Shown here: positions 1 to 64,000 of the stretch, in pieces
Numbering within the stretch: position 1 is the first letter of the stretch
Layout: every line of letters begins with the position of its first letter
Source of the DNA: Candidatus Methanophagales archaeon
GTDB taxonomy: Archaea > Halobacteriota > Syntropharchaeia > Alkanophagales > Methanospirareceae
Direction of reading: 5' to 3'
Length of the DNA: 64,000 nucleotides
Assembly (NCBI GenBank): GCA_003336485.1
Contig: QENH01000201.1
Coordinates: forward strand, 10,704-74,703
The notes under the pieces: model-generated
What the model was told of the DNA's origin: nothing
Databases searched by the model: none
What the model saw: the letters and a program-made list of their open reading frames with translations, nothing else
Program-made: the position numbers and the translations under genes

Positions 1-26
1 TATCGCTGCTATTGTTCTTCTTTTCT

Positions 27-785
27 TCACTTCAGCTTCTTTGTATGGATGCCGCATTCACCGCCACACTTATTCGTCCCTTTCCATCTACCATCGCGCT
101 CATCTTGCCAATCGTATATGGGCACGGTGCATGGTTCACAACCGAGCGACCTTATCTTTCTACCGTCCGAGAAAACGCGGTTATACCAGGGATGCAGCTC
201 TACACCCTTCGCTTCAAGATAGCCCAAGACCTCTTCTTCTGTCCAGGTCAGTATAGGGTTCACCTTCACCAACCCCCGGTATTCTACCTCTTTGTAATCC
301 TTCCTCGTCCTTCCTTCGGTATTCCGCAACCCACAAACCCACGCATCGTAGTTCTTAACTGCTTCCTTCGCTGGCTCTACCTTCAATAATTCGCAACATC
401 GGTCTGGAGCAGCCGCGTAAATCTTCTTTCCATATACCATTTCCAGCTCGGCTGATTCCGCTTCAAATCTGGCTGCGGGCAGCAGCTTCACCGCTATGCC
501 TGCATCTTTCAGTATCGGCGGAACCTCCCTCGCCACCATATAAACAGTCACATTTAGCTTTAACTGCTCGTTCATCTTCGTCAGATATTCAAAGGTCGCC
601 TGTGGCTTGAAAACCGTCAGTATCGAAAACACCGGTATCTTTGGATTAACTTCACGCGCAAGGAGTACCGTAGCCATGCTGTCCTTCCCGAAAGAGCAAG
701 CAACCGCTATCCGCTGGTAGTTTTTCACTGCATCCTTTATGATTTCCGCCGAATGCGTTATCTTATCCTGCATAAATTTATACAT
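27..785 (-). CDS. PAPS reductase family protein (PP-loop ATP pyrophosphatase, CysH-like)
   Basis: 252-aa ORF; N-terminal PP-loop motif SFGKDS; C-terminal Cys cluster (CEPC...CGGECG) typical of the PAPS/APS reductase family; overlapping + strand ORFs are low-complexity antisense. Confidence 0.6.
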   Translation of the reverse strand: MYKFMQDKITHSAEIIKDAVKNYQRIAVACSFGKDSMATVLLAREVNPKIPVFSILTVFKPQATFEYLTKMNEQLKLNVTVYMVAREVPPILKDAGIAVKLLPAARFEAESAELEMVYGKKIYAAAPDRCCELLKVEPAKEAVKNYDAWVCGLRNTEGRTRKDYKEVEYRGLVKVNPILTWTEEEVLGYLEAKGVELHPWYNRVFSDGRKIRSLGCEPCTVPIYDWQDERDGRWKGTNKCGGECGIHTKKLK

Positions 786-1005
786 AGTAGTAGTTTTAGC
801 TTTGTAGTATTTAAGTTTTTCTATTTTTGTCTAATTAATTGTCTTATTGGGTAATAAAAGCACAAAAATGATTGGGGTACCGAGAGTCATTATACTATAA
901 GGCATTGAGGGGACGTGTTTATATAGCAGAGGATTCAACGTAATTGCTCAATATCTTGTGGATTTTGAGGTTTAAGAAAGACTACACCAACTATTAATTA
1001 GGACC

Positions 1006-1347
1006 CTACCAAGAATTTTGCTGTGCCTTCCTGACACGGGACATGAATGCTTTGATATCGCTCTGTTCTTTGATAACAATAACATCATAGACTTCAAGAT
1101 ATGGAACTGTAAACTCCACATACTCTTCGTCAATGATTGGTTCAAGTAGAGTTTCCCCCTCAAAATCAGTCTCCACGGTTATTACATCATCGGTATACGT
1201 CGTAACAATGTTTTCAACATCTTGTCGTAAGTCATCATTATAGGTATGGTAAGGGTTATATTTCATATAGAAGTATGACACATTTATCTGTGATGAAAGT
1301 GTCTGAAATGGCGAAAGAAGTATTAATTTGGAATAGTAAGAAAGCAA
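1006..1347 (-). CDS. hypothetical acidic small protein
   Basis: 113-aa ORF in an AT-rich, apparently degraded region; no recognisable motif. Confidence 0.2.
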   Translation of the reverse strand: MLSYYSKLILLSPFQTLSSQINVSYFYMKYNPYHTYNDDLRQDVENIVTTYTDDVITVETDFEGETLLEPIIDEEYVEFTVPYLEVYDVIVIKEQSDIKAFMSRVRKAQQNSW

Positions 1348-1828
1348 AATAACTGCACGATAAAGGTTGGAATAACCGCAATATAGCTCGCTACCTGGTT
1401 GAGTTTGGAATAAGTGTAGGGCCGTTAAACAGGTCTATAAACTCAACACCCACTGCTATGTTGTTCATAAAGGTATATCGGTCGTTCCGCTTTACTGCAA
1501 GCGACCGATAGACTATGACTAATTGGCTTATGTTGTTACATGCTATCAAAATCAAATTTTGTGATAAAAATGTTATATACGATTATGCATAATTAGATAA
1601 ATGAGACAGGTCCAAGTGTCCTACCTTTATTTGAAAATCAACCCTTTCTTGCAAGTGAACACGAACATCCTTCCTTATCAATACCCACTTTTTTGATAGC
1701 ATCTTCAAAGATCCTTTGCACTGTTCTTGTTGTAATTAATATGCATACCATCTTTTTGTCCTGGCATCTAAATTACTACTTTTCTCAGCGTCAACACATT
1801 CTTTCCATCCCTAAACTCATACTTAACC

Positions 1829-2173
1829 TCATCCACCAACGTCTTCGTAAAGTACACACCAAGACCACCTATCTCTCGCTCTCTTATCCAATTTGAAATG
1901 ATGTATGTCGCCTATCAGTCCCGCACCCAAGCAGATTACAGACCCACCAATTAATCCTGCTATCATCGGACCAAGGTCTCGGACGTTTGTAACAGCGCCG
2001 AATATAGAGACCGCGCCGAAGATCGAAATAAGAATAACGCGATTTTTTAACGTGAATCTTTTGTCCAGAATCTCTCTGAAATATTTAGTGCGGGTGATCA
2101 GATAGGCGATTACCAAGATTACGCATATCTTCTCGACCAGCACAAATAAAAGCTCTATTATGGAATATGCCAC
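1829..2173 (-). pseudogene. remnant of a 5TMR-LYT (LytS-type) membrane sensor domain
   Basis: N-terminal ~90 aa match the LytS/YpdA 5TM receptor pattern (TNVRDLGPMIAGLIGGSVICLGAGLIGDIHHF); the ORF then runs into nonsense and stops, with no downstream continuation in any frame. Confidence 0.4.
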
Positions 2174-2245
2174 TTAATTCACCGCATATGATGTAATATA
2201 AATGACCCATATCACATTTATTCTACAATTGTATTACTAAAATTA

Positions 2246-3259
2246 ATGTCTTTTGCAGCAAAAGAGCTACGGGATATATCGGTTGAAGAGGGAGATGATG
2301 CAGAGTACCAGCGGCAGCTTGCGCTCTTTACTCGTTCTTCGACCGAGAAAGGGATTGAACTGGAGAAGCTAGGCGAGATTATTGCGGGACTTCCCCACCG
2401 ACGCTATTTTTTAGACATTGGTGCAGGAGGGGGGGACTTGACTATACCCATCTCGCAATCATTCAAACTGTAACTTTAACCTCTTTTCGTAATAGGTTCT
2501 TCAGGTAGTTTGTGTTCTAGCTTTTCCAGGGGGGTTTTTGATTTTTGGAGTTTTTCTGCGAGTTTTGTTTTTTGCTTTTCCTAGCTCCCATATTACTAAA
2601 CTTAGTAATAGCTATAGGAACAAAAGAAAGTAAGAAAAAACAATGAATACACAAAAGGAGACATCTTAAGCGCTCATACTAAAACCTATTCCTAAAAATG
2701 GTTAAAGTTACAGTTCAAAGAAACAACGGTGGTCGAGCCCAATGCGAAGCTGGCAAGTTATATCAAGCGAAGTTGCCCCCATTTCACGACCTATAACGAT
2801 ATTTTTGGAAAGGTTAATCTTGGCTCAAAACGTTATGACTTCATCCTTTGCTCCCATGTCCTCTATTATATCGAGGAAGATCACTGGCTAACTACGATTG
2901 AGAAGATGCATAGACATCTCATAGCAGGGGGGCGTATTGCCATCGTTTTGCAGTCACCGATCGGAGAGGTGGCGAACTTCTTCAATTGGTTCACACATTA
3001 CGATGTCAATATCCTCAAGCTGTGGCATGATTTGATCCGGCGATATGGCGATGATGCTATCGAAGTACGGTATTTCTTGAATGAGATAATGACAGAAAGT
3101 TTGGATGATATGGTTACAATAGGGCTATTTCTACTGATAGATCGTCGGTTCTGGAAATGCCGGGATAAGATTCGACAGTACTTTGAATTACATCACAAAA
3201 AGGATGACTGCTATCGCATGACTCAGGATGAAAACCTTCTGGTGATCAAGAAGAGTTAA
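2246..3259 (+). pseudogene. class I SAM-dependent methyltransferase split by a MITE-like insertion
   Basis: Fragment 1 (2246-2473) carries motif I LDIGAGGGDLT. Fragment 2 (2729-3259, GTG start in the ORF track) carries motif II region YDFILCSHVLYYI. Both are in the same frame. Deleting 252 bp (element plus one CA) joins them into one continuous ORF (...ISQSFKETTVVEPNAKLASY...). Confidence 0.7.
2466..2715. mobile_element. MITE-like non-autonomous element (250 bp, 16-bp terminal inverted repeats, 2-bp CA target-site duplication)
   Basis: AACTGTAACTTTAACC at 2466-2481 is the exact reverse complement of GGTTAAAGTTACAGTT at 2700-2715. CA flanks both ends (2464-2465 and 2716-2717). The interior is AT-rich and non-coding with an internal palindrome ATTACTAAacTTAGTAAT. 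Excision restores the methyltransferase frame. Confidence 0.65.
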
Positions 3260-3584
3260 GCGTGATTTCAATTATCGCCACATTACCAACCCTTTTCCCT
3301 TCTAATCGGTACATTAATCGGCAACGCCATTTTCATGCACCCGCTCTGCCGAACTTCATGCCTTCGCCACCCCTTTTTCTCCCGCTTTTTCTGCTATCTC
3401 CCGGCTTTCTTTTGGCATAAATTTGAGTTGATAACGACCACACATAAATGACACCTACTTTTTCTTTTCGTGTTCGTTTTAGGCATAGCACCTATGTGCA
3501 TGTTGTAGTGAGTTGTATATGGCGTGGGTTTCCGATCTACCCTAAAGTTTTGGGATAAAGCAGGTTTGAAAACAAAAACGATGG

Positions 3585-3592
3585 GCTTTTAT
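3585..3592 (+). promoter_or_regulatory. TATA-box-like element (TTTTATAT) ~40 nt upstream of the mtd start codon
   Basis: AT-rich octamer at archaeal-promoter-like spacing before the ATG at 3633. Confidence 0.35.
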
Positions 3593-3632
3593 ATCTTTAA
3601 CTACATAAGCATAATATTGAGTGTGATTAAAC

Positions 3633-4466
3633 ATGCAAGTAGTAAAAATAGGATTTGTAAAACTAGGAAACATAGGCGCTTCAAGGATAGTCGATCTGTT
3701 GCTGGACGAGAGGGCCGATAGAGAAGATATAGATGCACGGGTGATGGGGACAGGTGCGAAGATGACGCCAGAGCATGCGGCAGACACTTCTCGGTTGTTA
3801 GATTGGGACCCCGATTTAGTAGTGATAACCAGTCCCAATGCCGCACTTCCAGGGCCTAAGCGAGCACGTGAGATGGTGAAAGAGAAGGGTAAACCCTGCA
3901 TCGTTATCTCAGATGCACCGGCAAAAAAAGCGGTGAATGATTTGAAGGAGAATGGGTACGGATACATTATAATACCTGGCGATCCGATGATAGGAGCGAG
4001 AAGAGAGTTCTTAGACCCCGTAGAGATGAGCCTGTTCAATGCTGATGTACTCTCAGTTCTGACGATAGCGGGAGTAGTAAACTTACTGCAGGAAGAGCTT
4101 GATGCTGTTATAGATGCGATAAAGAAAGGTGGCGATGTGAAACTACCTCAGCTTATAGCCACAGCGGAGAAATCGGTAGAAAGGGCCCAGTTCTCAAATC
4201 CTTATGCAAAATCAAAAGCCATCGCCGCTTATAGCATGGTCGAGAAAGTAGCAGAGCTGGATGTGAAAGGGTGCTTTATGATGAAGGATCCCAAAGAATA
4301 CGTACCTATCGTGGCGGCTGCGCATGAACTATTAAGAGAAGCGGCAAAGCTTGCTTATGAAGCACGGGAGATGGAAAAGCAAACGGACAGCTTAGTTCGT
4401 ATGCCACATGCCAGGACAGGGGAGATATTGAAGAAGGTGAAGCTACAGGATAAGCCAAGTGCGTGA
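3633..4466 (+). CDS. mtd: F420-dependent methylenetetrahydromethanopterin dehydrogenase
   Basis: 277 aa; MQVVKIGFVKLGNIGAS N-terminus, RADREDID, GARREFLDPVEM, NPYA, YVPIVAAAHE and PHA..G blocks match the methanogen Mtd family along its full length. Confidence 0.85.
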   Translation: MQVVKIGFVKLGNIGASRIVDLLLDERADREDIDARVMGTGAKMTPEHAADTSRLLDWDPDLVVITSPNAALPGPKRAREMVKEKGKPCIVISDAPAKKAVNDLKENGYGYIIIPGDPMIGARREFLDPVEMSLFNADVLSVLTIAGVVNLLQEELDAVIDAIKKGGDVKLPQLIATAEKSVERAQFSNPYAKSKAIAAYSMVEKVAELDVKGCFMMKDPKEYVPIVAAAHELLREAAKLAYEAREMEKQTDSLVRMPHARTGEILKKVKLQDKPSA

Positions 4467-4640
4467 CTGATTTACCTTTTTTTTCTTTTTTTATTTTTTG
4501 AATGTGTGCAATAAAGCGTAGACGATGTTAGTTCCATATATAAGGTAATATAATCAGAGATAGGGCTAAAACATTTTTAAAACTTATCAATTTGCTAATA
4601 AATAATGGAACGCTGACCTTTATCCCATTTGTAATTCACA

Positions 4641-4663
4641 CTAATTTGACATTGTCAAATTAG
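4641..4663. promoter_or_regulatory. perfect 23-bp palindrome CTAATTTGACAtTGTCAAATTAG (candidate operator)
   Basis: 11-bp arms around a single central base, in the AT-rich intergenic region upstream of ORF 4798. Confidence 0.3.
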
Positions 4664-4797
4664 TAGCAGAGGAAAGGTAAAAGTTAGAAACTCTTGAAAA
4701 AACAATCGAAAAAATTCCAGAACTGAAAAAGACAGAAATAATAGGGGATCAGGATTTAGGAGACGATCTCCGCGAAAAATCAGACAAGTTTTCAAAT

Positions 4798-5163
4798 TTG
4801 GAAGCTGTGATTAATCGGAAAACAGATTATATCTTTACAAAAGGGATGATTAAGAATTTAATAGAACTTTTGAATGAAATTGAAACACTACCCACGCCAT
4901 TAATTATAAATTCAGAGCAAGGATTAGGAGATGTTAAGGAAGCTGTGGAATATGTGGAAGAATTCATGGATGCCGTCCATGACGTTTATCCTGAAAAGGT
5001 AAAAGAAGCGAATCAGAAATTAAATCTGTTTTTGCATTCCGACTTAAAAGAGCAAATGATTGAAGAAATTGGAAGAAATTTAGTGGATTGTATTTATGTC
5101 AGTCATTCTTTATTTATCCTTTCTAAAATAATGACTCCTCATGCTATTAATATAAAAATTTAA
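4798..5163 (+). CDS. hypothetical protein
   Basis: 121-aa ORF (TTG start in the ORF track), acidic/helical, no recognisable motif. Confidence 0.3.
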   Translation: MEAVINRKTDYIFTKGMIKNLIELLNEIETLPTPLIINSEQGLGDVKEAVEYVEEFMDAVHDVYPEKVKEANQKLNLFLHSDLKEQMIEEIGRNLVDCIYVSHSLFILSKIMTPHAINIKI

Positions 5164-5340
5164 CTTCTTTTTTGATTTAGATCGCTATACCCCTTTATTT
5201 TTCGGCCAATTTTGGATTGGTGGACGACTTCTAAAATCTTTAAAAAATGATAATAATCTTCCTTTTTGAAATTTTTTCTCTTTCACTAGATAATCGTTTT
5301 TAAAATCTACGCTTATTGCACTTCTCTAATCCTATGATAA

Positions 5341-5390
5341 GGTAAGGTAAGGTAAGGTAAGGTAAGGTAAGGTAAGGTAAGGTAAGGTAA
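5341..5390. repeat. (GGTAA)x10 pentanucleotide microsatellite
   Basis: Ten perfect tandem GGTAA units read directly from the sequence. Confidence 0.95.
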
Positions 5391-5562
5391 GCGCGTTAAA
5401 AATCAATATTAAAGCGGGAATCGAATGCAAAGGGTGTAAGTATATCAGAGTATGTATCACCGAAGGTTTATCGCTTATTCAATCAATTGGTGGGTTTATA
5501 TCAAAAGATCAAAGTGTTAATGCCTTGAATGAGACACGGGTAGCTTTAAAGGGTGAATTATA

Positions 5563-5636
5563 TGGGCCCGATGCGATTCGAACGCATGACCTTCGCCTCG
5601 TAAAGGCGACGTCATAACCAACTAGACCACGGGCCC
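5563..5636 (-). tRNA. tRNA-Val (anticodon TAC)
   Basis: Reverse complement folds as a cloverleaf: acceptor GGGCCCG/CGGGCCC, anticodon stem UCGCC/GGCGA with loop UUUACGA (anticodon UAC), T-arm GGUC-AUGCGUUCGAAUCGCAU, discriminator A; no encoded CCA. Confidence 0.85.
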
Positions 5637-5717
5637 ACTATAAAGATAATTTATATCTTTAGATACAATAAGTTATTAGACTAAAAAGGTACATTGCGTC
5701 AGAGGAAGTAAAGAAAA

Positions 5718-6083
5718 ATGCGAGGAGGATTTAGAAAAGGAATGGGCTTGAGTCCAAAGAAATTGAACCAGATGATGAAACAAATGGGCATAAGTGTAGA
5801 AGAGATGAGCGATGTAGAGGAAGTAGTGATAAAGACCGCAGATGCAGAACTCGTATTTGCAGAGCCCGAAGTTTCTGTTACGGATGCTCAGGGATCGAAG
5901 GTGTATCAAATAACAGGTACACCCGTAGAACGCCCCAAGGCAGAATCTGAACTTGAAGTTTCGCAAGAGGATGTGGAAATTGTAATGGAAAAGGCTGGGT
6001 GCAGTGAAACAGAAGCGAAAGCGGCATTAGCCGAAACAAAAGGTGATTTGGCAGAGGCAATATCCAAGCTTTATGTGGAATGA
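5718..6083 (+). CDS. nac: nascent polypeptide-associated complex protein (archaeal NAC alpha, C-terminal UBA)
   Basis: 121 aa; MKQMGI...VEEV.IK NAC domain and C-terminal UBA-like AISKL; typical archaeal NAC size. Confidence 0.8.
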   Translation: MRGGFRKGMGLSPKKLNQMMKQMGISVEEMSDVEEVVIKTADAELVFAEPEVSVTDAQGSKVYQITGTPVERPKAESELEVSQEDVEIVMEKAGCSETEAKAALAETKGDLAEAISKLYVE

Positions 6084-6916
6084 ACTTAATTCAACCGAAA
6101 CGCATTGGAATGGCATGTCGGGGCGAACCCAAAACGGTATCCGTATTAAAAGAGTTGATAGAGTGCGTTGAAGACAGTGTAGAAGTCATACTTGACGAAG
6201 AGATAGCGTATAAGCTCAAAAGGCAGGGTATGAGAATAGAAGATATGGATGTGGATTTCTTAATCAGTGTTGGTGGTGACGGTACAATATTAAGGGCACT
6301 GCATTCTTTGAAAAGCCCCATACCTGTGCTGGGTATAAATATGGGTGCTATCGGATTTTTAGCCGCGGTGCAACCAGAAGACTGTATTTCGGTAGTTACA
6401 GAGCTATTAGACGGGTTTGAGGTCGAGCGTAGGGAACGGCTTTCGGTGGAACTAAAAGGTAAGAAGGAGAGGATACCGTATGCAATGAATGAAGCAGTGG
6501 TGATCACATCAAAACCGGGGAAGATGCTACATTTTGCTATCTTTTTGGATGATGATGAGTTAGAGCAGTTAAGAGCAGACGGTGTCATTTTTGCAACTCC
6601 CACAGGGAGCACTGCGTATGCAATGTCAGCCGGCGGACCCATTGTCGATCCAAAGGTAAATGCAACCTTAATAGTGCCAATAGCACCTTTCAAACTTTCC
6701 GCAAGGCCTACGGTCGTCGATATACAGAGAAAGATCGGCTTAGACCTTTTTGGTGTGAAAGATGCGAAATTAGTCATTGATGGACAGTTCTACATGGGAA
6801 TAGAGAAAGAAGACGGGATTAGCATTACGCGCGGTGAACCCGCATTCTTTGTTAAAGTGGCAGATACTCATTTCTTAAAATTCGGTGATAAATTACGAAG
6901 CGAGGGCGGGAAATGA
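6080..6916 (+). CDS. nadK: NAD kinase
   Basis: 278 aa; GGDGT motif, NEAVV, DGVIFATPTGSTAYAMSAGGPIVDP; start overlaps the nac stop (ATGA). Confidence 0.85.
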   Translation: MNLIQPKRIGMACRGEPKTVSVLKELIECVEDSVEVILDEEIAYKLKRQGMRIEDMDVDFLISVGGDGTILRALHSLKSPIPVLGINMGAIGFLAAVQPEDCISVVTELLDGFEVERRERLSVELKGKKERIPYAMNEAVVITSKPGKMLHFAIFLDDDELEQLRADGVIFATPTGSTAYAMSAGGPIVDPKVNATLIVPIAPFKLSARPTVVDIQRKIGLDLFGVKDAKLVIDGQFYMGIEKEDGISITRGEPAFFVKVADTHFLKFGDKLRSEGGK

Positions 6917-6975
6917 AAAGATTAATATGCCTGGAAATTGAAGTTTTTTTGTGGGTGTAAAGAGGAGGACTGAAA

Positions 6976-7266
6976 ATGATGAAAATGTCATCGCTGATGT
7001 TGAGCAATAAGAAAGTTGTGGACACGGAAGGTGGGGAAGTGGGAGTGTTACATGACATAGTAGCAGATGCTGGAACTGGAATACTAACAGAACTCGTAGT
7101 TAAACCGGCTGCTGAGCTCGACACAAGCAAGTTCAAAACGGATGACGGTTATCTCTTTATACCTTTTGATACAGTTACAGCAATAAAAGATATCATAGTA
7201 GTGGATATTAAGCAGATACGAGAACATGTACGGGCTGCAACAGCTCAAAAATCAGTGGCTTTTTGA
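6976..7266 (+). CDS. PRC-barrel domain protein
   Basis: 96 aa; pattern of small archaeal PRC-barrel proteins (VVDTEGGEVGVLHDIV...VVD). Confidence 0.5.
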   Translation: MMKMSSLMLSNKKVVDTEGGEVGVLHDIVADAGTGILTELVVKPAAELDTSKFKTDDGYLFIPFDTVTAIKDIIVVDIKQIREHVRAATAQKSVAF

Positions 7267-7285
7267 GCTTGAGCTTTTGCTACTA

Positions 7286-7402
7286 CGGGCGTGACGGGAT
7301 TTGAACCCGTGATTTGCAGCTTTCTCCCCTTTTTGATCGAACTTAATTATGCGACAAATTTGTTAGGAGGCTGCCGCCATATCCTAGCTAGGCCACACGC
7401 CC
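7286..7402 (-). tRNA. tRNA-Arg (anticodon CCT inferred) with ~41-nt intron at the canonical 37/38 position
   Basis: Reverse complement has acceptor GGGCGUG/CACGCCC plus discriminator G. Anticodon stem is GCAGC/GCUGC around loop CUCCUA + intron + A. T-arm is ACGGG-UUCAAAU-CCCGU. Mature length ~76 nt. Confidence 0.7.
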
Positions 7403-7525
7403 AACGGAAATTTTCAGTCTTAGAAGAAAGAAAAGTTTATTAAAGAAAAACCTTTTCTCTTTTTGTTGATGTCTTTCACTCAAAGTATGAATGAATGTGA
7501 TCAGCATTTCTTACTATATATAGAT

Positions 7526-8908
7526 ATGACGAAGTTGCAAAAAAACCTGGAAAAGGCAGCGGAGATAATAAAAAGGCATGAATATGCAAGAGTGATTTCA
7601 CATTACGATGCCGATGGGATAACCTCTGTGGCGATTATTTGTACGGCCCTGCTTCGAAGTGGGATACAGTTCCATGCGACTATCGTAAATAAGGTAGAAC
7701 GGAGACTCATAGAAGACTTAAGTGAGGGGCTCGTTATATTCTGTGATATGGGCACTGCGCACATGGATTTGATATTAGAGTGTCTTAAAGAGAAGGATGT
7801 GGTAATTATAGACCATCATGTACCATTAATATCAGTCCCAATTCCGACATCGCCGACATCTTCCCTTGTCCTCGTAAATCCGTATTGCACTAGCGAGGAG
7901 AAAGAGGAAATAGGCGGGGATATTTGCGCCGCAGGTATCTCTTATCTTGTGGCAAGGTGCTTATCGACAGACGGAAATAATAACATAGATCTTGCAGGAC
8001 TCGCGGTAGCGGGCTCATTAGGCGATAAGGTAGCGCTAGATAGCGGAATAAACAAATTGATTTTGGACGAGGGTATAAATGAGGGCGTTATCTCTGTTAA
8101 AAACGGGCTGAAGCTCGGCGACGGTAAGATACGTGATTTGATCATTTTCGCGACCGACCCCTATACCCCACTCGCAGGAAGGGATGAGTGGGTGGATGCC
8201 TTTTTGGATAAGATGAGTATAGACGGCGATAAGGACATAAACGATTTAGATGCAGGCGTGGAAAGTCAATTAGCCGATGCTTTGTTAGCGATATCGAAAG
8301 AATCGGCAACAGGCATCAGTGAGGACGCTCTGGTGGGAGACACGTACATTTTAAATTCCGAGGTGGTGAAAAACAGCCTGGATTTTATGCGATTGGTGGA
8401 TGCTTGTGGTCGATTTGGAAAATCGGGCATTGGGATAGGGTTGTGCCTACGAGAGGCGAAACAGATAGAAGATGCGACTTCGTTACACATGCAGTTTCAA
8501 AGCAAGCTTGTTTCCGAGTTGGGAAGAATAGAAAGTGAGGCAGATGTACTAAAAGAGCTACAGAATATGTTCTTTTTCTACGTGCATGAGACGGGCGTAA
8601 CAGGCGTTTCATCTGGAATTCTTGCGGAATATCTATACACTGAGAAGCCGGTAATTGCGTTAAACAAGAAAGACGGGGCAGAAGACGGTAAAAAGTCGGA
8701 CACGAAAATATCCGCACGATGCAATAAGAAACATGTTACAAAAGAGGGCAGGATAGACCTGTCTAAGGCGATGGAGCAAGCATCAAAAGAAGTAGGTGGC
8801 TTTGGTGGTGGACATCCGGTTGCTGCTGGTGCGTCCATACCAAACGGGACCGAGGAGGAGTTCATCGCTGCTCTCGATCGTATTTTAGGCGAGCAAAACG
8901 CTAGCTGA
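7526..8908 (+). CDS. DHH-family phosphoesterase, archaeal RecJ/GAN-like
   Basis: DHH motifs ISHYDADGITS and IIDHH; DHHA1-like C-terminus with GGGH. ORF track starts at 7463, but the conserved N-terminus begins at the ATG at 7526. Confidence 0.7.
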   Translation: MTKLQKNLEKAAEIIKRHEYARVISHYDADGITSVAIICTALLRSGIQFHATIVNKVERRLIEDLSEGLVIFCDMGTAHMDLILECLKEKDVVIIDHHVPLISVPIPTSPTSSLVLVNPYCTSEEKEEIGGDICAAGISYLVARCLSTDGNNNIDLAGLAVAGSLGDKVALDSGINKLILDEGINEGVISVKNGLKLGDGKIRDLIIFATDPYTPLAGRDEWVDAFLDKMSIDGDKDINDLDAGVESQLADALLAISKESATGISEDALVGDTYILNSEVVKNSLDFMRLVDACGRFGKSGIGIGLCLREAKQIEDATSLHMQFQSKLVSELGRIESEADVLKELQNMFFFYVHETGVTGVSSGILAEYLYTEKPVIALNKKDGAEDGKKSDTKISARCNKKHVTKEGRIDLSKAMEQASKEVGGFGGGHPVAAGASIPNGTEEEFIAALDRILGEQNAS

Positions 8909-9108
8909 TTTTAGATGCTTTGTAATTTCCATTGTATATATAAAGTATAGTTTCTGCCACAGAGTTTTATACACCGATAGCACCGAGTATTTTCCCTCCG
9001 TGTCCTCTGTGGTCCCGGTGGCTAATTAATCATTTTTGACTTATTCTTGGCTCGCACACGTTCTTCATTTTGCAATCAAAAGTCCGAAATCCATAAGAAT
9101 TTTGGCTA

Positions 9109-9366
9109 TTACACTCTTATCAGATACTTCGCCTTCACGATGCGGTATGCGATGAATAATGTGAGAAAGAAACCGAGGAATGTGAAAAAAGTAGAAAGGA
9201 CAAAGCCTAATGTAGTTCCCCCTAACATATTACCAAGCACAAAACCACCGAATAAACCGAGTATAGTAAAACAGGAAATAAAAATAGCGTATGGAAGGGC
9301 ATGAAAAATAACATCGCCCTTTTGCCCCTCTTTCATCTTTACACTATTTTGCATGTGCCTTAGCAA
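9109..9366 (-). CDS. small 2-TM membrane protein (hypothetical)
   Basis: 85 aa with two hydrophobic helices; co-oriented and adjacent to the proteolipid gene. The overlapping + ORF 9047-9304 is basic and low-complexity. Confidence 0.3.
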   Translation of the reverse strand: MLRHMQNSVKMKEGQKGDVIFHALPYAIFISCFTILGLFGGFVLGNMLGGTTLGFVLSTFFTFLGFFLTLFIAYRIVKAKYLIRV

Positions 9367-9386
9367 GCACTATACGCCATAAAATA

Positions 9387-9716
9387 TTATATCTTCGTCC
9401 AGAGCATGAAAGCAATCAAAAGCCCATATATAGCAATCGCTTCTGCAAGAGCAACGAAAATCAGAACACGCCCGAACGATTCAGGCTTCTCCGCCGTAGC
9501 TCCAGCCGCTGCTACACCCGTAGACGATATTGCGATACCTGCGGCAAGTGCTGATCCCGCCATTGCAATACCCGCCGCTATTGCTATCCATCCGCTATCT
9601 GTAACTCCTGACACTACTTCTTGTTGCGCAGACGCAACACCTACTCCTGTGAGTAGCAAGAGCAAGCAAAGCGTAAATGCAAATCCGTATTTCGAGTTCA
9701 TATCTTTCCTTTTCAC
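9387..9716 (-). CDS. c-ring proteolipid family protein (A/V-type ATPase subunit K/c-like)
   Basis: 109 aa; Gly/Ala-rich helical hairpin GIAMAGSALAAGIAISSTGVAAAGA and a second helix with a conserved carboxylate (ALAEAIAIYGLL). It stands alone, not in an ATPase operon. Confidence 0.5.
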   Translation of the reverse strand: MKRKDMNSKYGFAFTLCLLLLLTGVGVASAQQEVVSGVTDSGWIAIAAGIAMAGSALAAGIAISSTGVAAAGATAEKPESFGRVLIFVALAEAIAIYGLLIAFMLWTKI

Positions 9717-10029
9717 CTTTTTCTTTTTACTTATTTATTTATTTCTATTGAAAGGTGATACGATTTCTAATATATAAAAGTTTCTGGTTTTAGCACGAAG
9801 AATAATCGAACTTCTTGTATATTTCACGGTTAAAATAAAAAATGGGGTGGAAACCATTCGCAGGGGCGTTTATTTCTGCCATTGTTGCGTAAACATAGCG
9901 GTGGCGATAGATCTTAAAGCGGAGTTTGCAGAAGGATTACCCAGGGTATAGTAATCGAGATCTTCATCTGTGGAGGGATGATAATTGAGTGCAGTTGCCG
10001 TCCAACAGACCAAGATCGTAAGAAAAATC

Positions 10030-11511
10030 TTAGAGGGGTGAATAGAGCTCCGAACCCAAAAAGAAGTGAAAATTGAGGACACAAACATCCGCGTGTAAAG
10101 GCGTTCCATATGCTGCGGTTGCGATGAAGCAAGGTGAAGGTTCATACAAGGGGAATTTATAGATATAGTAACAGTCATTAACACTCTCTTTGTATTGATT
10201 TATCCGCTTATTCTGGTCAAAAGAGCAATCATCTATGTTATTTCGGTTATCCCGTGACGTGGTGAAGACCGCCCAATCTGATTCGCCAATCAGGTATTTT
10301 GTGCCACCCTTGTCAATATTAAAGTAGCAGGCCATTTTTATTTTTGGGTATTTCTTGATCGTATTGTACGTTTCTGCTAGCCATGCACCTTTTTTGGTGT
10401 TGTTGCTTATCCCTTCCTCAACACAAACGTCATTTATGCCGGTGCTGCTTTCGTACCTTATATCATCGAGATAGATCGTGCAGCCGAGAGGATTATTAGC
10501 TACACTTGTGCCCCAATAGAACCCACAAACGACATGACACATATTCTTGTCTGTTACATTAAGGGTATACTTTTGCCATGTACTTGTTAAAATTATATCA
10601 CCGGTCGAAACGTCAATATTACCTGCTGTAAATTTCGCCTTTTCTCCACCTTTTTCGCCTCTTGCCCAGAAGGTTAGAATATCTGCACCTGTCAAATTAT
10701 AGCCACCCTCCTGCCAGCGAATGCCAGCCCAGCCATTGCCTTGCGAACTGTTTGCCGAATAATGTATCTTTATAGACGAATTCCCGCATGCGATTCCCAA
10801 ATGAGGGTTTGTCGTGCAGCTATCGTCGAACGTTATATCACCCCAATCGCCTATCCAGCCGGAGGGGCTAAAATGGTTAGTTGGTGAATCCTTGTTGGTG
10901 TAAACGTTGAATTCCTTTATAGGTTTACTATCAACGACACTGGAAGATGCAAATTCAGTTATCGCATACGGCTTTTGTGATATGTTTGCATGTATGTCAA
11001 ATCGGTCCAGCATGGTCTTGAAAATATCGTTAAAGTTTCGCCAATTGTCCCAATCCGCACACGGAACTGACTGCCCAACGTTATAGCCGTCAATAGCCAC
11101 CCAATCCACATACTCATCGCCCGGATAATATTCTTCTGCTTTATATCCCTCAAATGGCACGTCATAATTGTTCACACACCACACCCACTGCAAGACATCG
11201 GAAGTTAAATTTTTTGATTTGAATATGTTATGAACATGTATCCAAGCAGCCGTATACGATGCCGGCGTTTTGTTGCTCCAGGGATATGCTTCGTCATGCA
11301 GATTCATCTCGTGTGCGAACCTGATAAAGAGCTGTTTCCTTGTTCCTGTTTCACCATTTACCGTCCAGTTTTCCTGCGTCCAATTATATAATTCTTGCGC
11401 ATAGCCCTCGAAATATGTGTCCAATGACCCGTTATTTATTACGTCAAGAATATCGCCCGCGCTCCAGGGCTCCCATGTTAGAAGCGGTGTGTTGCCATTA
11501 TGCTTGGTCAT
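10030..11511 (-). CDS. secreted glycoside hydrolase family 26-like protein with C-terminal lectin-like domain
   Basis: 493 aa; GH26-like blocks WEPW, IRFAHEMN and YAITEF (candidate acid/base and nucleophile Glu); Trp/Tyr-rich beta-rich C-terminal half; ends with CFIATAAYGTPL. Confidence 0.55.
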   Translation of the reverse strand: MTKHNGNTPLLTWEPWSAGDILDVINNGSLDTYFEGYAQELYNWTQENWTVNGETGTRKQLFIRFAHEMNLHDEAYPWSNKTPASYTAAWIHVHNIFKSKNLTSDVLQWVWCVNNYDVPFEGYKAEEYYPGDEYVDWVAIDGYNVGQSVPCADWDNWRNFNDIFKTMLDRFDIHANISQKPYAITEFASSSVVDSKPIKEFNVYTNKDSPTNHFSPSGWIGDWGDITFDDSCTTNPHLGIACGNSSIKIHYSANSSQGNGWAGIRWQEGGYNLTGADILTFWARGEKGGEKAKFTAGNIDVSTGDIILTSTWQKYTLNVTDKNMCHVVCGFYWGTSVANNPLGCTIYLDDIRYESSTGINDVCVEEGISNNTKKGAWLAETYNTIKKYPKIKMACYFNIDKGGTKYLIGESDWAVFTTSRDNRNNIDDCSFDQNKRINQYKESVNDCYYIYKFPLYEPSPCFIATAAYGTPLHADVCVLNFHFFLGSELYSPL

Positions 11512-11536
11512 GTGCCTGTGCCAACGCTTTTATCTC

Positions 11537-12655
11537 CTAAAATTCAAGTGTAATACTTTGAGCACATTTGGGATACGTTGACATATAGTCCCATTTTACG
11601 GGGACATCATATGCTACCGTCACACTTCCAAGCTCGCTTACGAGGAATGTTAAAGTTTCACTATATTCTGTACCTCCACCATTTGTTTCAAGCCATAACA
11701 TAACCTCCTTTGGCTCATCCACCAAAATAGAGAAATTATAGGATTGTCCTTGATTCAAGTCTTCCCAATCGCCATGAAAAGCGATACGGGAATCTGGAAG
11801 GAACTTACCTCCGTCAAATTCAGGTGGGCAAGAATAAATGATAAAATCCCCCCAAATATTTAGTCCAACTGAAACAGAAGGTTTTCTTGGTATAATCGAG
11901 ACATTTAACAGGGTGTAGCCATCCTCATCCATTGTGTTCACAACCATATCAGCCCATGGCTTATCCTGGACGGTTTTATCAGGTAGATCAAAACCGATGC
12001 ATGAGGCAATCACGTTATCTAAATGTTTAACATCCCAAACCCCCACGTACCACTCTATATCAAAGTTATAGAGTTGGTTGTGGTCAATATAAGTCTCCGA
12101 TGTATATAACCGCTCTGTTTTATCAATCCATACACCTGTTTTCGGCACAGGAGGCGGTAATGGTGGCAACTCGCCGATTGGATCCTCAAATGGATAATGG
12201 TCTATGCCATTACTACCAATATAATAAGGTTGTGAGCCGTTGCTTGGATTGCCTACGCATTTGTGGTCGCCCCAGTAGTTCCCGCCGATAATTAGACCGT
12301 TATCCCATGTGTTATTGTTACTATCAGCATATGGTTGTTCATCATTGTATATCAAATTGTTGTTATAAATTTTGTTATTGGATGAATTCTTCAATTTTAT
12401 TCCGCTCTCTGTGTTCAAGCAGACAGTGTTGTTAATGAGCGTGTTGTTGAAGGAGTGCTCTATGTCCATCCCATCATCAGAGTTGTTAAACACATTATTG
12501 TTCGCAATAGTGTTGTACTCGGAATCATCTAAGTCTATGCCATCATCCACATACCATGTTGCAGCCGACACAGCTCCAATAAGCAGCGGCACCAGCACCA
12601 ACATCAGCCCCACACATCTCAACACTCGCAGCCGATTATCGTTTTGATTTGACAT
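11537..12655 (-). CDS. secreted parallel beta-helix (PbH1) repeat protein
   Basis: 372 aa; signal peptide (LMLVLVPLLIGAVSAA), then Asn-rich beta-helix rungs (NNTLINNTVCLNTESGIKLKNSSNNKIYNNN). 25 bp downstream of the GH26-like gene on the same strand. Confidence 0.6.
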   Translation of the reverse strand: MSNQNDNRLRVLRCVGLMLVLVPLLIGAVSAATWYVDDGIDLDDSEYNTIANNNVFNNSDDGMDIEHSFNNTLINNTVCLNTESGIKLKNSSNNKIYNNNLIYNDEQPYADSNNNTWDNGLIIGGNYWGDHKCVGNPSNGSQPYYIGSNGIDHYPFEDPIGELPPLPPPVPKTGVWIDKTERLYTSETYIDHNQLYNFDIEWYVGVWDVKHLDNVIASCIGFDLPDKTVQDKPWADMVVNTMDEDGYTLLNVSIIPRKPSVSVGLNIWGDFIIYSCPPEFDGGKFLPDSRIAFHGDWEDLNQGQSYNFSILVDEPKEVMLWLETNGGGTEYSETLTFLVSELGSVTVAYDVPVKWDYMSTYPKCAQSITLEF

Positions 12656-12979
12656 TTTCTTTTGCTTCTACATCACCTTCTATATAGAGTCTTTCTTTTG
12701 AAAAAAAAACTTTTCTTGCTAAGAAAAGGTTTTTTAATGGCTTTCCGACTTCCAACCAAATAAGCTACCACCTGCCAAGAACCCAGCAAAGCAATTGCAG
12801 ACAATGCTTCAAATGCGGCCATTTTCTTCTTCTTATCCTCGCAATTGCACCTTTTTAGGCATCCGTATCACCCCAAAAAGCAACAAATCATTTGTTTTGT
12901 TTATAGCTTATAACGTTTTCGATTTGTTTTCTTTGCTAAATATAAGGCCAAGATTTTTTGTATATGCTATTGTATCCTA

Positions 12980-13468
12980 TTAGGATAAAGTCACAATCCC
13001 TACTTCTATCTTATCCGCAATAGTTATAATACCATAGGTTTTATACTTCGCCGGGAAGGCACCAGTTGCACTGCCGGGATTGAAGAATATCGTATCGTCT
13101 TTTCTTTTAAGTTCCTGTTTATGCGAATGCCCGTATATGATCAAGTCCAAATCGTCGCCCAATTTAGTCTTTACCCGTTCTGCTAACCCAAATGGGCTCC
13201 CGCCCTCTGCAGGGTGTGTAACACCAATTCTAAACCCTTCGACTACAAATATAGCTTCTGCCGGGAGTTTCACCCTTATTTCTTCCGGGTCCATATTACC
13301 ATGAACACCTTTAAAATCGCTCAGTGCCAGCAATTGGTCAAGAAAACTTATGCTTGTATAGTCACCCGCATGAATTATCAGATCAACACTATTCAGATCG
13401 TCCAAAATACGTTCGTGCAAATCCGTCAGATCTTTTGCATGTGTATCTGAGAGCACCACTATTTTCAT
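12980..13468 (-). CDS. metallophosphoesterase, YfcE/MJ0936 family
   Basis: 162 aa; MKIVVLSDTHA, GD, GNMD, GHSH metal-binding motifs. Confidence 0.85.
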   Translation of the reverse strand: MKIVVLSDTHAKDLTDLHERILDDLNSVDLIIHAGDYTSISFLDQLLALSDFKGVHGNMDPEEIRVKLPAEAIFVVEGFRIGVTHPAEGGSPFGLAERVKTKLGDDLDLIIYGHSHKQELKRKDDTIFFNPGSATGAFPAKYKTYGIITIADKIEVGIVTLS

Positions 13469-13557
13469 TTCTCTATTAATCTTATTTTAGTATGATCTTA
13501 AAAGTTATTTACGCTATTCCAATGGCTCCACCGCATCACAACTCAATGAGAATACCA

Positions 13558-13645
13558 CCTTAAGCGGATAACCACACATGCCGGATTAGTTGGACGTGCC
13601 TTCGGAGCGAAAGGCATGCTACTCGCATCCCGAAATAATGGCATA
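13558..13645 (+). repeat. orphan ~88-bp copy of an internal 5' segment of aTrm56 (direct repeat of 14600-14690)
   Basis: taagcggataaccacacatgccggattagttggacgtgcc...ggcatagaga is ~93% identical to codons ~15-43 of the aTrm56 gene 1 kb downstream. The 40 bp upstream of it looks like a diverged aTrm56 5' end (ATG at 13522). Confidence 0.8.
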
Positions 13646-14452
13646 GAGAGCAATCATATGATGTCCCTGGTAAATAGGCAACACCTTTTTATCTGTTTCA
13701 AAAAATGAGTAAACCGCCGTTTGTGCGCATCTAACAGAATACTCTACCGTAAACACACAATCATTTGCTACTTCGGCAAATTGCCCTAAAAATGCAAAAT
13801 TGGTTGATCCTTCCGGTATAACATCGGGACGGTCTCCTAATTCTCTTGGCATGAATAGACTATCAACAAATGGCATCATAACCGGAATGCAATTTGCTTT
13901 GCCTGCATCCAGTATTGGCTGCATCTTATCTGTGATTTTTAGATGATAGAATAGCTCCTCTAATATCTCTTCTCCGGAACATTCAGACATCTTTTTCTTA
14001 ACATGATTTCCTACTCTATCAGGATAGAGCCCGTAACGCCAGGGTTGCCAAAGGCCGGATCTTTCTTTGCAATTTTTTCCCAAAGAGTCCATGAGCCTGA
14101 TGAAGCCTTGTCTTTTAGTTTCGGTGGTGCGGTCATCGAGCCGAGGTCAGAGCTTTCCACGATAGAGCCGTTTGTAATGAATACGTAATTCTCTCAAAAT
14201 CAATATCAAGTACCTGAGTGTCCATATCAAAATGCACACCTCGCTTTGTTAACCAATTTTCAATAGGGATCACCTCGGAATCGTATTGATTGTATTTTTT
14301 AGCAACCTAGCCTGGGCATTTGAGACGAACTTCTTGTTAAATGCGAAACTTTCTTCTGTTATCGATACATTAGGGTCATCTAAGGAAGGTATGTTAGATA
14401 ATAAATCCCAGTAGCATACGTAATGCATTTCATGCATTCTGCCGCCACGTAC
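13619..14452 (-). pseudogene. C-terminal remnant of an oleate hydratase / MCRA-family gene (frameshifted, N-terminal FAD domain missing)
   Basis: ORF 13619-14092 contains STNFAFLGQFAEVANDCVFTVEYSVRCAQTAVY, recalled from memory as the conserved C-terminal block of oleate hydratases. Upstream homologous pieces (EVIPIENWLTKRGVHFDMDTQVLDIDFERI; ITEESFAFNKKFVSNAQ) lie in other frames. Confidence 0.5.
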
Positions 14453-14556
14453 GACATAACATTTCTTTCAAAAAGTTTTAAAAGCTTTACCAAAGAAATA
14501 TTAAACCAAAAGGCATATATTTTTTCAGGGAATGGGAGATACAGAATTTTAACCTC

Positions 14557-15105
14557 ATGGAGATCGTAATACTGAGATTGGGACACCGCCTGGAGCGGGA
14601 TAAGCGGATAACCACACATGTCGGATTAGTTGGACGTGCATTAGGAGCGAAAGGCATGCTACTCGCATCCAGAGATAAGGGCATAGAGACCAGTATAAAT
14701 GAAGTCACGCAGAGGTGGGGTGGTGATTTCTTTGTACAAACAGGAGTGAAATGGAGCGACGAGCTAAAGAGATGGAAGCAAGAAGGCGGGAAAGTGTGTC
14801 ATCTGACGATGTACGGTGAGAACATTCTTGACGTGATCGATGAACTAAGGGCAGAAGCGAATAATGATAAAGCACGTATCATGGTCGTTGTGGGCGCGGA
14901 AAAAGTACCATATATTGTTTACGATGCTGCAGATTGGAACATAGCGGTATCAAATCAGCCGCATTCAGAAGTAGCTGCTTTGGCGCTCTTTCTCGATTAT
15001 TTACAGCATGGCAAAGAGCTAAAAACTAAATTCGAGCATGCCGAGATGGAAATAGTACCGAAGAGGCGAGGCAAAGAGGTAATCAAGAAGAATAATGGTA
15101 CATGA
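14557..15105 (+). CDS. tRNA (cytidine56-2'-O)-methyltransferase aTrm56 (SPOUT)
   Basis: 182 aa; MEIVILRLGHRLERDKRITTHVGLVGRALGAKGMLL N-terminus is characteristic of archaeal aTrm56. Confidence 0.8.
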   Translation: MEIVILRLGHRLERDKRITTHVGLVGRALGAKGMLLASRDKGIETSINEVTQRWGGDFFVQTGVKWSDELKRWKQEGGKVCHLTMYGENILDVIDELRAEANNDKARIMVVVGAEKVPYIVYDAADWNIAVSNQPHSEVAALALFLDYLQHGKELKTKFEHAEMEIVPKRRGKEVIKKNNGT

Positions 15106-15111
15106 AAAGAT

Positions 15112-15408
15112 CTAACCCACTTCCACGCCTTCGCCCGCTTTACCCGGCTTCCTCGCTTCCGGCAACCGCTTCATCTCCGGTAGCACCTTCACCCTCAGTA
15201 TGTTCGTGGAACGGACATGATAGACCGGATCACCGGTCATCGGATCGTAGTCCTCCGTGCGAATAATACTGCTCACTACCGTTTTAAACTTCAATACCGT
15301 GCCGTCTTCCAACGTATATTCATTCCAATCCTCCTTTATCGTCTCAAAGTCTACGTCCATAGCCCCTAACTCCCGCCCATTTGGTAAACGAACTTTCAAT
15401 TTATCCAC
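15112..15408 (-). CDS. hypothetical small protein
   Basis: 98-aa ORF, no motif recognised. Confidence 0.3.
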   Translation of the reverse strand: MDKLKVRLPNGRELGAMDVDFETIKEDWNEYTLEDGTVLKFKTVVSSIIRTEDYDPMTGDPVYHVRSTNILRVKVLPEMKRLPEARKPGKAGEGVEVG

Positions 15409-15504
15409 CTTTTCTCTCCCTTTTGTAAATGCCTGATTATATATATTTGCTCTTTATGAATATAAGCGTCCCATCAATCTTTTTTAGTTTAGTTTAGTTG
15501 GATA

Positions 15505-16536
15505 TTATACTTTCTTGAGTACCGTGATGTACCGGTTTAAACTTTTATGTACACGGTACACGTACGTTTCAAGGACACGAAAAGAATGTCTGAGAGAACG
15601 CGAATAAGGGAAATTCGATACGACAACCGCTTTCCCGCCTGGTTTAAGCAAACGATGTATTTCCGCTAATGCATCCGGGAATAAGCGTTCTAATGACGGT
15701 CTAAAGCCCGCCTGGGCTATTAAAGAGGATCGCCCATAAGGCATGTCTGTTGCAATCGCATCAATGCAATTATCCCTTAATGCGATCTTAGCAGCATCGC
15801 CTACAATTAGAGCTCCCGTAAGTCCATAAAAGTTCAAATTTTCCGCTGTTCCTCGCACCATCTGCTCCTGCACATCTAGTCCCACTACCAGCGCCCCTAT
15901 CATGCCCGCTTCTAATAATAGCCCACCGGTGCCGCAGAACGGGTCAAGAAAAAGCTCGTTCTCGTTTATGCCACTGAGATTAACCAGAGCACGCGCAACT
16001 TTTGGTAGTATGACACCGGGCGAGAAGAAAGGTCTGAACTGAGGTTTCCTTGCACCATATCGCTTCTTATCCGTTGAATGTAATAGCAAACAGAAAAAGC
16101 ATGTTTGTTCTGTTAACAGCAGCACAAAGGTGTTCGATGGATCAGATAGATTTACGTTATAACCCTTTCCTTTTATGAGTGCTCCCACTTGCGCTATTAG
16201 TGCTTGCTTCTCCGGATAAGAGCTGTTTTTCGGCACACGAACAGCGAATGTGCTACCTTTTTCCATGCACTTGTATACATCTGTGTTTTTCACCATCGCC
16301 AATATCGCGTCCTCTTTCGGCTCACTCATGCCGTTCACTTCGTATATCCGGTGCGTCATCCCTAACCGATTAGCTAGAACCGCGAGTGTTTCCGGTCTGA
16401 TTTGTGCATCAATCACCAGTATACCTTTTAGGAACATTATCGTATCGTAAACGATACATAACGCATTTAAACACGCTAAAACCTCGGCTTTCGGCAGTGT
16501 GTCATGTTCGCCTGTGAGTTCAAAAGCAAGTAGCAT
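15505..16536 (-). CDS. tRNA (guanine10-N2)-dimethyltransferase, THUMP + methyltransferase (archaeal Trm11/Trm-G10)
   Basis: 343 aa; N-terminal THUMP-like region, motif I DPFCGTGG, catalytic motif DMPYG. Confidence 0.75.
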   Translation of the reverse strand: MLLAFELTGEHDTLPKAEVLACLNALCIVYDTIMFLKGILVIDAQIRPETLAVLANRLGMTHRIYEVNGMSEPKEDAILAMVKNTDVYKCMEKGSTFAVRVPKNSSYPEKQALIAQVGALIKGKGYNVNLSDPSNTFVLLLTEQTCFFCLLLHSTDKKRYGARKPQFRPFFSPGVILPKVARALVNLSGINENELFLDPFCGTGGLLLEAGMIGALVVGLDVQEQMVRGTAENLNFYGLTGALIVGDAAKIALRDNCIDAIATDMPYGRSSLIAQAGFRPSLERLFPDALAEIHRLLKPGGKAVVVSNFPYSRSLRHSFRVLETYVYRVHKSLNRYITVLKKV

Positions 16537-16859
16537 TTTCAGTCTTTTCGTATTTATATATATATGTAGTGAAACTCACAAATATTAAGTTACCCGAACT
16601 GTATCCTTTTTGGGTACACTATTTACGGAGAGTTCCCTAGCAAAGCTAAAAACCCACGAGATTTTACAAGATTTTGAGGGTTTATAATGGATAAAAGAGC
16701 CAATAAAGCACTTAAGCCTGATCCATATTACTATTTTCTCGTGTAAATCTGTGTAATCTTGTGGTCTATTTACCAAAAGAAAACTATCTTGGAATATACG
16801 TATAGATATATAAACAAAATTTTAGGTCATATAGGGATAGATAGAGAGGGGAAGGAAAA

Positions 16860-17759
16860 ATGGTGATAGAAATCGAAGATCTTAGACATGGGACAGAGCT
16901 TTTGAAGAATGGTTTCGCATCCTTACAAAAGGGGGGTGTGATAATGGACGTAACAAATGCAGATCAGGCTAAAATCGCAGAGGAGGCAGGCGCTATTGCA
17001 GTTATGGCGTTGCATGCTGTCCCGGCAGATATAAGAAAGGCAGGCGGTGTAGCGCGAATGGCTGACCCTGTAGTTATCTCCGAAATCGTTGATACCGTTA
17101 CGATACCGGTGATGGCGAAATGCCGTATAGGTCATTTTGTAGAGGCGGAGATACTAGAAGCGTTGGGCGTTGATATGATTGATGAATCCGAAGTCCTAAC
17201 ACCGGTGGACACGCATCACGTGGACAAGAGAAGGTTTACCGTGCCTTTCGTTTGCGGAGCTCGCAGTTTAGGTGAAGCATTGAGGCGGATAGAGGAAGGG
17301 GCGGCGATGGTGAGGACAAAAGGCGAAGCAGGTACGGGAGATGTCAAGGAAGCTGTTCGACACATGAAATTGATTATGGGCGAGATAAGATCGCTAAAAG
17401 GTAAAGATGACGAGGAGTTAAAAGATGTCGCGAAGGAGTTGCAAGTATCTATAGAGACAGTGCAAGAGACAGCGAAATTGCAGCGGTTACCGGTGGTTAA
17501 TTTCGCCGCGGGCGGTGTAGCAACACCTGCAGATGCCGCACTTATGATGCAACTCGGAGCAGACGGTGTTTTTGTCGGCTCGGGCATATTCAAATCGAGC
17601 GTTCCGGAAAAGATGGCTTCGGCAGTTGTGGATGCTGTTAACAGCTATGATGATCCAAAACGACTGGCGGCAATTTCTAAGGGGTTGGGATCACCAATGA
17701 AAGGTATAGAAGTGAGTACGTTGGCAGAAGAGGAGATGCTGCAAGTGCGTGGCTGGTAA
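16860..17759 (+). CDS. pdxS: pyridoxal 5'-phosphate synthase subunit PdxS
   Basis: 299 aa; [47 protein letters not shown] and other PdxS blocks. Confidence 0.9.
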
Positions 17760-17833
17760 CACGTCTACCCAAAACAAAATTAAAATAATTGCAAAAGTCA
17801 AAATAAACTTGTACAATTACTCTTAGTTAGGGC

Positions 17834-18304
<471 letters not shown>

Positions 18305-18321
18305 TTAATACTATTTATTTG

Positions 18322-18708
18322 TCAGTCCACACAAGCCAAAGCCCTAAATGGGCATACGTTCACGCACACTTCACACCGTATACATTTATCCTCTTCCAAC
18401 TCTATCTGCCACGATGGATTGAACTTAAACACTCCGGTAGGACAGATAGAAATGCAAGCACCGCAATGGATACATCTCTCTTCATCCCACGCAATTAGTT
18501 TCATTAATTTCCGTACTTCAACGCCCTTTTCCCTGAAATGTTCTGCAACACTATTCACTTTATCGCTCGGTACGTCAACAATGAGCTCACCACTCACCGC
18601 ATCCACGTTCGCCTTATCTATGTTTATTTTCGCTCCTGTCTCGAGTATTACTTCCGCAGTACGCGGCGTTTTGTGTCCGGGTCGGGGGAACCGTAATAAT
18701 AGCTTCAT
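18322..18708 (-). CDS. 2x[4Fe-4S] ferredoxin-domain protein
   Basis: 128 aa; two CxxCxxCxxxCP motifs (CIHCGACISICP, CIRCEVCVNVCP) after an N-terminal alpha/beta domain. Confidence 0.65.
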   Translation of the reverse strand: MKLLLRFPRPGHKTPRTAEVILETGAKINIDKANVDAVSGELIVDVPSDKVNSVAEHFREKGVEVRKLMKLIAWDEERCIHCGACISICPTGVFKFNPSWQIELEEDKCIRCEVCVNVCPFRALACVD

Positions 18709-18812
18709 TTTCGTCTCGATATATCGATCTATCTATTCATTTATTTTCTTTCTAAGAAAAGGTTTTACATAAAGGTATATTATTTCTTTAATTGTAGAAC
18801 AGCGAGTAGAGC

Positions 18813-19745
18813 ATGATAGTACGGATTCGAGATTTTGTGATAACGAAGCAAAATTGGATCTTCTCTGTTGTCTGTTATGACTTAGGCGAAGAGGAAGTGA
18901 AATGCCTCTTACGATATGTTCCAGACGACAGAGGCGAAAGAGTCGCGGAGCGTGGCAGATACCGGAAATTAGACTTTGAGGAAGCATATGCGTTCTTGGA
19001 CAGACATTGCCCAGAATATGTAAAAGGTGGCATGCAAGTGGTTCCAAAAGCGGATATACTAGAAATCCTGCGGCCCGAGGATGAGCTCCCGTTAATCGCC
19101 GAGCGAGAAGAGCAGGCCCAAACTATTTTTCAGCTTCTTGGAATGCGTATCCCGAGAGACCGGATCGGGATTACCGGCTCCTACTTATGTGGTCTTAACA
19201 GCGCTAATTCAGACCTCGATTTCGTCCTTTATGGTCTGCCGAACTTCAACCGAGCGAGAGAGGTAATAGCAGCAGCAGAGGAAGAAGGCATACTCGTAGA
19301 GATAAATGATGCCGTGTGGCGACGGATATACAATAAAAGGCAGCCGGAATTGAGTTACAATTGTTTTGTCGCACAGGAACAGAGGAAGAAGAATAGGGGT
19401 GCAATTGGGAACACATACCTGGATATTTTATACACGCGAGACCGAGAAGAGATAATGCAGTTGGATATGACGAATTATGAACTAGGCGAAAGGGAAGGTT
19501 ATGCAACGATAACAGCGGAAGTAAAAGACGCCTCTTTCTCTTTTGATAATCCCGCGATATACGTGATTGAACATCCAGAGATAAGCAAGGTTCTTTCTTT
19601 TACGCATACGTATGCCGGGCAAGCGTTAGCAGGCGAAACGATAGAAGCTTGTGGCGTAATAGAGCGCACAAAGCATGAGTTGAGATTGGTCGTGGGTACG
19701 ACAAGAGATGCGAAGGGCGAGTGGATAAGGTCGCTCTCGCTTTGA
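18813..19745 (+). CDS. Pol-beta superfamily nucleotidyltransferase-domain protein
   Basis: 310 aa; minimal NTase motif GSYLCGLNSANSDLDFVLYG (GS-x10-DhDh); C-terminal domain unassigned. Confidence 0.55.
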   Translation: MIVRIRDFVITKQNWIFSVVCYDLGEEEVKCLLRYVPDDRGERVAERGRYRKLDFEEAYAFLDRHCPEYVKGGMQVVPKADILEILRPEDELPLIAEREEQAQTIFQLLGMRIPRDRIGITGSYLCGLNSANSDLDFVLYGLPNFNRAREVIAAAEEEGILVEINDAVWRRIYNKRQPELSYNCFVAQEQRKKNRGAIGNTYLDILYTRDREEIMQLDMTNYELGEREGYATITAEVKDASFSFDNPAIYVIEHPEISKVLSFTHTYAGQALAGETIEACGVIERTKHELRLVVGTTRDAKGEWIRSLSL

Positions 19746-19872
19746 AATGATCTTTGGAAAGGTTGCAGGATGCAAGATGCAGGTTTGACTTGCAGCGTTG
19801 CAATTTCTCGTGAATTTGTGTTCTAATTAAATAAGTACAAAAAAAGTTTTTGGAAAGGAAAGGAAAAGGGTC

Positions 19873-20091
19873 ATGGAACTTAAAGTGAAGATACTTGCAG
19901 ATAAAGAGGAAGAGAGAATATTGGAAGTCTCGAATGATGATACATACGAGGATGTATTAGAGAAACTGGGAATAAATCCGGTGGAGGTAGTTGTGCTTCG
20001 TAATAGTAAGCCCGTGCCGGAAGATGAAAAACCTCTTGAGGATATAAATAATGGTGCGGTAACGATTATCAGAATTGTCTCCGGGGGGTGA
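19873..20091 (+). CDS. ubiquitin-like small archaeal modifier protein (MoaD/ThiS beta-grasp, C-terminal Gly-Gly)
   Basis: 72 aa ending ...IIRIVSGG. Confidence 0.7.
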   Translation: MELKVKILADKEEERILEVSNDDTYEDVLEKLGINPVEVVVLRNSKPVPEDEKPLEDINNGAVTIIRIVSGG

Positions 20092-20165
20092 TGTAAAGCT
20101 ATATCTTTAGTTAAACTAACAAACAAACTAACTAACTAACTAATCTTGAAAGACGGCCAAAAAAA

Positions 20166-22151
20166 ATGGATGATAACAAATATATAGGGCATTTTACGGA
20201 ACTCGTGGGATTGGAACGCGAGGAGCAGATGCGGCGGCATGAAGAGGAGATGCAGCGGCTGAGTGCTCGGGAACGGGAAGATAGAGGTAGAGCCTTTCTA
20301 AAGATGAGAGGGAAATCTCAGGACCTGGGACTGGGCGGAAAGCATATGGTGAAGTTTAGAAAACAAACTCAGGGTTCCTCATTACCGGAAAGCGAAATAG
20401 AAGTTGGAGATCTCGTACTGATAAGTAAAACAAGCCTGTGGGATGAGGACAACCCGCTGGGTACGGTAGCAGAGAAGACTTCGTATGCAATCACAATTGC
20501 ATTTGATAATGTGCCACCCAGTTTTGTATATCGAAAAGACCTCAGAATCGACCTTTTTGTTAATGACATTACCTTTCAAAGGATGCTCGAAGCGTTAAAG
20601 CAATTTAAAAGATTACCGCGTTGGCGTAAGGACAAACTACTCGGTAATACGACTCCTGAGTTCACTCATGCAGATGAACTAGAATTCTTTAATACGAAAT
20701 TGAACAAAAGCCAACAGGAAGCGGTTGTGAGAAGTTTAGCGGCACGTGACTTCTTCCTCATTCATGGACCGCCGGGAACGGGAAAGACGATAACCTGCGT
20801 TGAGGTCATAGCACAGCTTATTAAGCGTGGTAATAGGATAATAACTGCAGCGGACTCCAACGTGGCTGTGGATAACTTAGTGGAACGATTGGACAGGATA
20901 GGTGTGAACGTGGTACGAATCGGGCATCCGGCACGAATAATACCAGCATTGCGAAGAAGAAGCCTCGATTATCTCGTTCAAGACGAACCGGACTATCGAA
21001 AAGCGCAGGAGTTTCGGAAACGAGCATATGAGCTAAAAGAGCACATGAAACAGCATATCATGCCGGAAATGCGATGGAGACGCGGGTTAAGTGATGACGA
21101 GATAATGCTGCTTGCAAGTGAAGGGGCGACAACAAGGGGAATACCACAGAAGAAAATAGAGGGCATGAAGAAATGGCTTGATTTGAAACATGAACTAGAC
21201 AAGTTATTTGGTGATGCACGAGAACTGGAAGAGCGAGCAATAAGGCGAATTATAAAGGCTGCGACAGTAATTTGCGCAACTAACAGTACTGCGGGCTCAG
21301 AGATACTAAAAGCGGAAAAGTTCGATTTTGCCGTTATTGACGAGGCTACTCAGTCCACCGAACCTTCGGCGTTGATTGCCGTGCTAAAGGCGAAGCGGTT
21401 TATCATGGCTGGGGATCACAAGCAGCTACCACCTACTGTTTTGAACGAGGAGGCGGCATGCAGGAGTTTCACCAAGAGTCTTTTCGAGCGACTTCTGGCG
21501 CTACATGGTGATCGGATACGGGTTATGCTGGATGTGCAGTATAGAATGAACGAAGAGATAGCGGAATTCCCGAATCGAGAGTTCTATGATGGTAAGCTGA
21601 AAACAGAGGAACATATAAAACGGCGTACTCTTAGCGATATACTCCCGGAATCAGTAGATGAAGATAGTGAAGATGTAAAACCATTCTTGTTTATTGATAC
21701 GGGCGATGAGCTTGAGGAACGTGTACGAAGAGGTTCTACATCGAGAGAGAACCCAGGAGAGGCGCAATTGGTTAAGGATATTGCCGAACGACTGTTAAAC
21801 CAGGGTATAAGACCGGAAGATATAGCCGTTATCTCGCCTTATGATGACCAGGTAGCACAGATAAAAAGGATGCTCCGGGTGGAGGGCTTGGAGATAAAGA
21901 CGGTTGATGGGTTCCAGGGCCGGGAGAAGGAAGTAGTTATTGTGTCATTTGTGAGGAGTAACAAATCCGGCACTATTGGGTTCCTTAAGGATTTGAGGAG
22001 GCTTAATGTCTCCATAACGAGAGCGAAACGGAAGTTGGTTTTAATTGGTGATTCCAATACGCTGGAAAGCGAAGGGTGTTATAGACGGCTTGTTGCGTTG
22101 GCGAAGGAGACGGGAGCATATAAGAGTGCAGTCGCAACTAATACTGGGTAA
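20166..22151 (+). CDS. superfamily-1 helicase, Upf1/DNA2-like (AAA_11/AAA_12)
   Basis: 661 aa; Walker A GPPGTGKT, ICATNSTAGS, Walker B AVIDEATQ, motif V VDGFQGREKEVVIVSFVRSN, motif VI ITRAKRKLVLIGD. Confidence 0.85.
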   Translation: MDDNKYIGHFTELVGLEREEQMRRHEEEMQRLSAREREDRGRAFLKMRGKSQDLGLGGKHMVKFRKQTQGSSLPESEIEVGDLVLISKTSLWDEDNPLGTVAEKTSYAITIAFDNVPPSFVYRKDLRIDLFVNDITFQRMLEALKQFKRLPRWRKDKLLGNTTPEFTHADELEFFNTKLNKSQQEAVVRSLAARDFFLIHGPPGTGKTITCVEVIAQLIKRGNRIITAADSNVAVDNLVERLDRIGVNVVRIGHPARIIPALRRRSLDYLVQDEPDYRKAQEFRKRAYELKEHMKQHIMPEMRWRRGLSDDEIMLLASEGATTRGIPQKKIEGMKKWLDLKHELDKLFGDARELEERAIRRIIKAATVICATNSTAGSEILKAEKFDFAVIDEATQSTEPSALIAVLKAKRFIMAGDHKQLPPTVLNEEAACRSFTKSLFERLLALHGDRIRVMLDVQYRMNEEIAEFPNREFYDGKLKTEEHIKRRTLSDILPESVDEDSEDVKPFLFIDTGDELEERVRRGSTSRENPGEAQLVKDIAERLLNQGIRPEDIAVISPYDDQVAQIKRMLRVEGLEIKTVDGFQGREKEVVIVSFVRSNKSGTIGFLKDLRRLNVSITRAKRKLVLIGDSNTLESEGCYRRLVALAKETGAYKSAVATNTG

Positions 22152-22947
22152 GGCTCCCATCCACTTTTGCTCGCCTAACGGCGAACTTAAACGCCATAAT
22201 ACTTAGCGGTAGCATCACTATTGAAAACAATAGTAGAGCAATTATGTCTGGAGCTAAGGCTTCTAAAGAGTATCCTTGCAATAGCGCATGCCGCATAGCA
22301 TTTAATGCATATGTTATGGGCAAGAAGTAAGAGAAGTATTGAAGCCATTGTGGCAGAACAGATATTGGGTATAAGACACCACCGAGTAGGCCGGACAGAG
22401 CGCTAAAAGCCCAGTTTATCGGATCGCCTCGTTTGAGTACCATGATAAAAGATGCCGATATTATCCCTAGACTGCTGAAGCAAATAATAGTCAGAATAAG
22501 AACGAGTATAGCAGCAAAAATATTCGCATTGCCCATATCTACGGCGAACAGAAACACGCCTATCAACAGATAGGCAAGAACCTGAATAGAAGCAAAAATG
22601 AAGTCCCAGAGCGAAGAGAACAAGATTAATACTGAGGCCTTCGTTGGAGTCGCGAGCATTGCTTCCAAAGTGCCCATCATCTGCTCATTCCTGATGCTGC
22701 CTGAGAAGCTTCTCAGTCCGGTCGTCAGATAAGTTGAAAATGCTATGCCAATAAGAACGAAGGAGAAATAATCGCCGCCATAGGGTTCAAGATACGGTAC
22801 GGCTGCGGTTCCAAACATCTTATCAAGGAAATAGAAGGTCAATACCGAGAAAAAAATGCCGAATAGTTGTAATAGAAACGCAAAGCGATAGCTTGTTGCG
22901 ATTATAAAATCCCTTTTGATGAATGTCAGTGCCTTTTTCGTTATCAT
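22138..22947 (-). CDS. ABC-2 type transporter permease
   Basis: Six predicted TM segments, co-oriented just downstream of the ABC ATPase. ORF track starts at 23022, but the likely start is MITKKALTFIKRDF. Confidence 0.7.
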   Translation of the reverse strand: MITKKALTFIKRDFIIATSYRFAFLLQLFGIFFSVLTFYFLDKMFGTAAVPYLEPYGGDYFSFVLIGIAFSTYLTTGLRSFSGSIRNEQMMGTLEAMLATPTKASVLILFSSLWDFIFASIQVLAYLLIGVFLFAVDMGNANIFAAILVLILTIICFSSLGIISASFIMVLKRGDPINWAFSALSGLLGGVLYPISVLPQWLQYFSYFLPITYALNAMRHALLQGYSLEALAPDIIALLLFSIVMLPLSIMAFKFAVRRAKVDGSLTQY

Positions 22948-22990
22948 GCATCTCCTCCAGTTTCCTTTACTCATCCACTCATTCACCCAT

Positions 22991-23986
22991 TCACTCATAA
23001 ATAAGTTGAGAGAAAATATCATTGATAACTATTTCTTTAGTGCTACAAGCATGTATTTGACCGCCGGTATTAACAATCATTGCAATTATTCGTGGTAGGA
23101 CGGATTCTGTATTAGAAAGCTGAATATCTAAGGTGACTGCATCAGAAGATGCATGCGTTGAGAACTCAATAACGCCATTTAAATCACGCAATTGGTCAAG
23201 CACGCTATTAGAAAGGTTTTTCACTTTAATAGCGTATATCTCGCGCTTCTCTATCATATCTCTTAGTTCGTTTAGCGTTCCATAGGCTTTAAATGTACCT
23301 CTGTTGATTATTGCAATTCTATCGCATATTTGTTCCGCTTCCTCCAAGTGATGAGTGGAAAGAAAAACCGTCTTTCCTTGTTCCTTTACCAATCGCTCTT
23401 TGATAAACGCCCTTAAATTCTGTGCTGCACTTGGGTCCAAGCTTTTGGTTGGCTCGTCCATAAGCAGAATTTCAGGCTCGTTAAGCAAGCCCCTTGCGAT
23501 TGCCATTTTTTGTTTCATGCCTGTAGAATAGCTATAGAATTTATCATCCGCCTTGTCTTCCAAGCCAACGAAATTCAATACATCGTTTACCCGCTTTTGT
23601 GCTACGGAAGCGGAGGAGAAATTATGGAGTGAAGCGAAGAAGATCATATTTTGGCGGCCAGTAAGTCGCCAGTAAAAGCTTCGCTCTTCGCTTGCCACAA
23701 GACCTATGGATGCCTTTACCCCCTCTTCTTCTTTTGTGACTTCATAACCATTTACATATGCTGTGCCGCTGGTGGGTAAAACCAACGTGCATAATACCTT
23801 TATTAAGGTGGTCTTGCCTGCGCCGTTGGGGCCAAGGATACCGAACAAATCACCTCTTCTGATTTTCAGGTTTACATTATCTAATGCAATTACCTCTTTC
23901 TTCTTGAGCGGATGCAATAACCCACTGAATCCCCCTGGCGGTATGAACTTCTTTGTTAGATTAAATGTCTCAATGGCGTATTCCAT
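22991..23986 (-). CDS. ABC transporter ATP-binding protein
   Basis: 331 aa; Walker A GPNGAGKTT, signature YSTGMKQK, Walker B LLMDEPT, H-loop LSTHH. Confidence 0.9.
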   Translation of the reverse strand: MEYAIETFNLTKKFIPPGGFSGLLHPLKKKEVIALDNVNLKIRRGDLFGILGPNGAGKTTLIKVLCTLVLPTSGTAYVNGYEVTKEEEGVKASIGLVASEERSFYWRLTGRQNMIFFASLHNFSSASVAQKRVNDVLNFVGLEDKADDKFYSYSTGMKQKMAIARGLLNEPEILLMDEPTKSLDPSAAQNLRAFIKERLVKEQGKTVFLSTHHLEEAEQICDRIAIINRGTFKAYGTLNELRDMIEKREIYAIKVKNLSNSVLDQLRDLNGVIEFSTHASSDAVTLDIQLSNTESVLPRIIAMIVNTGGQIHACSTKEIVINDIFSQLIYE

Positions 23987-24044
23987 CTTCCCTCATCACG
24001 CTAATCCACGTAATTATTTAAGGACATATCCACATATAAAACTG

Positions 24045-25232
24045 ATGCTAAACTTGTCGCCAGAAGATACCGTTCTGTTATGCTGCACGAGAACGAGCAT
24101 GAATAAAACCACCATATATAAACTCAAAGAGGCTTTAAGTAGACGATTGAACTGGAATCATATCTTAGAAAATGCTCTGCAACATGGTATTGCACCCTTA
24201 TTATATCACAATTTAAGTGAGATGGCTGATGTGCCAGAAGAGGTTATGGAACATCTGCGAATGCAGTATAATGCGAATCTTGCTCGGAACATGTTAGTTT
24301 ACAATGAGCTGAGCAATGTTTTAAATGCGTTTGAACACGCAGGGATAGAGGTGGTTGTTCTAAAGGGTGCTGCGCTTGCAGAGACGGTTTATCAAGATAT
24401 AGGTTTGAGACCTTTTAGTGACGTTGACCTTTTGGTTAGAAAGAAGGATTTGCAGAGGGCAAAAAAGAAGCTGGTTGAGCTGGGCTATATATTGGATGAG
24501 GATGTCTCGCCGGAGAGGTATAACGAGGATTTCGGTTGTGATTTGTATTATGCCGGCAAAGTAAATGTCCTGGAGATTCACTGGGATATAATGCGGAAGA
24601 CTAAAAGTGACAGATATGCGAGGATCAAAATAGAACATATCTGGGAAAGAGCAGTACCAGCGAAGATAGCAGGTGCTGATACACGCATGATGTCGCCGGA
24701 AGATATGCTGTTACACTTTTGTGTGCACCTACCAAAGCATCGCTATAATCGGTTAATCTGGCTATGTGACGTTTTAGAAGTTATAGAGCATACAGATATT
24801 GATTGGGGATATGTGCTAGAGAGCGCCAAAAAATACCGGACAATGGCGTATATGTACTATGGTCTACATTTTACGGATGTGCTATTAGGTTGTGATATAC
24901 CCGAAAAGGTACTAAACGCGCTGAAGCCGCATCGGCCCGAGATAATGGTGCTGAGCACGGTATTAAAAGATGTCTTGTCGCGCGAGCGGAAGATAATGCC
25001 GATTCTCAATTTGATGAAGTTATTGCTGATAGATAGATTTCAGGATAGAGTGAGATATTTATGTGAATATGTATTCCCACCAGTGGACTCGTTAGCACGT
25101 ATGTATTCGGTTTCGGGAAAAAAGGTGTATCTTTATTATTTCGTGCATCCCGTCTACGTGTGGCTTGAGACAGGCAAGCGCCTTATGGCAATCGTCAGTT
25201 CGAGAGCAAAGAAGCGTTACCGGTGGTTCTGA
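24045..25232 (+). CDS. putative nucleotidyltransferase (NTP_transf_5-like, family often found in RiPP/lasso clusters)
   Basis: ~396 aa from the ATG at 24045. The ORF-track extension from 23763 overlaps the ABC gene and reads as nonsense. GAALAETVYQDIGLRPFSDVDLLV matches the G...R.xxDxDLLV nucleotidyltransferase signature; helical C-terminal domain. Confidence 0.5.
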   Translation: MLNLSPEDTVLLCCTRTSMNKTTIYKLKEALSRRLNWNHILENALQHGIAPLLYHNLSEMADVPEEVMEHLRMQYNANLARNMLVYNELSNVLNAFEHAGIEVVVLKGAALAETVYQDIGLRPFSDVDLLVRKKDLQRAKKKLVELGYILDEDVSPERYNEDFGCDLYYAGKVNVLEIHWDIMRKTKSDRYARIKIEHIWERAVPAKIAGADTRMMSPEDMLLHFCVHLPKHRYNRLIWLCDVLEVIEHTDIDWGYVLESAKKYRTMAYMYYGLHFTDVLLGCDIPEKVLNALKPHRPEIMVLSTVLKDVLSRERKIMPILNLMKLLLIDRFQDRVRYLCEYVFPPVDSLARMYSVSGKKVYLYYFVHPVYVWLETGKRLMAIVSSRAKKRYRWF

Positions 25233-25253
25233 GTTGGTGTACGGAGACCAAAT

Positions 25254-25766
25254 TTATGTTTTATATACGACGGTAAAAAAGAGTTTCATAATTCTCCTCG
25301 CAATCCGATTCCCGTGCTTGAGATAATAAACCGAGCACGAAAAGAACGTTAGCATGAGATTGATAAACATCCCAAATCCGTTATTTAGTCTGATTATTCT
25401 GGTTCCTTTTCGTATTGCAATGACCTTGCCAATAACGTGTTCAGAACGGACGATCTCAGCAGTCGTTGTATTATCACCTTTTTGAAGAAAAGATAAACTA
25501 TCATATTTGCGAATGACCCTATGAACGATGAATTTATCGAGATTTTTGAACACGATAATGTCTCCAACCCGGATTTCAGCGGGTTTAACTGATTGAACCA
25601 GCACCTTATCACCGATTTGTATTAAAGGAATCATACTTCCGGAAAGAACAGTGAGCCACAACTTCTGCTTTTGGTTATACAGATCTTCCCAGAGGCCAAT
25701 GATTGCGTTTTGTGATAATTTCGGCTCTTGATCTAAATTCCCGTTGTTGTTGGTATAGCTTTGCAT
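25254..25766 (-). CDS. signal peptidase I, archaeal/eukaryal Sec11-SPC18 type (S26B)
   Basis: 170 aa; box B LSGSMIPLIQIGD, box C/D GDIIVFKNLDKFIVHRVI (His-type), box E KGDNTTT, C-terminal TM. Confidence 0.75.
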   Translation of the reverse strand: MQSYTNNNGNLDQEPKLSQNAIIGLWEDLYNQKQKLWLTVLSGSMIPLIQIGDKVLVQSVKPAEIRVGDIIVFKNLDKFIVHRVIRKYDSLSFLQKGDNTTTAEIVRSEHVIGKVIAIRKGTRIIRLNNGFGMFINLMLTFFSCSVYYLKHGNRIARRIMKLFFTVVYKT

Positions 25767-25856
25767 ATTTTGTATTTTCCCTGTTATTCCAATTGTTAGA
25801 AAGAATTGAGAAAATGCATAAGTAAGTAAGTAATTGTATATAATTTCTGTAATTGT

Positions 25857-25893
25857 AAAAAAATACCGCAGGGGCGAGCATAAACACGCCCCA
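25857..25893 (-). terminator. hairpin + oligo-T terminator-like element downstream of surface-protein gene A
   Basis: On the - strand: GGGGCG-tgtttatgc-TCGCCCC then tgcGGTATTTTTTT; one of three similar elements (see 35553 and 37501). Confidence 0.5.
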
Positions 25894-25930
25894 ACTCTTT
25901 CTTTTCTGTTATTTGTTTTACTATTTCACT

Positions 25931-28882
25931 TCATGGGTTTTTACGTATTTTTAATGGCCTACCTGATTGTGGAACACCAGTTACTACATGATGGTTGCCC
26001 ACAGCATCATCGTATTCCACTGTCCATTCTATCCCTTCGTTTGGATCCTGTGGATTGGTCATAGCCACCTCAAGCTCGAAGAAGTCATGACTCCAGGCAC
26101 CGCTACCTGCAGATATATCTCCCAATTCCACTTCACCATCAACGATGTTCACATTCGCAGGCGCATAGCTGATACTAGCAACTACGTTGTATGCGTCGCC
26201 GGGTCCGCAGTTCACAAAGTGAACGTCCATCCAGCTCCTGAAGAGGTCTGGTGACGGGTCCCATTCATAGCCTGGTATGTGGTATGCAGACCAGCGGTAT
26301 TTATCCGGACTAAGTTCTGGTTGTTGCACTTCGCGTACAATGATGTAATCCACCTTCGACTCCGTATCGCTGTCGCCATCCGCATCTGTTACCGTTAACG
26401 TTACCGTATAAGTCCCTTCTGTCGTGTACTCGTTCGTTGGGTTCTGATCCGTGCTTGTATCACCATCGCCAAAGTCCCAGTTCCAAGAGACTATGCAATC
26501 ATAGGAACGCGATAGATCAGTAAATTCAACGGTTAGAGGTGCGGATCCTGAAGTTGGTTCTGCATTGAAATCAGCAGTTGGCTCTGTATCTGTTACTGTC
26601 GCTGTCGTAGTATCAGGCTCTGAATCCTGATTACCGTCATTAACTACCAAAGTAACTGTATATGTCCCATCTTGTGTGTAATTATGACTTGGATTCACTC
26701 CTGTTCCGGTGTTCTCATCGCCGAAGTCCCAGTAGTAAGTTAGTGGCATGCCTTCCGGGTCATAAGAGCCAGAGCCACCAAATGCTATTGGAACGCCCTC
26801 AACGCCTGTGTAATTGCCATTTGCATCAGCTACTGGCGGTTGGTCTACGGATATCCCTTCATCTGTCGAATCTATAACATAGGGATGGTCAGAGATATCG
26901 CTAATAGGGACGTTATCTGCTAGAACAATGGTAGTATCTCTTGTTGAGACTCTAAGAACGAATGTAGCCGAGGGTTCCGGATCGGGTCCTGATTCTGGTA
27001 TCACAGTTATTCGATAAAACCCTATCTTTTTTTCTGTTAGTAATATTCTATCATCCAAATCGCCATCACCATCTATATCGGGTTCTATGTACATAGCACC
27101 TGGAATTTCATTTCCTTCTTTGTTTATGGTTAAATTATCGGGGTCCGTCAGAATTAACTCAATTGGATTGCAAATGCCGTCTATTTGCATCTGCCATTCA
27201 AAGGGTTCAATAGTAGCCGTGGTTGTGTTTACATCGTATGCTCCTTCATCGTCTGTTACGTTCAGTGAGACATTGTAAGTCCCATTTTTCAGGTATGTAT
27301 TCTCTGGGCTCTCGCCTGTTCCTGTGTTTCCATCGCCGAAGTCCCAGGCGAAGGAGGCAATGCTGCCGTCTAGGTCATAGGACCCGCTTCCGTTAAACAC
27401 TATCGGGTCTCCTTCCGTTCCGGTGTATGGTCCATTCGGGTCAGATACTGGCGGTATGTTCTCGCTCGTCACTGTTATATAATCCACCTTCGTCTCCGTA
27501 TCGCTGTCGCCATCCGCATCTGTTACCGTTAACGTTACCGTATAAGTCCCTTCTGTTGTGTACTCGTTCGTTGGGTTCTGATCCGTGCTCGTATTTCCAT
27601 CGCCAAAGTCCCAGTTCCATGTTGTAATACTATCGTATGATGTTGATTCATCTGTGAAGATAACTGTTAATGGCTTTAAGCCACTTGTCGGTGTAGCGGA
27701 GAAGTTTGCCGTTGGTTCGCTATCGTCAATCGTAGCCGTTGTTGTTTTCTCGTCGTATGCGCCTTCATCGTCTGTTACGTTCAGTGAGACAGTATAAATG
27801 CCGTCATCTACGTATATATTCATAGGATTCTCGCCTGTTCCTGTGTTTCCATCGCCGAAGTCCCAGGCATAGGTGGCAATGCTGCCGTCTAGGTCATAGG
27901 ACCCGCTTCCGTTAAACACTATCGGGTCTCCTTCCGTTCCGCTGTAAGGCCCATTCGGATCAGATACTGGCGGTATGTTCTGAGGTAGAGCGATAGTAAC
28001 AGCTCTAATTCTCTCGCTATTTGACCAGTCATCATCTATTGGAATACTTGCATTCACGATGATATTATACTCGCCAGGAGTAAGTGCACTTGTATTCCAG
28101 GAATCGCCGCCGCTCGGATAGAGATAATGACCCATCTTTATGGTCCATCTATGCGTAACTACTGTCTGAGTCCATGTTGAATTTGCAACTTTTACTGTTA
28201 CATCCACAGATTCATTATAATCCCCTTCATTCACAATTTTGTAGTAAATGCGATACGTGTTACCAATGGTCAAGTTCTCGCTTGCTGATATATCCGTTCC
28301 ATTATACTTGATTTTTATACCGTTCGTATCTGGCGCGTAATCCGTTGAGACGTTTATGTCATGAATCGGTACTGCATCACAGGAGAATATGCCGTCTATC
28401 GCAATACATGTATCGGGCGTTCCGGTTTGATCTGTACATGCAAGTCCTGTAAAGTTCAGATTCGAAACACCTACCGTAACAGGACTGAACGTCAACTTTG
28501 CGAGACAATATGTGCCTGCGGGTACACCACCACCCGAATACTGCAAGTCTACAAACGCTATCCTGTAGGTGTTAGGTGCACCTCCGGGTTTGTAGTTCCA
28601 GCTTTCAAGAGTAAATGCAGGACCTGTACCGGGTCCGGTGGTGTCACCACTGGTGATATTAACAATGGTTGAGTCAATAGTCAAGTCGGCGTTACAACTT
28701 TTAAATCCCGCATCAGTTGTGAAATTCAAGTTTACAATCACATCAGTACCAAGTGCCGAACTTCCGTGCTGTGGATCTAAGTAAAAGGTACCCGTCGCTG
28801 AGACCGCGTTAATGCAAACTGCTACTAGCAGTATACTTAATATCACTAAAATTTTATTGTTCATTTTTTTCTCTTTCACCAC
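25931..28882 (-). CDS. giant secreted scaffoldin-like protein: cohesin-like N-terminal domain, tandem PKD domains, conserved C-terminal module
   Basis: 983 aa; signal peptide. N-terminal ~140 aa align to the cohesin pattern of the pseudogene at 48131. At least five PKD domains (WDFGDGNT motifs). Last ~130 aa (YRWSAYHIPGYEWDP...VHFVN.GPG) are shared with gene 35631-37376. Likely ATG start at 28863. Confidence 0.7.
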   Translation of the reverse strand: MVKEKKMNNKILVILSILLVAVCINAVSATGTFYLDPQHGSSALGTDVIVNLNFTTDAGFKSCNADLTIDSTIVNITSGDTTGPGTGPAFTLESWNYKPGGAPNTYRIAFVDLQYSGGGVPAGTYCLAKLTFSPVTVGVSNLNFTGLACTDQTGTPDTCIAIDGIFSCDAVPIHDINVSTDYAPDTNGIKIKYNGTDISASENLTIGNTYRIYYKIVNEGDYNESVDVTVKVANSTWTQTVVTHRWTIKMGHYLYPSGGDSWNTSALTPGEYNIIVNASIPIDDDWSNSERIRAVTIALPQNIPPVSDPNGPYSGTEGDPIVFNGSGSYDLDGSIATYAWDFGDGNTGTGENPMNIYVDDGIYTVSLNVTDDEGAYDEKTTTATIDDSEPTANFSATPTSGLKPLTVIFTDESTSYDSITTWNWDFGDGNTSTDQNPTNEYTTEGTYTVTLTVTDADGDSDTETKVDYITVTSENIPPVSDPNGPYTGTEGDPIVFNGSGSYDLDGSIASFAWDFGDGNTGTGESPENTYLKNGTYNVSLNVTDDEGAYDVNTTTATIEPFEWQMQIDGICNPIELILTDPDNLTINKEGNEIPGAMYIEPDIDGDGDLDDRILLTEKKIGFYRITVIPESGPDPEPSATFVLRVSTRDTTIVLADNVPISDISDHPYVIDSTDEGISVDQPPVADANGNYTGVEGVPIAFGGSGSYDPEGMPLTYYWDFGDENTGTGVNPSHNYTQDGTYTVTLVVNDGNQDSEPDTTTATVTDTEPTADFNAEPTSGSAPLTVEFTDLSRSYDCIVSWNWDFGDGDTSTDQNPTNEYTTEGTYTVTLTVTDADGDSDTESKVDYIIVREVQQPELSPDKYRWSAYHIPGYEWDPSPDLFRSWMDVHFVNCGPGDAYNVVASISYAPANVNIVDGEVELGDISAGSGAWSHDFFELEVAMTNPQDPNEGIEWTVEYDDAVGNHHVVTGVPQSGRPLKIRKNP
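26335..26581. repeat. near-identical PKD-domain DNA repeat (partner 27460-27709)
   Basis: Encodes TADFNAEPTSG...WNWDFGDGDTSTDQNPTNEYTTEGTYTVTLTVTDADGDSDTE vs TANFSATPTSG..., with long identical nucleotide runs. Confidence 0.7.
27172..27451. repeat. near-identical PKD-domain DNA repeat (partner 27712-27985)
   Basis: Encodes PPVSDPNGPYTGTEGDPIVFNGSGSYDLDGSIASFAWDFGDGNTGTGE vs ...YSGTEG...SIATYAWDFGDGNTGTGE. Confidence 0.65.
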
Positions 28883-29400
28883 CTATTTTTATCTTTTGAT
28901 CCGTTGTTGCCACATCATGCGTACAATATCCTGCTTTAACAGCAACAACTTCATTCCAGCTTTTTTTCATAAATACCATGCTTTTTTCCTCCTTTTTTTC
29001 TTTGACTTTAACTTGAACATGAACAATTCAGAACAGAACCACTTACATAGTTATTCCAAATTGCTATAACGTCATTTGTATCTATAATGCCATTATCAAG
29101 TGCCGTGTCTGCTGCCCATTTGTTCTTTAAAGATATACCTGCAGTGTAACAATCCCAAACGGCTATAACATCCGTTGTGTCAACGCTACCATCTTCATTC
29201 GGATCTCCGCATATCCACTTCTTGGTCCTGAAGTTATTGCCCTCATTACTCTCACTCACCGTATTATTGCAATCTGCACATACTGTTATGTTATCCTCTA
29301 AAGGTGTATATACCCACATATAATCGAAACATCCAATATAACTCTCGTTATGTGATAACGCCTCAGTTACGCAATCGTATGCCACTTCAGTACCATCGAC
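28883..29400. repeat. cassette repeat: 5' leader of gene A plus the 3' CARDB-like/dockerin module of gene B (partner 32617-33150)
   Basis: Intergenic 28883-29007 vs 32617-32760 and coding 3' ends 29008-~29330 vs 32761-~33085 are >90% identical (the last ~110 aa of B and C are near-identical); identity decays further into the beta-helix region. Confidence 0.85.
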
Positions 29401-32400
29401 AAGCAGGGAAGTGTTATGCCCTGCCTGAGCGGTTCCAGTCCCTACGTTCGTTACGTTATAGCATATTGTGCAGTTTTCTGGCCAGCAGACCCATATACCC
29501 GTTATCTTCAGGTCCGGCAGCGATGTTGCTACTTCTACCAACGGATGCCAATCACCACCTTGCTTTATATTCCCAGAAGAATTATAAGGCCGCATTGTAT
29601 CTCCAAGTCCATCTTCATTGTTGTCAACGCCTATGTAATCGCCCCAATAGTTACCACCCAACCAAGAACCGCCGATTATGTTCTCGCCGGAAGTCGACGT
29701 GGTGTTCCATTCGTTGGTTCCATCATCATATGCGTTATTCGTATTGTCAAAGTAGTTGTTGTAGATGCTGTTATCGTCTGAAGATGTTAGATTGACGCCG
29801 ATGCCATTATTAGTTACGATGTTACCCGCGATCATAACGTTGTCAGAAACGTTCACCCAGATACCATCAGCATTATCGGTAATCATGTTCTCGCTGACAT
29901 TGACACCAGTAGGGAAACCCGCACCAACCGGTCTACTCCTCGGAGGTAGCATTGCCGAGCTATAATCTCCGTCCGGAAGTGCAAGAGCAGTTGGCTGCGC
30001 TGCTGCAACTCCCTCATTTTCGATCACCGGCATATCGTCATCGTCTGCCTCTATGCCACTTGCAAGACCAGCCATCGTACCAGAGCCAGAGACAGAATCG
30101 AGCATAAAACCGTAGTCACAGTTGTTAACTATGGTATTGCCATGAATTGCGACATTTGTGAAGGAAAACACTTTGATGCCATGAGCCTGATTTGATGCAG
30201 TGTTTTCTGCAATGTAGTTATCTGAGATAATGGCACCTGATCCCGCACCCATATAAATTCCGCATCCAAGAGTGTCGCTAACACCATTATTTATCATTGT
30301 ATTTCCCATAATCTTCAAGTTCGAGGGTCCATACGCAGCGAATATACCATGATAGAAGTTATTGGATGCCGTGTTATTGCAAATCGTAATGTTACTGGTT
30401 GGCGAGTGGTAAACAAAAATGCCATGATAGCCGTTGTTATTCGCATCGTTATCACAAATCGTGGCGTTGCTACTTTGGTATACTAGGATTCCATGTGCCT
30501 CACACTCCGAAGCAATGTTATTGATAACGGTGTTGTTAGAAGATGCGCTATAAAGATATATACCATACGCATTCTGCCTTGCAATGTTATCAGTCATTAT
30601 CGCATTATTGGATGCCCATGATAGAAGTCCTGTCCCGACATCGGTAAGATTGTTGTAATTAACATTGTTCCCCGAGACTACACTATTATCGGAATGATAC
30701 AGACGTATACCCTCCCAACCATTATGATTTGCTGTGTTGCCGACCAGATAGTTGTAATCGGAATAGGTGATACATATACCCATATATATCTCATTGAATC
30801 TTGCTGAATTGTTGATCACATGATTGTTATCGGATTTATATAAATAAATACCATACCAACAGTTCGAATCCGCGGTATTGTCAATAATGGTGTTGCTATC
30901 TGCGAAATATAAAGAAATACCCCTATGGTTCTGTGTGCAGTTGTTATTCGAAATGCGGCAGTGGCTCACGCCTTTATTAAGATAAATCCCTGCCTTACCC
31001 TCCGTAGCGCCTCCCCGTATGGTAAACCCACTGATATTGACATGACCCATATAGATATCAAAGACATGGTCAGCTATATCTGCTGCACTCACAATACAGT
31101 TTGCAGACCCATTTGCCGACCGGATTGTTAACTGTTCGAGGACATCTACATTCTCAGTGTAAGTCCCATCATGCACGATTATCGTATCGCCTGCATTTGC
31201 ATTACTTACCGCAGATTGTATCGGCGTTGCACTCGGATTAACAGGGTCGGGCTCAATCCACCAGCCAATTTCATTGACATAAATAGTACGCGGTGGAACT
31301 TCTGGTTTCGTAAGCGGCAGAAGATCTATGTTATTTGTCGTTAAAATATAAGGGTCATCACAGATCCCATCGCCATCTGTATCGGTGCACATCTCCGAGA
31401 ATCCGGTGCCGGACGGTGTTGCCCAATAGTTCCCTCCCAGATATGAACCGCCAACAATGTTTGTTTCCAATGTTTTGGGAATGTTCCAGTCGTTCGCATA
31501 GACAGTTGTACCAGCAAAATTGATGTTCTTCGCATTGCAGAAATAGTTGTTATGAATTAGATTTGCACCTGCAGCTTTTATGTTTATTCCCCCGTCAACA
31601 TTGTTTCTTATGTACGAGTTATTGATTATTGTAGATGAACTGCTGTCGACATAGACCCCCGCAAAACTGTTAGTGCCAGACGCAATGTGTGTTAACTTGT
31701 TGGATGGGCTATGAAAAAGATAGATGCCGCATTGAGAGTTAGAATTCGTTTCTGTACTTTCCAGTGTGTTGAAGGAACAGTAGCAAACATAAATGCCTTG
31801 GTGATGGTTGTTGTTGCATTTAATATTCTGCAACTTGTTTGTGTCGGCATTGTCGAGGAGGACGCCACAGAAATTATTGGATGATACAATATCCGTTAGA
31901 TTTGTGTTGTCTGTATAAAATAGACGCAAACCGTTGTTCTTCAAGCTGTCCGAGCCTCGGATTGTAATGTTATTCAGTACAGAGTTATCGGCATTGCAGA
32001 GGTACAGAGCAGAAAACACCTGATCTTGTAGATTTACCGATTGATTGTAAAACGCAATTGGTCTGCCTCCGGAACCAGTTACATTTATCAGACGGTTGTT
32101 GCACTCAGACAGTGAATTTGGTCGAAAATAGAAGTCATAATGTGAATTCTCCTGCAGAATACAATCGCGTATTGTGTTTGCAGTGCTATAAAAAATCGTG
32201 ATTCCAGCATCGCGATTGGAATATGCCGTTATATTTTGTATTGTGTTATTGGACGCTTTAAATAGTTCGATACCATAGCGGAAACCAGTAATTTCGCAGT
32301 TCTTTAACGTATTATCGTCTGAGTCGCTTGATAGATAGATTCCAAAACCGGAGAAGTCGCCATCTCCAGAGATTATATGACCTCCGCCGTTAAAAGTTAT

Positions 32401-32616
32401 GCCATCCTTGCCATTGAACTCGATGCAGGTGCCGTCATGACCGATTATGTCTGCAGTGAGCATAACCTCGTCACCATAGCTTGCACTCTGTATCTTCGTG
32501 TTGCAGTCTGAGCAGTTGACGCAGGTCGTCAACGCATTTACTGAGGGTACCAATACCAGCATAAAAATGACGAGTGCCAATGCCATTCCCAATTTTATCC
32601 GTTCTTCTCTTCCCAT
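29008..32616 (-). CDS. giant secreted parallel beta-helix protein with CARDB-like domain and C-terminal type-I dockerin
   Basis: 1202 aa; signal peptide; dozens of PbH1-like rungs; C-terminus [19 protein letters not shown]...[17 protein letters not shown] is two dockerin-type Ca-binding repeats; ends NCSCSS. Confidence 0.75.
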   Translation of the reverse strand: MGREERIKLGMALALVIFMLVLVPSVNALTTCVNCSDCNTKIQSASYGDEVMLTADIIGHDGTCIEFNGKDGITFNGGGHIISGDGDFSGFGIYLSSDSDDNTLKNCEITGFRYGIELFKASNNTIQNITAYSNRDAGITIFYSTANTIRDCILQENSHYDFYFRPNSLSECNNRLINVTGSGGRPIAFYNQSVNLQDQVFSALYLCNADNSVLNNITIRGSDSLKNNGLRLFYTDNTNLTDIVSSNNFCGVLLDNADTNKLQNIKCNNNHHQGIYVCYCSFNTLESTETNSNSQCGIYLFHSPSNKLTHIASGTNSFAGVYVDSSSSTIINNSYIRNNVDGGINIKAAGANLIHNNYFCNAKNINFAGTTVYANDWNIPKTLETNIVGGSYLGGNYWATPSGTGFSEMCTDTDGDGICDDPYILTTNNIDLLPLTKPEVPPRTIYVNEIGWWIEPDPVNPSATPIQSAVSNANAGDTIIVHDGTYTENVDVLEQLTIRSANGSANCIVSAADIADHVFDIYMGHVNISGFTIRGGATEGKAGIYLNKGVSHCRISNNNCTQNHRGISLYFADSNTIIDNTADSNCWYGIYLYKSDNNHVINNSARFNEIYMGICITYSDYNYLVGNTANHNGWEGIRLYHSDNSVVSGNNVNYNNLTDVGTGLLSWASNNAIMTDNIARQNAYGIYLYSASSNNTVINNIASECEAHGILVYQSSNATICDNDANNNGYHGIFVYHSPTSNITICNNTASNNFYHGIFAAYGPSNLKIMGNTMINNGVSDTLGCGIYMGAGSGAIISDNYIAENTASNQAHGIKVFSFTNVAIHGNTIVNNCDYGFMLDSVSGSGTMAGLASGIEADDDDMPVIENEGVAAAQPTALALPDGDYSSAMLPPRSRPVGAGFPTGVNVSENMITDNADGIWVNVSDNVMIAGNIVTNNGIGVNLTSSDDNSIYNNYFDNTNNAYDDGTNEWNTTSTSGENIIGGSWLGGNYWGDYIGVDNNEDGLGDTMRPYNSSGNIKQGGDWHPLVEVATSLPDLKITGIWVCWPENCTICYNVTNVGTGTAQAGHNTSLLVDGTEVAYDCVTEALSHNESYIGCFDYMWVYTPLEDNITVCADCNNTVSESNEGNNFRTKKWICGDPNEDGSVDTTDVIAVWDCYTAGISLKNKWAADTALDNGIIDTNDVIAIWNNYVSGSVLNCSCSS

Positions 32617-32760
32617 TTTCTTTTCTTCCTTTTTACCACCTATATTTTTATCTTCTGATGTGCTGTTGCCGCATCATGCGTGCAATATCCTACTCTAACA
32701 GCAACAACTTCATTACTGCTTTTTTCATGAATACATTGTTTATTCCCCGCCTCTTTTTCT

Positions 32761-35472
32761 TTAACCTGAACATGAGCAATTCAGAACAGAACCACTTACA
32801 TAGTTATTCCAAATTGCTATAACGTCATTTGTATCTATCACGCCATTATCAAGTGCCGTGTCTGCAGCCCATTTGTTCTTTAAAGGGACGCCTGCAATGA
32901 AATAATCCCAAACGGCTATAACATCCGTTGTGTCAACGCTACCATCTTCATTCGGATCTCCGCATATCCACTTCTTGGTCCTGAAGTTATTGCCCTCATT
33001 ACTCTCACTCACAGTATTATTACAATCTGCGCATACGGTTATGTTATCCTCTAAAGGTGTGTACACCCACATATAATCGAAATATGCGATGTAGCTCTGG
33101 TTATGCTCAAGTGCTACAACTACACAATCGTATGCCCGCATAGTACCGTCAACAGATAGCGAAGTGTCATGCCCAGCCAGAGCGGTTCCAGTTCCTATGT
33201 TCGTTACGTTATAGCATATGGTGCAGTTATCGGGCCAGCAGACCCTTATGTCTGTTACCTTCAAGTCAGGCAGTAATACCGCTTCTTCCGTCAACGGATG
33301 CCTATCCCCTCCCGTTGTTATATTGCCCGACGAGTTATAAGGAAGCAGTGTATTTCCTAAGCCATCGCCATCGTTATCTACGCCCGCATAATCGGACCAA
33401 TAATTCCCGCCAAGATAATGACCGCCGATTATGTTCGTTCCCTCTCTTTTCGTAATGTTCCATGCGTTGTTGCCGTTATCATTAGCATTATTCGTGTTCT
33501 CGAAGTAGTTATTGTAAATCAGGTTATTGCCGCTCGAATCGTACAGGTAGATGCCAAATCCGTTGTTCGAGTTCGCAGTGTTGTCCGAGATGTTGTTGTA
33601 GTGCGACTCGGACAAGCCGATGCCAGCCCAGTTGCCCGATGCGGTAATATCGGAAACGTTGCTGTAATCAGCATAGCTGAGATAAATCCCTGCCTTAGCG
33701 TCTTCTGTTGCGCCCGTTACATGGAACCCGGATATATCCACATAATCCGCAGTCACCTCAAAGACATGATCATCAGAATCAGCAGCCTGAACAATTGTAT
33801 CCGCGTGATTACCTGATGTTGATCTTACGGTCAAAGACTTGTAAACAGCCACATTCTCTGTATAAGTCCCCGGATCTACAATAATTGTATGCCCATCCAA
33901 GGTATTGGGGTCATCTATTGCCGCTTGGATAGTTACGAAACTTTCGCTTGTGTTTATATTGTAAATCGGAGGTACTCTAGCCACTATTCTAGTACGTAGA
34001 CAAGCGTTCCAACCTTCGTCTGCCAGATCCGTCCACGAACCGCTATCAGTGTGCCTGATAAAGCTCACATTCGTCTGTATAGGAGGATCAACCACCCCTG
34101 AAAATTCACACTCAATAGGTATAGGGTGACCATAGCCCGGTGTGGTCATCTTAACGCCAACAGTAAATTGCTGACCAGCGTATATTGAAATCGAGTCGCT
34201 CAGTGGTATCGAGTAATAGCCAAACTCTTGACAGTTACCGATTTGATGCGCAAGCTCAGTACCAAAAAAGCCGTCCCAAATATATATTTCATACTGCGCA
34301 TTGTTGCTCGTGGTCCAGAAATCAACATGGGTTAAATCACCAAACTGAATTGCTGTATAGACACTTGCCATCCAAGCACTGTTGTCCCCATAGCCCACAG
34401 AAGCTACGAAGCCTGCCTCATCCCAGTAACGAAGTTCTTCATTCGGGTTGTCATCCGTATATTTAAGATATGCTATTTCATTGACACAACTTGAGTCATA
34501 AGCAAGATAGAAGAAACCATTATTCCCCCAACCTGTTCCCCAACTGTTTTTGGCTATCCAGGCTCCTATTCCTGCATGGCTGGGGTTGGGATGTGGAACA
34601 GCATCGTCCCAACCGATAATAGATACTAAGTGGTTAATGTTTCCAGAGCATGGATAGTTGTCGTAAATATACCCATAAGTCGAATTCCAGTATAGATAAC
34701 TTGGATCGTGCTGGTAAGCCACTATAACGGGTTCCTGATTATATACCGCATTTTTTATCGCGTCTATTTGTGACCCGTCATTCGTTACAAGTCTATATCC
34801 GTTAACTTTCTTAATTGGAGGGCAATCATCACATACACACGAGCCATCACAGTTCAATGCGTAGCCGCCGTAAGGATTGCATGTTTCCGAAACAGAACCT
34901 TTCCTGATAAAAACCTCGCTTGCAAGCCAACTCCAGCCACCTGCATTACAGGGGTCATCCGAGTCGTCATACATATAAACCCATGAACGGTCAACGCACA
35001 AGGCTACGCTCTGCTCAGAAAAATTGTATGCTGCTCCTTCATCCATTAGAACCGCCGATTCTAATACCGAGGTAGTGCCAAAAACCCAACAAGTCTCACA
35101 AGGGTCCTGGTCCTTGACCGTTGTCACCTTACCGTAATCGCGCCAGTCGAAGCTGCTGGGGAGTGCGTATGGCGCCGGCAACCCTTTAACTGGAAGCTGA
35201 TCCAGGTGACTTAAATCCACGGGTGGTGGAATATAGCCATAAAATGTCTCGGTTGGATTATCCCGATGTGCTTCAAAATCGGGATTTAGTGGAGCCAATT
35301 GAGGTTTTTCCGCTGCTCCGCCTCCATCTCGGCTATCGTCAGTAGCCGCGCTAATTCCAGCAGACAATGTTAGTGCACTTGTAACTACGGTCAGTATCAA
35401 TATTGCCGCTGTCAATATGGCTATTGGTTTTTTCATCGCATTCATATTCTCTACTATAAAACAATTGTGCAA
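32761..35472 (-). CDS. secreted papain-like (C1) cysteine peptidase fused to beta-helix, CARDB-like domain and C-terminal dockerin
   Basis: 903 aa; signal peptide/TM anchor; C1 active-site blocks [11 protein letters not shown] (Cys), [10 protein letters not shown] (His), [16 protein letters not shown] (Asn); C-terminal ~110 aa near-identical to gene B including the dockerin repeats. Confidence 0.75.
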
Positions 35473-35552
35473 ATCACCATATATTCTTTTGTTTTTTTTT
35501 CAGCAACTTCATGGATTTGCACCATGCAAGTGACATCGTTTTTCTTTTTTTT

Positions 35553-35590
35553 CTAAAAAATAACGCCGGGGCGAATGAACTCACCCCAAC
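35553..35590 (-). terminator. hairpin + oligo-T terminator-like element downstream of gene D
   Basis: On the - strand: GGGGTGAGTTCATTCGCCCC then GGCGTTATTTTTT; homologous to the element at 37501-37541. Confidence 0.5.
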
Positions 35591-35630
35591 TCTTTTTGCA
35601 CTTTGTTTTATATTTCACTTCATTGGCTGT

Positions 35631-37376
35631 TTACGAGGGCGCACAGAATTCCGGAACATTCTCTATCACATGATACACACCATCCGCATCGTAGTATTCC
35701 ACCATCCATAGTATTCCTTCCTCAGGAGGCGGTAGTGGCACGTAGGTCATATCCACCGCAAGCACGAAGAAGTCCGAACTCCAAGCGCTTCCGGAAGCTG
35801 GTATATCTCCCAACGTCACTTCTCCGTCCACGATGCCCACATTCGCCGGGGAATCGGTGATGGTTGCAGTTACGCCGTAAGCGTTACCGGGTCCCCAGTT
35901 CACGAAGTGAACATCCGTCCAGCTCCTGAATAGTGCCGGGAACGGGTCCCATTCATAGCTTGGGACATGGTATGCAGACCAGCGATATTCATCCGGGCAG
36001 AGATTCGCCTCGCCAACAATGACTTTCCATTCCTTAGTCACTTGGTTCGAGGTTATGGTGACCTCTTGGCTATTCACAAAACTCGCTTCGATAACATCCG
36101 TGCCAGGCAAGGTCCCTGTGTAGGTAAACGTTGCTTCTCCATTGACGTCAGTTGTATCTGTGTCTGTCTGCCCATCATGTGGACCTGAAACGATAGTGAA
36201 GGTCACTTCACGGTCCACGATCGGGTTCCCTAAGTCATCCTGCACCGTTGCGGTAACTGTATGCTCGCTGCCTACCGGATTGGTTGCAGAGGTTGGAGTT
36301 AACAGAATACCTTCTCCCACGACTGCTGTTGTAGACGCAAGGAACAGCGATGCAAAGAAGATGTTGTCGTCGTTCGATGGATTTATGGTATCAACGAATA
36401 TATTGGTATCTCCATCCGATACGAATGGTATGAGATTGTACAATTCGTCGTCATAACGGGGACTGGTACTATCACCATTTGCGTAAGGATCGGGTGGGTT
36501 GGCATTGCTATCTCCCACGCCTCCGACCGTCAGAAGTGCACCGTTGTTCGCTGATCCATCATCTTGACCACCGGCTGATGATGTCAAACGCACGCCATTA
36601 ACATCCACTTCGCTGTGTTGGCCATAATACGAGGAAGATTGGTAGCCAAATGATATCCCTAGAGACATATCGAGCACTAGGTTCGGGTCGCTCGTATCGA
36701 TCGGTTCAGCTAATCCAATTGCGAAAGTATCGCCCGCAACATCCTGCGCTCCGAAAAGAAGCACAATTGTGTTTTCGGTCGCCTGGTTCGGATCATCGAA
36801 GATTACCGCTAGGATTGAACCGTCAAGATTGATCGTTTCGATGATCTCAAGATCCACAATTCCCGCTGGTGCCGCATCAACGATGGGCGCTACGATTGCA
36901 GTCACATCAGACCATGCACTGTTTGCATTCACGGGATCATGGCTATCCCAGTTGACGTTGTTGCCGTTGATCTTTACGGCTCCGTCCGGCAATGGCCCGC
37001 CACAACTGCCCCAGACATCGGCTGCCGCCATATAGGCTGACCTAACCGTTGCTCCGGCTGGCTTTTCCACCTGGATAGTTCCAGCAGAGGTAAATGTGCC
37101 GAGGCCATCTATCGAGAGACTGATCAGTCCGGTTTCTGTAATCTCCGGATCGATTGAGCGCGTCGGTGTCGATAGTTTACTTGTAGCCATATCAGTTCCT
37201 GGTACATTTGGGTCCGCAGATGGTTTAGTGTCCTCCAATGACGAAGGTATCTTGCCAATAATATTCGATTTACTTGGGACCGCATATACCGGTGTAGCAA
37301 ATGCTGATAAAATCAACACAATTACTAAACAAATGCACGCACCTGTTACATAGCTTTTTCTTTCCATTTTTTTCAT
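35631..37376 (-). CDS. secreted Ig-like (Big) domain protein with the C-terminal module shared with gene A
   Basis: 581 aa; signal peptide; Big-like domain (VTATVQDDLGNPIVDREVTFTIVSGPHDG); C-terminal ~130 aa ~60% identical to the C-terminus of 25931-28882. Confidence 0.65.
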   Translation of the reverse strand: MKKMERKSYVTGACICLVIVLILSAFATPVYAVPSKSNIIGKIPSSLEDTKPSADPNVPGTDMATSKLSTPTRSIDPEITETGLISLSIDGLGTFTSAGTIQVEKPAGATVRSAYMAAADVWGSCGGPLPDGAVKINGNNVNWDSHDPVNANSAWSDVTAIVAPIVDAAPAGIVDLEIIETINLDGSILAVIFDDPNQATENTIVLLFGAQDVAGDTFAIGLAEPIDTSDPNLVLDMSLGISFGYQSSSYYGQHSEVDVNGVRLTSSAGGQDDGSANNGALLTVGGVGDSNANPPDPYANGDSTSPRYDDELYNLIPFVSDGDTNIFVDTINPSNDDNIFFASLFLASTTAVVGEGILLTPTSATNPVGSEHTVTATVQDDLGNPIVDREVTFTIVSGPHDGQTDTDTTDVNGEATFTYTGTLPGTDVIEASFVNSQEVTITSNQVTKEWKVIVGEANLCPDEYRWSAYHVPSYEWDPFPALFRSWTDVHFVNWGPGNAYGVTATITDSPANVGIVDGEVTLGDIPASGSAWSSDFFVLAVDMTYVPLPPPEEGILWMVEYYDADGVYHVIENVPEFCAPS

Positions 37377-37500
37377 TTCACCTCCTAATTTTTTGGGGTA
37401 TTTATATAGCGCCCCTCCTCGGCGCCCTCTCCCTATTTCTCAGCCATCTAATGGATTCGCACCATACAGATGACATCTTTTTCATTGCTTTTCGTTCTGG

Positions 37501-37541
37501 CAAAAAAAAATAACGCCAAGGCGAGTGAACTCACGCCTCCT
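37501..37541 (-). terminator. hairpin + T9 terminator-like element immediately after the 46-aa ORF
   Basis: On the - strand: GGCGTGAGTTCACTCGCC then TTGGCGTTATTTTTTTTT, ~35 nt after the peptide stop codon. Confidence 0.5.
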
Positions 37542-37564
37542 CGACGCTCTTATTTGGTCACCAT

Positions 37565-37705
37565 TCATCCTTCATTTCCTCCGCCTCCACAGCATAGATT
37601 AAAAAATGGGTCCATCTGCGGAATAGGCCCTTCATATTGACCATAAGCTCCGATTTCGATCGTTTCTGACTTGACCTCAGGCTTATTGTATTCTTCTCGT
37701 TTCAT
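37565..37705 (-). CDS. 46-aa candidate RiPP precursor peptide (MKREEYNKPEVKSETIEIGAYGQYEGPIPQMDPFFNLCCGGGGNEG)
   Basis: Unannotated short ORF. Its ATG overlaps the last 23 nt of the rSAM/SPASM gene. A canonical Shine-Dalgarno AAGGAGGTGA sits 12 nt upstream. Stop is followed by a hairpin + T-run. C-terminal Cys-Cys-Gly4 core-like segment. Confidence 0.45.
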   Translation of the reverse strand: MKREEYNKPEVKSETIEIGAYGQYEGPIPQMDPFFNLCCGGGGNEG

Positions 37706-38822
37706 CTTCTTTTTTTATCACCTCCTTTTGGTTTTTTGTAATACCGCCCGGCTCAAAGCCGGGACTCTGCATTACCGTGACTTGCGAAGATCCCCGCCAT
37801 TGTGCGTACCTACATGCGCTCGGCGATGCCCCCACTATATCGCCTGTTTCAAGATAAACCACACCGGGACATCTAATGCAGTACTGTGCCAAATCACACT
37901 TGGAACACACGGGTAAATCAGCGGAAGTTAAATTCCGCAATCGTTTCAACTCTTCGCTTGGCTGCATATGCCATATCTCTTTAAAACTCCTTTCTCTCAA
38001 ATTACCTACCGCCATAGGCATCATCACGCATGGACACACAATCCCGCTTGGTGATACGCTGCAAGCTGCGTTCCCAGCTTTGCATTTGAATCTATGCGCA
38101 GGATCTTTTTCGCCTATTTCTATTAGATAACTGAGATCAAAATCGTGTCTCGGCAGATATCTCTCCATGTCCTCAAAGGATAGGTCGTACTGTTGAGGTT
38201 CTAACGAGCCGTTCTTCATCGGCGCGATTCCTGCACTTATCCTGTGACGGACACCTAACTGTTCACACATAGCTTTGAGATCGTCGGATTCATGGATATT
38301 CAAATTCATAAGTGATGTTTTTACGGTAACTTCTATTCCCGCCTTGACCAGATCCTTGATAGCAGCAACGGTGCGTTCAAAAGAGCCCGCTACCCGAGTA
38401 ATGTGATCATGCGTTTTTGCTGTTGCGCCATAGAGACTGAGTTCAAACTTAATCAGCTTCAGCGTCCTTATTTCGTCCATCATTTCAGCGGTAATCAACG
38501 CGCCATTGGTCATAAACGTAAGGAAAAAGCCTTTTCTACTGGCATATCTCGCAATCTCAAACAAGTCATCACGAGTGAAAATCTCGCCACCTGTAAAGGA
38601 AAGGTAAAAGGTACCCATATCCACTAGTTGGTCTATTATGTCTTTAATCTCCTCTGACGACAATTCAACGTCATTATCATTTACCATATAACAATGCCTG
38701 CATTTTAGATTGCATTTACTTGTAAGTTCCATTTGAACAGCATAAGGTATATTTTCCCGAATGCAGGTCGCAACCAACTTTTTACCCAAACCCGTAGAGT
38801 ATTCAACGGTCATCGCCACCAC
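37683..38822 (-). CDS. radical SAM / SPASM-domain peptide-maturase-like enzyme
   Basis: 379 aa; CNLKCRHCY (CxxxCxxC) rSAM cluster near the N-terminus; C-terminal SPASM Cys constellation (CKAGNAACSVSPSGIVCPC...CSKCDLAQYCIRCPG). Confidence 0.85.
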   Translation of the reverse strand: MVAMTVEYSTGLGKKLVATCIRENIPYAVQMELTSKCNLKCRHCYMVNDNDVELSSEEIKDIIDQLVDMGTFYLSFTGGEIFTRDDLFEIARYASRKGFFLTFMTNGALITAEMMDEIRTLKLIKFELSLYGATAKTHDHITRVAGSFERTVAAIKDLVKAGIEVTVKTSLMNLNIHESDDLKAMCEQLGVRHRISAGIAPMKNGSLEPQQYDLSFEDMERYLPRHDFDLSYLIEIGEKDPAHRFKCKAGNAACSVSPSGIVCPCVMMPMAVGNLRERSFKEIWHMQPSEELKRLRNLTSADLPVCSKCDLAQYCIRCPGVVYLETGDIVGASPSACRYAQWRGSSQVTVMQSPGFEPGGITKNQKEVIKKEDETRRIQ

Positions 38823-39129
38823 CTTCTGCTTCTGTTTCTGCTTCGGCGTTTCTAATCTGCAAAATCTTTTTCGCTACCAGTTGCTCTGCAAATTCCTGTA
38901 CATCTGCCTGTGCTACTTCAAGACTTACATCAAAACGCTCACAAGTCAGCGATATTATTTCTTTTATCCTTCTTGTACCATCGGCTAATTCCCAGATAGC
39001 ACTTCCTACCTTGTTAAGCGTGTGAATCGCACGCCCATCTGCAGTTAGAATAACGACTCCATCGCCTATCTCTCGCCATACTAATTCATCCGACCTACGT
39101 AGGTAGCTATCTAACGGAAACATATTCAC
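38803..39129 (-). CDS. PqqD-family protein (RiPP recognition element)
   Basis: 108 aa; PqqD pattern (VILTADGRAIHTLNKVGSAIWELADGTRRIKEIISLTCERFDVSLEVAQADVQEFAEQL); overlaps the upstream kinase (ATGA) and the downstream rSAM gene by 20 nt. Confidence 0.7.
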   Translation of the reverse strand: MNMFPLDSYLRRSDELVWREIGDGVVILTADGRAIHTLNKVGSAIWELADGTRRIKEIISLTCERFDVSLEVAQADVQEFAEQLVAKKILQIRNAEAETEAEGGGDDR

Positions 39130-40004
39130 ACCCCCATTTCCAGGTTATCAATAGAATCCCAGAAACTTTTATCCGGCAAAAACAGCAGTTCGTAAAATGG
39201 CACCTCGCTTGCTACATCGACACAGAATCCCATCATCTCCCGAAACGTTTCTTTCCTATTCGTCGAAAGCAAAGTATCTGAATACACAACTTCTCTCACG
39301 AATCTTGCTACAAAATCTCTTTCACTGATTTTTTTTATGATATTCGCCTCCCCATGTCGGATTAAAAATATTGCATGCAACGGCACAGATCCATTGCTAA
39401 TATCTAAAAAGTCACCACGAATCGGAGTGCTACCAACCGTATAATGCCCATTTACTTTGTTGACAATCACCGATTCGTCATTCAAAATCGTGTAATCCAA
39501 ATCAGAGGATAATTTAGCTATCGTTGACTTTCCGCTTTCCGAAGGTCCGGAGAATAGGTAGCCAATTCCTTCTCTTGAAACTGCGCAGCCATGTATCAAG
39601 AAGTTATTTCTGCTATCATTTTTTTCTTTCAATAGTGTATAATATACCTGAAACAGAAACTGCTCAAAAATACGTACGCTCCGTTCAGAGAAAAGTGCAT
39701 TTTTTGCATTTATTCGGCATTGCTTTTTTCCCGGATCCAGAGTCCCGGTTATCAAGCCAGAATGGAAATCGAAATTATTCCCGTCAACGGTCTTGGACAT
39801 AAGGAGAGAATTAGGTAGGTTAATCTCTTCTTTATGCATAACGATGTTTACATCTATGGTGAGGTCAGGCGCATTTTCAGATAGGAAGCCCTTATAATAC
39901 GCACGTACCGATGCGCAATAGTCAGGGTCTTTAAACCTTAACGAGCAACATACATCGCCTATTTGCAATCGGCATTCCGTATATTCTATATCGGAATTGG
40001 CCAT
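39126..40004 (-). CDS. HPr kinase/phosphorylase C-terminal-domain-like kinase (RiPP-associated kinase family)
   Basis: 292 aa; HGCAVSREGIGYLFSGPSESGKSTIAKL matches the HprK P-loop region (HG..V...G.G.L..G.SG.GKS); first gene of an overlapping three-gene operon. Confidence 0.65.
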   Translation of the reverse strand: MANSDIEYTECRLQIGDVCCSLRFKDPDYCASVRAYYKGFLSENAPDLTIDVNIVMHKEEINLPNSLLMSKTVDGNNFDFHSGLITGTLDPGKKQCRINAKNALFSERSVRIFEQFLFQVYYTLLKEKNDSRNNFLIHGCAVSREGIGYLFSGPSESGKSTIAKLSSDLDYTILNDESVIVNKVNGHYTVGSTPIRGDFLDISNGSVPLHAIFLIRHGEANIIKKISERDFVARFVREVVYSDTLLSTNRKETFREMMGFCVDVASEVPFYELLFLPDKSFWDSIDNLEMGV

Positions 40005-40065
40005 CTTCCGCTTTTCACCCCCTCGCCCTCAACATTTTTTTTTGTATGTGCTATCCATAGCAGAG

Positions 40066-40073
40066 GTTTTATA
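40066..40073 (-). promoter_or_regulatory. palindromic TATA-like element TTTATAAA ~60 nt upstream of the kinase start
   Basis: Only strong AT box in the 213-bp gap between eno and the kinase gene. Confidence 0.3.
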
Positions 40074-40217
40074 AATAGTTGTAAGTAGATCTAACACGCC
40101 TTTGAAACATATAGAACCATAATAAGAGTTAGAAAATAAATATCCGTATCGACTATGAAAAGATTTTCGCGTCTTCTGGTCCTCACCACTTGTTTGTATA
40201 CTCGAATCAATAAATCA

Positions 40218-41501
40218 TCAAATAATCTTCCTACTCCTCGCCTTCGCACCCATTTCATCCTCGATCCGCACCAATTGATTGTACTTGCATGTGCGTTCGC
40301 TTCGTGCAGGAGCGCCAGTCTTTATTATCTCTGCGTTTATCGCAACAGAGAAATCCGCAATTATCGTATCCTCCGTTTCACCAGACCTGTGGCTGACTAC
40401 TTTCTTGTAGCCGTTTTCGTTCGCTAACTTAACAGTATCTAAAGTTTCCGAAATACTACCTATCTGGTTCAACTTAAGCAGAACGGCATTTGCCGCTTTC
40501 TTCTTTATCCCAGCCGCCAATCGCTTGATATTCGTCACGAAGAGGTCATCGCCCACAATTATCTTCTGCGGCATCTTTGCGGTAATGTCTGCAAACAAGT
40601 CAAATGAATCCTCTTCAAACGGGTCTTCGATCAAAAGTATCGGATACGTATCCACAAGAGCTTGGTAGTAATCAATCATCTCCGAACCTTCTACTGCCTT
40701 ACCATCGATCATGTATTTCCGATTCGCAAGGTCGAAGAAAGAAGAAGCTGCTGCATCCATGCCCAACCGTATTTCAGTCTCAGAATAGCCTGCTTCGTTT
40801 AGCGCTTCTGTAATCGCATCCAATGCCTGAGCAGTCTCTTGCATTGGCGGTGCATACCCGCCTTCATCGCCCACATTCGTGGCGATTTTACCGTATTTCT
40901 TCGCTAACATACCTTTCAATGCGTGATACGTCTCAACACCAGCCCTCAAATTATCGCTGAACCGGTCAAAGCCAATAGGCAAAATAAGAAACTCCTGTAT
41001 GCTCAATTCATTTCCGGCATGCTGACCTCCGTTTATCACGTTCATCATCGGTACTGGCAGCTCATAGTGTAGCTCCATTTCTGCGACATCCTCGCAGATA
41101 TATTCGTATAGCGGTTTCTTTAACGAATTCGCAGCCGCCTTGCAAACCGCCATCGAGGTCCCGAGAATAGCATTTGCACCAAGTTCCGATTTGTTTTCCG
41201 TGCCATCCAGCGCTATTAACCGCGCATCTATTTCACGCTGATTGCGCGCGTCCATACCGGTTATTTCTTTCTTTATTATCGTATTAACAGCCTCAACCGC
41301 TTTGAGAACACCTTTGCCACTATACCTTTTTTTATCGTCATCCCGCTTCTCGCATGCCTCTTTAGTCCCTGTAGATGCCCCAGAAGGTACGCTCGCTCTA
41401 CCAAACCCGCCCTCTATCTGCACTTCTACTTCCACCGTGGGATTGCCACGAGAATCTAAAATCTCCCGCCCTCTTATTTCCTTTATTGTTGTAAGTGTCA
41501 T
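40218..41501 (-). CDS. eno: enolase
   Basis: 427 aa; ILDSRGNPTVEVEV, SHRSGETED and full-length enolase conservation. Confidence 0.95.
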   Translation of the reverse strand: MTLTTIKEIRGREILDSRGNPTVEVEVQIEGGFGRASVPSGASTGTKEACEKRDDDKKRYSGKGVLKAVEAVNTIIKKEITGMDARNQREIDARLIALDGTENKSELGANAILGTSMAVCKAAANSLKKPLYEYICEDVAEMELHYELPVPMMNVINGGQHAGNELSIQEFLILPIGFDRFSDNLRAGVETYHALKGMLAKKYGKIATNVGDEGGYAPPMQETAQALDAITEALNEAGYSETEIRLGMDAAASSFFDLANRKYMIDGKAVEGSEMIDYYQALVDTYPILLIEDPFEEDSFDLFADITAKMPQKIIVGDDLFVTNIKRLAAGIKKKAANAVLLKLNQIGSISETLDTVKLANENGYKKVVSHRSGETEDTIIADFSVAINAEIIKTGAPARSERTCKYNQLVRIEDEMGAKARSRKII

Positions 41502-41616
41502 TTTCCCTCACCGACTAACTAACTACTAACTAATTTATGATTTTATTTATTTATATTTACTTATATCTATCATCTATTCATATCATTACGTTTAGAGTGG
41601 GAGTAGGTAATCCTAG

Positions 41617-43245
41617 ATGAGTGAGAACATGGAAAAAGGAACAACAAGTAAAGTGCTTGTAACCGACAATATCTCAGAAGAGGGGATAAAGAAGCTGCGA
41701 GAGTTTGGGGACGTTGACGTCGAACTGGACTTAAGCAAGGACGATTTAGCGGCACGCATTGCAGACTATGATGCACTGGTGATAAGAAGCGGCACAACAG
41801 TGACGAAGGAGATAATCGATGCCGGCAAACGTTTAAAGGTGATAGGTAGGGCAGGTGTCGGTGTGGACAACATAGATGTGGAAAGCGCGACGGAAAAGGG
41901 GATTATGGTTGTTAATTCGCCCGAGGCAAATACCATCTCTGCTGCGGAGCATACCTTTGCGATGCTACTCAGCATTTCGAGGCAAATACCGGCTGCAAAC
42001 GTATCATTGAAATCAGGCAAATGGGAAAGAAAGAAGCACAAGGGTGTGGAAGTGAACGGCAAGGTATTGGGCACAATCGGTCTGGGAAGAGTAGGGAGCG
42101 AAGTAGCGAAGCGTGCAAAAGGGTTTGGAATGCGAGTTGTTGCATACGACCCGTTTATATCACAGGATAAAGCGAAAGAACTGGGAATTACGCTTTTGGG
42201 CTTTAAGGAGGTACTAGCTACCGCTGATTTTATTACTCTGCATACGCCACTCACAAAGGACACACGCCATATGATCGGTAAGGGCGAGTTCGAGTTGATG
42301 AAGGATGGCGTTCGTGTAATAAATTGCGCTCGTGGCGGCATATTAGATGAGGATGCGCTAAAAGAAGCGATAAAGGGCGGCAAAGTGGCAGGCGCGGCCC
42401 TTGACGTCTTCGAGCAAGAACCACCAAACAATGGCGATTTGCTGGCGCTGGAACAAGTGATCGTTACGCCCCATTTAGGTGCTTCAACAACCGAAGCGCA
42501 GAGAGCTGCTGCTGTTGTCATTGCCGATGAGGTGATAGGTGCGTTAAGGAACAAGCCGGTAAAAAATGCGCTTAATATGTTATATCTCGAAGAGGAGTTA
42601 ATGTATACAGTAAAACCGTATTTAGTGTTAGCCGAGAAACTGGGATTGCTATGCGCACAACTTATCCCGAAATCGCGTCGAATTGAGCAGTTTAACGTTT
42701 CTTATGAAGGTGAATTAGGCGCGGTAGAAGCAGGCATAGGTAAAAACACGAGAATGATAACCGTAGCGCTATTGAAGAACTTTCTTGCTTGGTTCACAGA
42801 TGGAGTGAACTATGTGAATGCCGAGACAATAGCGAAGAAATTCGGGCTTAAAGTTACTGAGAGTAAGACGGAGGGCGTTGAAAATTTCGCTTCCTTGATT
42901 AGCATTACCTTGCGTACAGAGGGCGAGTTTGAAACGACCGTTTCTGGTACGCTATTCGGCAAAGACGATCCGAGAATAGTGCGGATAGATGGGTTTTGGA
43001 TGGATGCGTCTCCGTTGGGCCACATGCTCATATGCGCATTTATAGATAAACCGCGGGTGATAGGGCCGGTTTGCACGATTCTTGGTGACCACAGCATAAA
43101 TATAACCGGGATGCGTGTGGGACGAGAGAAGATAGAGGATGAAGCGGTCATGGTGCTTAATGTTGACAATCCGGTTGCTGGCGATATTATAGAAGATATA
43201 ATGAAGGTAGAGAATGTAATAGATGTAAAGTTGGTGAAACTGTAG
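41617..43245 (+). CDS. serA: D-3-phosphoglycerate dehydrogenase (with ASB and ACT domains)
   Basis: 542 aa; NAD-binding GLGRVGSEVA, catalytic region CARGGILDE, C-terminal ACT domain. Confidence 0.9.
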   Translation: MSENMEKGTTSKVLVTDNISEEGIKKLREFGDVDVELDLSKDDLAARIADYDALVIRSGTTVTKEIIDAGKRLKVIGRAGVGVDNIDVESATEKGIMVVNSPEANTISAAEHTFAMLLSISRQIPAANVSLKSGKWERKKHKGVEVNGKVLGTIGLGRVGSEVAKRAKGFGMRVVAYDPFISQDKAKELGITLLGFKEVLATADFITLHTPLTKDTRHMIGKGEFELMKDGVRVINCARGGILDEDALKEAIKGGKVAGAALDVFEQEPPNNGDLLALEQVIVTPHLGASTTEAQRAAAVVIADEVIGALRNKPVKNALNMLYLEEELMYTVKPYLVLAEKLGLLCAQLIPKSRRIEQFNVSYEGELGAVEAGIGKNTRMITVALLKNFLAWFTDGVNYVNAETIAKKFGLKVTESKTEGVENFASLISITLRTEGEFETTVSGTLFGKDDPRIVRIDGFWMDASPLGHMLICAFIDKPRVIGPVCTILGDHSINITGMRVGREKIEDEAVMVLNVDNPVAGDIIEDIMKVENVIDVKLVKL

Positions 43246-43247
43246 AA

Positions 43248-43619
43248 ATGAAAAAGAGAAGAAGGGTAAAATTTGCACGATATGGCTGGTGGAAGAAGAA
43301 GAAGCTGAGCAAGAGTTGGAGAAGGCCTCGTGGCCATGATAACAAGGTGCGAGAGCATAGAGGAGGAAAACCGGCATGGGTGCAAGTAGGGTATAGAAGG
43401 AAGAAGGAAGATCGTGGGTTGCATCCGTCAGGAATGCACGAAGTGCTTATATTCAATCCAAATGACCTCGCTAAGGCGGATCCAATAGATGAAGTAGCTG
43501 TTCGGATTGCAGCAACAGTAGGGCGACGGAAACGGGAAGTGATAGAAGAGAAAGCTGCTGCGCTTGGTATTAAAGTGCTTAATCCTATGCGACATGTCGG
43601 GTTCGCGACATCCGAATAA
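43248..43619 (+). CDS. rpl32e: 50S ribosomal protein L32e
   Basis: 123 aa; WRRPRGHDNK...VGYR...RGLHPSG...EVL pattern of archaeal L32e; starts 3 nt after the serA stop. Confidence 0.8.
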   Translation: MKKRRRVKFARYGWWKKKKLSKSWRRPRGHDNKVREHRGGKPAWVQVGYRRKKEDRGLHPSGMHEVLIFNPNDLAKADPIDEVAVRIAATVGRRKREVIEEKAAALGIKVLNPMRHVGFATSE

Positions 43620-43637
43620 CGGGAAGTCTGTAGCTAT

Positions 43638-44297
43638 TCACGTGATTACAGTGCCATGATGATCACCGTGAACGGCACCGGTAATATTACGTGGAGTGCG
43701 GCCATCAATAACGATAGTCTCTATTCCGCTCCGTTCTATTATCTTCGCGGCAACGGGATCTATAACAATTCGCGACCCTGCTTTTAACACCTCTTTCATT
43801 GTCAGCGCTACGAGTTCCTTTGCCGTGAGTCGGTCGTATTTCTTCGCGTCCTGATAAATATGCGGGTCAGCATCGTATACGCCGTCTACTGAGGTTACAA
43901 CTATGAGACGGTCTGCACCCACGTATTCAGCGAGAATCGCAGCTACTGCATCTGTTGTGTGTCCTGGGCTCACACCGCCCATTACTGCTATCTTCTTGTC
44001 TTCTTGCACCGCAGCAGCGTCTTTATAATCGTGAAACGGTTCCGGATAGGCGTCTTTTAACGCAGTTATGAGCAATTTCGCATTTATTCGCGTTACCGCT
44101 ATGCCGATATAATCGCAACAGGCTTCGTTCGCACCTAAATCGCGTGCTATCGTTATACTGTCACGTGCTATCACGCCGCCGCCAGTGACTACATATATGG
44201 TGCATGATTTTGCAAGCTCATCTAAGACTGCAGCAAGTGCATTTATGCGTGCTGCATCTGCGAAATATATGCCGCCTATAGAAAATACAACTTTCAT
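43638..44297 (-). CDS. pyrH: UMP kinase (archaeal type)
   Basis: 219 aa; amino-acid-kinase fold with VVTGGG and the UMP-kinase GHTTDAVAAILAE motif. Confidence 0.8.
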   Translation of the reverse strand: MKVVFSIGGIYFADAARINALAAVLDELAKSCTIYVVTGGGVIARDSITIARDLGANEACCDYIGIAVTRINAKLLITALKDAYPEPFHDYKDAAAVQEDKKIAVMGGVSPGHTTDAVAAILAEYVGADRLIVVTSVDGVYDADPHIYQDAKKYDRLTAKELVALTMKEVLKAGSRIVIDPVAAKIIERSGIETIVIDGRTPRNITGAVHGDHHGTVIT

Positions 44298-44412
44298 GGT
44301 CGCTCTTTAATAATAAGCATTACAAGCATTTATTTAAAAAAGAAACAGAAAAGCTTTTAAACTCTGAGTGAGAATAATACATATAAGTTCTTTGAAACTA
44401 AACTTTTAGGGA

Positions 44413-47400
44413 GTGGACGCTATGAAGTCAAATAAGAAATTCACATTTTTAGAGATATTGGTCATAACTTTTTTGGTTATGTGTGTGGTTCCGGTTTGCG
44501 GGTTAAATGATTCTTCAGCTGATATTTCCGCTTATCCAAGTATTGTTAACCCGGGCGATGAAATCAGAGTGACGTTTTCTGGTGTGCCTGGCTTTGAATT
44601 GGACTGGATTGCCATGTATAAGGTTGGTGACCCGAATGAAGGGGAATATGAAGGTGCAGGGTTTTACTTAGAAGGAGAAAAAAGCGGTACGCTAAGCTTC
44701 ACTGCGCCCGATGAGCCAGGCGATTATGACTTTCGGCTCTTTGAAGACGATGGCTATACCGATATTGCCCGAAGTAATATTGTTACGGTGCAAGGGGGGA
44801 CACTGCAAACTTCCGAAGAGGCAACAATTCTTTTTGATGAGAATTTCGATGATGGCTATGCTCCGGGGTTTGGCAATGAAGTTGGAAATTGGGAAGTACA
44901 TCTTTTATACCCGTACACTGGCAAATATACCGCTACGACAGATACCTATAGGTTTTCTATGGCCGGCGACACGAACTGGCAAGATTACGTCATAGAGGCG
45001 GACTTCTTCAATGCGCAGGATGGTGGCTTGCTCGTGCGGGCACAGGATCAAGACAACTGTATCGCTTTGATTGTTCGCCCAAGCTACAACGACATATACT
45101 GGTATGTTAGAAAGGGCGGTATGTGGGCCGATTATAAGGGGCAAGTGACCTTAGGTCATGAGCCTGGAGAAGAGCTACAGGTGAAAGTCAAAGTAGCAGG
45201 CAGCGAGTTTAAAGCTTACGTAAATGATGTACTGAAAACTACATTGGAAAACGCAGAGTTCCCCAAGGGAAAGATAGGTCTCTATCTTTACTACCAACCA
45301 GACCAATACTGGGATAATGTAGTTGTATACAGCAGCGGTGCAACAGGTCCAGCACCCACGCCAACTACACCCACAGAAGGAGGTCTTGTTGGATACTGGA
45401 ATTTCAACGAAGGCAGCGGGAATATAGCTTATGATAGTTCCGGAAGTGGAAATGATGGAACTATTCATGGTGCTACTTTTGTCTCAGGGATCAGTGGTCA
45501 TGCATTGAGTTTTGATGGAAAGGGCAATTATGTTTCTGTGCCGGTGGATATAAATCCAACGGTGATGCCGCAGATGACCATAACCGCCTGGGTTCGAGCC
45601 GATAATGATTCAGGTACCATTGTTTCCCATGACGATGGGGGATTTGATCGCACCATAGATATAGATACACGTGGAGGAGGTAAAGGCTGGTCCGCCTTTA
45701 GTGGTTCAGGGGTTGTAGGATACTCTCCTGTCACAATAGGGGAATGGTTTTTTTTAGCAGCAGTTTACGACCAGAGCGCGGAGACAGTAAAACTATATGT
45801 AAATGGTGCCTTGATAAGCGAAGAAAAAGGCAAGCTCGGATCTGGCTGGGATTATATTAATATTGGGAAGAATCCATCCTTCGGTGATTATTTTTCGGGC
45901 ACGGTTGACGAGGTCATGATCTACAATTATGACCTTACGGAAAGTGAAGTTAAATCCATTTATGTGGGCGGTGAAGCTCCAGAAGAGGAAGAGAGCGGGT
46001 ACGGCGACATAAAGGTCACATATATATCCTGGGAAGAAGTTCAAGAAAAGTACACAGTATCCTATGATGAAACGTTTAAATATGACGACGATGGAGATGG
46101 AGCCAATGAGGCGACATTATATTATAAAGGGGAAAATAATTTGGTCATGTCATCTGATGACACAGATAAAGATGGAAAAGTGGATTTGATATTTCACTAT
46201 GACGATGAGGGATACTTAACTCGTGCAATCCGGGATACAGACGGTGACGGCGAATTTGATCAAATCCTTCATTTCAATAGAGATGAAGAAATTATCAAGG
46301 TGGAAAAAATAAGGTCAGATGATACAAGGAATTCTATTTTATTTATAATTCTCAGCAGTATAATATTTTTCCTTGTAATGTGTTTTTGGCTTTATGTTAC
46401 AAAGAAGCAATCTTGTAATTCAAAAATGAATGATTTGAATTATATGGGAAGAATAAACCACCAACTAGGAAGGAGATTAATTTTAATTTTAATTTCATTT
46501 CTGATTATTTTTGCTTTATTTGTACCTCCTGTTAGCTCGCTGGAAGATGTTATAGATGACGACTGCAATATAATTCAGGATGTTTTTGATAGGGACTGGA
46601 AAAAATACTCTAACTTAGAGAACACGCCGCCGTACACCTTTGAAGAATATCCACTCACGGCGAGAAGCTGGGAAACGCAACAATACTACGCCGCACAATC
46701 AAAAATAGTTGATGCCGAAGTTCAGATATTTTTCCTGAAAAGAGATATGGAAATTGATCGCCATATACGTCTTGAATTGAAAGAATATGAAGAAGCACTT
46801 AAGGATGGGCACAGGAAAAATTTATTGAAGAGTTTCGCTAGATTGTCATTCCTTACAGTTCAGACGGTGTATGAGGCATACGGGGCGGGTAAATCCGTTG
46901 GCAAGTCCTATGTTAATCTGTTCACCACTCCGAGTTCTGTTTCGGCGGCAGGATCAGTGCTCAAAATCACAGATACTTACAACTCTATGGCTCCGCCGGA
47001 TTCATCCGCGCTTGCTAAGAATACACAAAGCATAACCAAATCGGTTGATGCTGTAAGTAAGAATGTAGCTCATGAAGCGTTGGAAAGTCTTGGAGATCCA
47101 ACGAAAGTTGGCACTGAATTGGTTAAGCAGGTGATTGACGCAGTACCAGTACCCCACAAGGCCAAAGACTGGAAGTTGACTGACGACGACTTTAACATTC
47201 TAAGGGAAGAGCATCTCGAGATGAAGGGAATTGGTAAGATAATAGCGAAGAGTTATGAAGTGAACTTAGAAAGGAAAGATAAAGTCAGGGAATTGGAAGC
47301 CCAGATTAAAGAATTGGAAAAAGAACTCGCTGAATGGGAGACAAAGGAGAAGAACAGGGTAAAGGCCTTATTAGTGTATCGTTGCAAGAACGAGAAAAAG

Positions 47401-47832
47401 GAAAAATGCGATTCCGAGCATCTAAGTTTGTGCGATAATGAAAATGATTGTGAAGATGCTGGCGGTTACTGGTATAATAATAATTGTAATGATGAACCTG
47501 AAGAAATAAAAAAAGGAAAAATTGCAATTACCGCTTGCACGACCAGTTGTATTGTGCTTCAGACAGTAAAACTCACTGTAATGGGTATACCAGACGATCA
47601 AATAAGGGTTTGCGCTTCACCTTTAAGTTCACATGTAAAATTCCAAGCGGGTGTAGATGACACACCATACGATGTAACGGATTGTATCATTGACGTGATT
47701 GATGAAGACGGTATCAGGAGGTATGAAGTTAAATTTGACGATTCCGGAACCTTTACAATAAGGGTAACTGTCATAAGTGGTCCTCGTGCATATGACTCGG
47801 ACTCCGTGGAAATATCGGTTTCAAGAGAATAG
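44413..47832 (+). CDS. giant surface protein: DUF1080/LamG-like lectin domains + internal TM hairpin + Cys-rich coiled-coil C-terminal half (possible in-frame fusion of two genes)
   Basis: 1139-aa uninterrupted ORF. N-terminal signal/TM, ConA-like/LamG jelly-roll (GLVGYWNFNEGSG...GTVDEVMIYNYDLTESEV). A TM segment followed by KKQSCNSK, then a second signal-peptide-like segment (MNDLNYMGRINHQLGRRLILILISFLIIFALFVPPVSS) at ~46425. Coding GC drops after ~46300. Confidence 0.55.
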   Translation: MDAMKSNKKFTFLEILVITFLVMCVVPVCGLNDSSADISAYPSIVNPGDEIRVTFSGVPGFELDWIAMYKVGDPNEGEYEGAGFYLEGEKSGTLSFTAPDEPGDYDFRLFEDDGYTDIARSNIVTVQGGTLQTSEEATILFDENFDDGYAPGFGNEVGNWEVHLLYPYTGKYTATTDTYRFSMAGDTNWQDYVIEADFFNAQDGGLLVRAQDQDNCIALIVRPSYNDIYWYVRKGGMWADYKGQVTLGHEPGEELQVKVKVAGSEFKAYVNDVLKTTLENAEFPKGKIGLYLYYQPDQYWDNVVVYSSGATGPAPTPTTPTEGGLVGYWNFNEGSGNIAYDSSGSGNDGTIHGATFVSGISGHALSFDGKGNYVSVPVDINPTVMPQMTITAWVRADNDSGTIVSHDDGGFDRTIDIDTRGGGKGWSAFSGSGVVGYSPVTIGEWFFLAAVYDQSAETVKLYVNGALISEEKGKLGSGWDYINIGKNPSFGDYFSGTVDEVMIYNYDLTESEVKSIYVGGEAPEEEESGYGDIKVTYISWEEVQEKYTVSYDETFKYDDDGDGANEATLYYKGENNLVMSSDDTDKDGKVDLIFHYDDEGYLTRAIRDTDGDGEFDQILHFNRDEEIIKVEKIRSDDTRNSILFIILSSIIFFLVMCFWLYVTKKQSCNSKMNDLNYMGRINHQLGRRLILILISFLIIFALFVPPVSSLEDVIDDDCNIIQDVFDRDWKKYSNLENTPPYTFEEYPLTARSWETQQYYAAQSKIVDAEVQIFFLKRDMEIDRHIRLELKEYEEALKDGHRKNLLKSFARLSFLTVQTVYEAYGAGKSVGKSYVNLFTTPSSVSAAGSVLKITDTYNSMAPPDSSALAKNTQSITKSVDAVSKNVAHEALESLGDPTKVGTELVKQVIDAVPVPHKAKDWKLTDDDFNILREEHLEMKGIGKIIAKSYEVNLERKDKVRELEAQIKELEKELAEWETKEKNRVKALLVYRCKNEKKEKCDSEHLSLCDNENDCEDAGGYWYNNNCNDEPEEIKKGKIAITACTTSCIVLQTVKLTVMGIPDDQIRVCASPLSSHVKFQAGVDDTPYDVTDCIIDVIDEDGIRRYEVKFDDSGTFTIRVTVISGPRAYDSDSVEISVSRE

Positions 47833-47843
47833 GAAGAGGTCTT

Positions 47844-47875
47844 TCCAGACTGCCCACCTTGTTGTGGGGTCTGGA
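47844..47875 (+). terminator. perfect nested hairpin TCCAGACTGCCCAC-cttgtt-GTGGGGTCTGGA just after the giant ORF stop
   Basis: 12+ bp GC-rich stem starting 12 nt after the stop at 47832. No immediate T-run; the nearest (T8) is ~45 nt downstream. Confidence 0.3.
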
Positions 47876-48130
47876 CTTAAACTTGATGAAGGGGGTCGTT
47901 CTTGGATAGATGGCAGGGATTTTTTTTAGTTTGTACATATTCCGGCCGCATCATGATTATTTAGCACACGAAAATTGGACAGATAAAGGTTCGAATTCGC
48001 TCAACGGTGAGAATAGACGCAAGTGGTGATAACGTAAAAGTTTACAACATCGAGAGGCGGTCCAACAATCCAAAATTGCAAGAAAAAGAAAGGCAAATAG
48101 GGCTTTAAATCCAAAAAAGTAAAATTTTTA

Positions 48131-49018
48131 GTGCCAAACGCAATTACGGGACAGCCTCTCGAAGGCTCACCCGATATAAAAAAGGTGAAAGGAGAAGAGG
48201 TAACATTGGCGAGAGATGGTTACCATATCAGAGAACGGTTCTCTCAGCAAAGTTCAGTCTTTCGATCCAGAAAAAGTTTTAAATGAGTTCTTTGATACGA
48301 TTCCCAGCACTACGGATGTTACCAGGCTTAACCTTCGAATGTTTTAGAAGCAACAGAAGTTACAAAAGGCGATTTGACAACTGATTCACTATTTGAGTAC
48401 AATATAATGGCTGGAACGATAATGATAAGCCTGGCAGATGCGGAAGAATTTAGTGGCAATGGCTCTATTGCTTACGTCACATTCAATGTGATTGGTGCTG
48501 CAGATTCAACCTCACCTCTTCAGATTGTTGCACTTGCAGCGAACCGAGCTGAAGATTACGAAGTTCTGACGATTCCTACCAATGATGGTGTGTTTAGAGT
48601 TATATTTATAAGCACGGAGGAAAGTGGAAGTTTGACCGTCCGCATGAGCAACACAACAGGAGCAAACGGAAGTACAGTAGAAGTGCCGATCAACCTTGAA
48701 GGCACCACAGAAATCGGAAGTAGGGACATCGTTTTGAATTATGATGCCGATGTCTTAAGTGCAGTGGATGTCAACGCCGGCGCACTTGGTAAAAACGCGC
48801 TAATCGAAGCGAATACCGCGCGAGAAGGAGAAGTTATAATCGCTCTGGCGGACTCGTCAGGAATAAATGGCGATGGTGCAGTTGCAAGTGTCGCCTTGGA
48901 GGTGATAGGCGATGCCGGCACAACGAGCTATCTAACGTTGGATGAGGTTTTGGTGCATAACCTCGATCTGGGAGAGATAATACCAACTACAGTGAACGGA
49001 ACGTTTGAGGTTATTTGA
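48131..49018 (+). pseudogene. frameshifted tandem-cohesin gene remnant
   Basis: ORF 48374-49018 holds one complete cohesin-like module (VEVPINLEGTTEIGSRDIVLNYDADVLSAV...) and the C-terminal half of another. The missing N-terminal half is recognisable upstream in two other frames (VPNAITGQPLEGSPDI; QSFDPEKVLNEF) with an in-frame TAA at 48327. Confidence 0.55.
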
Positions 49019-49196
49019 GGGGGATTCACTAATAGTGGATGCAATACGGCGTCATTAGTGATAGCAGCAATAATCATCGTTGTAGATAAGGTATATTATT
49101 TCTTTGGTAAAGCTTTCTTTATAACATAAAGTAGAATGAGACACGGTGGTAGATTTTAGCAACCTAAAAATCCAACATCATTTTGGTCCCATAGAT

Positions 49197-49685
49197 TTAA
49201 TTGCGTGATTCTATAAAATTCTTGATTTGTTCTCCCTCTTTCTCCACATCAAACGCATTTATTCCAATGCTTCTGGCAACTTTTGCCAGTTTCCTGTCCG
49301 CAGTCAGAAATAGCACACAATTGCGGTCTTTACTTGAAACCATTTGAATAGCATCCGCTTCATACACATGGTATTCCAAGATTAATTTTATTGCATCCGC
49401 TATAATGTTTGTATACAGAGGCACTACATCCAAATATCGAAGCGTGGCAAGTTTCGTAAATTCATTTGTGTATTTACCTACTGCCCCTTTTAACTCACCC
49501 TCGCTCATCAATTTCCTTCGTTTATACCTATCAAATATACCCAAAACCTCTCCTACGTTCCAGATAGAAAAGAATAGTTTTATACGACCCGTTTCTGCAT
49601 CTTCAAACACTAAATCCATTATCTCTGTCCCTGCTTCCTTTATATACCGCTTAACTATTGCACTGCTATCAAGATAGACCAACAC
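49197..49685 (-). CDS. PIN-domain toxin (VapC-like)
   Basis: 162 aa; acidic PIN residues in YLDSSAIV, EAD and FLTADRKL. Confidence 0.7.
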   Translation of the reverse strand: MLVYLDSSAIVKRYIKEAGTEIMDLVFEDAETGRIKLFFSIWNVGEVLGIFDRYKRRKLMSEGELKGAVGKYTNEFTKLATLRYLDVVPLYTNIIADAIKLILEYHVYEADAIQMVSSKDRNCVLFLTADRKLAKVARSIGINAFDVEKEGEQIKNFIESRN

Positions 49686-49947
49686 GATTATCCCTCATTT
49701 CTCTAAGAACTTTGCCTGCAGAACTTTTTGATTCCGGTCTCTCTTTTTTTACATCTTCTAATGAAATAACGCCATAGGTTTCCAAAAGATATTCCAAACA
49801 CTCTATCACAGCATCATTAGCCAAATAAGAAGCTATAAGAAGTTCTATTTCCTTGTTTAGCCTTTTGGTCGTACCATACTTCTTTAATATCTCCCCCTCA
49901 AAACTCTTCCATATCCTCTCATCTATATCCACAACCACTTCGCCCAT
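49669..49947 (-). CDS. putative antitoxin partner of the PIN toxin
   Basis: 92-aa ORF immediately upstream, overlapping the PIN gene start by 17 nt (typical TA arrangement); fold not assignable. Confidence 0.45.
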   Translation of the reverse strand: MGEVVVDIDERIWKSFEGEILKKYGTTKRLNKEIELLIASYLANDAVIECLEYLLETYGVISLEDVKKERPESKSSAGKVLREMRDNRVGLS

Positions 49948-50076
49948 TTCTTCACCTCATTTAATTAATATTCTGTACTATAAGTTTTTATTTTTTCTCA
50001 ATTTATATTTTTTAGATATTTGTCCAATCGCTTGCGGTATGTATGCTTATCTCAAAACTCACAAACTCTCTAACTC

Positions 50077-51000
50077 TCAAACTCTCAACCCCCGCTCAAA
50101 CATGCGCCCAATTATCCTTTCCGTAACGTCAATCCCGCACGTGACTTTTATACCTTTTCCTGATGGTGTTGCATTGACCTCAAGCACAAACAATCCTTCG
50201 TCGCCTTCTATCAAGTCAACGCCCGCGAAATCCGCACCTACTGTCTTTGTCGCATTTACTGCCAGTGCTCGCATCTCCTCTGTTAGGTCACACATAAGTG
50301 GTGTACCGCCCTGACTCAAGTTACTAATAAACGACCCAGCCTGCGAAATCCGGTAGATGGCACCTAATGCCTCTTCGCCAACTACAAATACTCTTATGTC
50401 GCGTCCATGATTAGGCACAAACTGCTGCAAATAAAGCACACCCCGTTCTTTCAGTAGCGTTGCGAGTTTCTGCTTCAGGTCAGGCTGAGAAGCTTCCAGT
50501 TTGAAGATCCCTTTGCCCTGACTGCCGAAGATAGGTTTTGCGACTACAATTTCGAATTCTTCGATTGCTTTCATAGCAACCCCTAAATCAGAAGTGACTA
50601 CCGTGCGTGGAATGGGCAGGTGTGCCTGTTTGAAAAGGTAAAAGGAGAAGAACTTGTTTGCTGCATTCTGGATTGCGTTGGGCGAGTTCATAACCGGTAT
50701 ATTCGCTGTTTCAAACAGCCGGAGCAGGTCGAACTTAAAAGAAATCTGTTCCAGAGAGGAGCTGATGCCAACGTCTCTGACAATGATAGCATCGAGTTCC
50801 AATAAATCGTTTAAATCTGTACTGAAGATAGAAAAATCGGAAGTTGAGACGGAAACGCTTAATGTAGAGAGGTTAATTGGTAAGGCGTTCGCGCCTCTTT
50901 TGCGAATGCTCGTCAAGAAGGCGTTCGCAGTCCAGTCGTCCGGGTCGGTTAGGACAACAGCTATTTTTGCGGCTTTAGTGTTTTGGTTTTGGTTGTGCAT
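50077..51000 (-). CDS. RimK-family ATP-grasp alpha-L-glutamate ligase (MptN/CofF-like)
   Basis: 307 aa; ATP-grasp motifs (VVAKPIFGSQGKGI, LYLQQFV, FAGVDLIEGDEGLFVLEVNATPS). Confidence 0.7.
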   Translation of the reverse strand: MHNQNQNTKAAKIAVVLTDPDDWTANAFLTSIRKRGANALPINLSTLSVSVSTSDFSIFSTDLNDLLELDAIIVRDVGISSSLEQISFKFDLLRLFETANIPVMNSPNAIQNAANKFFSFYLFKQAHLPIPRTVVTSDLGVAMKAIEEFEIVVAKPIFGSQGKGIFKLEASQPDLKQKLATLLKERGVLYLQQFVPNHGRDIRVFVVGEEALGAIYRISQAGSFISNLSQGGTPLMCDLTEEMRALAVNATKTVGADFAGVDLIEGDEGLFVLEVNATPSGKGIKVTCGIDVTERIIGRMFERGLRV

Positions 51001-51089
51001 TTTGAGTTTTAGGATTCGTTTTTTAAAATCTCAATCCTCGCCATGCCTGTGATAAATTGCAACATATCCGTTGGTGTGTGCATTATGGT

Positions 51090-53855
51090 TTATTTTTCCA
51101 TTTCTAAGCCATTTAACCAACTAAGCATATTCTCGATAAGCTGCTTAGATTTGCTATTCTTTATTTCAGATTTTTTAAGGCAATCAATGACCTCTTTAAA
51201 ATTCAAATGAGAATTAATGAATGAGATTGTATTTTCTTCATCGATTGCTTTAAAACCTTTTAAAGCCAAGGCAACTTTAAAGGGTTCTGGTTTATGAGGG
51301 TTAATATTTTTTTTAAACCACTCTTCTATTTCAGGTATTGAAATTTTAATTCCAGAAATTTTTTCACCATTCGCGTCTAAAAGAGAACAATTAGCATATT
51401 CATAAATTCCGATAAGGCATAACTTTTCTCCAATATTTTCCTCAATGTAAATGTTTAGCTTTCCATCCTCCTTCCTGACAAGATAAGTACTTTTCTTTTT
51501 TTTAATACCCTCGGATTTAAATTTCTTCTTCAATTTGAACAGATTAAACCAACCCGAAGTGGTATCTACACTAAATAGACGCTTATCATTTAAACAATTT
51601 ACTATTACATTTCTCACCTTAGTATCTGTGAAAGTTTTTGGAACACTCGAACTTGTTTGAAATAAATTCCAAAGAAAACGATTGATGGTATTTAAATCAG
51701 ACATTTCTATCTTTTCCACCAAATCATGATCCTCAATTATCTTATTGTATTTAACAGATAATGATTGATCCGCTGAAATGTTCCATACAAAATAATTTAA
51801 TTTGATTAGAGGGGATTCCTCTACCTTACCTGCTAAGTCAAATCCTTCGATTAAATGTTCCGCATCATTTCTCTTGAGACCTACAATAAGAAGGCCTATA
51901 TAATCCAGTGTGCTCTCCTCCATTTTTTTAATTAAATCAAATGGTGGACTGAGTTTGTCTATTATAAATTTTGGATCGCCACCAACTTCATTTATGTTCT
52001 GTATCAGAAGGGATATATTTTTTAATGTTGCCTCCCCTAATTTTTGAGGCAGATTATCAACTTCTTTTAATTTCTCAATAGCATCTAATGCTAACTCAGC
52101 TCCCTTTAATACATTTTTTTTGAATTTTACTTGCCTAATTCCATAAATAAATACTCCAATTTCACCTAAAGTAGCATCATTCATTTTTCTAAGTAGAAAA
52201 GATTCTCTAGAGAATCTTTGATATACATTTTGAACATTTATTGAATAATAGCCTTTCGATAGAAAAGAACCAAGTTGATTTATTTTTGAATTATTCAAAA
52301 ACTCAAGAAGGTCTTCCTCACTAAAATATTCTAAGAATTCTTTTGAGAATGTTCTATTTGAAACATAGCTACGGGTATCTTTCAGTCTCTTTACATTTTT
52401 AACCTCCATCGATTCAACAATATTTTCAAAAATAGCTTTTTTTGTATCATCATCTTTCAATAGTTCGCTAACGATATCTTCCTTGGTAATACTTTCTTTA
52501 TACTCATTTGCCAATCGAGACAACAAACCAACACAGACTTTCGGCTTTGATCGAAAATAGAGATGAAAAAGTCCAATGTACCAATCACCGAACTTTTTCT
52601 GAATAGTCTCTTTAACGTTTTCACCCAGTTCTTTATACTCTTTAAACGTCTCAAGATAGAGTTTCGCTCGTGAAGAATGATGCAGCGAGAGCTTCCAATT
52701 CTTTTCTCGGATTTCTCCAAAATGTATCAATTCTCTAATGTTTTCTTCCTTTAGTCCAAGAGTTTTGGTGAGTGTCCTCATCGCAACCGGGGCTTCGTAA
52801 CAATAGAATGCAGATATTGGTAAAATTATATCATCTGCGTGTATCCACTTATAATCGTCCACCGTAAGAAGTTCTTTAATCTTTTTAATAAGTTCTTTTT
52901 CAGTAGGAATGCTACATTCTGGGTCATAGAGACTCAAAGCTAAAGATAGCACCCATAAATCGTGTCCATATTGCTCTCGCAACTCCCTTCTATTTTCTTC
53001 CTCAATTTTTATATTGCTTTTATTCTCAAAATTTATAAGAATATCTTCAACTGCATCAATTGCATTGATTTTGGTGCAAGTCTTTTTATCTTGCATCAGG
53101 AATGCTAATGGAGTTGTAGTGAGTGGTTCAATTTTTTCTTCGATTATATCACGGCCAGAAAGTAAAATCTTTATTTTTGGCTTGCCTATTCCCCCTAGCA
53201 ACTCATTACATTTTAGTTTATTGTATTCAGTAAGACCTAGATGAATATCATCAATGATTAATAATGTCTTCTTTTTCTTCATTTTTGAAATTTTTTCAAT
53301 AATGTCATTTATATCCAATTCCTCAGTTTTTAATTCTTTGACAAAGACTTCGTATTTTTTCTTCCGTAGCTCGTAACCTATATTTTTGATGATAAGACTT
53401 TTTCCCGATGAAGGAGACCCAATAATCAAATGTACTCTGTTCTTTTCCAGTTTGGCTACCACCTCATCAACTTCTCTTCTTTTTGTGATATATCCCTTTT
53501 CGAAATCAATCCAGTAAGGATCTTTTCTTTCTTTTAAAAACTTATCAAAAGGAGTGTCTTTTATCTCATCTCTTTTTAGGACCCAATCAATCGTTGGCAA
53601 ATTTATTTTTTCACGTTTTATATGTGAATATATCCATTTAATTATCGGGATTATTATTTTAATAATTGCAAGTAGTACTCCAAGGATTGCAATTGCTGCC
53701 AGCAGTGATGGTCGTTCAGCAATCTCATTTAAAATAATGCTAATTCTCGGTAATTGCACCAAAAAATGGCGAAAATATACAAATATCCAAATTCCAACGA
53801 GCGATATAGCCAAGAAAAGTAGTCCGTATTTTAAAATTTTTCGCATCTTTACCAT
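51090..53855 (-). CDS. membrane-anchored STAND-like P-loop NTPase with large C-terminal helical domain
   Basis: 921 aa; two N-terminal TM helices, Walker A LIIGSPSSGKSL, Walker B LLIIDDIH, ILLSGRD, then ~650 aa Lys/Ile/Asn-rich helical region. Coding GC ~30%, far below neighbours. Confidence 0.6.
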   Translation of the reverse strand: MVKMRKILKYGLLFLAISLVGIWIFVYFRHFLVQLPRISIILNEIAERPSLLAAIAILGVLLAIIKIIIPIIKWIYSHIKREKINLPTIDWVLKRDEIKDTPFDKFLKERKDPYWIDFEKGYITKRREVDEVVAKLEKNRVHLIIGSPSSGKSLIIKNIGYELRKKKYEVFVKELKTEELDINDIIEKISKMKKKKTLLIIDDIHLGLTEYNKLKCNELLGGIGKPKIKILLSGRDIIEEKIEPLTTTPLAFLMQDKKTCTKINAIDAVEDILINFENKSNIKIEEENRRELREQYGHDLWVLSLALSLYDPECSIPTEKELIKKIKELLTVDDYKWIHADDIILPISAFYCYEAPVAMRTLTKTLGLKEENIRELIHFGEIREKNWKLSLHHSSRAKLYLETFKEYKELGENVKETIQKKFGDWYIGLFHLYFRSKPKVCVGLLSRLANEYKESITKEDIVSELLKDDDTKKAIFENIVESMEVKNVKRLKDTRSYVSNRTFSKEFLEYFSEEDLLEFLNNSKINQLGSFLSKGYYSINVQNVYQRFSRESFLLRKMNDATLGEIGVFIYGIRQVKFKKNVLKGAELALDAIEKLKEVDNLPQKLGEATLKNISLLIQNINEVGGDPKFIIDKLSPPFDLIKKMEESTLDYIGLLIVGLKRNDAEHLIEGFDLAGKVEESPLIKLNYFVWNISADQSLSVKYNKIIEDHDLVEKIEMSDLNTINRFLWNLFQTSSSVPKTFTDTKVRNVIVNCLNDKRLFSVDTTSGWFNLFKLKKKFKSEGIKKKKSTYLVRKEDGKLNIYIEENIGEKLCLIGIYEYANCSLLDANGEKISGIKISIPEIEEWFKKNINPHKPEPFKVALALKGFKAIDEENTISFINSHLNFKEVIDCLKKSEIKNSKSKQLIENMLSWLNGLEMEK

Positions 53856-54148
53856 ATCCTCCTTCTATTCAAATAGAATTTAATCGGTGATAGGTAAGTC
53901 GTTAGATATAAAGTCACATCCCCCACATTTAAGCCAAAACCCTTCAAGATTTCGCTTTTCTTGCTCATGTTCGCTATTATAAAAGATGCAATGAAGACTT
54001 ATAAATATTTGCACTCATATAAACATTTTTATTCTTTCCCATCCGCGCTTGATGCAAGCGCTACATTTCTCATAAAGCTACAAATAATGAGCAAAAAGAG
54101 TGTCCCCTCCATTTTTTACTTCAAAATACATTTAAAGCATTAACTTAA

Positions 54149-55057
54149 TTATTGCAATTGACTCTGTGCTTCTTCTAAATTTGATTTAACGATTTGATAC
54201 TGTATCTGATATTTCTCCTCGGTATGAATTTTTAAAGCTTCTTGGTAGGCTTTGATAGCTTTTTCAAGATTTGTTTCCTTATCCCTCACCTCTGCCAAAT
54301 CTCCGTATGCGAGTCCAAGGTTATTCTGGGTCTTTGCATAGTCTATTGGATAACGTTCAACAGTGCGAGTATTCAGGGCTTCTTGGTAGGCTTTGATAGC
54401 TTTCTCAAGATTTGTTTCCTTATCTCTCACCTCTGCCAAATCTCCGTATGCGAGTCCAAGGTTATTCTGGGTCTTTGCATAGTCTATTGGGTAACTTTCA
54501 ATAGTACTGATCTTCAGGGCTTCCTGGAAGGTATAGATAGCTTTCTCAAGATTTGTTTCCTTATCTCTCACCTTTGCCAAACCCATGTATGCGAGTCCAA
54601 GGTTATTTTGGGTCATTGCATAGTCTAGTGGATAACGTTCAATAGTACGGATCTTCAGGGCTTCCTGGTAGGCTTTGATAGCTTTTTCAAGATTTGTTTC
54701 CTTATCTCTCACCTCTGCCAAAATTGTGTATGCACACCCAAGGTTATTCTGGGTTCTTGCGTATTCATCGGAGAATTTTTTGGATGAAACTATCTTGAGA
54801 ATGCCTCCGTATTCTTTAATTGCTTCTTCAAACGAACCCGCTTTTTGTAAAGAATCTGCTTTCCGAAGGGATGAATCTATTTGACTCTTTAAGCTTTCCC
54901 TCTCACCATAGTCCTGGTATGCCATATACCCCAAAGCAAGAATTGCAGCAATCGCTCCGACAATGGTAACAATTTTTATAACTTTAGCAACGAAACCACC
55001 CTCGGAATCTTGCTTTCTTCTGCTTCGAACTGTCCTCGTCTTCTTTCTCACTTTCAA
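54149..55057 (-). CDS. membrane-anchored TPR-repeat protein
   Basis: 302 aa; N-terminal basic segment + TM helix, then five ~47-aa near-identical units (NLEKAIKAYQEALKI.T.ERYP.DYA.TQNNLGLAY.LAEVRDKET). Confidence 0.7.
   Translation of the reverse strand: MKVRKKTRTVRSRRKQDSEGGFVAKVIKIVTIVGAIAAILALGYMAYQDYGERESLKSQIDSSLRKADSLQKAGSFEEAIKEYGGILKIVSSKKFSDEYARTQNNLGCAYTILAEVRDKETNLEKAIKAYQEALKIRTIERYPLDYAMTQNNLGLAYMGLAKVRDKETNLEKAIYTFQEALKISTIESYPIDYAKTQNNLGLAYGDLAEVRDKETNLEKAIKAYQEALNTRTVERYPIDYAKTQNNLGLAYGDLAEVRDKETNLEKAIKAYQEALKIHTEEKYQIQYQIVKSNLEEAQSQLQ
54230..54800. repeat. ~141-bp near-perfect tandem repeats (x4-5) inside the TPR gene
   Basis: Recurring cttggtaggctttgatagctttttcaagatttgtttccttatc...gagtccaaggttattctgggtctttgcatagtctattgg units with a few substitutions. 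Confidence 0.8.
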
Positions 55058-55187
55058 TCCCCTCTTGATATAATTATTGGGATATAATCAAACCGTCTTA
55101 TCTTTGCGAAAGTGTTGAGAATATCTGTGTCAAAAGCTAAACCCATCACTTCTGCTACTATATATTTTTGCAAGCAAAAAGGTTTAA

Positions 55188-55330
55188 GACATTTTGTTTA
55201 CAAAATACTTGGAGGCGCCGGTAACAACATTTGCTGTAAAAGATCGCGTTCTCGCTCATAACCCGCTTAGCGCGATAGATATATTCCGCGTATCCTCTGA
55301 ACAAATTGGTGGTCAAAAAGCAAGAAAATA
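55188..55330 (+). repeat. orphan ~135-bp copy of the 3' end of the DUF1847-like gene (partner 56212-56346), with a 4-nt insertion
   Basis: tttgtttacaaaatacttggaggcgccggtaacaacatttgctgtaaaagatcgcgttctcgctcataacccgctt... is ~92% identical to the last 45 codons of gene 55759-56346. Confidence 0.8.
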
Positions 55331-55393
55331 AATTATTGACACAGATTAACGCAGATTAACGCAGAAGAAATTAAATCAGTGTAAAAGAGAGTT

Positions 55394-55750
55394 TTGATGG
55401 ACGACAGGGCACTAAGAGCCACAGTGGGGCTATCCGCATCAGAATTTAATCAACTGGCGCAGGGTTTTGGTCCAGAAATAGAAAAAAATATACTCATCAT
55501 CGATATAAATAGATGGATTGGTTATTTGAGCCCTCCAGAAGAAGGTAAAAAGCACGATTGTGGTATGTTCAAAGGCCTATTTCCGCCGGAGATATTCCCA
55601 AAAGGCATAACGCTATGGCTAGAGCATGCTATCGGCGGAATTAAGCGAATGCGAATAACAACTGACAAGTTTCGCAACAAGTCTATTTATTACTACTATA
55701 ATTATAATTGCAGATGTTGTAGCAACAAAATTATCATGAGGGATATATAA
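55394..55750 (+). CDS. hypothetical protein
   Basis: 118-aa ORF between the orphan repeat and the DUF1847-like gene; no motif recognised. Confidence 0.3.
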   Translation: MMDDRALRATVGLSASEFNQLAQGFGPEIEKNILIIDINRWIGYLSPPEEGKKHDCGMFKGLFPPEIFPKGITLWLEHAIGGIKRMRITTDKFRNKSIYYYYNYNCRCCSNKIIMRDI

Positions 55751-55758
55751 GATATATT

Positions 55759-56346
55759 ATGAATTGCGCAAGTTGCAAAGAGAAAACGTGCTATAAAGGC
55801 AAGGACTGCACTAAAATTGCAGAAGATGTCAAAAAGGCATACAAAGGCGATGCCCTCAACTCGCTTAGAGTCGCTACACGTATAGAATCACGGTATTACA
55901 TGAAGAAAAACCGTATAGAGGAGTTGATTTTATATGCGAAAGAGATGGGCTACAAGAGATTAGGCGTTGCCTTCTGCATAGGCATGCAAAAAGAGGCGGA
56001 AATATTATGTGATCTTCTATTGCAATACTTCGATGTGTCTTCGGTCTGTTGCAAGGTATGTGGGATTGATAAATCCTACTTCGAGCTGGACCGTCTTCAC
56101 AAGGATGCAGAAGAAGAGGCGATATGCAATCCAATAGGGCAAGCAATGATTTTAAACAATGAAAAGACTGACTTGAACATCATTCTGGGATTGTGTATCG
56201 GACACGACACTTTGTTTACAAAATACTCGGAGGCGCCGGTAACAACACTTGCTGTAAAAGATCGCGTTCTCGCTCATAACCCGCTTGGCGCGATATATTC
56301 CGCGTATCATCTGAACAAATTGACGGTCAAAACGGAAAAACTTTAA
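55759..56346 (+). CDS. Cys-rich metal-binding protein, DUF1847-like
   Basis: 195 aa; N-terminal CASCKEKTCYKGKDC cluster; resembles a methanogen/clostridial DUF1847 family by recollection only. Confidence 0.4.
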   Translation: MNCASCKEKTCYKGKDCTKIAEDVKKAYKGDALNSLRVATRIESRYYMKKNRIEELILYAKEMGYKRLGVAFCIGMQKEAEILCDLLLQYFDVSSVCCKVCGIDKSYFELDRLHKDAEEEAICNPIGQAMILNNEKTDLNIILGLCIGHDTLFTKYSEAPVTTLAVKDRVLAHNPLGAIYSAYHLNKLTVKTEKL

Positions 56347-56383
56347 TGGCTCCAATGCTTTTTAAACGATATGAGGTGATAAA

Positions 56384-56713
56384 ATGGAAGAGATAATAGA
56401 CATAAACGAGTTCGCAAAGCTCGACCTGCGAATAGGAAAGATAGAGAATGCCGAGAGAGTAGAGGGTAGCAAGAAGCTAATCAAGCTCGAAGTAGATGTA
56501 GGGGATGAAACGAGACAGCTTGTTGCCGGAATTGCAGAAGAATATAATCCTGAGAATTTGATTGGTAAACTCGTACCGATTTTAGCGAATTTGAAGCCTG
56601 TAAAGCTCATGGGTGTTGAGAGTCAAGGGATGATCTTAGCAGTAGACGTAAACGGAAAACCGATTCTGCTGCATCCTGATGTAGAAGTGCCCGCAGGCAG
56701 CAGAATACGCTGA
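56384..56713 (+). CDS. tRNA-binding domain protein (CsaA/Trbp111/MetRS-C-terminal-like, OB fold)
   Basis: 109 aa; FAKLDLRIGKI...VEVDVGDE.RQLV.GIA.EY..E.LIGK.V.ILANLKP.KLMGVESQGM.L pattern. Confidence 0.75.
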   Translation: MEEIIDINEFAKLDLRIGKIENAERVEGSKKLIKLEVDVGDETRQLVAGIAEEYNPENLIGKLVPILANLKPVKLMGVESQGMILAVDVNGKPILLHPDVEVPAGSRIR

Positions 56714-56720
56714 ATGAATA

Positions 56721-57932
56721 ATGACACAGGAAAAAGAAGATTTATTGTTGTATGGACATCGCATGACTGAGTGGCAGCGAGTAAGACCTTTAGCGCAAGG
56801 GATAGCTTATTTCGAGCCGAAGACAAAAATGGCATATTCGCATATAGATTATCTCGCTGAGGATGTCCGGAGAATGCTGTTACAGAAGCGGGCATTTGAA
56901 TCCCACAGCCAACGGGCATATTTCATCGTTGAGCACAACGAACTCAACGAATATAAGGGGCTTACATTGCCATATAGTGATGAGATAGTGGCTGCAAGTG
57001 GTCAACCCAGGGGATTGCTTTTGATACAGCACGGCGAACGAGAGGCGAGAGCGTTAAACGATATTGCCGAAAAGGGAGGTAACGTCAAAGCAGAATATCA
57101 CGATGTTGGATTAGCGTCACTTAAACGAGAAGGGTCGAAGATAAATGTGCGACCTATGACTGCAGAAGACGGTGAAAATATTCGTTACGGTGTTCTGAGA
57201 AGATGGGGTGAGGATTATATCCCTTTTATTCGGCTTGACCTCTTCCAAATAGTACGTCAGTTCGCCATAATGAAGGGGATTGACCATATTGTGCTGCTGT
57301 CCAATGCCCTGGCACGATTTGGTAGGGTATTGCGAACAGCCCATGAGCTCGGGATTTACCATTGCTTTACTCATCCCGGGAATATAGACGCTCATGGTAA
57401 CTTGATAGACTATGAACATGCGATATATAGTGATGAGATTCCGGTGATAAAAGAGAAGATAAAAATGAGGTCAGAAGATGCAGCGCTGTTTAGTGAAGAG
57501 AGCTTGCGATTCCGAGATATAGACCTCTTCTTTGGTGGTACTCGTGACGTCATCATAAAATACCAGGAGATCTATAAACTCAATCGTGAGGGGTTGATGA
57601 TGCAGATACGGTTATTACGGGAGAACATCGCCTTGTCGACCGGAATTCCGGTCTTAGAGTCTCTGGCTCATGTGAATATCGGATTTTATGAGGATACGTT
57701 GAAGAAACTACCTACCATAGATCAGAAGCGGATAATCGGAGCATTTATTGATAAATATTCTCCAGCAAGTGATCAGATCAAGGACAGGGTCTTTTATGCG
57801 CTTGCACAAGCGGGAGAATGGACAGAGGCAGTCACCGGATTCATTTGCGATCCGGAAAATCCGAAGTCACTGAGGCAGATTTCCGGCGAGTTTATATTGG
57901 GCTTGTGGGATATGCCACCACTGAAACAATAA
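56721..57932 (+). CDS. hypothetical protein with degenerate kinase-like motif
   Basis: 403 aa; CFTHPGNIDAHGNLIDYE resembles the APH/choline-kinase catalytic loop (HGDLHPGNI), but the catalytic Asp is replaced. Confidence 0.3.
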   Translation: MTQEKEDLLLYGHRMTEWQRVRPLAQGIAYFEPKTKMAYSHIDYLAEDVRRMLLQKRAFESHSQRAYFIVEHNELNEYKGLTLPYSDEIVAASGQPRGLLLIQHGEREARALNDIAEKGGNVKAEYHDVGLASLKREGSKINVRPMTAEDGENIRYGVLRRWGEDYIPFIRLDLFQIVRQFAIMKGIDHIVLLSNALARFGRVLRTAHELGIYHCFTHPGNIDAHGNLIDYEHAIYSDEIPVIKEKIKMRSEDAALFSEESLRFRDIDLFFGGTRDVIIKYQEIYKLNREGLMMQIRLLRENIALSTGIPVLESLAHVNIGFYEDTLKKLPTIDQKRIIGAFIDKYSPASDQIKDRVFYALAQAGEWTEAVTGFICDPENPKSLRQISGEFILGLWDMPPLKQ

Positions 57933-57983
57933 AAATAATGTATTTTTATTTATCAAGCCACCATTATAAGTTGTGTAAATACT

Positions 57984-58955
57984 ATGGGTAAGAGAAGAGA
58001 ACTTTTAATACGGCTAGTACTAATAGTAGTTGTTATCGGTTGTTTGACTCATACTTCCTGGGGACAGGAGAATTACCCAGTCAATGTTTCCCATCCATCG
58101 CCAGCAAAGAGTGATTTTAGTCAAGAAGATATCCTAAACCAAGCGCAGAGAAGTTTTGATAGGTCCATAGACCTATTCAATACAGTTGCTACCGTGATGG
58201 GGCTGCTGGTGGCATTAATAACCCTAATAGTTGCAATAGGAGGCATTTTGGGATATTTCAAAAGTCGTCAATTGGAAAAATATACAGAGCAAGCTAAGAA
58301 AAGTGCCGATCAATTAAAAGGATATGAAGACGATGCAGAGAAAATTGTCGACAAATTAGAGGAATTTGAAAGCAAAATTGATGAAATCAACGAAAAGGTG
58401 CTAGTTGTCGGTGAAGATAAGTTACCCGAGATTGAAGAAGAGCTAGACGGATTAAGAGAGACAGCCAGGGATTTCCCACCCCTTTCAGAACCCTTCTCAG
58501 AATACCAAAAAAGGATATCAAATGAATATGGGAAGAAAATAGAATTCCTTGAGGCTTTTGGAGTTCCATTGAAGCCTGAGGATTACCTTAGTCGTGGCAG
58601 TGACTTTTATCGGAGCAAAGAATATGGAGAAGCACTAAAAGCCTATAATAAGGCAATAGAGTTAAAGCATGATTATGATGCTGCATGGAACAACAGAGGA
58701 TTAGCGCTTGCCAAACTCTATCAGTACGATGAAGCACTAAAAGCCTATGATAAGGCAATAGAGTTAAAGCATGATTATGCTACTGCATGGTACAACAAGG
58801 CTTGTGCGTATTCCCGAAAAGACGATAAAGAAAACGCTCTTAAAATTTTGTCTGAAGCAATAGATTTAGATGCAAAATATAAAGAAAAAGCAAAAAGAGA
58901 CAAGGCTTTTATAAATTACTGGAATGATGATGATTTCAAAAGGGTTGTGAGTTAA
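57984..58955 (+). CDS. membrane-anchored coiled-coil + TPR-repeat protein
   Basis: 323 aa; N-terminal TM, internal TM, coiled-coil, then TPR units (AYNKAIELKHDYDAAWNNRGLALAKLYQYDEALKAYDKAIELKHDYATAWYNKA). Confidence 0.65.
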   Translation: MGKRRELLIRLVLIVVVIGCLTHTSWGQENYPVNVSHPSPAKSDFSQEDILNQAQRSFDRSIDLFNTVATVMGLLVALITLIVAIGGILGYFKSRQLEKYTEQAKKSADQLKGYEDDAEKIVDKLEEFESKIDEINEKVLVVGEDKLPEIEEELDGLRETARDFPPLSEPFSEYQKRISNEYGKKIEFLEAFGVPLKPEDYLSRGSDFYRSKEYGEALKAYNKAIELKHDYDAAWNNRGLALAKLYQYDEALKAYDKAIELKHDYATAWYNKACAYSRKDDKENALKILSEAIDLDAKYKEKAKRDKAFINYWNDDDFKRVVS

Positions 58956-59046
58956 AAGCATGAAATTTGGGGAAAAAGCAATATGAGGATGCACAATCTA
59001 GTACTTATTTGGAATACCGCAGAGATATTAAAATCGCGAGGCTAAA

Positions 59047-59595
59047 ATGCAAAGTGATAAATTGAAAGAAGACGCAGAGGGCAAGATAGAACGAGCTGCA
59101 ATATTGACGCGCTGGAAAGTAGAAGATAAGACCGTGCTGGATATAGGTGCAGGACCGCTTGCGGTTATTGCAGCCCGAGATTTCCATTGCACTGTAACGA
59201 ATATAGATATATCCGCGGATGCGTTGCGGGATGCGGAGAGAGAGGCAGAAGAGGAATCAGAACGAATCACATTTGAGATATGCGATGCAACTTCACTCTC
59301 TTATCCCAACAGGAGTTTTGACGTGGTAATCAGTTACGGTGTTTTGCATCACATAGAACTAGACAAAAGAAGGAAGTTCATTCAAGAGGCGTATCGAGTA
59401 GCAAAGGAGAAGTGTATTATAGCTGAATTTACGTCAGAAGGGTTCGATAAAATTCACGCAGCTAGCGATTTCAAGGCGGTTGACCTCGAGTGGCTGGAAA
59501 GGGAATTGAATTCGCTCGGTGAAGTGGATAAGTATTCGGGGACAGTTATGAGGGTTTATACACTTTCTCTTTTTACAAAAGAAAACCGGTACTAA
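59047..59595 (+). CDS. class I SAM-dependent methyltransferase
   Basis: 182 aa; motif I VLDIGAGPL, acidic residue NIDIS, motif II FDVVISYGVLHHI. Confidence 0.8.
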   Translation: MQSDKLKEDAEGKIERAAILTRWKVEDKTVLDIGAGPLAVIAARDFHCTVTNIDISADALRDAEREAEEESERITFEICDATSLSYPNRSFDVVISYGVLHHIELDKRRKFIQEAYRVAKEKCIIAEFTSEGFDKIHAASDFKAVDLEWLERELNSLGEVDKYSGTVMRVYTLSLFTKENRY

Positions 59596-59616
59596 AAGAA
59601 AATCCTATTTCTTTAG

Positions 59617-60522
59617 TCAAGTTTTCTTTTCTAAAGAAAAGTTGTAAGGCAGGCCTTTCCGACAGCCGTATTCACGAATGCAAAAAGAAGCCACCAAATT
59701 ACCTATCTTACCACTTTCGTATATCCCTTTTTCGTGTAGCAACCCATACAAAAACCCTGCTGCGAACGCATCACCTGCACCTGTCGTATCCACCACATCC
59801 GTTGGATACGCATCTATCAGATACGATTCACCGGTGCTATTAGCGACATAACTGCCGCTTTCGCCCAGAGTCACACATACATTCTTAGCACCGAAATTCA
59901 AAAGTTTCGTGGCACCTTTTTCATAGTCATCACTCAACATCAACGATTTTAATTCACTAGCACTGATAAAAAGCACTTCACTGCGTGCTATTAGCTCTGC
60001 CAAGTCATCAAGCCCGTATTTGAAACAGAGCATCCCTGGGCTGAAACTGAGTTTCGATTCTATTCTACGTGCCAACTCGCATTGCAGCTCCAATTGCTTC
60101 GTGTTTACGAATGAGCTAGTATGCAGGAATTGCGCATTGTTTATCAATTCCATATCTATGTGCTCCATGCCGAGCCGATCATTCACACCGGGATAGATAT
60201 AAAGTGCTCTTTCGCCTTCTGCATCAACAAACCCTATTGCAGCACCCGTATAACCCGCTTCCTTTCTTATCGCAGTCACAAAACCTTCTTTCACGAACTC
60301 TTCCAGAATCAGTTCGCCTTCTTCGTCTGTGCCTACAAGACCCACGAAACTTGTGTCAATGCCCAATCGCGATAATGCAAAGATAGTATTAGCCGCAGAG
60401 CCACCTGGTGCCTTCTTCACATCTAGAATACCCACCTCTTCACCGCCCCTTGCTATTCGCTCCACGACATACAAAACATCATAATTCAAGGCGCCCAAGC
60501 CGACCACTTCTTTTTTGTTCAT
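59617..60522 (-). CDS. PfkB-family carbohydrate/nucleoside kinase
   Basis: 301 aa; N-terminal GG motif (VVGLGALNYD), C-terminal PfkB signature DTTGAGDAFAAGFLYG. Confidence 0.85.
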   Translation of the reverse strand: MNKKEVVGLGALNYDVLYVVERIARGGEEVGILDVKKAPGGSAANTIFALSRLGIDTSFVGLVGTDEEGELILEEFVKEGFVTAIRKEAGYTGAAIGFVDAEGERALYIYPGVNDRLGMEHIDMELINNAQFLHTSSFVNTKQLELQCELARRIESKLSFSPGMLCFKYGLDDLAELIARSEVLFISASELKSLMLSDDYEKGATKLLNFGAKNVCVTLGESGSYVANSTGESYLIDAYPTDVVDTTGAGDAFAAGFLYGLLHEKGIYESGKIGNLVASFCIREYGCRKGLPYNFSLEKKT

Positions 60523-60526
60523 TTTA

Positions 60527-61072
60527 TTATGGTGTCAGTGAATTCCGAGATAGGTTAAAATCCAGCAGATCTCCATAATAGGACTTGAATCTTTCAACAA
60601 TTTCAATATATTTGTTTAAATCGTTTTCATTCCGCTTACCTATATCTTTCTCACTCCTCAATTTAGATATTTCTGTAGGGGCTTTCACCACAAAGTAAGG
60701 TTTAATTTCTTTATAATATTTTGAAAATATCTCTTGCAATGTCTCTCCAGAAAAGCTCTTCATTTCGTCCTGAACTTTATCCCTAAAATATATTGAAAGG
60801 TAGTCTAATAAGTTATAAGCCGCTCTGTAAAGATGTCTATAAGCGGGTATAAGGTTTTCAATTGCATATTTAGCGTCTGCCTGCTTAAAACCTAATTTGA
60901 ATGCGAATACCCACATAAGATGATCAAAAGCATGCCTGAGTTCTTCTGTTGCCGGACTGAAACTTTCACCTCCTACATCCTCAGCATAAATCATTATGTC
61001 TTTGCTTATGCTATACTGCGTAATAATATCCTTAAAAAGCTTCTCTTCTTCTTCATCAAATTCTATTTGCAT
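60527..61072 (-). CDS. hypothetical protein with HEPN-like R-x4-H motif
   Basis: 181 aa; all-helical prediction; EELRHAFDHL contains R-x4-H; last gene of an overlapping AT-rich three-gene module. Confidence 0.3.
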   Translation of the reverse strand: MQIEFDEEEEKLFKDIITQYSISKDIMIYAEDVGGESFSPATEELRHAFDHLMWVFAFKLGFKQADAKYAIENLIPAYRHLYRAAYNLLDYLSIYFRDKVQDEMKSFSGETLQEIFSKYYKEIKPYFVVKAPTEISKLRSEKDIGKRNENDLNKYIEIVERFKSYYGDLLDFNLSRNSLTP

Positions 61073-61074
61073 TT

Positions 61075-61341
61075 TTATCGTTTTTCACTCCCTTCAGAAG
61101 CTGACCCATAATTGCTTTTGGCACCTAAAGATTCGACCATCATGTTAAAAAATATTGCAATGAAAAACGTGAGTAGAACAAGTAAAAAAGAAAAATTTGT
61201 ATAATGCGGGATTGTCCCGGTTATTGGTCCAATTATAAAAACACCAATTGCCATGATGATCTTAAGTGCCCAATTAGCTGGACGACGTTTAATAATATCA
61301 CCCAAAACCTCAATTAGCTTAGGTATATAATCCTCTTTCAT
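61075..61341 (-). CDS. small 2-TM membrane protein
   Basis: 88 aa, two hydrophobic helices; 4-nt overlap with the upstream gene. Confidence 0.35.
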   Translation of the reverse strand: MKEDYIPKLIEVLGDIIKRRPANWALKIIMAIGVFIIGPITGTIPHYTNFSFLLVLLTFFIAIFFNMMVESLGAKSNYGSASEGSEKR

Positions 61342-61631
61342 GCTTCTTGTTTTTCATGCAATGATACTTTCCACAAATCTATGAAGATAATCGCTAACAG
61401 ACATAGACTACACCAGACAACTACCCAATTTTGGTATAAAAAACCGTAATAAAGGCTAAATAACGACACAATAGTGCCAACCGATGCCGTCGCTATAAGC
61501 GCGGTCCCAATTCTACAATGATTCTTGTGGTCTAATCTCTTGACTCCTTTTTCATCCTTCACTATACACCTAAAGCGATAATCCCAGATATCCTCACCTT
61601 TTATAAAGTGCCCCTCGCTCCTTCCAGCCAT
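61338..61631 (-). CDS. small 2-TM membrane protein with basic N-terminal region
   Basis: 97 aa; cytoplasmic N-terminus then two TM helices. Confidence 0.35.
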   Translation of the reverse strand: MAGRSEGHFIKGEDIWDYRFRCIVKDEKGVKRLDHKNHCRIGTALIATASVGTIVSLFSLYYGFLYQNWVVVWCSLCLLAIIFIDLWKVSLHEKQEA

Positions 61632-61731
61632 CTTATACTTTCCACTCTCTCATGATATTATAGCTTAACATAATATTAAAATCTTACTGCAATACAGTAA
61701 TGTTACCTATTAGAGGAGTTGTTAAAGCGCA

Positions 61732-62313
61732 ATGAAAAAGGAACTTGTTTTCATCACCACGAACAAGCACAAAGTAAAAGAGATACGAGCGCAGGCTAAC
61801 TCAGAATCAAAAGACATAACCATCGTGCATCTCGATTATGACTATCCCGAATTTCAGCTCGATGAGATAGACACGGTAGCGGAAGAAAGTGTGAATTATA
61901 TACGGCGGTATAAGCCGCTAAAAGAGGAAAAGCCGTTCTTCATCGAAGACTCGGGCTTGACCTTACCAGCTTTAAACGGCTTCCCTGGCCCGTTCTCCGC
62001 ATTTGTATTTGATAAAATCGGCAATGCTGGGATTCTGAAATTGATGGTAGATAAGAATGGCGAAGAGCGAAGAGCCACATTTAAAACTGTTGTTGCATTC
62101 TGCGAATCTCCGGAAAAGGCACCTGTGCTCTTTGTCGGCACCTCCAAAGGCAAAATAGCAAAGGCGGCTAGGGGTGAGGGCGGCTTTGGCTATGACCCGA
62201 TATTTGAATTGGAAAGTGTGAACAAGACATTTGCAGAGATGAGTACAAAAGAGAAGAATGTCGTATCGCACAGAGGCCGTGCATTCAGGAAATTATTGGA
62301 TTATATCGCATAG
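61732..62313 (+). CDS. non-canonical purine NTP pyrophosphatase (Ham1/RdgB/ITPase)
   Basis: 193 aa; ITTNKHKVKE, FPGPFSAF, GFGYDPIF, TFAEM...EKN..SHRG. Confidence 0.9.
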   Translation: MKKELVFITTNKHKVKEIRAQANSESKDITIVHLDYDYPEFQLDEIDTVAEESVNYIRRYKPLKEEKPFFIEDSGLTLPALNGFPGPFSAFVFDKIGNAGILKLMVDKNGEERRATFKTVVAFCESPEKAPVLFVGTSKGKIAKAARGEGGFGYDPIFELESVNKTFAEMSTKEKNVVSHRGRAFRKLLDYIA

Positions 62314-62535
62314 ATCTCTTCCGCGTATCTATGTATATATAAACATTTCTATATCCGTTAATTTAGAAAAATTTAAATACTACTTTGCAGTTCTATATGC
62401 TATTGGTGGAAGAACATGAAAATGGGTAAGATGCCAAGCGGTTTTGCCGCTACCCTGAGGCGGGTAGAAGGAGAAACAAAGGTGCTGAGATTTTCCCTTA
62501 TAACTGCGATAATATTTAGTTCTGTCTTACATAAA

Positions 62536-63180
62536 ATGACAGTGTTTTTACCTCGAGAAAACAAATTCTTTGACCTCTTTGAGGAGCTTGCAGATAAGGC
62601 CGTGGAAGCAGCGGATCTATTGGCCGATTTGGGAACAAAATATTCTGTGCTTCCGCAAATAAGTGAGCAGCTTAGAATGCTGGAAGAGGATGCTGATTCG
62701 ATTGTTCATCAGATAATACAGGGGCTGTATTACGACCACACTCGTGTCACGGAAGAGAAGGGCGACATACGTTATTTCGCTCATAATCTCGACAATGTAA
62801 TAGACGGTATAGAGAAAGCGGTAGTGAGGTTGTCATTTGCGCAGAAGCAAGAGGCTCCGGAGTCGGTGACGGAGTTCTCGCCCATTATCAAGGAGGCTTC
62901 AGAGGAGATAAGAACGGCAGTTCATTGCCTGCGTGATCTAAAATGTGAAGAGAGCACTTTAGAAGCGTGTTGCATAAGGATAAATGAATTGGAAAACGAA
63001 GCAGACAAAGTAAACCGTAAAAGGCTGCGTGTATTGATGACTACACCCGTAGAAGATCCTAATGAGCTCCTTGATCGACTGCTGCTCAAAGAGATAGTGG
63101 AGATCTTAGAAGATACAATGGATCAGTGTGAAGATGTGGCGAATATCATGGAAACGTTTAGGTTAAAAGGCGGTATTTAA
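62536..63180 (+). CDS. DUF47/PhoU-like phosphate-transport regulator (PiT-associated)
   Basis: Conserved family N-terminus FLPRENKFFDLFEELA begins at the ATG at 62536 (ORF track starts earlier at 62416); paired with the downstream PiT gene. Confidence 0.7.
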   Translation: MTVFLPRENKFFDLFEELADKAVEAADLLADLGTKYSVLPQISEQLRMLEEDADSIVHQIIQGLYYDHTRVTEEKGDIRYFAHNLDNVIDGIEKAVVRLSFAQKQEAPESVTEFSPIIKEASEEIRTAVHCLRDLKCEESTLEACCIRINELENEADKVNRKRLRVLMTTPVEDPNELLDRLLLKEIVEILEDTMDQCEDVANIMETFRLKGGI

Positions 63181-63183
63181 TAG

Positions 63184-64000
63184 ATGTTATCGGTTTTTGG
63201 CTATGTAATCATAATAATAGCTCTCGCACTGCTCTATGACTTTTTTAATGGTGCAAATGACAGTGCGAATTCAATTGCGACTGTAATAGCGACCAAAGCG
63301 CTGACGCCGCTAAAGGCATTAGCGTTAGCGAGTCTATTTAACCTCACAGGCGCTTTTGCTATTACCGCAGTAGCGGCGACTATAGGAAAAGGGATTGTTT
63401 CACTACCAGCGCTGGAACAGGAGATTGCACTCATGGTTCTTATCGGTGGTTTACTTGGTGCGATAATATGGACATTCATCTGCACCGCGCTTGGAATCCC
63501 AATAAGTGTGACACATTCGTTGGTAGGTGGTTTACTTGGTTCGGGAATAGTTGCAGGTGGGATGGGGATAATACAATGGGAAGTGCTAACAAATAAGGTA
63601 TTTCTTGCTATTGCGCTCGGCCCGTTCATAGGATTTGCAGCAGGAGCAGTTATATTTATCGCCACTAATTGGGTGCTCCATATTTTCTTTAAAAAAACTC
63701 CTACTCCTGCGACCGAAAGAGTATTTAAGAAATTGCAGATTATTTCGTCCTCATTTATGGCGTTCAGCCACGGTATGAACGATACCCAAAATGCAATGGG
63801 CGTAATAACAGCAGCTTTGTGGATTGGAGGCTTTATCACCTATTTTTACGTGCCTTGGTGGGTGATGTTAATGTGCGGGTCTACGATGGCATTGGGCACT
63901 TTTTTACTGGGCTGGCGTGTGATAAAGACGGTGGGGTGGCGATTGGCGAAGTTAGAGCCGAAACATGGCTTCTCTGCCGAAACCGGTGCTGGTCTCGCAA
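63184..64000 (+). CDS. inorganic phosphate transporter, PiT family (3' end beyond window)
   Basis: ATG at 63184 gives MLSVFGYVIIIIALALLYDFFNGANDSANSIATVIATKAL..., the PiT GANDxAN motif, and continues open to the window end. The - ORF 63234-63839 is its antisense shadow. Confidence 0.8.
   Translation, partial: MLSVFGYVIIIIALALLYDFFNGANDSANSIATVIATKALTPLKALALASLFNLTGAFAITAVAATIGKGIVSLPALEQEIALMVLIGGLLGAIIWTFICTALGIPISVTHSLVGGLLGSGIVAGGMGIIQWEVLTNKVFLAIALGPFIGFAAGAVIFIATNWVLHIFFKKTPTPATERVFKKLQIISSSFMAFSHGMNDTQNAMGVITAALWIGGFITYFYVPWWVMLMCGSTMALGTFLLGWRVIKTVGWRLAKLEPKHGFSAETGAGLA

What the first reader, a model, noticed from the sequence alone, without database searches (positions are those of the whole stretch)
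2246..3259. 250-bp MITE (16-bp TIRs, CA target duplication) precisely interrupting a SAM-methyltransferase gene; in-silico excision restores the ORF
The exact inverted repeat AACTGTAACTTTAACC/GGTTAAAGTTACAGTT bounds an AT-rich non-coding 250-bp segment flanked by CA on both sides. Removing 252 bp fuses the two methyltransferase fragments in frame, with a sensible beta-2 acidic motif (TTVVEPN). Motif I is on fragment 1 and motif II on fragment 2. This is a textbook recent MITE insertion and defines a previously uncatalogued element family for this genome.
Basis: seen in the sequence. Interest (0 to 1): 0.6.

Follow-up and report, generated by a model that had tools for sequence, protein, structure and literature searches.

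The report
IS1634-derived MITE splitting a methyltransferase gene
A 246-bp non-autonomous transposon, a gutted copy of an IS1634-family insertion sequence common in ANME-1 methane-oxidising archaea, has recently jumped into and knocked out a SAM-methyltransferase gene; this is real but ordinary mobile-element biology.

Summary
An exact 16-nt inverted repeat (2466-2481 / 2700-2715) bounds an AT-rich segment with stops in all six frames. Deleting 252 bp gives a 253-aa class I SAM-methyltransferase that is colinear, with no gap, with intact orthologues (89/86/80% identity). DNA-level empty sites exist in relatives, one of them 95% identical in nucleotide sequence.

The MITE interpretation is right, but the boundaries are mis-parsed. 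Comparison with 8 other copies and with full-length parents shows:
- The element is 246 bp (2468-2713).
- Its ends are CTGTAAC...GTTACAG.
- The target duplication is 6 bp, TTCAAA (2462-2467 and 2714-2719), not CA.

The autonomous relative was found. It is a ~1.63-kb IS with the same ends, 6-bp AT-rich duplications and a ~500-aa transposase that passes NCBIfam's IS1634-family cut-off. The MITE equals IS nt 1-136 joined to the last 104 nt.

Copies occur only in ANME-1/Methanophagales MAGs and sediment or vent metagenomes. The window itself is a Methanophagales MAG, in which GenBank annotates the 3' fragment as a hypothetical protein.

Verdict: a genuine, young insertion and a new member of a known kind. 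Interest is low. Copy number in this genome could not be measured.

The parts
2246..2467 (+). 5' fragment of the class I SAM-methyltransferase gene. It starts at ATG 2246 and covers codons 1-73 plus the start of codon 74, carries motif I LDIGAGGGD, and includes the left copy of the target duplication. As it stands, the reading frame stops at TAA 2471-2473, inside the element.
   Evidence: ORF 2246-2473. Translation. Alignment to intact orthologues that start MSL/MSF. 94.7% nucleotide identity to L087-L091 over restored-gene nt 1-375.
2462..2467 (.). Left copy of the 6-bp target-site duplication, TTCAAA.
   Evidence: The empty site in L022-L025 reads CAATCATTCAAAGAAAC, with one copy only. The two blastn pieces (window 1902-2467 and 2714-3253) overlap by exactly 6 bp on L022 6223-6228. 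6-bp duplications occur in other copies.
2468..2713 (-). The 246-bp MITE, an internal-deletion derivative of an IS1634-family IS. The ancestral transposase orientation is the minus strand. There is no coding capacity: the longest ORF is 45 aa.
   Evidence: Copies at 80-96% identity in L060, L015, L051, L042, L057/L080, L002 and L016. In transposase orientation, nt 3-136 match IS nt 3-136 and nt 143-246 match IS nt 1527-1630 of L069. Stops in all six frames.
2468..2498 (+). Terminal inverted repeat at the window-left end. This is the IRR of the parent IS, downstream of the transposase. It reads CTGTAACTTTAACCTCTTTTCGTAATAGGTT, and the transposase stop codon (TAA, minus strand, 2478-2476) lies inside it.
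   Evidence: Inverted-repeat pair I1. This end is shared by all MITE and full-length copies.
2683..2713 (-). Terminal inverted repeat at the window-right end. This is the IRL of the parent IS, upstream of the transposase. The other copies read CCGTAAC here; this copy reads CTGTAAC.
2479..2574 (-). Remnant of the last 32 codons of the transposase gene (residues 482-513 of the L069 protein, ...LEKLEHKLPEEPITKRG*).
   Evidence: tblastn of the L069 transposase against the window gives 59% identity, E 1e-4. Minus-strand frame translation.
2578..2682 (-). Remnant of the IS 5' region, holding the transposase upstream region and start codon. The ATG is on the minus strand at 2591-2589, in the context ITKFSNM. 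The deletion junction lies at about 2572-2577.
   Evidence: residues 4-15 at 2624-2589. The same ...ITKFSNM... appears in full-length copies.
2714..2719 (.). Right copy of the 6-bp target-site duplication, TTCAAA.
2720..3259 (+). 3' fragment of the methyltransferase gene, carrying the VVEPN acidic loop, DFILCSHVLYY and the C-terminal domain. The stop is TAA 3257-3259. GenBank annotates only the GTG-initiated ORF 2729-3259 (176 aa) as a hypothetical protein.
   Evidence: ORF list. Alignment. Identical to RCV62689.1, Methanophagales archaeon. 95% nucleotide identity to L092/L093.

Best explanation
Window 2468-2713 is a non-autonomous transposable element (MITE) derived from an IS1634-family insertion sequence by loss of about 1.39 kb of transposase coding sequence.

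What it retains:
- both terminal inverted repeats, which are the transposase binding and cleavage sites;
- about 136 nt of the IS 5' region;
- the last 104 nt of the IS.

Inferred mechanism: a DDE transposase of the cognate ~1.63-kb IS, supplied in trans, mobilised the element. It inserted by a 6-bp staggered cut at the AT-rich site TTCAAA, inside codons 72-74 of a class I SAM-dependent methyltransferase gene of an ANME-1 (Methanophagales) archaeon.

Consequence: the insertion separates the SAM-binding motif I (beta1 and the Gly loop) from the beta2 acidic residue and the rest of the Rossmann fold, and puts a stop codon 6 nt into the element. The gene is therefore inactivated. The insertion is evolutionarily young.

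Shown:
- the element structure;
- the family and the parent IS;
- the 6-bp duplication;
- empty orthologous sites;
- intact coding potential of both halves.

Inferred:
- trans-mobilisation by the IS1634-type transposase;
- loss of enzyme function.
For: 1. Gene restoration.
- Excision gives a 253-aa ORF with a Pfam methyltransferase domain spanning the junction.
- Intact orthologues at 89, 86 and 80% identity and 100% coverage align with no gap. ISQSFKETTVVEPN is identical in them.

2. Empty sites at the DNA level.
- L022-L025 carry a single TTCAAA.
- The sister lineage L087-L091, 94.7% identical in nucleotide sequence, is continuous across the site.

3. A real mobile family.
- Full copies with the same internal junction lie at unrelated loci: L060 95.5%, L015 93%, L051 89%, L042 84%, L057/L080 82%, L002 and L016 80.5%.
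- Two copies in the single MAG GoMg2 are 99.2% identical to each other and lie on different contigs.

4. Each copy has its own 6-bp direct repeat: TTCAAA, TTTAAA x2, TTAAAT, ATAGAT, ATTAAG (full-length IS L029) and GTCCAA. L057 has 5 bp, TGAAT.

5. The parent.
- 1,629-1,630-bp elements (L066, L069, L082) and an 1,860-bp element (L029) share the same ends.
- They encode a 513-aa ORF (about 499 aa from the likely true start).
- NCBIfam IS1634 family: 138 bits against a cut-off of 100, covering profile positions 7-480 of 483. Pfam DDE_Tnp_1 also matches.

6. The MITE equals IS nt 3-136 plus nt 1527-1630. Transposase N- and C-terminal remnants are detectable on the window's minus strand.

7. The published IS1634 family description fits: 1500-2000 bp, ends C-----YT, 5-6 bp AT-rich duplications, preferentially in Euryarchaeota (PMC2266710).

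8. Youth.
- The duplication and the 14-nt terminal repeat are perfect.
- All 56 columns invariant across 61 orthologues are kept. There is only 1 private substitution (R92S), within the 0-3 range seen in intact orthologues.
- Among nine copies tested, this is the only one whose excision restores a long ORF.

9. Not a misassembly. An independent Logan assembly of SRR6058406 (L086) reproduces window 1602-3803 exactly, including the element.
Against: - No transposase of this family lies in the 64-kb window, and the rest of this genome could not be searched. Neither a cognate transposase nor further copies have been shown in this organism.
- The sampled full-length ISs are only 74-80% identical to the MITE's retained parts. 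The immediate parent has therefore not been found.
- Both the MAG contig and a k-mer-based Logan contig run straight through the element. This hints that near-identical copies are few in this genome (inference).
- Four elements with both ends called (L031, L042, L069, L082) do not show a clean 6-bp duplication.
- Loss of enzyme activity is inferred from fold logic, not measured.
Confidence: 0.93

Rival explanations
1. A full-length IS1634-family element inserted here and then decayed in place by internal deletion. On this view no MITE as such ever transposed into the gene.
For: The element is an internal-deletion derivative of the IS. This locus shows other deletions: the neighbouring 5TM-LYT/SpoIIE and HATPase_c_2 genes are truncated.
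Against: The same 246-bp architecture, with the same junction, recurs colinearly at 8 or more unrelated loci in other genomes, each with its own duplication. The deletion therefore predates these insertions. The window copy is 95.5% identical to MITE copy L060 but only 74-80% identical to any full-length IS.
Confidence: 0.03
2. One reading: a 250-bp element with 16-bp terminal repeats and a 2-bp (CA) duplication. That would point to an IS630/Tc1-mariner-like or similar parent.
For: For targets of the form TTNNAA, the sequence fits a 2-, 4- or 6-bp duplication equally well. AA precedes CTGTAAC in all 10 of the first copies examined.
Against: Copies in non-TTNNAA targets have perfect 6-bp repeats and lack the AA/TT: ATAGAT|CCGTAAC...GTTACAG|ATAGAT in L051, ATTAAG in L029, and GTCCAA in L060. 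The parent transposase is IS1634 family, whose known duplications are 5-6 bp.
Confidence: 0.02
3. The intervening segment has a function. It might be an excisable or spliced intervening sequence, or a reversible on/off switch of the methyltransferase through precise excision between the 6-bp repeats. Alternatively, the two fragments might work as a split enzyme.
For: Both halves are still fully open and conserved. The same gene is independently interrupted in a sister lineage, where an uninterrupted allele also exists. The 252 bp removed is a multiple of three.
Against: The segment is a decayed transposase gene with IS ends. There is no Rfam match. It has stops in every frame. Other copies sit in non-coding DNA. 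Neither fragment alone reaches a Pfam cut-off. Nothing supports splicing.
Confidence: 0.03
4. Assembly artefact: a repeat was wrongly threaded into the gene during metagenome assembly.
For: The source is a metagenome-assembled genome. Elements of this family commonly sit at contig ends.
Against: A perfect 6-bp duplication of exactly the sequence present once in the empty sites is the signature of transposition, not of misjoining. An independent assembly gives the identical structure.
Confidence: 0.01

Closest known systems
IS1634-family insertion sequences (De Palmenaer et al. 2008, PMC2266710; NCBIfam NF033559)
   Same: The full-length relatives (L069, L082, L066, L029) match the family on four points: the DDE transposase scores above the family cut-off, the length is 1.63-1.86 kb, the ends are C-----YT (CTGTAACT / CCGTAACT), and the duplications are 5-6 bp and AT-rich. 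They also occur in Euryarchaeota. The window element has the same ends and the same duplication length.
   Different: The window element is 246 bp and has lost about 1.39 kb, including essentially the whole transposase, so it cannot move on its own. IS1634 and IS1549 themselves make long, variable duplications of 8-514 bp; none are seen here.
Archaeal MITEs derived from ISs by internal deletion, such as the Sulfolobus solfataricus SM elements and halophile or methanogen MITEs (recalled from the literature, not tested here)
   Same: It is small, non-coding, bounded by the terminal repeats of a co-occurring IS, flanked by a duplication of the parent's length, and present at several loci.
   Different: It has a different parent family and a different host lineage (ANME-1). 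I found no published description of this family.
IS630/Tc1-like MITEs with 2-bp duplications, such as bacterial Correia-like or TA-duplicating elements.
   Same: Short, AT-rich, with terminal repeats, and able to disrupt genes.
   Different: The duplication here is 6 bp and the parent transposase is IS1634 family. This element is not a member of that class.

Membership tests
MITE (non-autonomous IS derivative) | Small size (tens to a few hundred bp) with no transposase coding capacity | tested here: met
   246 bp, stops in all six frames, longest ORF 45 aa.
MITE (non-autonomous IS derivative) | Terminal inverted repeats | tested here: met
   The terminal repeat is 14 nt perfect and extends to 31 nt. 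As measured, including the duplicated bases, it is 33 nt at 88%.
MITE (non-autonomous IS derivative) | Flanking target-site duplication, present once in empty sites | tested here: met
   TTCAAA lies on both sides. It is single in L022-L025 and in L087-L091.
MITE (non-autonomous IS derivative) | Several copies at unrelated loci | tested here: met
   At least 8 other full copies occur in ANME-1 MAGs and metagenomes, including two at 99.2% identity within one MAG. Copy number in the window's own genome was not testable; there is one copy in 64 kb.
MITE (non-autonomous IS derivative) | A related autonomous element with matching ends | tested here: met
   The 1.63-kb ISs L069, L082, L066 and L029 share both ends. 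The MITE aligns to IS nt 3-136 and nt 1527-1630.
MITE (non-autonomous IS derivative) | Mobilisation in trans by the parent transposase | not testable with these tools
   Inferred from the shared ends and from independent insertions with the parent's duplication length. It needs a transposition assay.
IS1634 family (for the parent element) | Transposase matches the family model above its curated cut-off | tested here: met
   NF033559: 138.2 bits against a cut-off of 100, E 4e-40, profile positions 7-480 of 483. Pfam DDE_Tnp_1, E 1.6e-16.
IS1634 family (for the parent element) | Length 1500-2000 bp with a single ORF | tested here: met
   Elements of 1,629, 1,630 and 1,860 bp, with one 513-aa ORF. 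Family definition from PMC2266710.
IS1634 family (for the parent element) | 5-6 bp AT-rich target duplication | tested here: met
   Seven elements have a perfect 6-bp repeat (in L060 only after a 1-nt shift of the end call) and one has 5 bp; most are AT-rich. Four elements have no clean repeat. Family definition.
IS1634 family (for the parent element) | Terminal consensus C-----YT | tested here: met
   CTGTAACT and CCGTAACT.
IS1634 family (for the parent element) | Variant or absent YREK motif and a long N3-C1 spacer in the transposase | not tested
   The catalytic-motif alignment was not done.
Class I SAM-dependent methyltransferase (the interrupted gene) | Rossmann-type methyltransferase domain with motif I (GxGxG) and a downstream acidic residue | tested here: met
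   The restored ORF matches Methyltransf_23/25/12/11 above their cut-offs. DIGAGGGD and VVEPN are invariant or nearly invariant across orthologues. The substrate is unknown.

The most novel reading that the evidence does not exclude
The methyltransferase gene may be a recurrent target whose loss is favoured, or which is toggled, in ANME-1 populations.

- It is hit here by the MITE at codon 74.
- In a sister lineage 95% identical in nucleotide sequence, it is hit at codon ~125 by a different IS4-superfamily IS. An uninterrupted allele also exists there.
- Three contigs from two further lineages break within 1-10 nt of the MITE site.

This pattern could reflect selection for inactivation, or reversible switching by precise excision between the 6-bp repeats. 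The alternative is chance hits in a dispensable gene.
Probability: 0.08. Interest if true: 0.45.

Novelty: new member of a known kind. Interest (0 to 1): 0.2.

Why it matters
The practical value is in annotation. GenBank lists the 3' fragment of this gene as a hypothetical protein and does not flag the gene as interrupted. The element and its parent IS also break many ANME-1 metagenome contigs.

Defining the 246-bp MITE, its 1.63-kb IS1634-family parent, its ends and its 6-bp TTNNAA-like target gives a marker for three uses:
- repeat masking;
- pseudogene calling;
- tracking recent transposition and strain differences in uncultured methane-oxidising archaea.

It does not reveal a new mechanism.

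Tried and rejected
- **Rfam.** An E-value scan of 1500-4500 and a gathering-threshold scan of the whole window found no RNA family in the element.
- **More copies in the window.** Low-stringency blastn found none beyond chance, and tblastn found no transposase.
- **The genome scan's non-ANME hits.** These were in Methanimicrococcus, an 'uncultured Methanosarcinales' MAG (L009) and bacterial MAGs. They match only the 22-23 nt of the search pattern and were dismissed as unrelated.
- **L014 and L004/L075 as candidate autonomous parents.**
  - L014 is a degenerate ~240-bp copy overlapping a membrane-protein ORF.
  - L004/L075 is one locus. It has only 44 nt of the IS end followed by unrelated sequence, so it is a solo end.
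- **Viral contigs.** No copy was found.
- **Exact look-up of the window's Mtd protein.** It is not on record. The organism was instead identified through the 176-aa fragment.
- **Strand folding.** The DNA fold has z = -3.7, but the structure is simply the pairing of the terminal repeats. I did not take it as evidence for a structured RNA.
- **2-bp and 4-bp duplication parses.** I considered both and rejected them using the non-palindromic targets.
- **Literature.** Searches for ANME-1 plus MITE or IS1634 found nothing specific.

Full report
**Observation.**
- The sequence is as described. AACTGTAACTTTAACC lies at 2466-2481 and its exact reverse complement at 2700-2715. These are the only exact matches in the window. 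The inverted repeat extends imperfectly to 33 nt at 88%.
- The enclosed segment is 32.8% GC against 42.4% for the window, and has stops in all six frames.
- Removing 252 bp fuses ORF 2246-2473 with ORF 2729-3259 into a 253-codon frame reading ...ISQSFKETTVVEPN....
- The restored protein matches four Pfam class I methyltransferase models above their cut-offs, over residues 49-152 and so across the junction. Neither fragment alone reaches a cut-off.

**Is the segment foreign to the gene?**
- Yes. A search with the restored protein found 204 relatives. The best are 89, 86 and 80% identical, with 100% coverage and lengths of 253-266 aa.
- In a ten-sequence alignment there is no gap at the junction. 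SQSF and TVVEP are invariant or nearly so.
- At the DNA level, contigs encoding P0002 (L022-L025) read CAATCATTCAAAGAAAC. The two blastn pieces from the window (1902-2467 and 2714-3253) overlap by exactly six bases on L022.
- A still closer lineage (L087-L091, 94.7% nucleotide identity) is continuous across the site. The insertion is therefore younger than that divergence.

**Is it a mobile family?**
- A pattern scan of one genome per species returned 21 loci. Those in ANME-1/Methanophagales MAGs share far more than the pattern. They include one MAG labelled 'uncultured Halobacteria'.
  - L015 matches at 93% over the full length.
  - L002 and L016 match at 81% over the full length.
  - Several other loci are partial copies at contig ends.
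- The remaining hits, in Methanimicrococcus, an 'uncultured Methanosarcinales' MAG and bacterial MAGs, match only the 22-23 nt of the pattern.
- A metagenome scan added 57 loci. Among them are full short copies in L060 (95.5%), L051, L042, L057/L080 and L031, together with many ends at contig termini.
- Eight copies align colinearly, with the same internal junction.
- The two copies in MAG GoMg2 are 99.2% identical and lie on different contigs, which indicates recent transposition there.

**Boundaries and target duplication.**
- Other copies settle the question. With ends defined as C(T/C)GTAAC...GTTACRG, the flanking direct repeats are:
  - TTCAAA (window);
  - TTTAAA (L002 and L016);
  - TTAAAT (L015);
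  - ATAGAT (L051);
  - ATTAAG (full-length L029);
  - GTCCAA (L060, with a 1-nt shift);
  - TGAAT, 5 bp (L057/L080).
- The non-palindromic cases lack the AA/TT, so those bases belong to the target and not to the element.
- The element is therefore 2468-2713 (246 bp), with a 6-bp duplication at 2462-2467 and 2714-2719.
- L031, L042, L069 and L082 show no clean repeat.

**Parent element.**
- In L069, L082, L066 and L029 the two ends lie 1.63-1.86 kb apart and enclose a 513-aa ORF. Database homologues start 14 residues later, at about 499 aa.
- The protein passes NCBIfam's IS1634-family model (138 bits, cut-off 100) and Pfam DDE_Tnp_1.
- In transposase orientation, which is the window's minus strand, MITE nt 3-136 align to IS nt 3-136 (74%) and nt 143-246 align to IS nt 1527-1630 (80%).
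- tblastn recovers the last 32 transposase residues at 2574-2479 and the start region at 2624-2589.
- Size, C-----YT ends, 5-6-bp AT-rich duplications and euryarchaeal distribution all match the published family description (PMC2266710).
- Homologous transposases are widespread in archaeal metagenomes, mostly on ~1.5-2-kb contigs as expected for repeats. They include Methanophagaceae and Altiarchaeales records.

**Age and consequence.**
- The restored protein keeps all 56 columns that are invariant across 61 sequences. It has one private change (R92S), within the 0-3 range of intact orthologues.
- Together with the perfect duplication, this points to a recent event.
- Of nine elements tested by in-silico excision, only this one restores a long ORF; the others sit between genes or near gene ends.
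- The insertion separates motif I from the beta2 acidic loop and places TAA at 2471-2473. Loss of function is the reasonable inference, but it was not measured.

**Source and reliability.**
- The 176-aa fragment is identical to RCV62689.1, 'hypothetical protein C5S53_17440 [Methanophagales archaeon]', on an 87.7-kb contig.
- An independent Logan assembly of SRR6058406 (L086) is identical to window 1602-3803, including the element. This argues against misassembly.
- Contigs that run through the element also suggest few near-identical copies in this genome. That is an inference.
- The genome itself could not be scanned, so local copy number and the presence of a cognate transposase remain open.

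**Rivals.**
- Decay in place of a full-length IS is contradicted by the shared junction at unrelated loci.
- An IS630-like 2-bp element is contradicted.
- An intron, intein or switch reading has no positive support.
- Misassembly is contradicted.

**Comparison and verdict.**
- This is a MITE in the standard sense, and its parent is a bona fide IS1634-family IS.
- I found no paper describing it, and ISfinder could not be queried.
- It is a new member of a known kind. It is useful for annotating ANME-1 genomes but mechanistically ordinary.

Noticed in passing
L087-L093 (orthologous gene in a sister lineage); corresponds to window ~2866-2871: The same methyltransferase gene, 95% identical in nucleotide sequence, is independently interrupted at codon ~125. 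The duplication there is TATATC(A). The inserted element is a different full-length IS encoding a 640-aa DDE transposase (L088 598-2520). Its best NCBIfam match is IS4 family, at 111 bits, just under the cut-off of 115. A cluster member (P0244) is uninterrupted at that codon, so the insertion looks polymorphic.
   Followed up: partly
L083 nt 1, L084 nt 1, L085 nt 1; correspond to window 2720, 2726 and 2729: Three contigs from other metagenomes begin 9, 3 and 0 nt upstream of the GTG at 2729. That is 1-10 nt right of the MITE and its duplication. They carry orthologues at 92.6% and 82% nucleotide identity and retain no IS sequence. The cause of these coincident contig breaks is unexplained.
   Followed up: partly
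window 1786-2173 (minus strand): The neighbouring genes are decayed. The 5TM-5TMR_LYT/SpoIIE gene keeps only residues 1-102 of 454 (2173-1895). It abuts residues 99-132 of a 146-aa HATPase_c_2 gene (1887-1786). This is a ~1.3-kb deletion relative to L022 and L087, where both genes are intact. Window 786-1786 has no convincing ORF.
   Followed up: partly
window 55321-55385, and ORF 55394-55750: A ~60-nt motif (ttgacacagattaacgcagattaacgcag...) recurs at 86-96% identity in at least nine other ANME-1 loci: L015, L004/L075, L033, L017, L035, L031, L016, L050 and L081. In L033 and L081 it directly abuts the IS1634 end. The 118-aa ORF next to it has no Pfam match. It may be the end of another mobile element or a remnant of one.
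   Followed up: partly
window 55200-55326 and 56218-56340: A 127-nt direct repeat at 90% identity. The first copy duplicates the 3' end of the Cys-rich ORF 55759-56346 and brackets the segment that holds the motif described in the previous item. This suggests an insertion-associated duplication or tandem paralogues.
   Followed up: no
window 7286-7402 (minus strand): Rfam finds a 117-nt tRNA (50.8 bits) that ARAGORN missed. It is probably an intron-containing archaeal tRNA.
   Followed up: no
L075 1-1255 = L004 2771-3166: A solo IS1634 right end (44 nt) is followed by unrelated sequence containing an ORF that starts MSAELTKEDIFRLF. This is a truncated or rearranged copy.
   Followed up: partly
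alignment A2, transposase orientation; window ~2517-2591 (minus strand): Most MITE copies keep a ~24-codon basic ORF running from the ancestral transposase ATG to a conserved CTAG. In L060 a 1-nt expansion of an A-run fuses it in frame to the transposase C-terminal remnant, giving 38 aa. This is probably meaningless, and conservation was judged by eye only.
   Followed up: no

What the first reader, a model, noticed from the sequence alone, without database searches (positions are those of the whole stretch)
13558..14690. 88-bp direct repeats of an internal aTrm56 segment flanking a ~1-kb insert that carries a decayed oleate-hydratase (MCRA) gene remnant: eroded integration scar
Codons ~15-43 of aTrm56 occur twice, ~93% identical. 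One copy is in the intact gene and one lies 1 kb upstream, where it is preceded by a diverged aTrm56-like 5' end (ATG at 13522). Between them is a frameshifted C-terminal fragment of an oleate hydratase-family gene, a bacterial-type enzyme unexpected in a methanogen. The geometry fits site-specific integration into the 5' part of aTrm56 by an element that supplied a replacement 5' end (attL/attR = the 88-bp repeats), followed by deletion of most of the element.
Basis: partly seen in the sequence, partly recalled or inferred. Interest (0 to 1): 0.6.

Follow-up and report, generated by a model that had tools for sequence, protein, structure and literature searches.

The report
Decaying gene remnants beside aTrm56
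The repeat is real, but it is the last scrap of an old, dead partial copy of a tRNA-methyltransferase gene in an ANME-1 archaeon, sitting beside a crumbling oleate-hydratase gene; its ends are ordinary deletion scars, not the attachment sites of a mobile element.

Summary
**Observation confirmed.** Window 13561-13652 and 14601-14692 are 92-nt direct repeats, 85/92 identical, 1040 nt apart, and occur only twice in the window. The second copy is nt 45-136 of an intact aTrm56 gene. An oleate-hydratase (MCRA) pseudogene lies between them on the minus strand.

**Interpretation mostly not supported.**
- A related ANME-1 MAG (L013) carries the undecayed locus: Metallophos | SNF2 helicase (1046 aa) | ψ-aTrm56 | intact MCRA (539 aa) | orf69 | aTrm56.
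- The window equals this locus minus about 4.7 kb, removed at about six junctions, most showing 4-5 nt of microhomology.
- The "aTrm56-like 5' end with ATG 13522" is the last ~17 codons of the SNF2 gene on the opposite strand.
- Both ends of the upstream repeat are deletion junctions. In relatives the dead copy spans aTrm56 nt 1-290, and all copies share one internal deletion, so it arose once.
- I found no integrase, no tRNA gene and no viral match. None of the other archaeal loci I fetched (about 80) has a second aTrm56 fragment.

An old event probably gave aTrm56 a new upstream region and 5' end, displacing the old one. How that happened is unresolved.

Ordinary gene decay; low interest.

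The parts
12980..13468 (-). Intact Metallophos_2 phosphoesterase gene; conserved left neighbour of the locus in relatives L004-L007, L013 and L096
   Evidence: Pfam PF12850 E = 2e-35. 92% nt identity to L004 and L013.
13514..13565 (-). Remnant of an SNF2 helicase gene: stop codon plus the last ~17 codons.
   Evidence: 87% nt identity to the 3' end of the 1046-aa SNF2 ORF of L013, 3725-6865 minus strand. That ORF matches Pfam SNF2-rel_dom, DUF3670 and Helicase_C.
13560..13565 (.). Deletion junction J1: SNF2 tail fused to ψ-aTrm56 at gene nt 45. Microhomology TAAGC (TTAAGC versus ATAAGC). Shared with L096.
   Evidence: Parental sequences compared. L096 has the same junction.
13561..13652 (+). 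ψ-aTrm56 block A, the upstream copy of the repeat. It corresponds to aTrm56 nt 45-136.
   Evidence: Orthologous to the ψ copies in L004 (5459-5642), L013 (6957-7044) and L096.
13653..13664 (+). ψ-aTrm56 block B, about 12 nt matching aTrm56 nt 245-256. It follows an internal ψ deletion (nt ~137-244) that is shared by all ψ copies. It ends in junction J2 (microhomology GATGT), which is specific to the window.
   Evidence: Window 13609-13664 aligns with L013 6957-7012. Shared deletion shown in the alignment. J2 parental sequences.
13658..14464 (-). MCRA / oleate hydratase pseudogene. Four blocks (13658-14042, 14035-14194, 14194-14301, 14294-14464) are joined at junctions J3-J5. It lacks the first 198 nt and the last 45 nt of the 1620-nt gene.
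   Evidence: Pfam PF06100 matches on four ORF fragments. 91-94% nt identity, block by block, to the intact 539-aa MCRA gene of L013, 7268-8887.
14465..14556 (+). Upstream and promoter region of the live aTrm56, an AT-rich TTTTAAAAGC box region. It is conserved in all members of the subclade, including those without ψ or MCRA. Junction J6 lies at its left edge and is shared with L096.
14557..15105 (+). Intact aTrm56 gene, tRNA C56 2'-O-methyltransferase, 182 aa. The downstream repeat copy is 14601-14692.
   Evidence: Pfam PF01994 E = 8.8e-50 over the full profile. 88-94% identical full-length homologues in ANME-1 / Methanophagales.

Best explanation
The genome is an ANME-1 (Methanophagales) archaeon. 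The upstream 92-nt copy is the last surviving piece of ψ-aTrm56, a non-functional partial copy of the aTrm56 5' region. This partial copy arose once in the ancestor of this ANME-1 subclade.

**Ancestral locus.** It is best preserved in MAG contig L013: Metallophos(-) | SNF2 helicase(-) | ψ-aTrm56(+, gene nt 1-290 with an internal deletion) | ~200-nt spacer | MCRA / oleate hydratase(-) | orf69(-) | new upstream region | aTrm56(+).

**Decay in this strain (shown).** About 4.7 kb of that 5.7-kb stretch has been lost at about six junctions, most carrying 4-5 nt of microhomology. This points to replication slippage or microhomology-mediated end joining. What remains is a 52-nt SNF2 tail, 104 nt of ψ-aTrm56 and 807 nt of MCRA in four blocks. 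Both ends of the 'repeat' are therefore deletion scars. The repeat has no present function.

**Origin of ψ (inferred, not shown).** An incoming DNA carried a copy of the aTrm56 5' region behind a different upstream sequence. It recombined with the resident gene, either by a Campbell-type single crossover of a circle or by replacement with linear DNA. This displaced the old 5' end, which became ψ. MCRA itself was acquired from bacteria.
For: **Undecayed version exists**
- L013 holds the intact SNF2 (1046 aa) and MCRA (539 aa) genes in the same order and orientation.
- The window aligns to L013 block by block at 87-94% identity.

**Junctions are deletion scars**
- Microhomology is seen at J1 (TAAGC), J2 (GATGT), J3 (CCAG), J5 (ATTTT) and J6 (TTTC). 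J4 has 1-2 nt at most.
- The deletion pattern is nested. L096, the nearest relative at 97.5% in the flank, shares J1 and J6. It keeps the MCRA 3' end and spacer that the window lost at J2, and it has its own internal MCRA deletions.
- Other decay states occur: L004-L009 have lost MCRA completely and keep ψ from its ATG; L217 has lost the ψ coding part; L014 and L015 have lost ψ and MCRA.

**ψ arose once**
- All four ψ copies share the same internal deletion (aTrm56 nt ~137-244) and shared substitutions.
- ψ occurs in three sub-branches of the flank tree.

**ψ is longer than the window repeat**
- In L004 and L013 it extends from the ATG to nt ~290.

**Different upstream regions**
- The sequence upstream of ψ differs from that of the live gene. 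It resembles the upstream of more distant ANME-1 aTrm56 genes only weakly.

**MCRA relatives**
- ANME-type homologues are 84-96% identical. The next best are ~72% identical, and those that carry a name are bacterial.

**Assembly support**
- Independent assemblies L001 and L096 support the junctions.
Against: - The origin step is inferred only. No donor element or donor genome with MCRA next to aTrm56 was found.
- The similarity between the ψ upstream and 'ancestral-type' upstream regions is weak: best 17/30 nt, in low-complexity sequence, shuffle p ~0.0015 before multiple testing.
- ψ and MCRA may not have arrived together. L004 has ψ and the spacer but no trace of MCRA, and carries a piece of a palindromic repeat in its place. 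The orf69-MCRA cassette also occurs in other genomic contexts.
- The claim that L014, L015, L016 and L002 lost ψ rests on parsimony over a short NJ tree. Recombination among strains could distort that tree.
- Microhomologies of 4-5 nt are short, and one junction (J4) has almost none.
Confidence: 0.8

Rival explanations
1. A site-specific integrative element inserted into the 5' part of aTrm56 and supplied a new 5' end. The 88-92-bp repeats are attL and attR, and most of the element, including its integrase, was later deleted.
For: - The gene order ψ(5' part) - cargo - new upstream region - complete gene is what 5'-end-replacing islands produce, as described for dusA islands (PMC4482086).
- The live gene's upstream differs from ψ's upstream.
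- The cargo, MCRA, is of bacterial type.
- The gap between SNF2 and aTrm56 holds different content in different strains: MCRA, an AAA_15/AAA_21 ATPase, or a ~93-nt repeat.
Against: - The repeat ends in the window are deletion junctions, not element ends.
- The original duplication is at least 290 nt, against 19-28 bp for dusA att sites.
- I found no integrase in the genes scanned near the locus or in the undecayed L013 insert.
- There is no tRNA gene nearby.
- No viral contig carries aTrm56 or this MCRA, and plasmid and phage records match only the MCRA coding part.
- No second aTrm56 fragment occurs in the other archaeal loci fetched, so the target is not used recurrently.
- The 'replacement-side' ATG at 13522 is an SNF2 tail.
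Confidence: 0.08
2. A purely local duplication. A tandem or segmental duplication of the aTrm56 5' region arose without any foreign DNA. The MCRA cassette inserted later and independently between the two copies.
For: - In its coding part ψ resembles the resident subclade's aTrm56 more than distant lineages do.
- L004 has ψ and the spacer without any MCRA trace.
- The orf69-MCRA cassette is found in at least two other contexts, so it moves on its own.
Against: - A tandem duplication should give both copies the same upstream sequence, yet the two upstream regions are unrelated.
- The ~200-nt spacer after ψ nt 290 matched nothing else I compared it with: no other fetched locus, plasmid or phage record.
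- Parsimony on the flank tree places MCRA and ψ together in two of the three ψ-bearing branches.
Confidence: 0.15
3. An assembly artefact or chimeric MAG contig. The repeat would reflect mis-joined reads from two strains.
For: - The source is a metagenome-assembled contig.
- Several strain variants of this locus coexist in related samples.
Against: - L001, from run SRR6058406, is 100% identical across Metallophos, the SNF2 tail, ψ and the first part of MCRA.
- L096, from another run, has the same order and shares junctions J1 and J6 at 89-97% identity.
- The two copies are only 92% identical, so they would not collapse or mis-join in assembly.
Confidence: 0.02
4. A member of a dispersed repeat family such as a MITE or a regulatory motif that happens to overlap aTrm56.
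For: A different short palindromic repeat family does exist in these genomes' intergenic regions.
Against: - Only two copies exist in 64 kb.
- The sequence is coding sequence of aTrm56, conserved as such across ANME-1.
- In the related loci it occurs only in aTrm56 itself and in ψ.
Confidence: 0.01

Closest known systems
Pseudogene and gene-remnant decay by microhomology-mediated deletions (the deletional bias of prokaryotic genomes)
   Same: - An intact orthologue exists in a close relative.
- The remnant has frameshifts and several internal deletions.
- Most junctions carry 4-5 nt of microhomology.
- Different strains show nested and independent deletion states.
- There is no sign of function.
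   Different: Three adjacent genes (SNF2, ψ-aTrm56 and MCRA) are being erased together. A set of related metagenome contigs captures several intermediate states.
dusA-specific genomic islands (Farrugia et al. 2015, PMC4482086): islands that integrate into the 5' end of a tRNA-modification gene and supply a replacement 5' end
   Same: - The target is the 5' part of a tRNA-modification enzyme gene.
- The order is displaced old 5' end, then cargo, then new upstream region and complete gene.
- The cargo is variable or foreign.
   Different: - dusA islands always carry a tyrosine integrase, are flanked by 19-28-bp att repeats, recur in over 200 genomes and excise as circles.
- Here I found no integrase, and the duplication is at least 290 nt.
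- The event happened once in one subclade.
- Excision cannot be tested with these tools.
Campbell-type single-crossover integration of a circular DNA carrying a 5' fragment of a host gene, as with suicide-plasmid insertion duplications
   Same: It predicts exactly the observed topology: a truncated 5' copy, then the circle's cargo, then a complete gene behind the circle's upstream sequence. It also predicts a duplication as long as the shared fragment, here ~290 nt plus.
   Different: No circular element, replication gene or donor has been identified. This is a mechanistic analogy only.
Oleate hydratase / MCRA family (PF06100)
   Same: The L013 orthologue is full-length (539 aa, profile positions 2-495, E = 1.7e-211). 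The window fragments match profile positions 61-109, 210-239, 276-315 and 386-495.
   Different: - The window copy lacks the N-terminal part, has three internal deletions and changes frame, so it cannot encode the enzyme.
- The public record nonetheless names its 157-aa ORF 'oleate hydratase' (P0121).

Membership tests
Integrated mobile element bounded by att direct repeats (dusA-island type or archaeal recombinase elements) | An integrase or recombinase gene inside or next to the insert | tested here: not met
   Pfam scans of most ORFs of at least ~100 aa within about 8 kb of the locus (window ~5700-18300) gave only housekeeping, secreted-protein, SNF2 or MCRA families. The undecayed L013 insert holds only SNF2, MCRA and a 69-aa ORF with no family match.
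Integrated mobile element bounded by att direct repeats (dusA-island type or archaeal recombinase elements) | The direct repeats mark the exact ends of the inserted DNA | tested here: not met
   The left end of the upstream copy is a fusion to an SNF2 tail (J1). The right end is an internal ψ deletion followed by J2. In L004 and L013 the duplicated segment spans aTrm56 nt 1-290.
Integrated mobile element bounded by att direct repeats (dusA-island type or archaeal recombinase elements) | The same target is used recurrently in other genomes, or free or viral copies carry attP | tested here: not met
   Self-comparison of each of 95 fetched loci found secondary aTrm56 fragments only in this subclade. 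Viral-contig scans with aTrm56 and with MCRA found nothing.
Integrated mobile element bounded by att direct repeats (dusA-island type or archaeal recombinase elements) | An empty site in a relative equals one repeat copy with unchanged flanks | tested here: inconclusive
   L014 and L015 have SNF2 facing aTrm56 with no ψ and no MCRA. However, the gap holds a ~93-nt repeat and the same new-type upstream region, and their SNF2 is itself decayed. They look like further deletion products rather than pristine sites.
Integrated mobile element bounded by att direct repeats (dusA-island type or archaeal recombinase elements) | The live gene's 5' end and upstream region are supplied by the insert | tested here: inconclusive
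   The upstream regions of the live gene and of ψ are unrelated. The ψ upstream is weakly like that of distant ANME-1 lineages, best 17/30 nt. This is suggestive only.
Integrated mobile element bounded by att direct repeats (dusA-island type or archaeal recombinase elements) | Excision as a circle with restoration of the target | not testable with these tools
   This needs PCR or read-level data from the source sample.
Decaying pseudogene cluster (deletional decay) | Intact orthologues in a close relative in the same position and orientation | tested here: met
   L013 has SNF2 (1046 aa) and MCRA (539 aa) intact between Metallophos and aTrm56.
Decaying pseudogene cluster (deletional decay) | Disrupted reading frames, truncations and internal deletions | tested here: met
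   Four MCRA blocks lie in different frames with both ends missing. SNF2 is reduced to 17 codons and ψ to 104 nt.
Decaying pseudogene cluster (deletional decay) | Independent and nested deletion states among related strains | tested here: met
   L096 shares J1 and J6 only. L004, L217, L014 and L015 each have different losses.
aTrm56 (PF01994) - the live gene 14557-15105 | A full-length match to the family profile and full-length close homologues | tested here: met
   PF01994 profile positions 1-119 of 119, E = 8.8e-50. Homologues 88-94% identical over 98-100% of the length.
Oleate hydratase / MCRA (PF06100) - the window copy | A complete domain including the N-terminal nucleotide-binding part | tested here: not met
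   Only profile positions 61-109, 210-239, 276-315 and 386-495 are present, in different frames. The first 198 nt of the gene are missing relative to L013.

The most novel reading that the evidence does not exclude
A small circular DNA without an integrase had captured the first ~290 nt of aTrm56. It carried a bacterial oleate-hydratase cassette and entered the ANME-1 chromosome by a single homologous crossover, giving aTrm56 a new upstream region. That would be a concrete route by which bacterial genes enter uncultured ANME-1 genomes. The same gap between SNF2 and aTrm56 would then act as a reusable landing pad, since an AAA_15/AAA_21 ATPase occupies it in another strain.
Probability: 0.15. 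Interest if true: 0.45.

Novelty: new member of a known kind. Interest (0 to 1): 0.22.

Why it matters
- **Annotation.** The 157-aa "oleate hydratase" in the public record is a pseudogene fragment, and its last codons are read through the dead aTrm56 piece.
- **A worked example of gene erasure.** The related contigs show, step by step, how an uncultured ANME-1 population erases an acquired bacterial gene and a large SNF2 helicase gene through short-homology deletions.
- **A variable spot.** The region upstream of aTrm56 is strain-variable. This is useful background for anyone studying gene flow or genome streamlining in ANME-1.
- **No new mechanism.** Nothing here points to a new biological mechanism.

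Tried and rejected
1. **Metagenome scan.** I searched for the ψ/spacer junction 18-mer GAYGTGATTGATGAAAGC. It returned 120 chance matches, and none was related to the locus.
2. **Viral contigs.** Scans with aTrm56 and with the L013 MCRA found nothing.
3. **Plasmid and phage collections.** A search with the L013 insert (6866-9310) matched only the MCRA coding part at ~70-77% identity, in haloarchaeal, Listeria and Leuconostoc records. Nothing matched ψ, the spacer or orf69.
4. **RNA genes.** No tRNA gene in window 9000-20000 and no Rfam hit in L013. A tRNA-type target or a structured RNA in the spacer is rejected.
5. **ATG at 13522 as a diverged aTrm56 start.** Rejected. The ATG is not conserved in L004, and the stretch is an SNF2 3' end on the other strand.
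6. **Base composition.** There is no GC anomaly over the MCRA remnant, so this gave no information.
7. **Promoter and terminator scan.** Nothing exceeded the shuffled controls, and the tool covers bacterial-type signals only.
8. **Direct repeats around the MCRA cassette in its other context (L093).** I found only one 23-nt pair, 19/23 identical and offset from the homology ends. I treated it as chance.
9. **Literature.** A search for ANME-1 plus oleate hydratase returned no paper.
10. **Exact-sequence look-up of the window's aTrm56.** The protein is not on record.
Full report
**1. The observation**

The repeat finder reports one direct-repeat family of 92 nt at 13561-13652 and 14601-14692. The copies are 92% identical and 1040 nt apart. 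BLAST of the region against the whole window finds only these two copies, at E = 3e-34, so this is not a dispersed repeat.

The downstream copy lies in an intact 182-aa gene, 14557-15105. That gene matches Pfam Trm56 over the full profile with E = 8.8e-50, and the repeat covers gene nt 45-136.

Minus-strand ORF fragments between the copies match Pfam MCRA (PF06100) at profile positions 61-109, 210-239, 276-315 and 386-495. Close aTrm56 homologues carry source names such as Methanophagales and ANME-1, so the organism is an ANME-1 archaeon.

A Logan assembly from another data source, L001, is 100% identical to window 11599-13928. The left half of the structure is therefore not an artefact of one assembly.

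**2. What relatives show**

I fetched aTrm56 loci of close relatives. The key one is L013, a Methanophagales MAG contig with 93% identical aTrm56. Its layout is:

| L013 coordinates | Strand | Feature |
|---|---|---|
| 2973-3461 | - | Metallophos |
| 3725-6865 | - | SNF2 helicase, 1046 aa (SNF2-rel_dom, DUF3670, Helicase_C) |
| 6957-7044 | + | ψ-aTrm56 fragment |
| 7045-7267 | . | spacer |
| 7268-8887 | - | intact MCRA, 539 aa (PF06100 E = 1.7e-211) |
| 8902-9111 | - | 69-aa ORF (orf69) |
| 9311-9859 | + | aTrm56 |

The window aligns to this locus in blocks at 87-94% identity:

| Window | L013 |
|---|---|
| 13510-13569 | 3721-3780 |
| 13609-13664 | 6957-7012 |
| 13658-14042 | 7313-7697 |
| 14035-14194 | 7904-8063 |
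| 14194-14301 | 8145-8252 |
| 14294-14464 | 8519-8689 |
| 14465 onward | 9199 onward |

L013 3464-9198 (5.7 kb) thus corresponds to window 13471-14464 (1.0 kb).

**3. The 'aTrm56-like 5' end' is an SNF2 tail**

Window 13514-13565 read on the minus strand gives ...LKVVFSLSCDAVEPLE followed by a stop codon. The C-terminus of the L013 SNF2 protein is ...QLKEVFSLSQDAVEPLD followed by a stop.

The plus-strand ATG at 13522 lies inside this tail. In L004 the same position reads TTTGG, so the ATG is not conserved.

**4. Both ends of the upstream copy are deletion junctions**

I compared each junction with the two parental L013 sequences.

| Junction | Window position | What is joined | Microhomology |
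|---|---|---|---|
| J1 | 13560-13565 | SNF2 tail (CCTTAAGC\|TGATC) to aTrm56 nt 45 (GGGATAAGC\|GGATAACC) | TAAGC |
| J2 | ~13653-13664 | ψ (ATCTGACGATGT\|ACGG) to the 3' part of MCRA (GGATCATGATGT\|CCCTGG) | GATGT |
| J3 | 14035-14042 | inside MCRA | CCAG |
| J4 | 14194 | inside MCRA | 1-2 nt |
| J5 | 14294-14301 | inside MCRA | ATTTT |
| J6 | ~14464/14465 | MCRA codon ~66 to the aTrm56 upstream region | TTTC |

The intergenic stretch between Metallophos and the SNF2 stop codon is also shorter in the window than in L013.

L096 is the closest relative, at 97.5% identity in the flanking region. It shares J1 and J6. It keeps the MCRA 3' end and spacer that the window lost at J2, and it has its own different internal MCRA deletions.

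Other strains show further states:
- L004-L009 keep only SNF2 fragments. They keep ψ from its ATG and have no MCRA at all.
- L217 keeps MCRA intact but has lost the ψ coding part.
- L014 and L015 have a fragmented SNF2 and neither ψ nor MCRA.
- L002 and L003 have intact SNF2 and, in place of ψ and MCRA, a 596-aa AAA_15/AAA_21 ATPase.

This is the pattern expected of ongoing, independent deletional decay.

**5. ψ-aTrm56 arose once and was longer**

An alignment of the four ψ copies with 17 live genes shows that all ψ copies share the same internal deletion. aTrm56 nt ~137-244 are missing, with the junction ...GCATAGAGNGCAAT|CTGACGATGT.... They also share substitutions.

In L004 ψ starts at the ATG. 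In L004 and L013 it runs to nt ~290 and then passes into a common spacer.

ψ is present in three sub-branches of a neighbour-joining tree built on the flank: (window, L096), L004 and L013. It is absent from the basal L010. The simplest reading is one origin in the subclade ancestor followed by several losses.

The 92% identity in the window is therefore the residual similarity of an old dead copy. It is not the signature of recent recombination at an att site.

**6. How ψ may have arisen (inference)**

All live genes of the subclade share about 145 nt of upstream sequence (...TTTCAAAAAGTTTTAAAAGC...TTTTAACCTC ATG). This includes the strains without ψ.

The sequence upstream of the ψ ATG in L004 (...TTTTGTGAAAAAAGGGAAGTTGC ATG) is unrelated to it. 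It resembles, weakly, the upstream of more distant ANME-1 aTrm56 genes such as ...AAAAAGAAAAAGTGTG ATG. The best match is 17/30 nt with a shuffle p of about 0.0015 before multiple testing, in low-complexity sequence.

The order is old-type upstream, ψ (5' 290 nt), spacer, MCRA(-), orf69(-), new upstream, complete gene. This is what a single crossover between the chromosome and a circular DNA carrying an aTrm56 5' fragment would give. Replacement by linear DNA would give the same order.

The mechanism is not established, and it is not certain that MCRA came in the same event:
- L004 has ψ and the spacer but no MCRA trace.
- The orf69-MCRA cassette (L013 7249-9106) is found at 92% identity in a different context, between a PHP gene and a DUF7309 gene, where it is frameshifted (L093-L095).
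- A more distant copy, 84% identical, lies next to ilvD (L218).

**7. Tests of the mobile-element reading**

- I found no integrase, transposase or other mobility family. The window genes scanned from about 5700 to 18300 are NAC, NAD kinase, DHH, ATP-synt_C, a GH26-like protein, a NosD-like protein, Metallophos, an UPF0020 methyltransferase, PdxS and lumazine synthase. The L013 insert also holds none.
- No tRNA gene was found nearby, and Rfam gave no hit in L013.
- Self-comparison of 95 fetched loci, including about 80 species-representative archaeal genomes, found secondary aTrm56 fragments only in this subclade.
- Viral contigs hold neither aTrm56 nor this MCRA.
- Plasmid and phage records match only the MCRA coding part.

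For comparison, the dusA islands are the best-known case of 5'-end replacement in a tRNA-modification gene. They always carry an integrase, have 19-28-bp att repeats, recur in over 200 genomes and excise as circles (PMC4482086). None of the features I could test is met here.

**8. MCRA origin**

Apart from two ANME-type proteins at 96% and 84% identity, the best full-length matches to the L013 MCRA are about 72% identical. Those that carry a name are bacterial: Thiomicrorhabdus, Porticoccus, Psychrilyobacter and other Gammaproteobacteria (fragment search).

Oleate hydratase genes are also annotated on haloarchaeal megaplasmids, so the family is not unknown in archaea. Acquisition from bacteria is likely for the ANME-1 gene. 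Base composition over the remnant is not distinctive.

**9. Verdict**

The repeat is real. It is a by-product of gene decay: a 104-nt relic of a dead partial aTrm56 copy, wedged between a 52-nt SNF2 tail and a four-block MCRA pseudogene.

The att-site interpretation is not supported. A single old 5'-end replacement event remains the most likely origin of the dead copy, by an unresolved mechanism.

Interest is low. The kind of feature is well known, and what is new is only this instance and the set of decay intermediates.

Noticed in passing
window 16741-16764; L013 11355-11491; L014 777-869; L015 1104-1196; L016 2955-3037; L004 4908-4930 and 5867-5900: A short palindromic repeat family occurs in intergenic regions of these ANME-1 genomes. 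Its motif is GTGTAAATCTGTGTAATCTTGTGG, and L013 has arms gacacagattaacgcagattaacacag / ctgtgtaaatcagtgtaatcagtgtc. A ~93-nt copy fills the gap upstream of aTrm56 in the strains that lack ψ and MCRA. It may be MITE-like. Only one copy within 3 mismatches is present in the window.
   Followed up: partly
L002 2231-4021 (also L003 277-2067): In two strains the gap between SNF2 and aTrm56 holds a 596-aa AAA_15/AAA_21 ATPase with a weak methyltransferase-like C-terminal part. It resembles PtuA, AriA and GajA-type defence ATPases in PADLOC. The spot upstream of aTrm56 is therefore strain-variable.
   Followed up: partly
L093 6301-8267 (also L094, L095); L218 244-1863: The orf69-MCRA cassette occurs in at least two other genomic contexts in ANME-like contigs: between PHP and DUF7309 genes, and next to ilvD. 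In L093-L095 it is broken into ORFs of 214, 231 and 88 aa, so oleate hydratase seems to be decaying independently in several lineages.
   Followed up: partly
window 13619-14092 (-): This 157-aa ORF is in the public record as 'oleate hydratase [Methanophagales archaeon]' (P0121). It is a pseudogene fragment spanning two deletion junctions, and its last ~12 codons are read through the antisense of ψ-aTrm56.
   Followed up: yes
window 9387-13468 versus L013 2496-3461 and L004 2838-4838: The content between the ATP-synt_C gene and Metallophos differs among strains. The window has two secreted-type genes (GH26-like 10030-11511 and NosD/beta-helix 11537-12655). L004 has two small unannotated genes, and L013 has none. 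This is a second variable spot next to the locus.
   Followed up: no
window 49090-49116 (-) versus 14481-14507 (+): A 27-nt stretch of the aTrm56 upstream region (ccaaagaaatattaaaccaaaaggcat) matches another intergenic site at 25/27; the shared core is agctttaccaaagaaata. It could be a shared promoter-type motif or chance.
   Followed up: no
L013 3725-6865; remnants at window 13514-13565, L004 4940-5346, L014 and L015: A large SNF2 helicase with a DUF3670 domain is intact in L013 and at least partly so in L002. It is fragmented or nearly gone in four other lineages. PADLOC gives strong but generic matches to ZorD and DpdE-type SNF2 models. Its function is unknown and it is apparently dispensable.
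   Followed up: partly

What the first reader, a model, noticed from the sequence alone, without database searches (positions are those of the whole stretch)
22138..25766. ABC exporter + NTP_transf_5-like nucleotidyltransferase + signal peptidase on the far side of the surface-protein block: possible second half of the peptide-modification system
Bacterial RiPP/lasso loci that carry HprK-like kinases frequently also carry a PF14907-type nucleotidyltransferase, a leader peptidase and an ABC exporter. Here those three functions lie 12 kb away, separated from the kinase/PqqD/rSAM operon only by the four giant surface-protein genes. The surface-protein block may have been inserted into, or be functionally coupled with, an ancestral contiguous cluster.
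Basis: inference. Interest (0 to 1): 0.55.

Follow-up and report, generated by a model that had tools for sequence, protein, structure and literature searches.

The report
Split peptide-maturation cluster around surface-protein genes
The transporter, nucleotidyltransferase and peptidase genes are the missing half of a peptide-modification gene cluster conserved in archaea and bacteria, and in this methane-oxidising archaeon the two halves enclose surface-protein genes that carry an undescribed domain tied to the cluster.

Summary
Window 22138-25766 encodes an ABC-2 permease, an ABC ATPase, a strong PF14907 nucleotidyltransferase (E 2e-64) and an archaeal-type S26 peptidase.

Homologues of the kinase, PqqD, rSAM, peptidase, NTase and ABC genes lie together within about 7 kb in ANME-1, ANME-2 and at least eight bacterial lineages. 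Where the peptidase or permease lies beside the NTase, the kinase does too, apart from truncated contigs and two loci.

I also found the unannotated 46-aa precursor gene (37565-37705, minus strand). It has a YxKPE leader and a Cys-rich C-terminus and is conserved in about 25 loci.

The surface-protein block is not random filler. The genes that follow the precursor share an undescribed ~125-aa C-terminal beta-sandwich domain. Searching metagenomes with that domain recovers the two cluster halves on either side of it.

The system fails the membership tests for lasso, SynChlorMet and HPr-rel systems, and I found no paper on it. It is best described as a new variant of radical-SAM RiPP cluster with phospho-tailoring enzymes. 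Its chemistry and the role of the surface proteins remain inferred.

The parts
22138..23022 (-). ABC-2 type exporter permease. The probable start is 22947, giving 269 aa as in homologues.
   Evidence: PF01061, E 1.9e-20. Orthologues sit next to the NTase in 26 of 88 sources.
22991..23986 (-). ABC exporter ATPase, DrrA-like, transcribed divergently from the NTase across a 58-bp spacer.
   Evidence: PF00005, E 7.6e-32, and PF13732. TIGR01188 scores 261.9 bits, below its cut-off of 312.
24045..25232 (+). PF14907 (NTP_transf_5) nucleotidyltransferase, 395 aa, the only cluster gene on the + strand.
   Evidence: E 2.3e-64. K107, G108, D126 and D128 are invariant in 27 homologues. This DxD corresponds to the residues whose mutation inactivated PsmN (PMC6993621).
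25254..25766 (-). S26-family peptidase of the archaeal/ER type, without an N-terminal membrane anchor. Candidate leader peptidase.
   Evidence: TIGR02228 scores 72.8 bits, above its 51.85 cut-off, but matches model positions 33-121 only. The SM.P, HR[VIL] and KGD motifs are conserved in 14 cluster homologues, and none has an N-terminal hydrophobic segment.
25931..28882 (-). Surface protein w983: signal peptide, five PKD domains and a degenerate copy of the cluster-associated C-terminal domain (CTD, about 25934-26360) that lacks both Cys.
   Evidence: PKD_4, E 1.8e-98. CTD HMM, 2e-88.
29008..32616 (-). Surface protein w1202: NosD/beta-helix repeats, CARDB, and a tail ending NCSCSS that looks dockerin-like by eye. 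It has no CTD.
   Evidence: Its last 298 aa are 74% identical to w903.
32761..35472 (-). Surface protein w903: papain-family protease, lectin-like domain, NosD, CARDB, and the same tail as w1202. It has no CTD.
   Evidence: Peptidase_C1, E 7.8e-36.
35631..37376 (-). Surface protein w581: signal peptide, Big_1 domain and an intact CTD (35634-36005, LCPDEYRW...VPEFCAPS).
   Evidence: The AF2 model of the CTD has pLDDT 94 and is all-beta.
37503..37534 (-). Terminator-like hairpin plus T9 run after the precursor gene. Paralogous copies follow w581 (35565-35590) and, more diverged, w983 (about 25858-25897).
37565..37705 (-). Unannotated precursor peptide gene, 46 aa: MKREEYNKPEVKSETIEIGAYGQYEGPIPQMDPFFNLCCGGGGNEG. 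It overlaps the rSAM stop codon.
   Evidence: It is conserved at the same position in about 25 loci, with HMM E-values from 4e-27 to 3e-9.
37683..38822 (-). Radical SAM/SPASM maturase.
   Evidence: PF04055, E 2e-24, and PF13186, E 7e-11. No NCBIfam equivalog passes its cut-off.
38803..39129 (-). PqqD-like peptide chaperone (RiPP recognition element).
   Evidence: PF05402, E 1.1e-16.
39126..40004 (-). HprK-like / ScmC-family P-loop protein, a putative peptide kinase.
   Evidence: TIGR04249 ScmC scores 43 bits, below its cut-off. Orthologues carry the precomputed PF27840 ScmC annotation. The Walker A motif GPSESGKST is present and is conserved in the family.

Best explanation
Window 22138-40004 is one gene cluster for making, tailoring and exporting a small ribosomal peptide.

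The far half (kinase-like ScmC protein, PqqD, rSAM/SPASM enzyme and the 46-aa precursor) would act as follows. PqqD binds the YxKPE leader. The rSAM enzyme cross-links the C-terminal Cys motif. The P-loop protein phosphorylates a hydroxyl.

The flagged half would finish the job. The PF14907 enzyme decorates the peptide, by analogy with PsmN, which adds hexose to a phosphoserine. The anchor-less S26 peptidase removes the leader. The ABC-2 pump exports the product.

What is shown: the gene content, the intact catalytic motifs, the precursor, and conserved co-localisation across two domains of life. What is inferred: each chemical step and their order.

In ANME-type versions, one to four secreted proteins are encoded between the precursor and the peptidase. 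They have variable adhesin or enzyme N-termini and a conserved C-terminal beta-sandwich domain. These are most likely extracellular partners of the exported peptide. The precedent is quinohemoprotein amine dehydrogenase, where an rSAM-cross-linked peptide is exported by a dedicated ABC pump and joins larger subunits (this comparison is from my own knowledge, not tested here).
For: Gene identities.

Contiguous or near-contiguous clusters in archaea: L002, L003, L008, L010 and L012.

Compact seven-gene clusters in at least eight bacterial lineages, with a different gene order (D-R-X-K-S-N-A-P).

Co-occurrence counts among 80 species-level NTase loci:
- Kinase in 41, and kinase plus PqqD in 38.
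- Peptidase together with kinase in 20 of 22.
- All six partner genes in 11.

Precursor evidence:
- The family is conserved directly after the rSAM gene.
- The one archaeal locus that lacks the rSAM gene (L003) has a Cys-less peptide.
- Bacterial precursors end in ...GS, and a C-terminal Ser is the proven target of lasso HprK-like kinases (PMC8498205).

Catalytic motifs are intact in the kinase, the NTase and the peptidase. PsmN precedent.

CTD coupling:
- The CTD is shared by the first gene after the precursor in the window, L002, L008 and L012.
- It also occurs in the Dehalococcoidales cluster L015, at a different position.
- CTD-seeded metagenome loci show K-D-R-X upstream and S-N-A-P downstream, for example L089, L091, L099, L100, L104 and L107.
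Against: - No product has been observed, so every chemical step rests on analogy.
- Archaeal precursors have no conserved C-terminal Ser, so the kinase target is unknown.
- PsmN's membership of PF14907 was not checked by sequence here.
- L004-L006 carry ABC-NTase-peptidase with no kinase, PqqD or rSAM gene within 5-8 kb, so the halves can be separated.
- Anammox loci have K-R-D-N without peptidase or ABC genes.
- The family HMMs were built iteratively from these same loci.
- Many metagenome loci come from related samples, so the counts are not independent.
- Only 12 of 20 CTD loci with upstream flank, and 11 of 27 with downstream flank, show cluster genes.
- The CTD fold gives no functional clue.
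- The basic residues after the peptidase's C-terminal hydrophobic stretch leave its topology open.
Confidence: 0.75

Rival explanations
1. The peptidase is a dedicated Sec signal peptidase for the adjacent surface proteins, like SipW for TasA. The ABC-2 pump and NTase would serve surface-protein or glycan export. The flagged module would then be a surface-biogenesis unit that merely neighbours the rSAM operon.
For: - All four neighbouring proteins have Sec-type signal peptides.
- The peptidase passes the archaeal signal peptidase I model and weakly matches SipW.
- It is co-directional with the surface genes and directly downstream of them.
- L004-L006 have the module beside a lipoprotein-like gene and no rSAM operon.
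Against: - The same peptidase subfamily sits inside bacterial clusters that have no surface-protein gene.
- It lacks the N-terminal anchor of true signal peptidases in all 14 aligned members.
- L010 and L003 have the peptidase directly next to the precursor.
Confidence: 0.12
2. The C-terminal tails of the CTD surface proteins are themselves substrates of the rSAM, kinase and NTase machinery. These tails read ...FCAPS, ...FCGExCSxICP or ...INCP. On this view the small peptide would be an additional or decoy substrate, and the cluster would be a maturation system for surface proteins.
For: - Both the CTD tails and the precursors are Cys-rich and often end in Cys-Pro.
- CTD genes always follow the precursor in ANME-type clusters.
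Against: - There is no covariation between tail type and precursor type.
- The CTD proteins have no YxKPE leader for PqqD to bind.
- They carry Sec signal peptides, which would remove them from cytoplasmic rSAM enzymes.
- The window's w983 CTD has lost both Cys.
- Bacterial clusters work without any CTD protein.
Confidence: 0.08
3. The two halves are unrelated, and their proximity in this window is coincidence or a MAG assembly artefact.
For: - The halves are 12 kb apart.
- The NTase is on the opposite strand.
- Terminator-like elements separate the transcription units.
Against: The association recurs in dozens of independent assemblies from two domains of life, with rearranged gene orders.
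Confidence: 0.03

Closest known systems
Phosphorylated and phosphoglycosylated lasso peptide clusters of Firmicutes (paeninodin pade, pseudomycoidin psm)
   Same: Both have an HprK-like kinase, a PqqD-type leader-binding protein, an 'uncharacterised nucleotidyltransferase' with a catalytic DxD, and an ABC exporter in one RiPP cluster. In those systems the kinase phosphorylates a C-terminal Ser and PsmN adds hexose onto the phosphate (PMC8498205, PMC6993621). The bacterial members of the present family have precursors ending in GS.
   Different: There is no lasso cyclase and no B2 protease here. The core enzyme is an rSAM/SPASM protein. The peptidase is S26-type. The transporter is ABC-2 type. 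The host is an archaeon, and the archaeal precursors lack a C-terminal Ser.
SynChlorMet (SCM) cassette of NCBIfam/TIGRFAMs (ScmC, ScmD, ScmE, ScmF)
   Same: Both combine a ScmC-family P-loop protein, a PqqD relative and an rSAM/SPASM enzyme. ScmC is the best NCBIfam hit of the kinase-like protein, and relatives carry the PF27840 ScmC annotation.
   Different: All four SCM models score far below their cut-offs: 43 against 125, 27.5 against 100, 115 against 400, and 86 against 400. Here there is one rSAM gene rather than two. The present cluster also carries the NTase, S26 peptidase and ABC-2 genes. Whether SCM cassettes have those genes was not checked.
Sactipeptide and ranthipeptide (SCIFF-like) rSAM/SPASM RiPPs
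   Same: Both have an rSAM/SPASM maturase, a short precursor with a YxKP-type leader and C-terminal Cys residues, a peptidase and an ABC exporter.
   Different: The kinase and nucleotidyltransferase tailoring pair and the S26 peptidase are not features of those classes. No specific maturase model (PapB, AlbA, StsB, SkfB) passes its cut-off. The cross-link chemistry here is unknown.
Quinohemoprotein amine dehydrogenase maturation (QhpC, QhpD, QhpE, QhpF). This is an analogy from my own knowledge and was not tested here.
   Same: In both cases the genes for the small peptide, a dedicated peptidase and an ABC exporter lie beside genes for secreted proteins. In QHNDH the peptide is rSAM-cross-linked, trimmed and exported, then assembles with the larger secreted subunits.
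   Different: The peptidase family differs (subtilisin-like). There is no kinase or NTase. The partner proteins are unrelated. No enzymatic role is evident for the CTD proteins.
SipW with TasA/TapA (Bacillus biofilm operon)
   Same: Both place an ER/archaeal-type S26 peptidase next to the secreted surface or matrix proteins it could process.
   Different: The cluster peptidase lacks the N-terminal anchor. It scores 36 against 190 on the SipW model. It also occurs in clusters with no surface protein.

Membership tests
PF14907 NTP_transf_5 | Profile score above the Pfam gathering threshold | tested here: met
   217.8 bits against 31.2, E 2.3e-64, covering model positions 3-249 of 249.
PF14907 NTP_transf_5 | Pol-beta-type catalytic G...DxD motif | tested here: met
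   K107, G108, D126 and D128 are invariant in 27 homologues. In PsmN, D134A/D136A inactivates the enzyme (PMC6993621).
Archaeal/ER-type signal peptidase I (TIGR02228, S26B) | Model score above the cut-off, with the Ser, His and Asp motifs | tested here: met
   72.8 bits against 51.85. SM.P, HR[VIL] and KGD are conserved in 14 cluster homologues.
Archaeal/ER-type signal peptidase I (TIGR02228, S26B) | N-terminal transmembrane anchor that places the active site outside the membrane | tested here: not met
   The match covers model positions 33-121 of 158 only. No N-terminal hydrophobic segment appears in any of 29 cluster homologues by Kyte-Doolittle scan.
Lasso peptide cluster | Asn-synthetase-like lasso cyclase (PF00733) | tested here: not met
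   Every gene in 22138-40004 is assigned to another family. tblastn with an Asn_synthase protein finds nothing in the window.
Lasso peptide cluster | Transglutaminase-like B/B2 leader protease | tested here: not met
   No such domain appears among the cluster genes. The only peptidases are the S26 enzyme and a secreted papain-like domain.
Lasso peptide cluster | PqqD-like RRE | tested here: met
   PF05402, E 1.1e-16. The lasso_PqqD models score below their cut-offs.
SynChlorMet cassette | ScmC, ScmD, ScmE and ScmF equivalog scores above their cut-offs, with two rSAM genes | tested here: not met
   Scores are 43.3 against 125, 27.5 against 100, 114.8 against 400, and 85.8 against 400. There is a single rSAM gene.
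HPr-rel-A / HprK-related kinase B systems | TIGR04352 or TIGR04355 above their cut-offs | tested here: not met
   17.0 and 17.5 bits against 200. The bacterial orthologue scores 38 bits.
rSAM/SPASM-modified RiPP (sacti/ranthipeptide-like) | Radical SAM CxxxCxxC core plus a SPASM domain | tested here: met
   PF04055, E 2e-24, and PF13186, E 7e-11. The motif CNLKCRHC is present.
rSAM/SPASM-modified RiPP (sacti/ranthipeptide-like) | Adjacent short precursor with a leader and a Cys-containing core | tested here: met
   The 46-aa ORF at 37565-37705 is conserved in about 25 loci. Its Cys residues are lost where the rSAM gene is absent.
rSAM/SPASM-modified RiPP (sacti/ranthipeptide-like) | Cys-derived thioether (or other) cross-link in the product | not testable with these tools
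   This needs mass spectrometry or NMR of the product.
ABC-2 (DrrAB-type) exporter | ABC2_membrane permease plus a DrrA-like ATPase and no binding protein | tested here: met
   PF01061, PF00005 and PF13732. The TIGR01188 subfamily score is 261.9, below its 312.45 cut-off.

The most novel reading that the evidence does not exclude
The exported, cross-linked and phospho-decorated peptide may not be a free antibiotic-like RiPP. It could instead be a matured ligand or subunit that docks onto, or is covalently joined to, an undescribed beta-sandwich domain at the C-terminus of interchangeable surface adhesins and enzymes of ANME archaea. That would make this a peptide-dependent system for arming or organising the cell surface of syntrophic methane oxidisers.
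Probability: 0.3. Interest if true: 0.8.

Novelty: new variant of a known kind. Interest (0 to 1): 0.62.

Why it matters
It defines the full extent (about 18 kb, 13 genes) and the precursor of an uncharacterised peptide-maturation system. The system is shared by uncultured methane-oxidising archaea and many anaerobic bacteria.

It extends the kinase plus PF14907 tailoring pair, so far studied only in Firmicutes lasso peptides, to radical-SAM peptides and to archaea.

It gives the poorly understood PF14907 family a second, testable context. It also identifies a new domain family (376 representatives at 50% identity) that links a RiPP-like pathway to cell-surface proteins.

ANME surface proteins are candidates for the cell-cell contact needed in syntrophic consortia. 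A peptide system wired to them would therefore be worth testing experimentally.

Tried and rejected
- **Exact-sequence look-up of the window NTase** found nothing, because the public gene model starts 18 codons later.
- **Literature.** Searches for SynChlorMet, ScmC with radical SAM, HPr kinase with radical SAM, PqqD and RiPP, and HPr kinase with SPASM returned no paper. PF14907 returned two and ranthipeptide with kinase and nucleotidyltransferase returned one, but I read none of the three. Subscription journals are not covered.
- **Word-indexed homologue search with the CTD** found only 4 proteins. The exhaustive HMMER search was needed.
- **Fold search of the CTD model** gave only generic Ig-like sandwiches, with TM-scores of 0.5 or less: TRAP subunits, adaptin ears and ApaG. 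No function can be read from it.
- **Covariation between precursor C-termini and CTD tail types.** I looked for it and found none.
- **The sigma-70 promoter scan** is not meaningful for an archaeon and found fewer sites than the shuffles.
- **Lasso identity** was rejected because there is no cyclase or B protease.
- **SCM, GeoRSP, HPr-rel-A/B, mycofactocin, AhbD and PapB identities** were rejected on curated cut-offs.
- **A conserved [AVT]-[YH]-G motif** before the core of the archaeal precursors could be an S26-type cleavage site. The bacterial precursors show no consistent equivalent, so I do not rely on it.
Full report
**1. What is at the coordinates**

ORF listing and profile searches confirm the four genes.
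- The ABC-2 permease is at 22138-23022 on the minus strand (PF01061, E 1.9e-20). Its likely start is 22947, which gives the 269 aa of its homologues.
- The DrrA-like ABC ATPase is at 22991-23986 on the minus strand (PF00005, E 7.6e-32).
- The nucleotidyltransferase is on the plus strand and matches PF14907 end to end (E 2.3e-64, 217.8 bits against a cut-off of 31.2).
- The S24/S26 peptidase is at 25254-25766 on the minus strand. It passes NCBIfam's archaeal signal peptidase I model (72.8 bits against 51.85).

The mechanical NTase ORF starts at a GTG inside the ATPase gene. The conserved N-terminus of 395-aa homologues places the real start at 24045.

The window comes from a Methanophagales (ANME-1) archaeon.

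**2. The rest of the locus**

Everything from 40004 down to 25254 is on the minus strand. In order:
- an HprK/ScmC-like P-loop protein (39126-40004)
- PqqD (38803-39129)
- an rSAM/SPASM enzyme (37683-38822)
- four signal-peptide-bearing surface proteins: 581 aa with a Big_1 domain; 903 aa with a papain-like protease, a lectin-like domain and NosD; 1202 aa with NosD/beta-helix repeats; and 983 aa with five PKD domains
- the peptidase

The NTase converges on the peptidase and diverges from the ABC genes. An enolase gene and a helicase gene bound the cluster.

**3. A missed precursor gene**

A 46-aa ORF overlaps the rSAM stop codon (37565-37705, minus strand). It reads MKREEYNKPEVKSETIEIGAYGQYEGPIPQMDPFFNLCCGGGGNEG.

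Homologous peptides lie at the same position in about 25 other loci. The consensus is YxKPEIRSEEIExGxYGxY...QP[WF]FGLC(C|PPC)x.

In L003, the one archaeal relative that lacks the rSAM gene, the leader is kept but the core has no Cys. That is what one expects if the rSAM enzyme acts on those Cys residues.

**4.

Neighbourhoods of NTase homologues were read from metagenome contigs and from 80 species-level genome loci. All six-frame ORFs were searched with HMMs iterated from the window proteins.

Archaeal loci:
- L010 has ABC ATPase (cut at the contig end)-NTase-peptidase-precursor-rSAM-PqqD-kinase with nothing inserted.
- L003 has permease-ATPase-NTase-peptidase-precursor-PqqD-kinase.
- L002 and L012 (ANME-2) have one inserted gene; L008 (ANME-1) has one plus a 170-aa ORF. 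The window has four.

Bacterial loci from Dehalococcoidales, Aminicenantes, Desulfobacterota, Nitrospinae, Omnitrophota and Pseudomonadota carry the same seven genes. They are packed into 5-7 kb in the order PqqD-rSAM-precursor-kinase-peptidase-NTase-ABC.

Counts over the 80 genome loci:

| Feature within 10 kb of the NTase | Loci |
|---|---|
| Kinase | 41 |
| Kinase and PqqD | 38 |
| Peptidase | 22 |
| Peptidase and kinase | 20 |
| Permease | 19 |
| All six partner genes | 11 |

The five permease loci without a kinase are all contigs cut within 600 bp of the NTase.

Exceptions exist. L004-L006 have ABC-NTase-peptidase without the other half nearby. Anammox planctomycetes have kinase-rSAM-PqqD-NTase without the peptidase or ABC genes. 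The halves are therefore modules that usually, but not always, travel together.

**5. The surface-protein block is coupled, not random**

The gene after the precursor in the window (w581), in L002, in L008 and in L012 has a different N-terminal architecture each time. All four share a ~125-aa C-terminal domain, LCPDEYRW...EYDDAAGxHHVIENVPxFC..., at 50-70% identity. The window's last surface gene (w983) has a degenerate copy without the Cys residues.

Pfam does not cover this domain. An exhaustive HMMER search found 376 representatives at E of 0.001 or better, 99 of them at 1e-30 or better. In nearly all of the 150 listed hits the domain is C-terminal.

Its AlphaFold model is a confident all-beta sandwich (pLDDT 94). 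It has only generic structural neighbours, with TM-scores of 0.5 or less.

I then ran the reciprocal test. Metagenome loci retrieved with the domain alone show kinase-PqqD-rSAM-precursor immediately upstream. They show peptidase-NTase-ABC immediately downstream of one to three CTD genes. Examples are L089, L091, L099, L100, L104 and L107.

Overall, 12 of 20 loci with upstream flank and 11 of 27 with downstream flank show cluster genes. Many of the misses are distant CTDs (51% identity or less) or loci where further surface genes fill the flank. These samples overlap in origin, so the counts are not independent.

The Dehalococcoidales cluster L015 has an archaeal-type precursor. It carries a CTD gene at a different place, after the permease. 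This argues for functional rather than purely historical linkage.

The two middle genes of the window (w903 and w1202) lack the CTD. They share a CARDB plus dockerin-like tail at 74% identity, and their 3' flank differs from the others. The precursor, w581 and w983 are each followed by copies of one terminator-like element. The w903/w1202 pair therefore looks like a secondary insertion between two CTD genes.

**6. Enzyme details**

- **Kinase-like family.** It keeps an HprK-type Walker A motif, GxSxxGK[ST], in all but the Methanoperedens members.
- **NTase family.** It has invariant K107, G108, D126 and D128. In PsmN, the only studied nucleotidyltransferase of this kind of context, D134A/D136A abolishes addition of hexose to phosphorylated pseudomycoidin.
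- **Peptidase subfamily.** It keeps the Ser, His and Asp motifs of archaeal/ER-type S26 enzymes but has no N-terminal anchor. The TIGR02228 match begins at model position 33. This fits a leader peptidase better than a Sec signal peptidase, although its topology is not settled.
- **Bacterial precursors.** They end in ...GS, matching the C-terminal-Ser specificity shown for lasso HprK-like kinases. Archaeal precursors do not, so the acceptor residue there is unknown.

**7. Comparison with known systems**

The kinase, PqqD, NTase and ABC combination is documented in Firmicutes lasso clusters. Here, however, there is no cyclase or B protease.

The nearest curated system is the SynChlorMet cassette, but all of its models, and those of HPr-rel-A/B, GeoRSP, PapB, AlbA and others, score far below their cut-offs.

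No paper on this cluster was found in the searchable library.

I therefore classify it as a new variant of rSAM/SPASM RiPP cluster with phospho-tailoring. It has a lineage-specific link to surface proteins through a new domain.

**8. Verdict**

- That the flagged genes belong to the same system as the rSAM operon: about 0.9.
- The proposed division of labour (tailoring, leader removal, export): about 0.5-0.6.
- A docking or subunit role for the surface-protein domain: about 0.3.

Noticed in passing
window 37503-37534, 35565-35590 and about 25858-25897 (minus strand): One terminator-like hairpin plus T-run element (GTGAGTTCAYTCGCC..GGCGTTATTTTTT) follows the precursor gene and w581. A diverged copy follows w983. 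The two exact-core copies compare with 0.17 expected by chance.
   Followed up: partly
window 29008-35472 (minus strand): w903 and w1202 share a 298-aa C-terminal block at 74% identity (CARDB plus a tail with two dockerin-like repeats ending NCSCS[SG]) and similar 3' flanks. Pfam did not call a dockerin, and residues 1-300 of w983 have no Pfam hit. The pair looks like a recent duplication inserted between the two CTD genes.
   Followed up: partly
L003:11826-11957 and L003:12014-13157: This is a cluster variant without the rSAM gene, and its peptide keeps the leader but has no Cys. About 2 kb of L003 (13157-15321) has no called gene.
   Followed up: no
L007/L013 (Candidatus Methanoperedens): This reduced variant has NTase, a PMT-like glycosyltransferase, the peptidase, a ScmC-like protein without a Walker A motif, PqqD and a 29-aa ORF. 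It has no ABC genes and no rSAM gene.
   Followed up: no
L058:12763-13648: Three tandem precursor genes with near-identical leaders and different cores lie in one bacterial cluster.
   Followed up: no
L014, L016, L017, L019, L020, L031 (anammox Planctomycetes and a deltaproteobacterium): These loci have compact kinase-rSAM-PqqD-NTase cassettes without the peptidase or the ABC-2 permease (L031 has an ABC-ATPase hit 3.6 kb away). This looks like a separate sub-architecture of the same enzyme set.
   Followed up: no
L004-L006:6290-6907: A 205-aa lipoprotein-like gene (lipobox LAAGC) sits between the NTase and the peptidase in loci that lack the kinase, PqqD and rSAM half.
   Followed up: no
P0121 (CTD protein from a metagenome): Here the CTD is followed by a Pro/Thr linker, a hydrophobic helix and an RRRR tail, which resembles an archaeal C-terminal sorting or anchor signal. 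Some CTD proteins are therefore probably membrane-anchored.
   Followed up: no
L001:6624-7595: In the 76%-identical ANME-1 relative, an Asn_synthase-family gene (323 aa) lies next to the ABC permease. The window has no counterpart, so the gene is probably unrelated to the cluster.
   Followed up: partly
L043:142-1945 and L054:5254-7104: Bacterial clusters are preceded by a PEP-CTERM-system-like ATPase homologue (TIGR03015, 212 bits, below its cut-off) and a NosR-like response-regulator homologue. These may be regulatory or secretion accessories.
   Followed up: no
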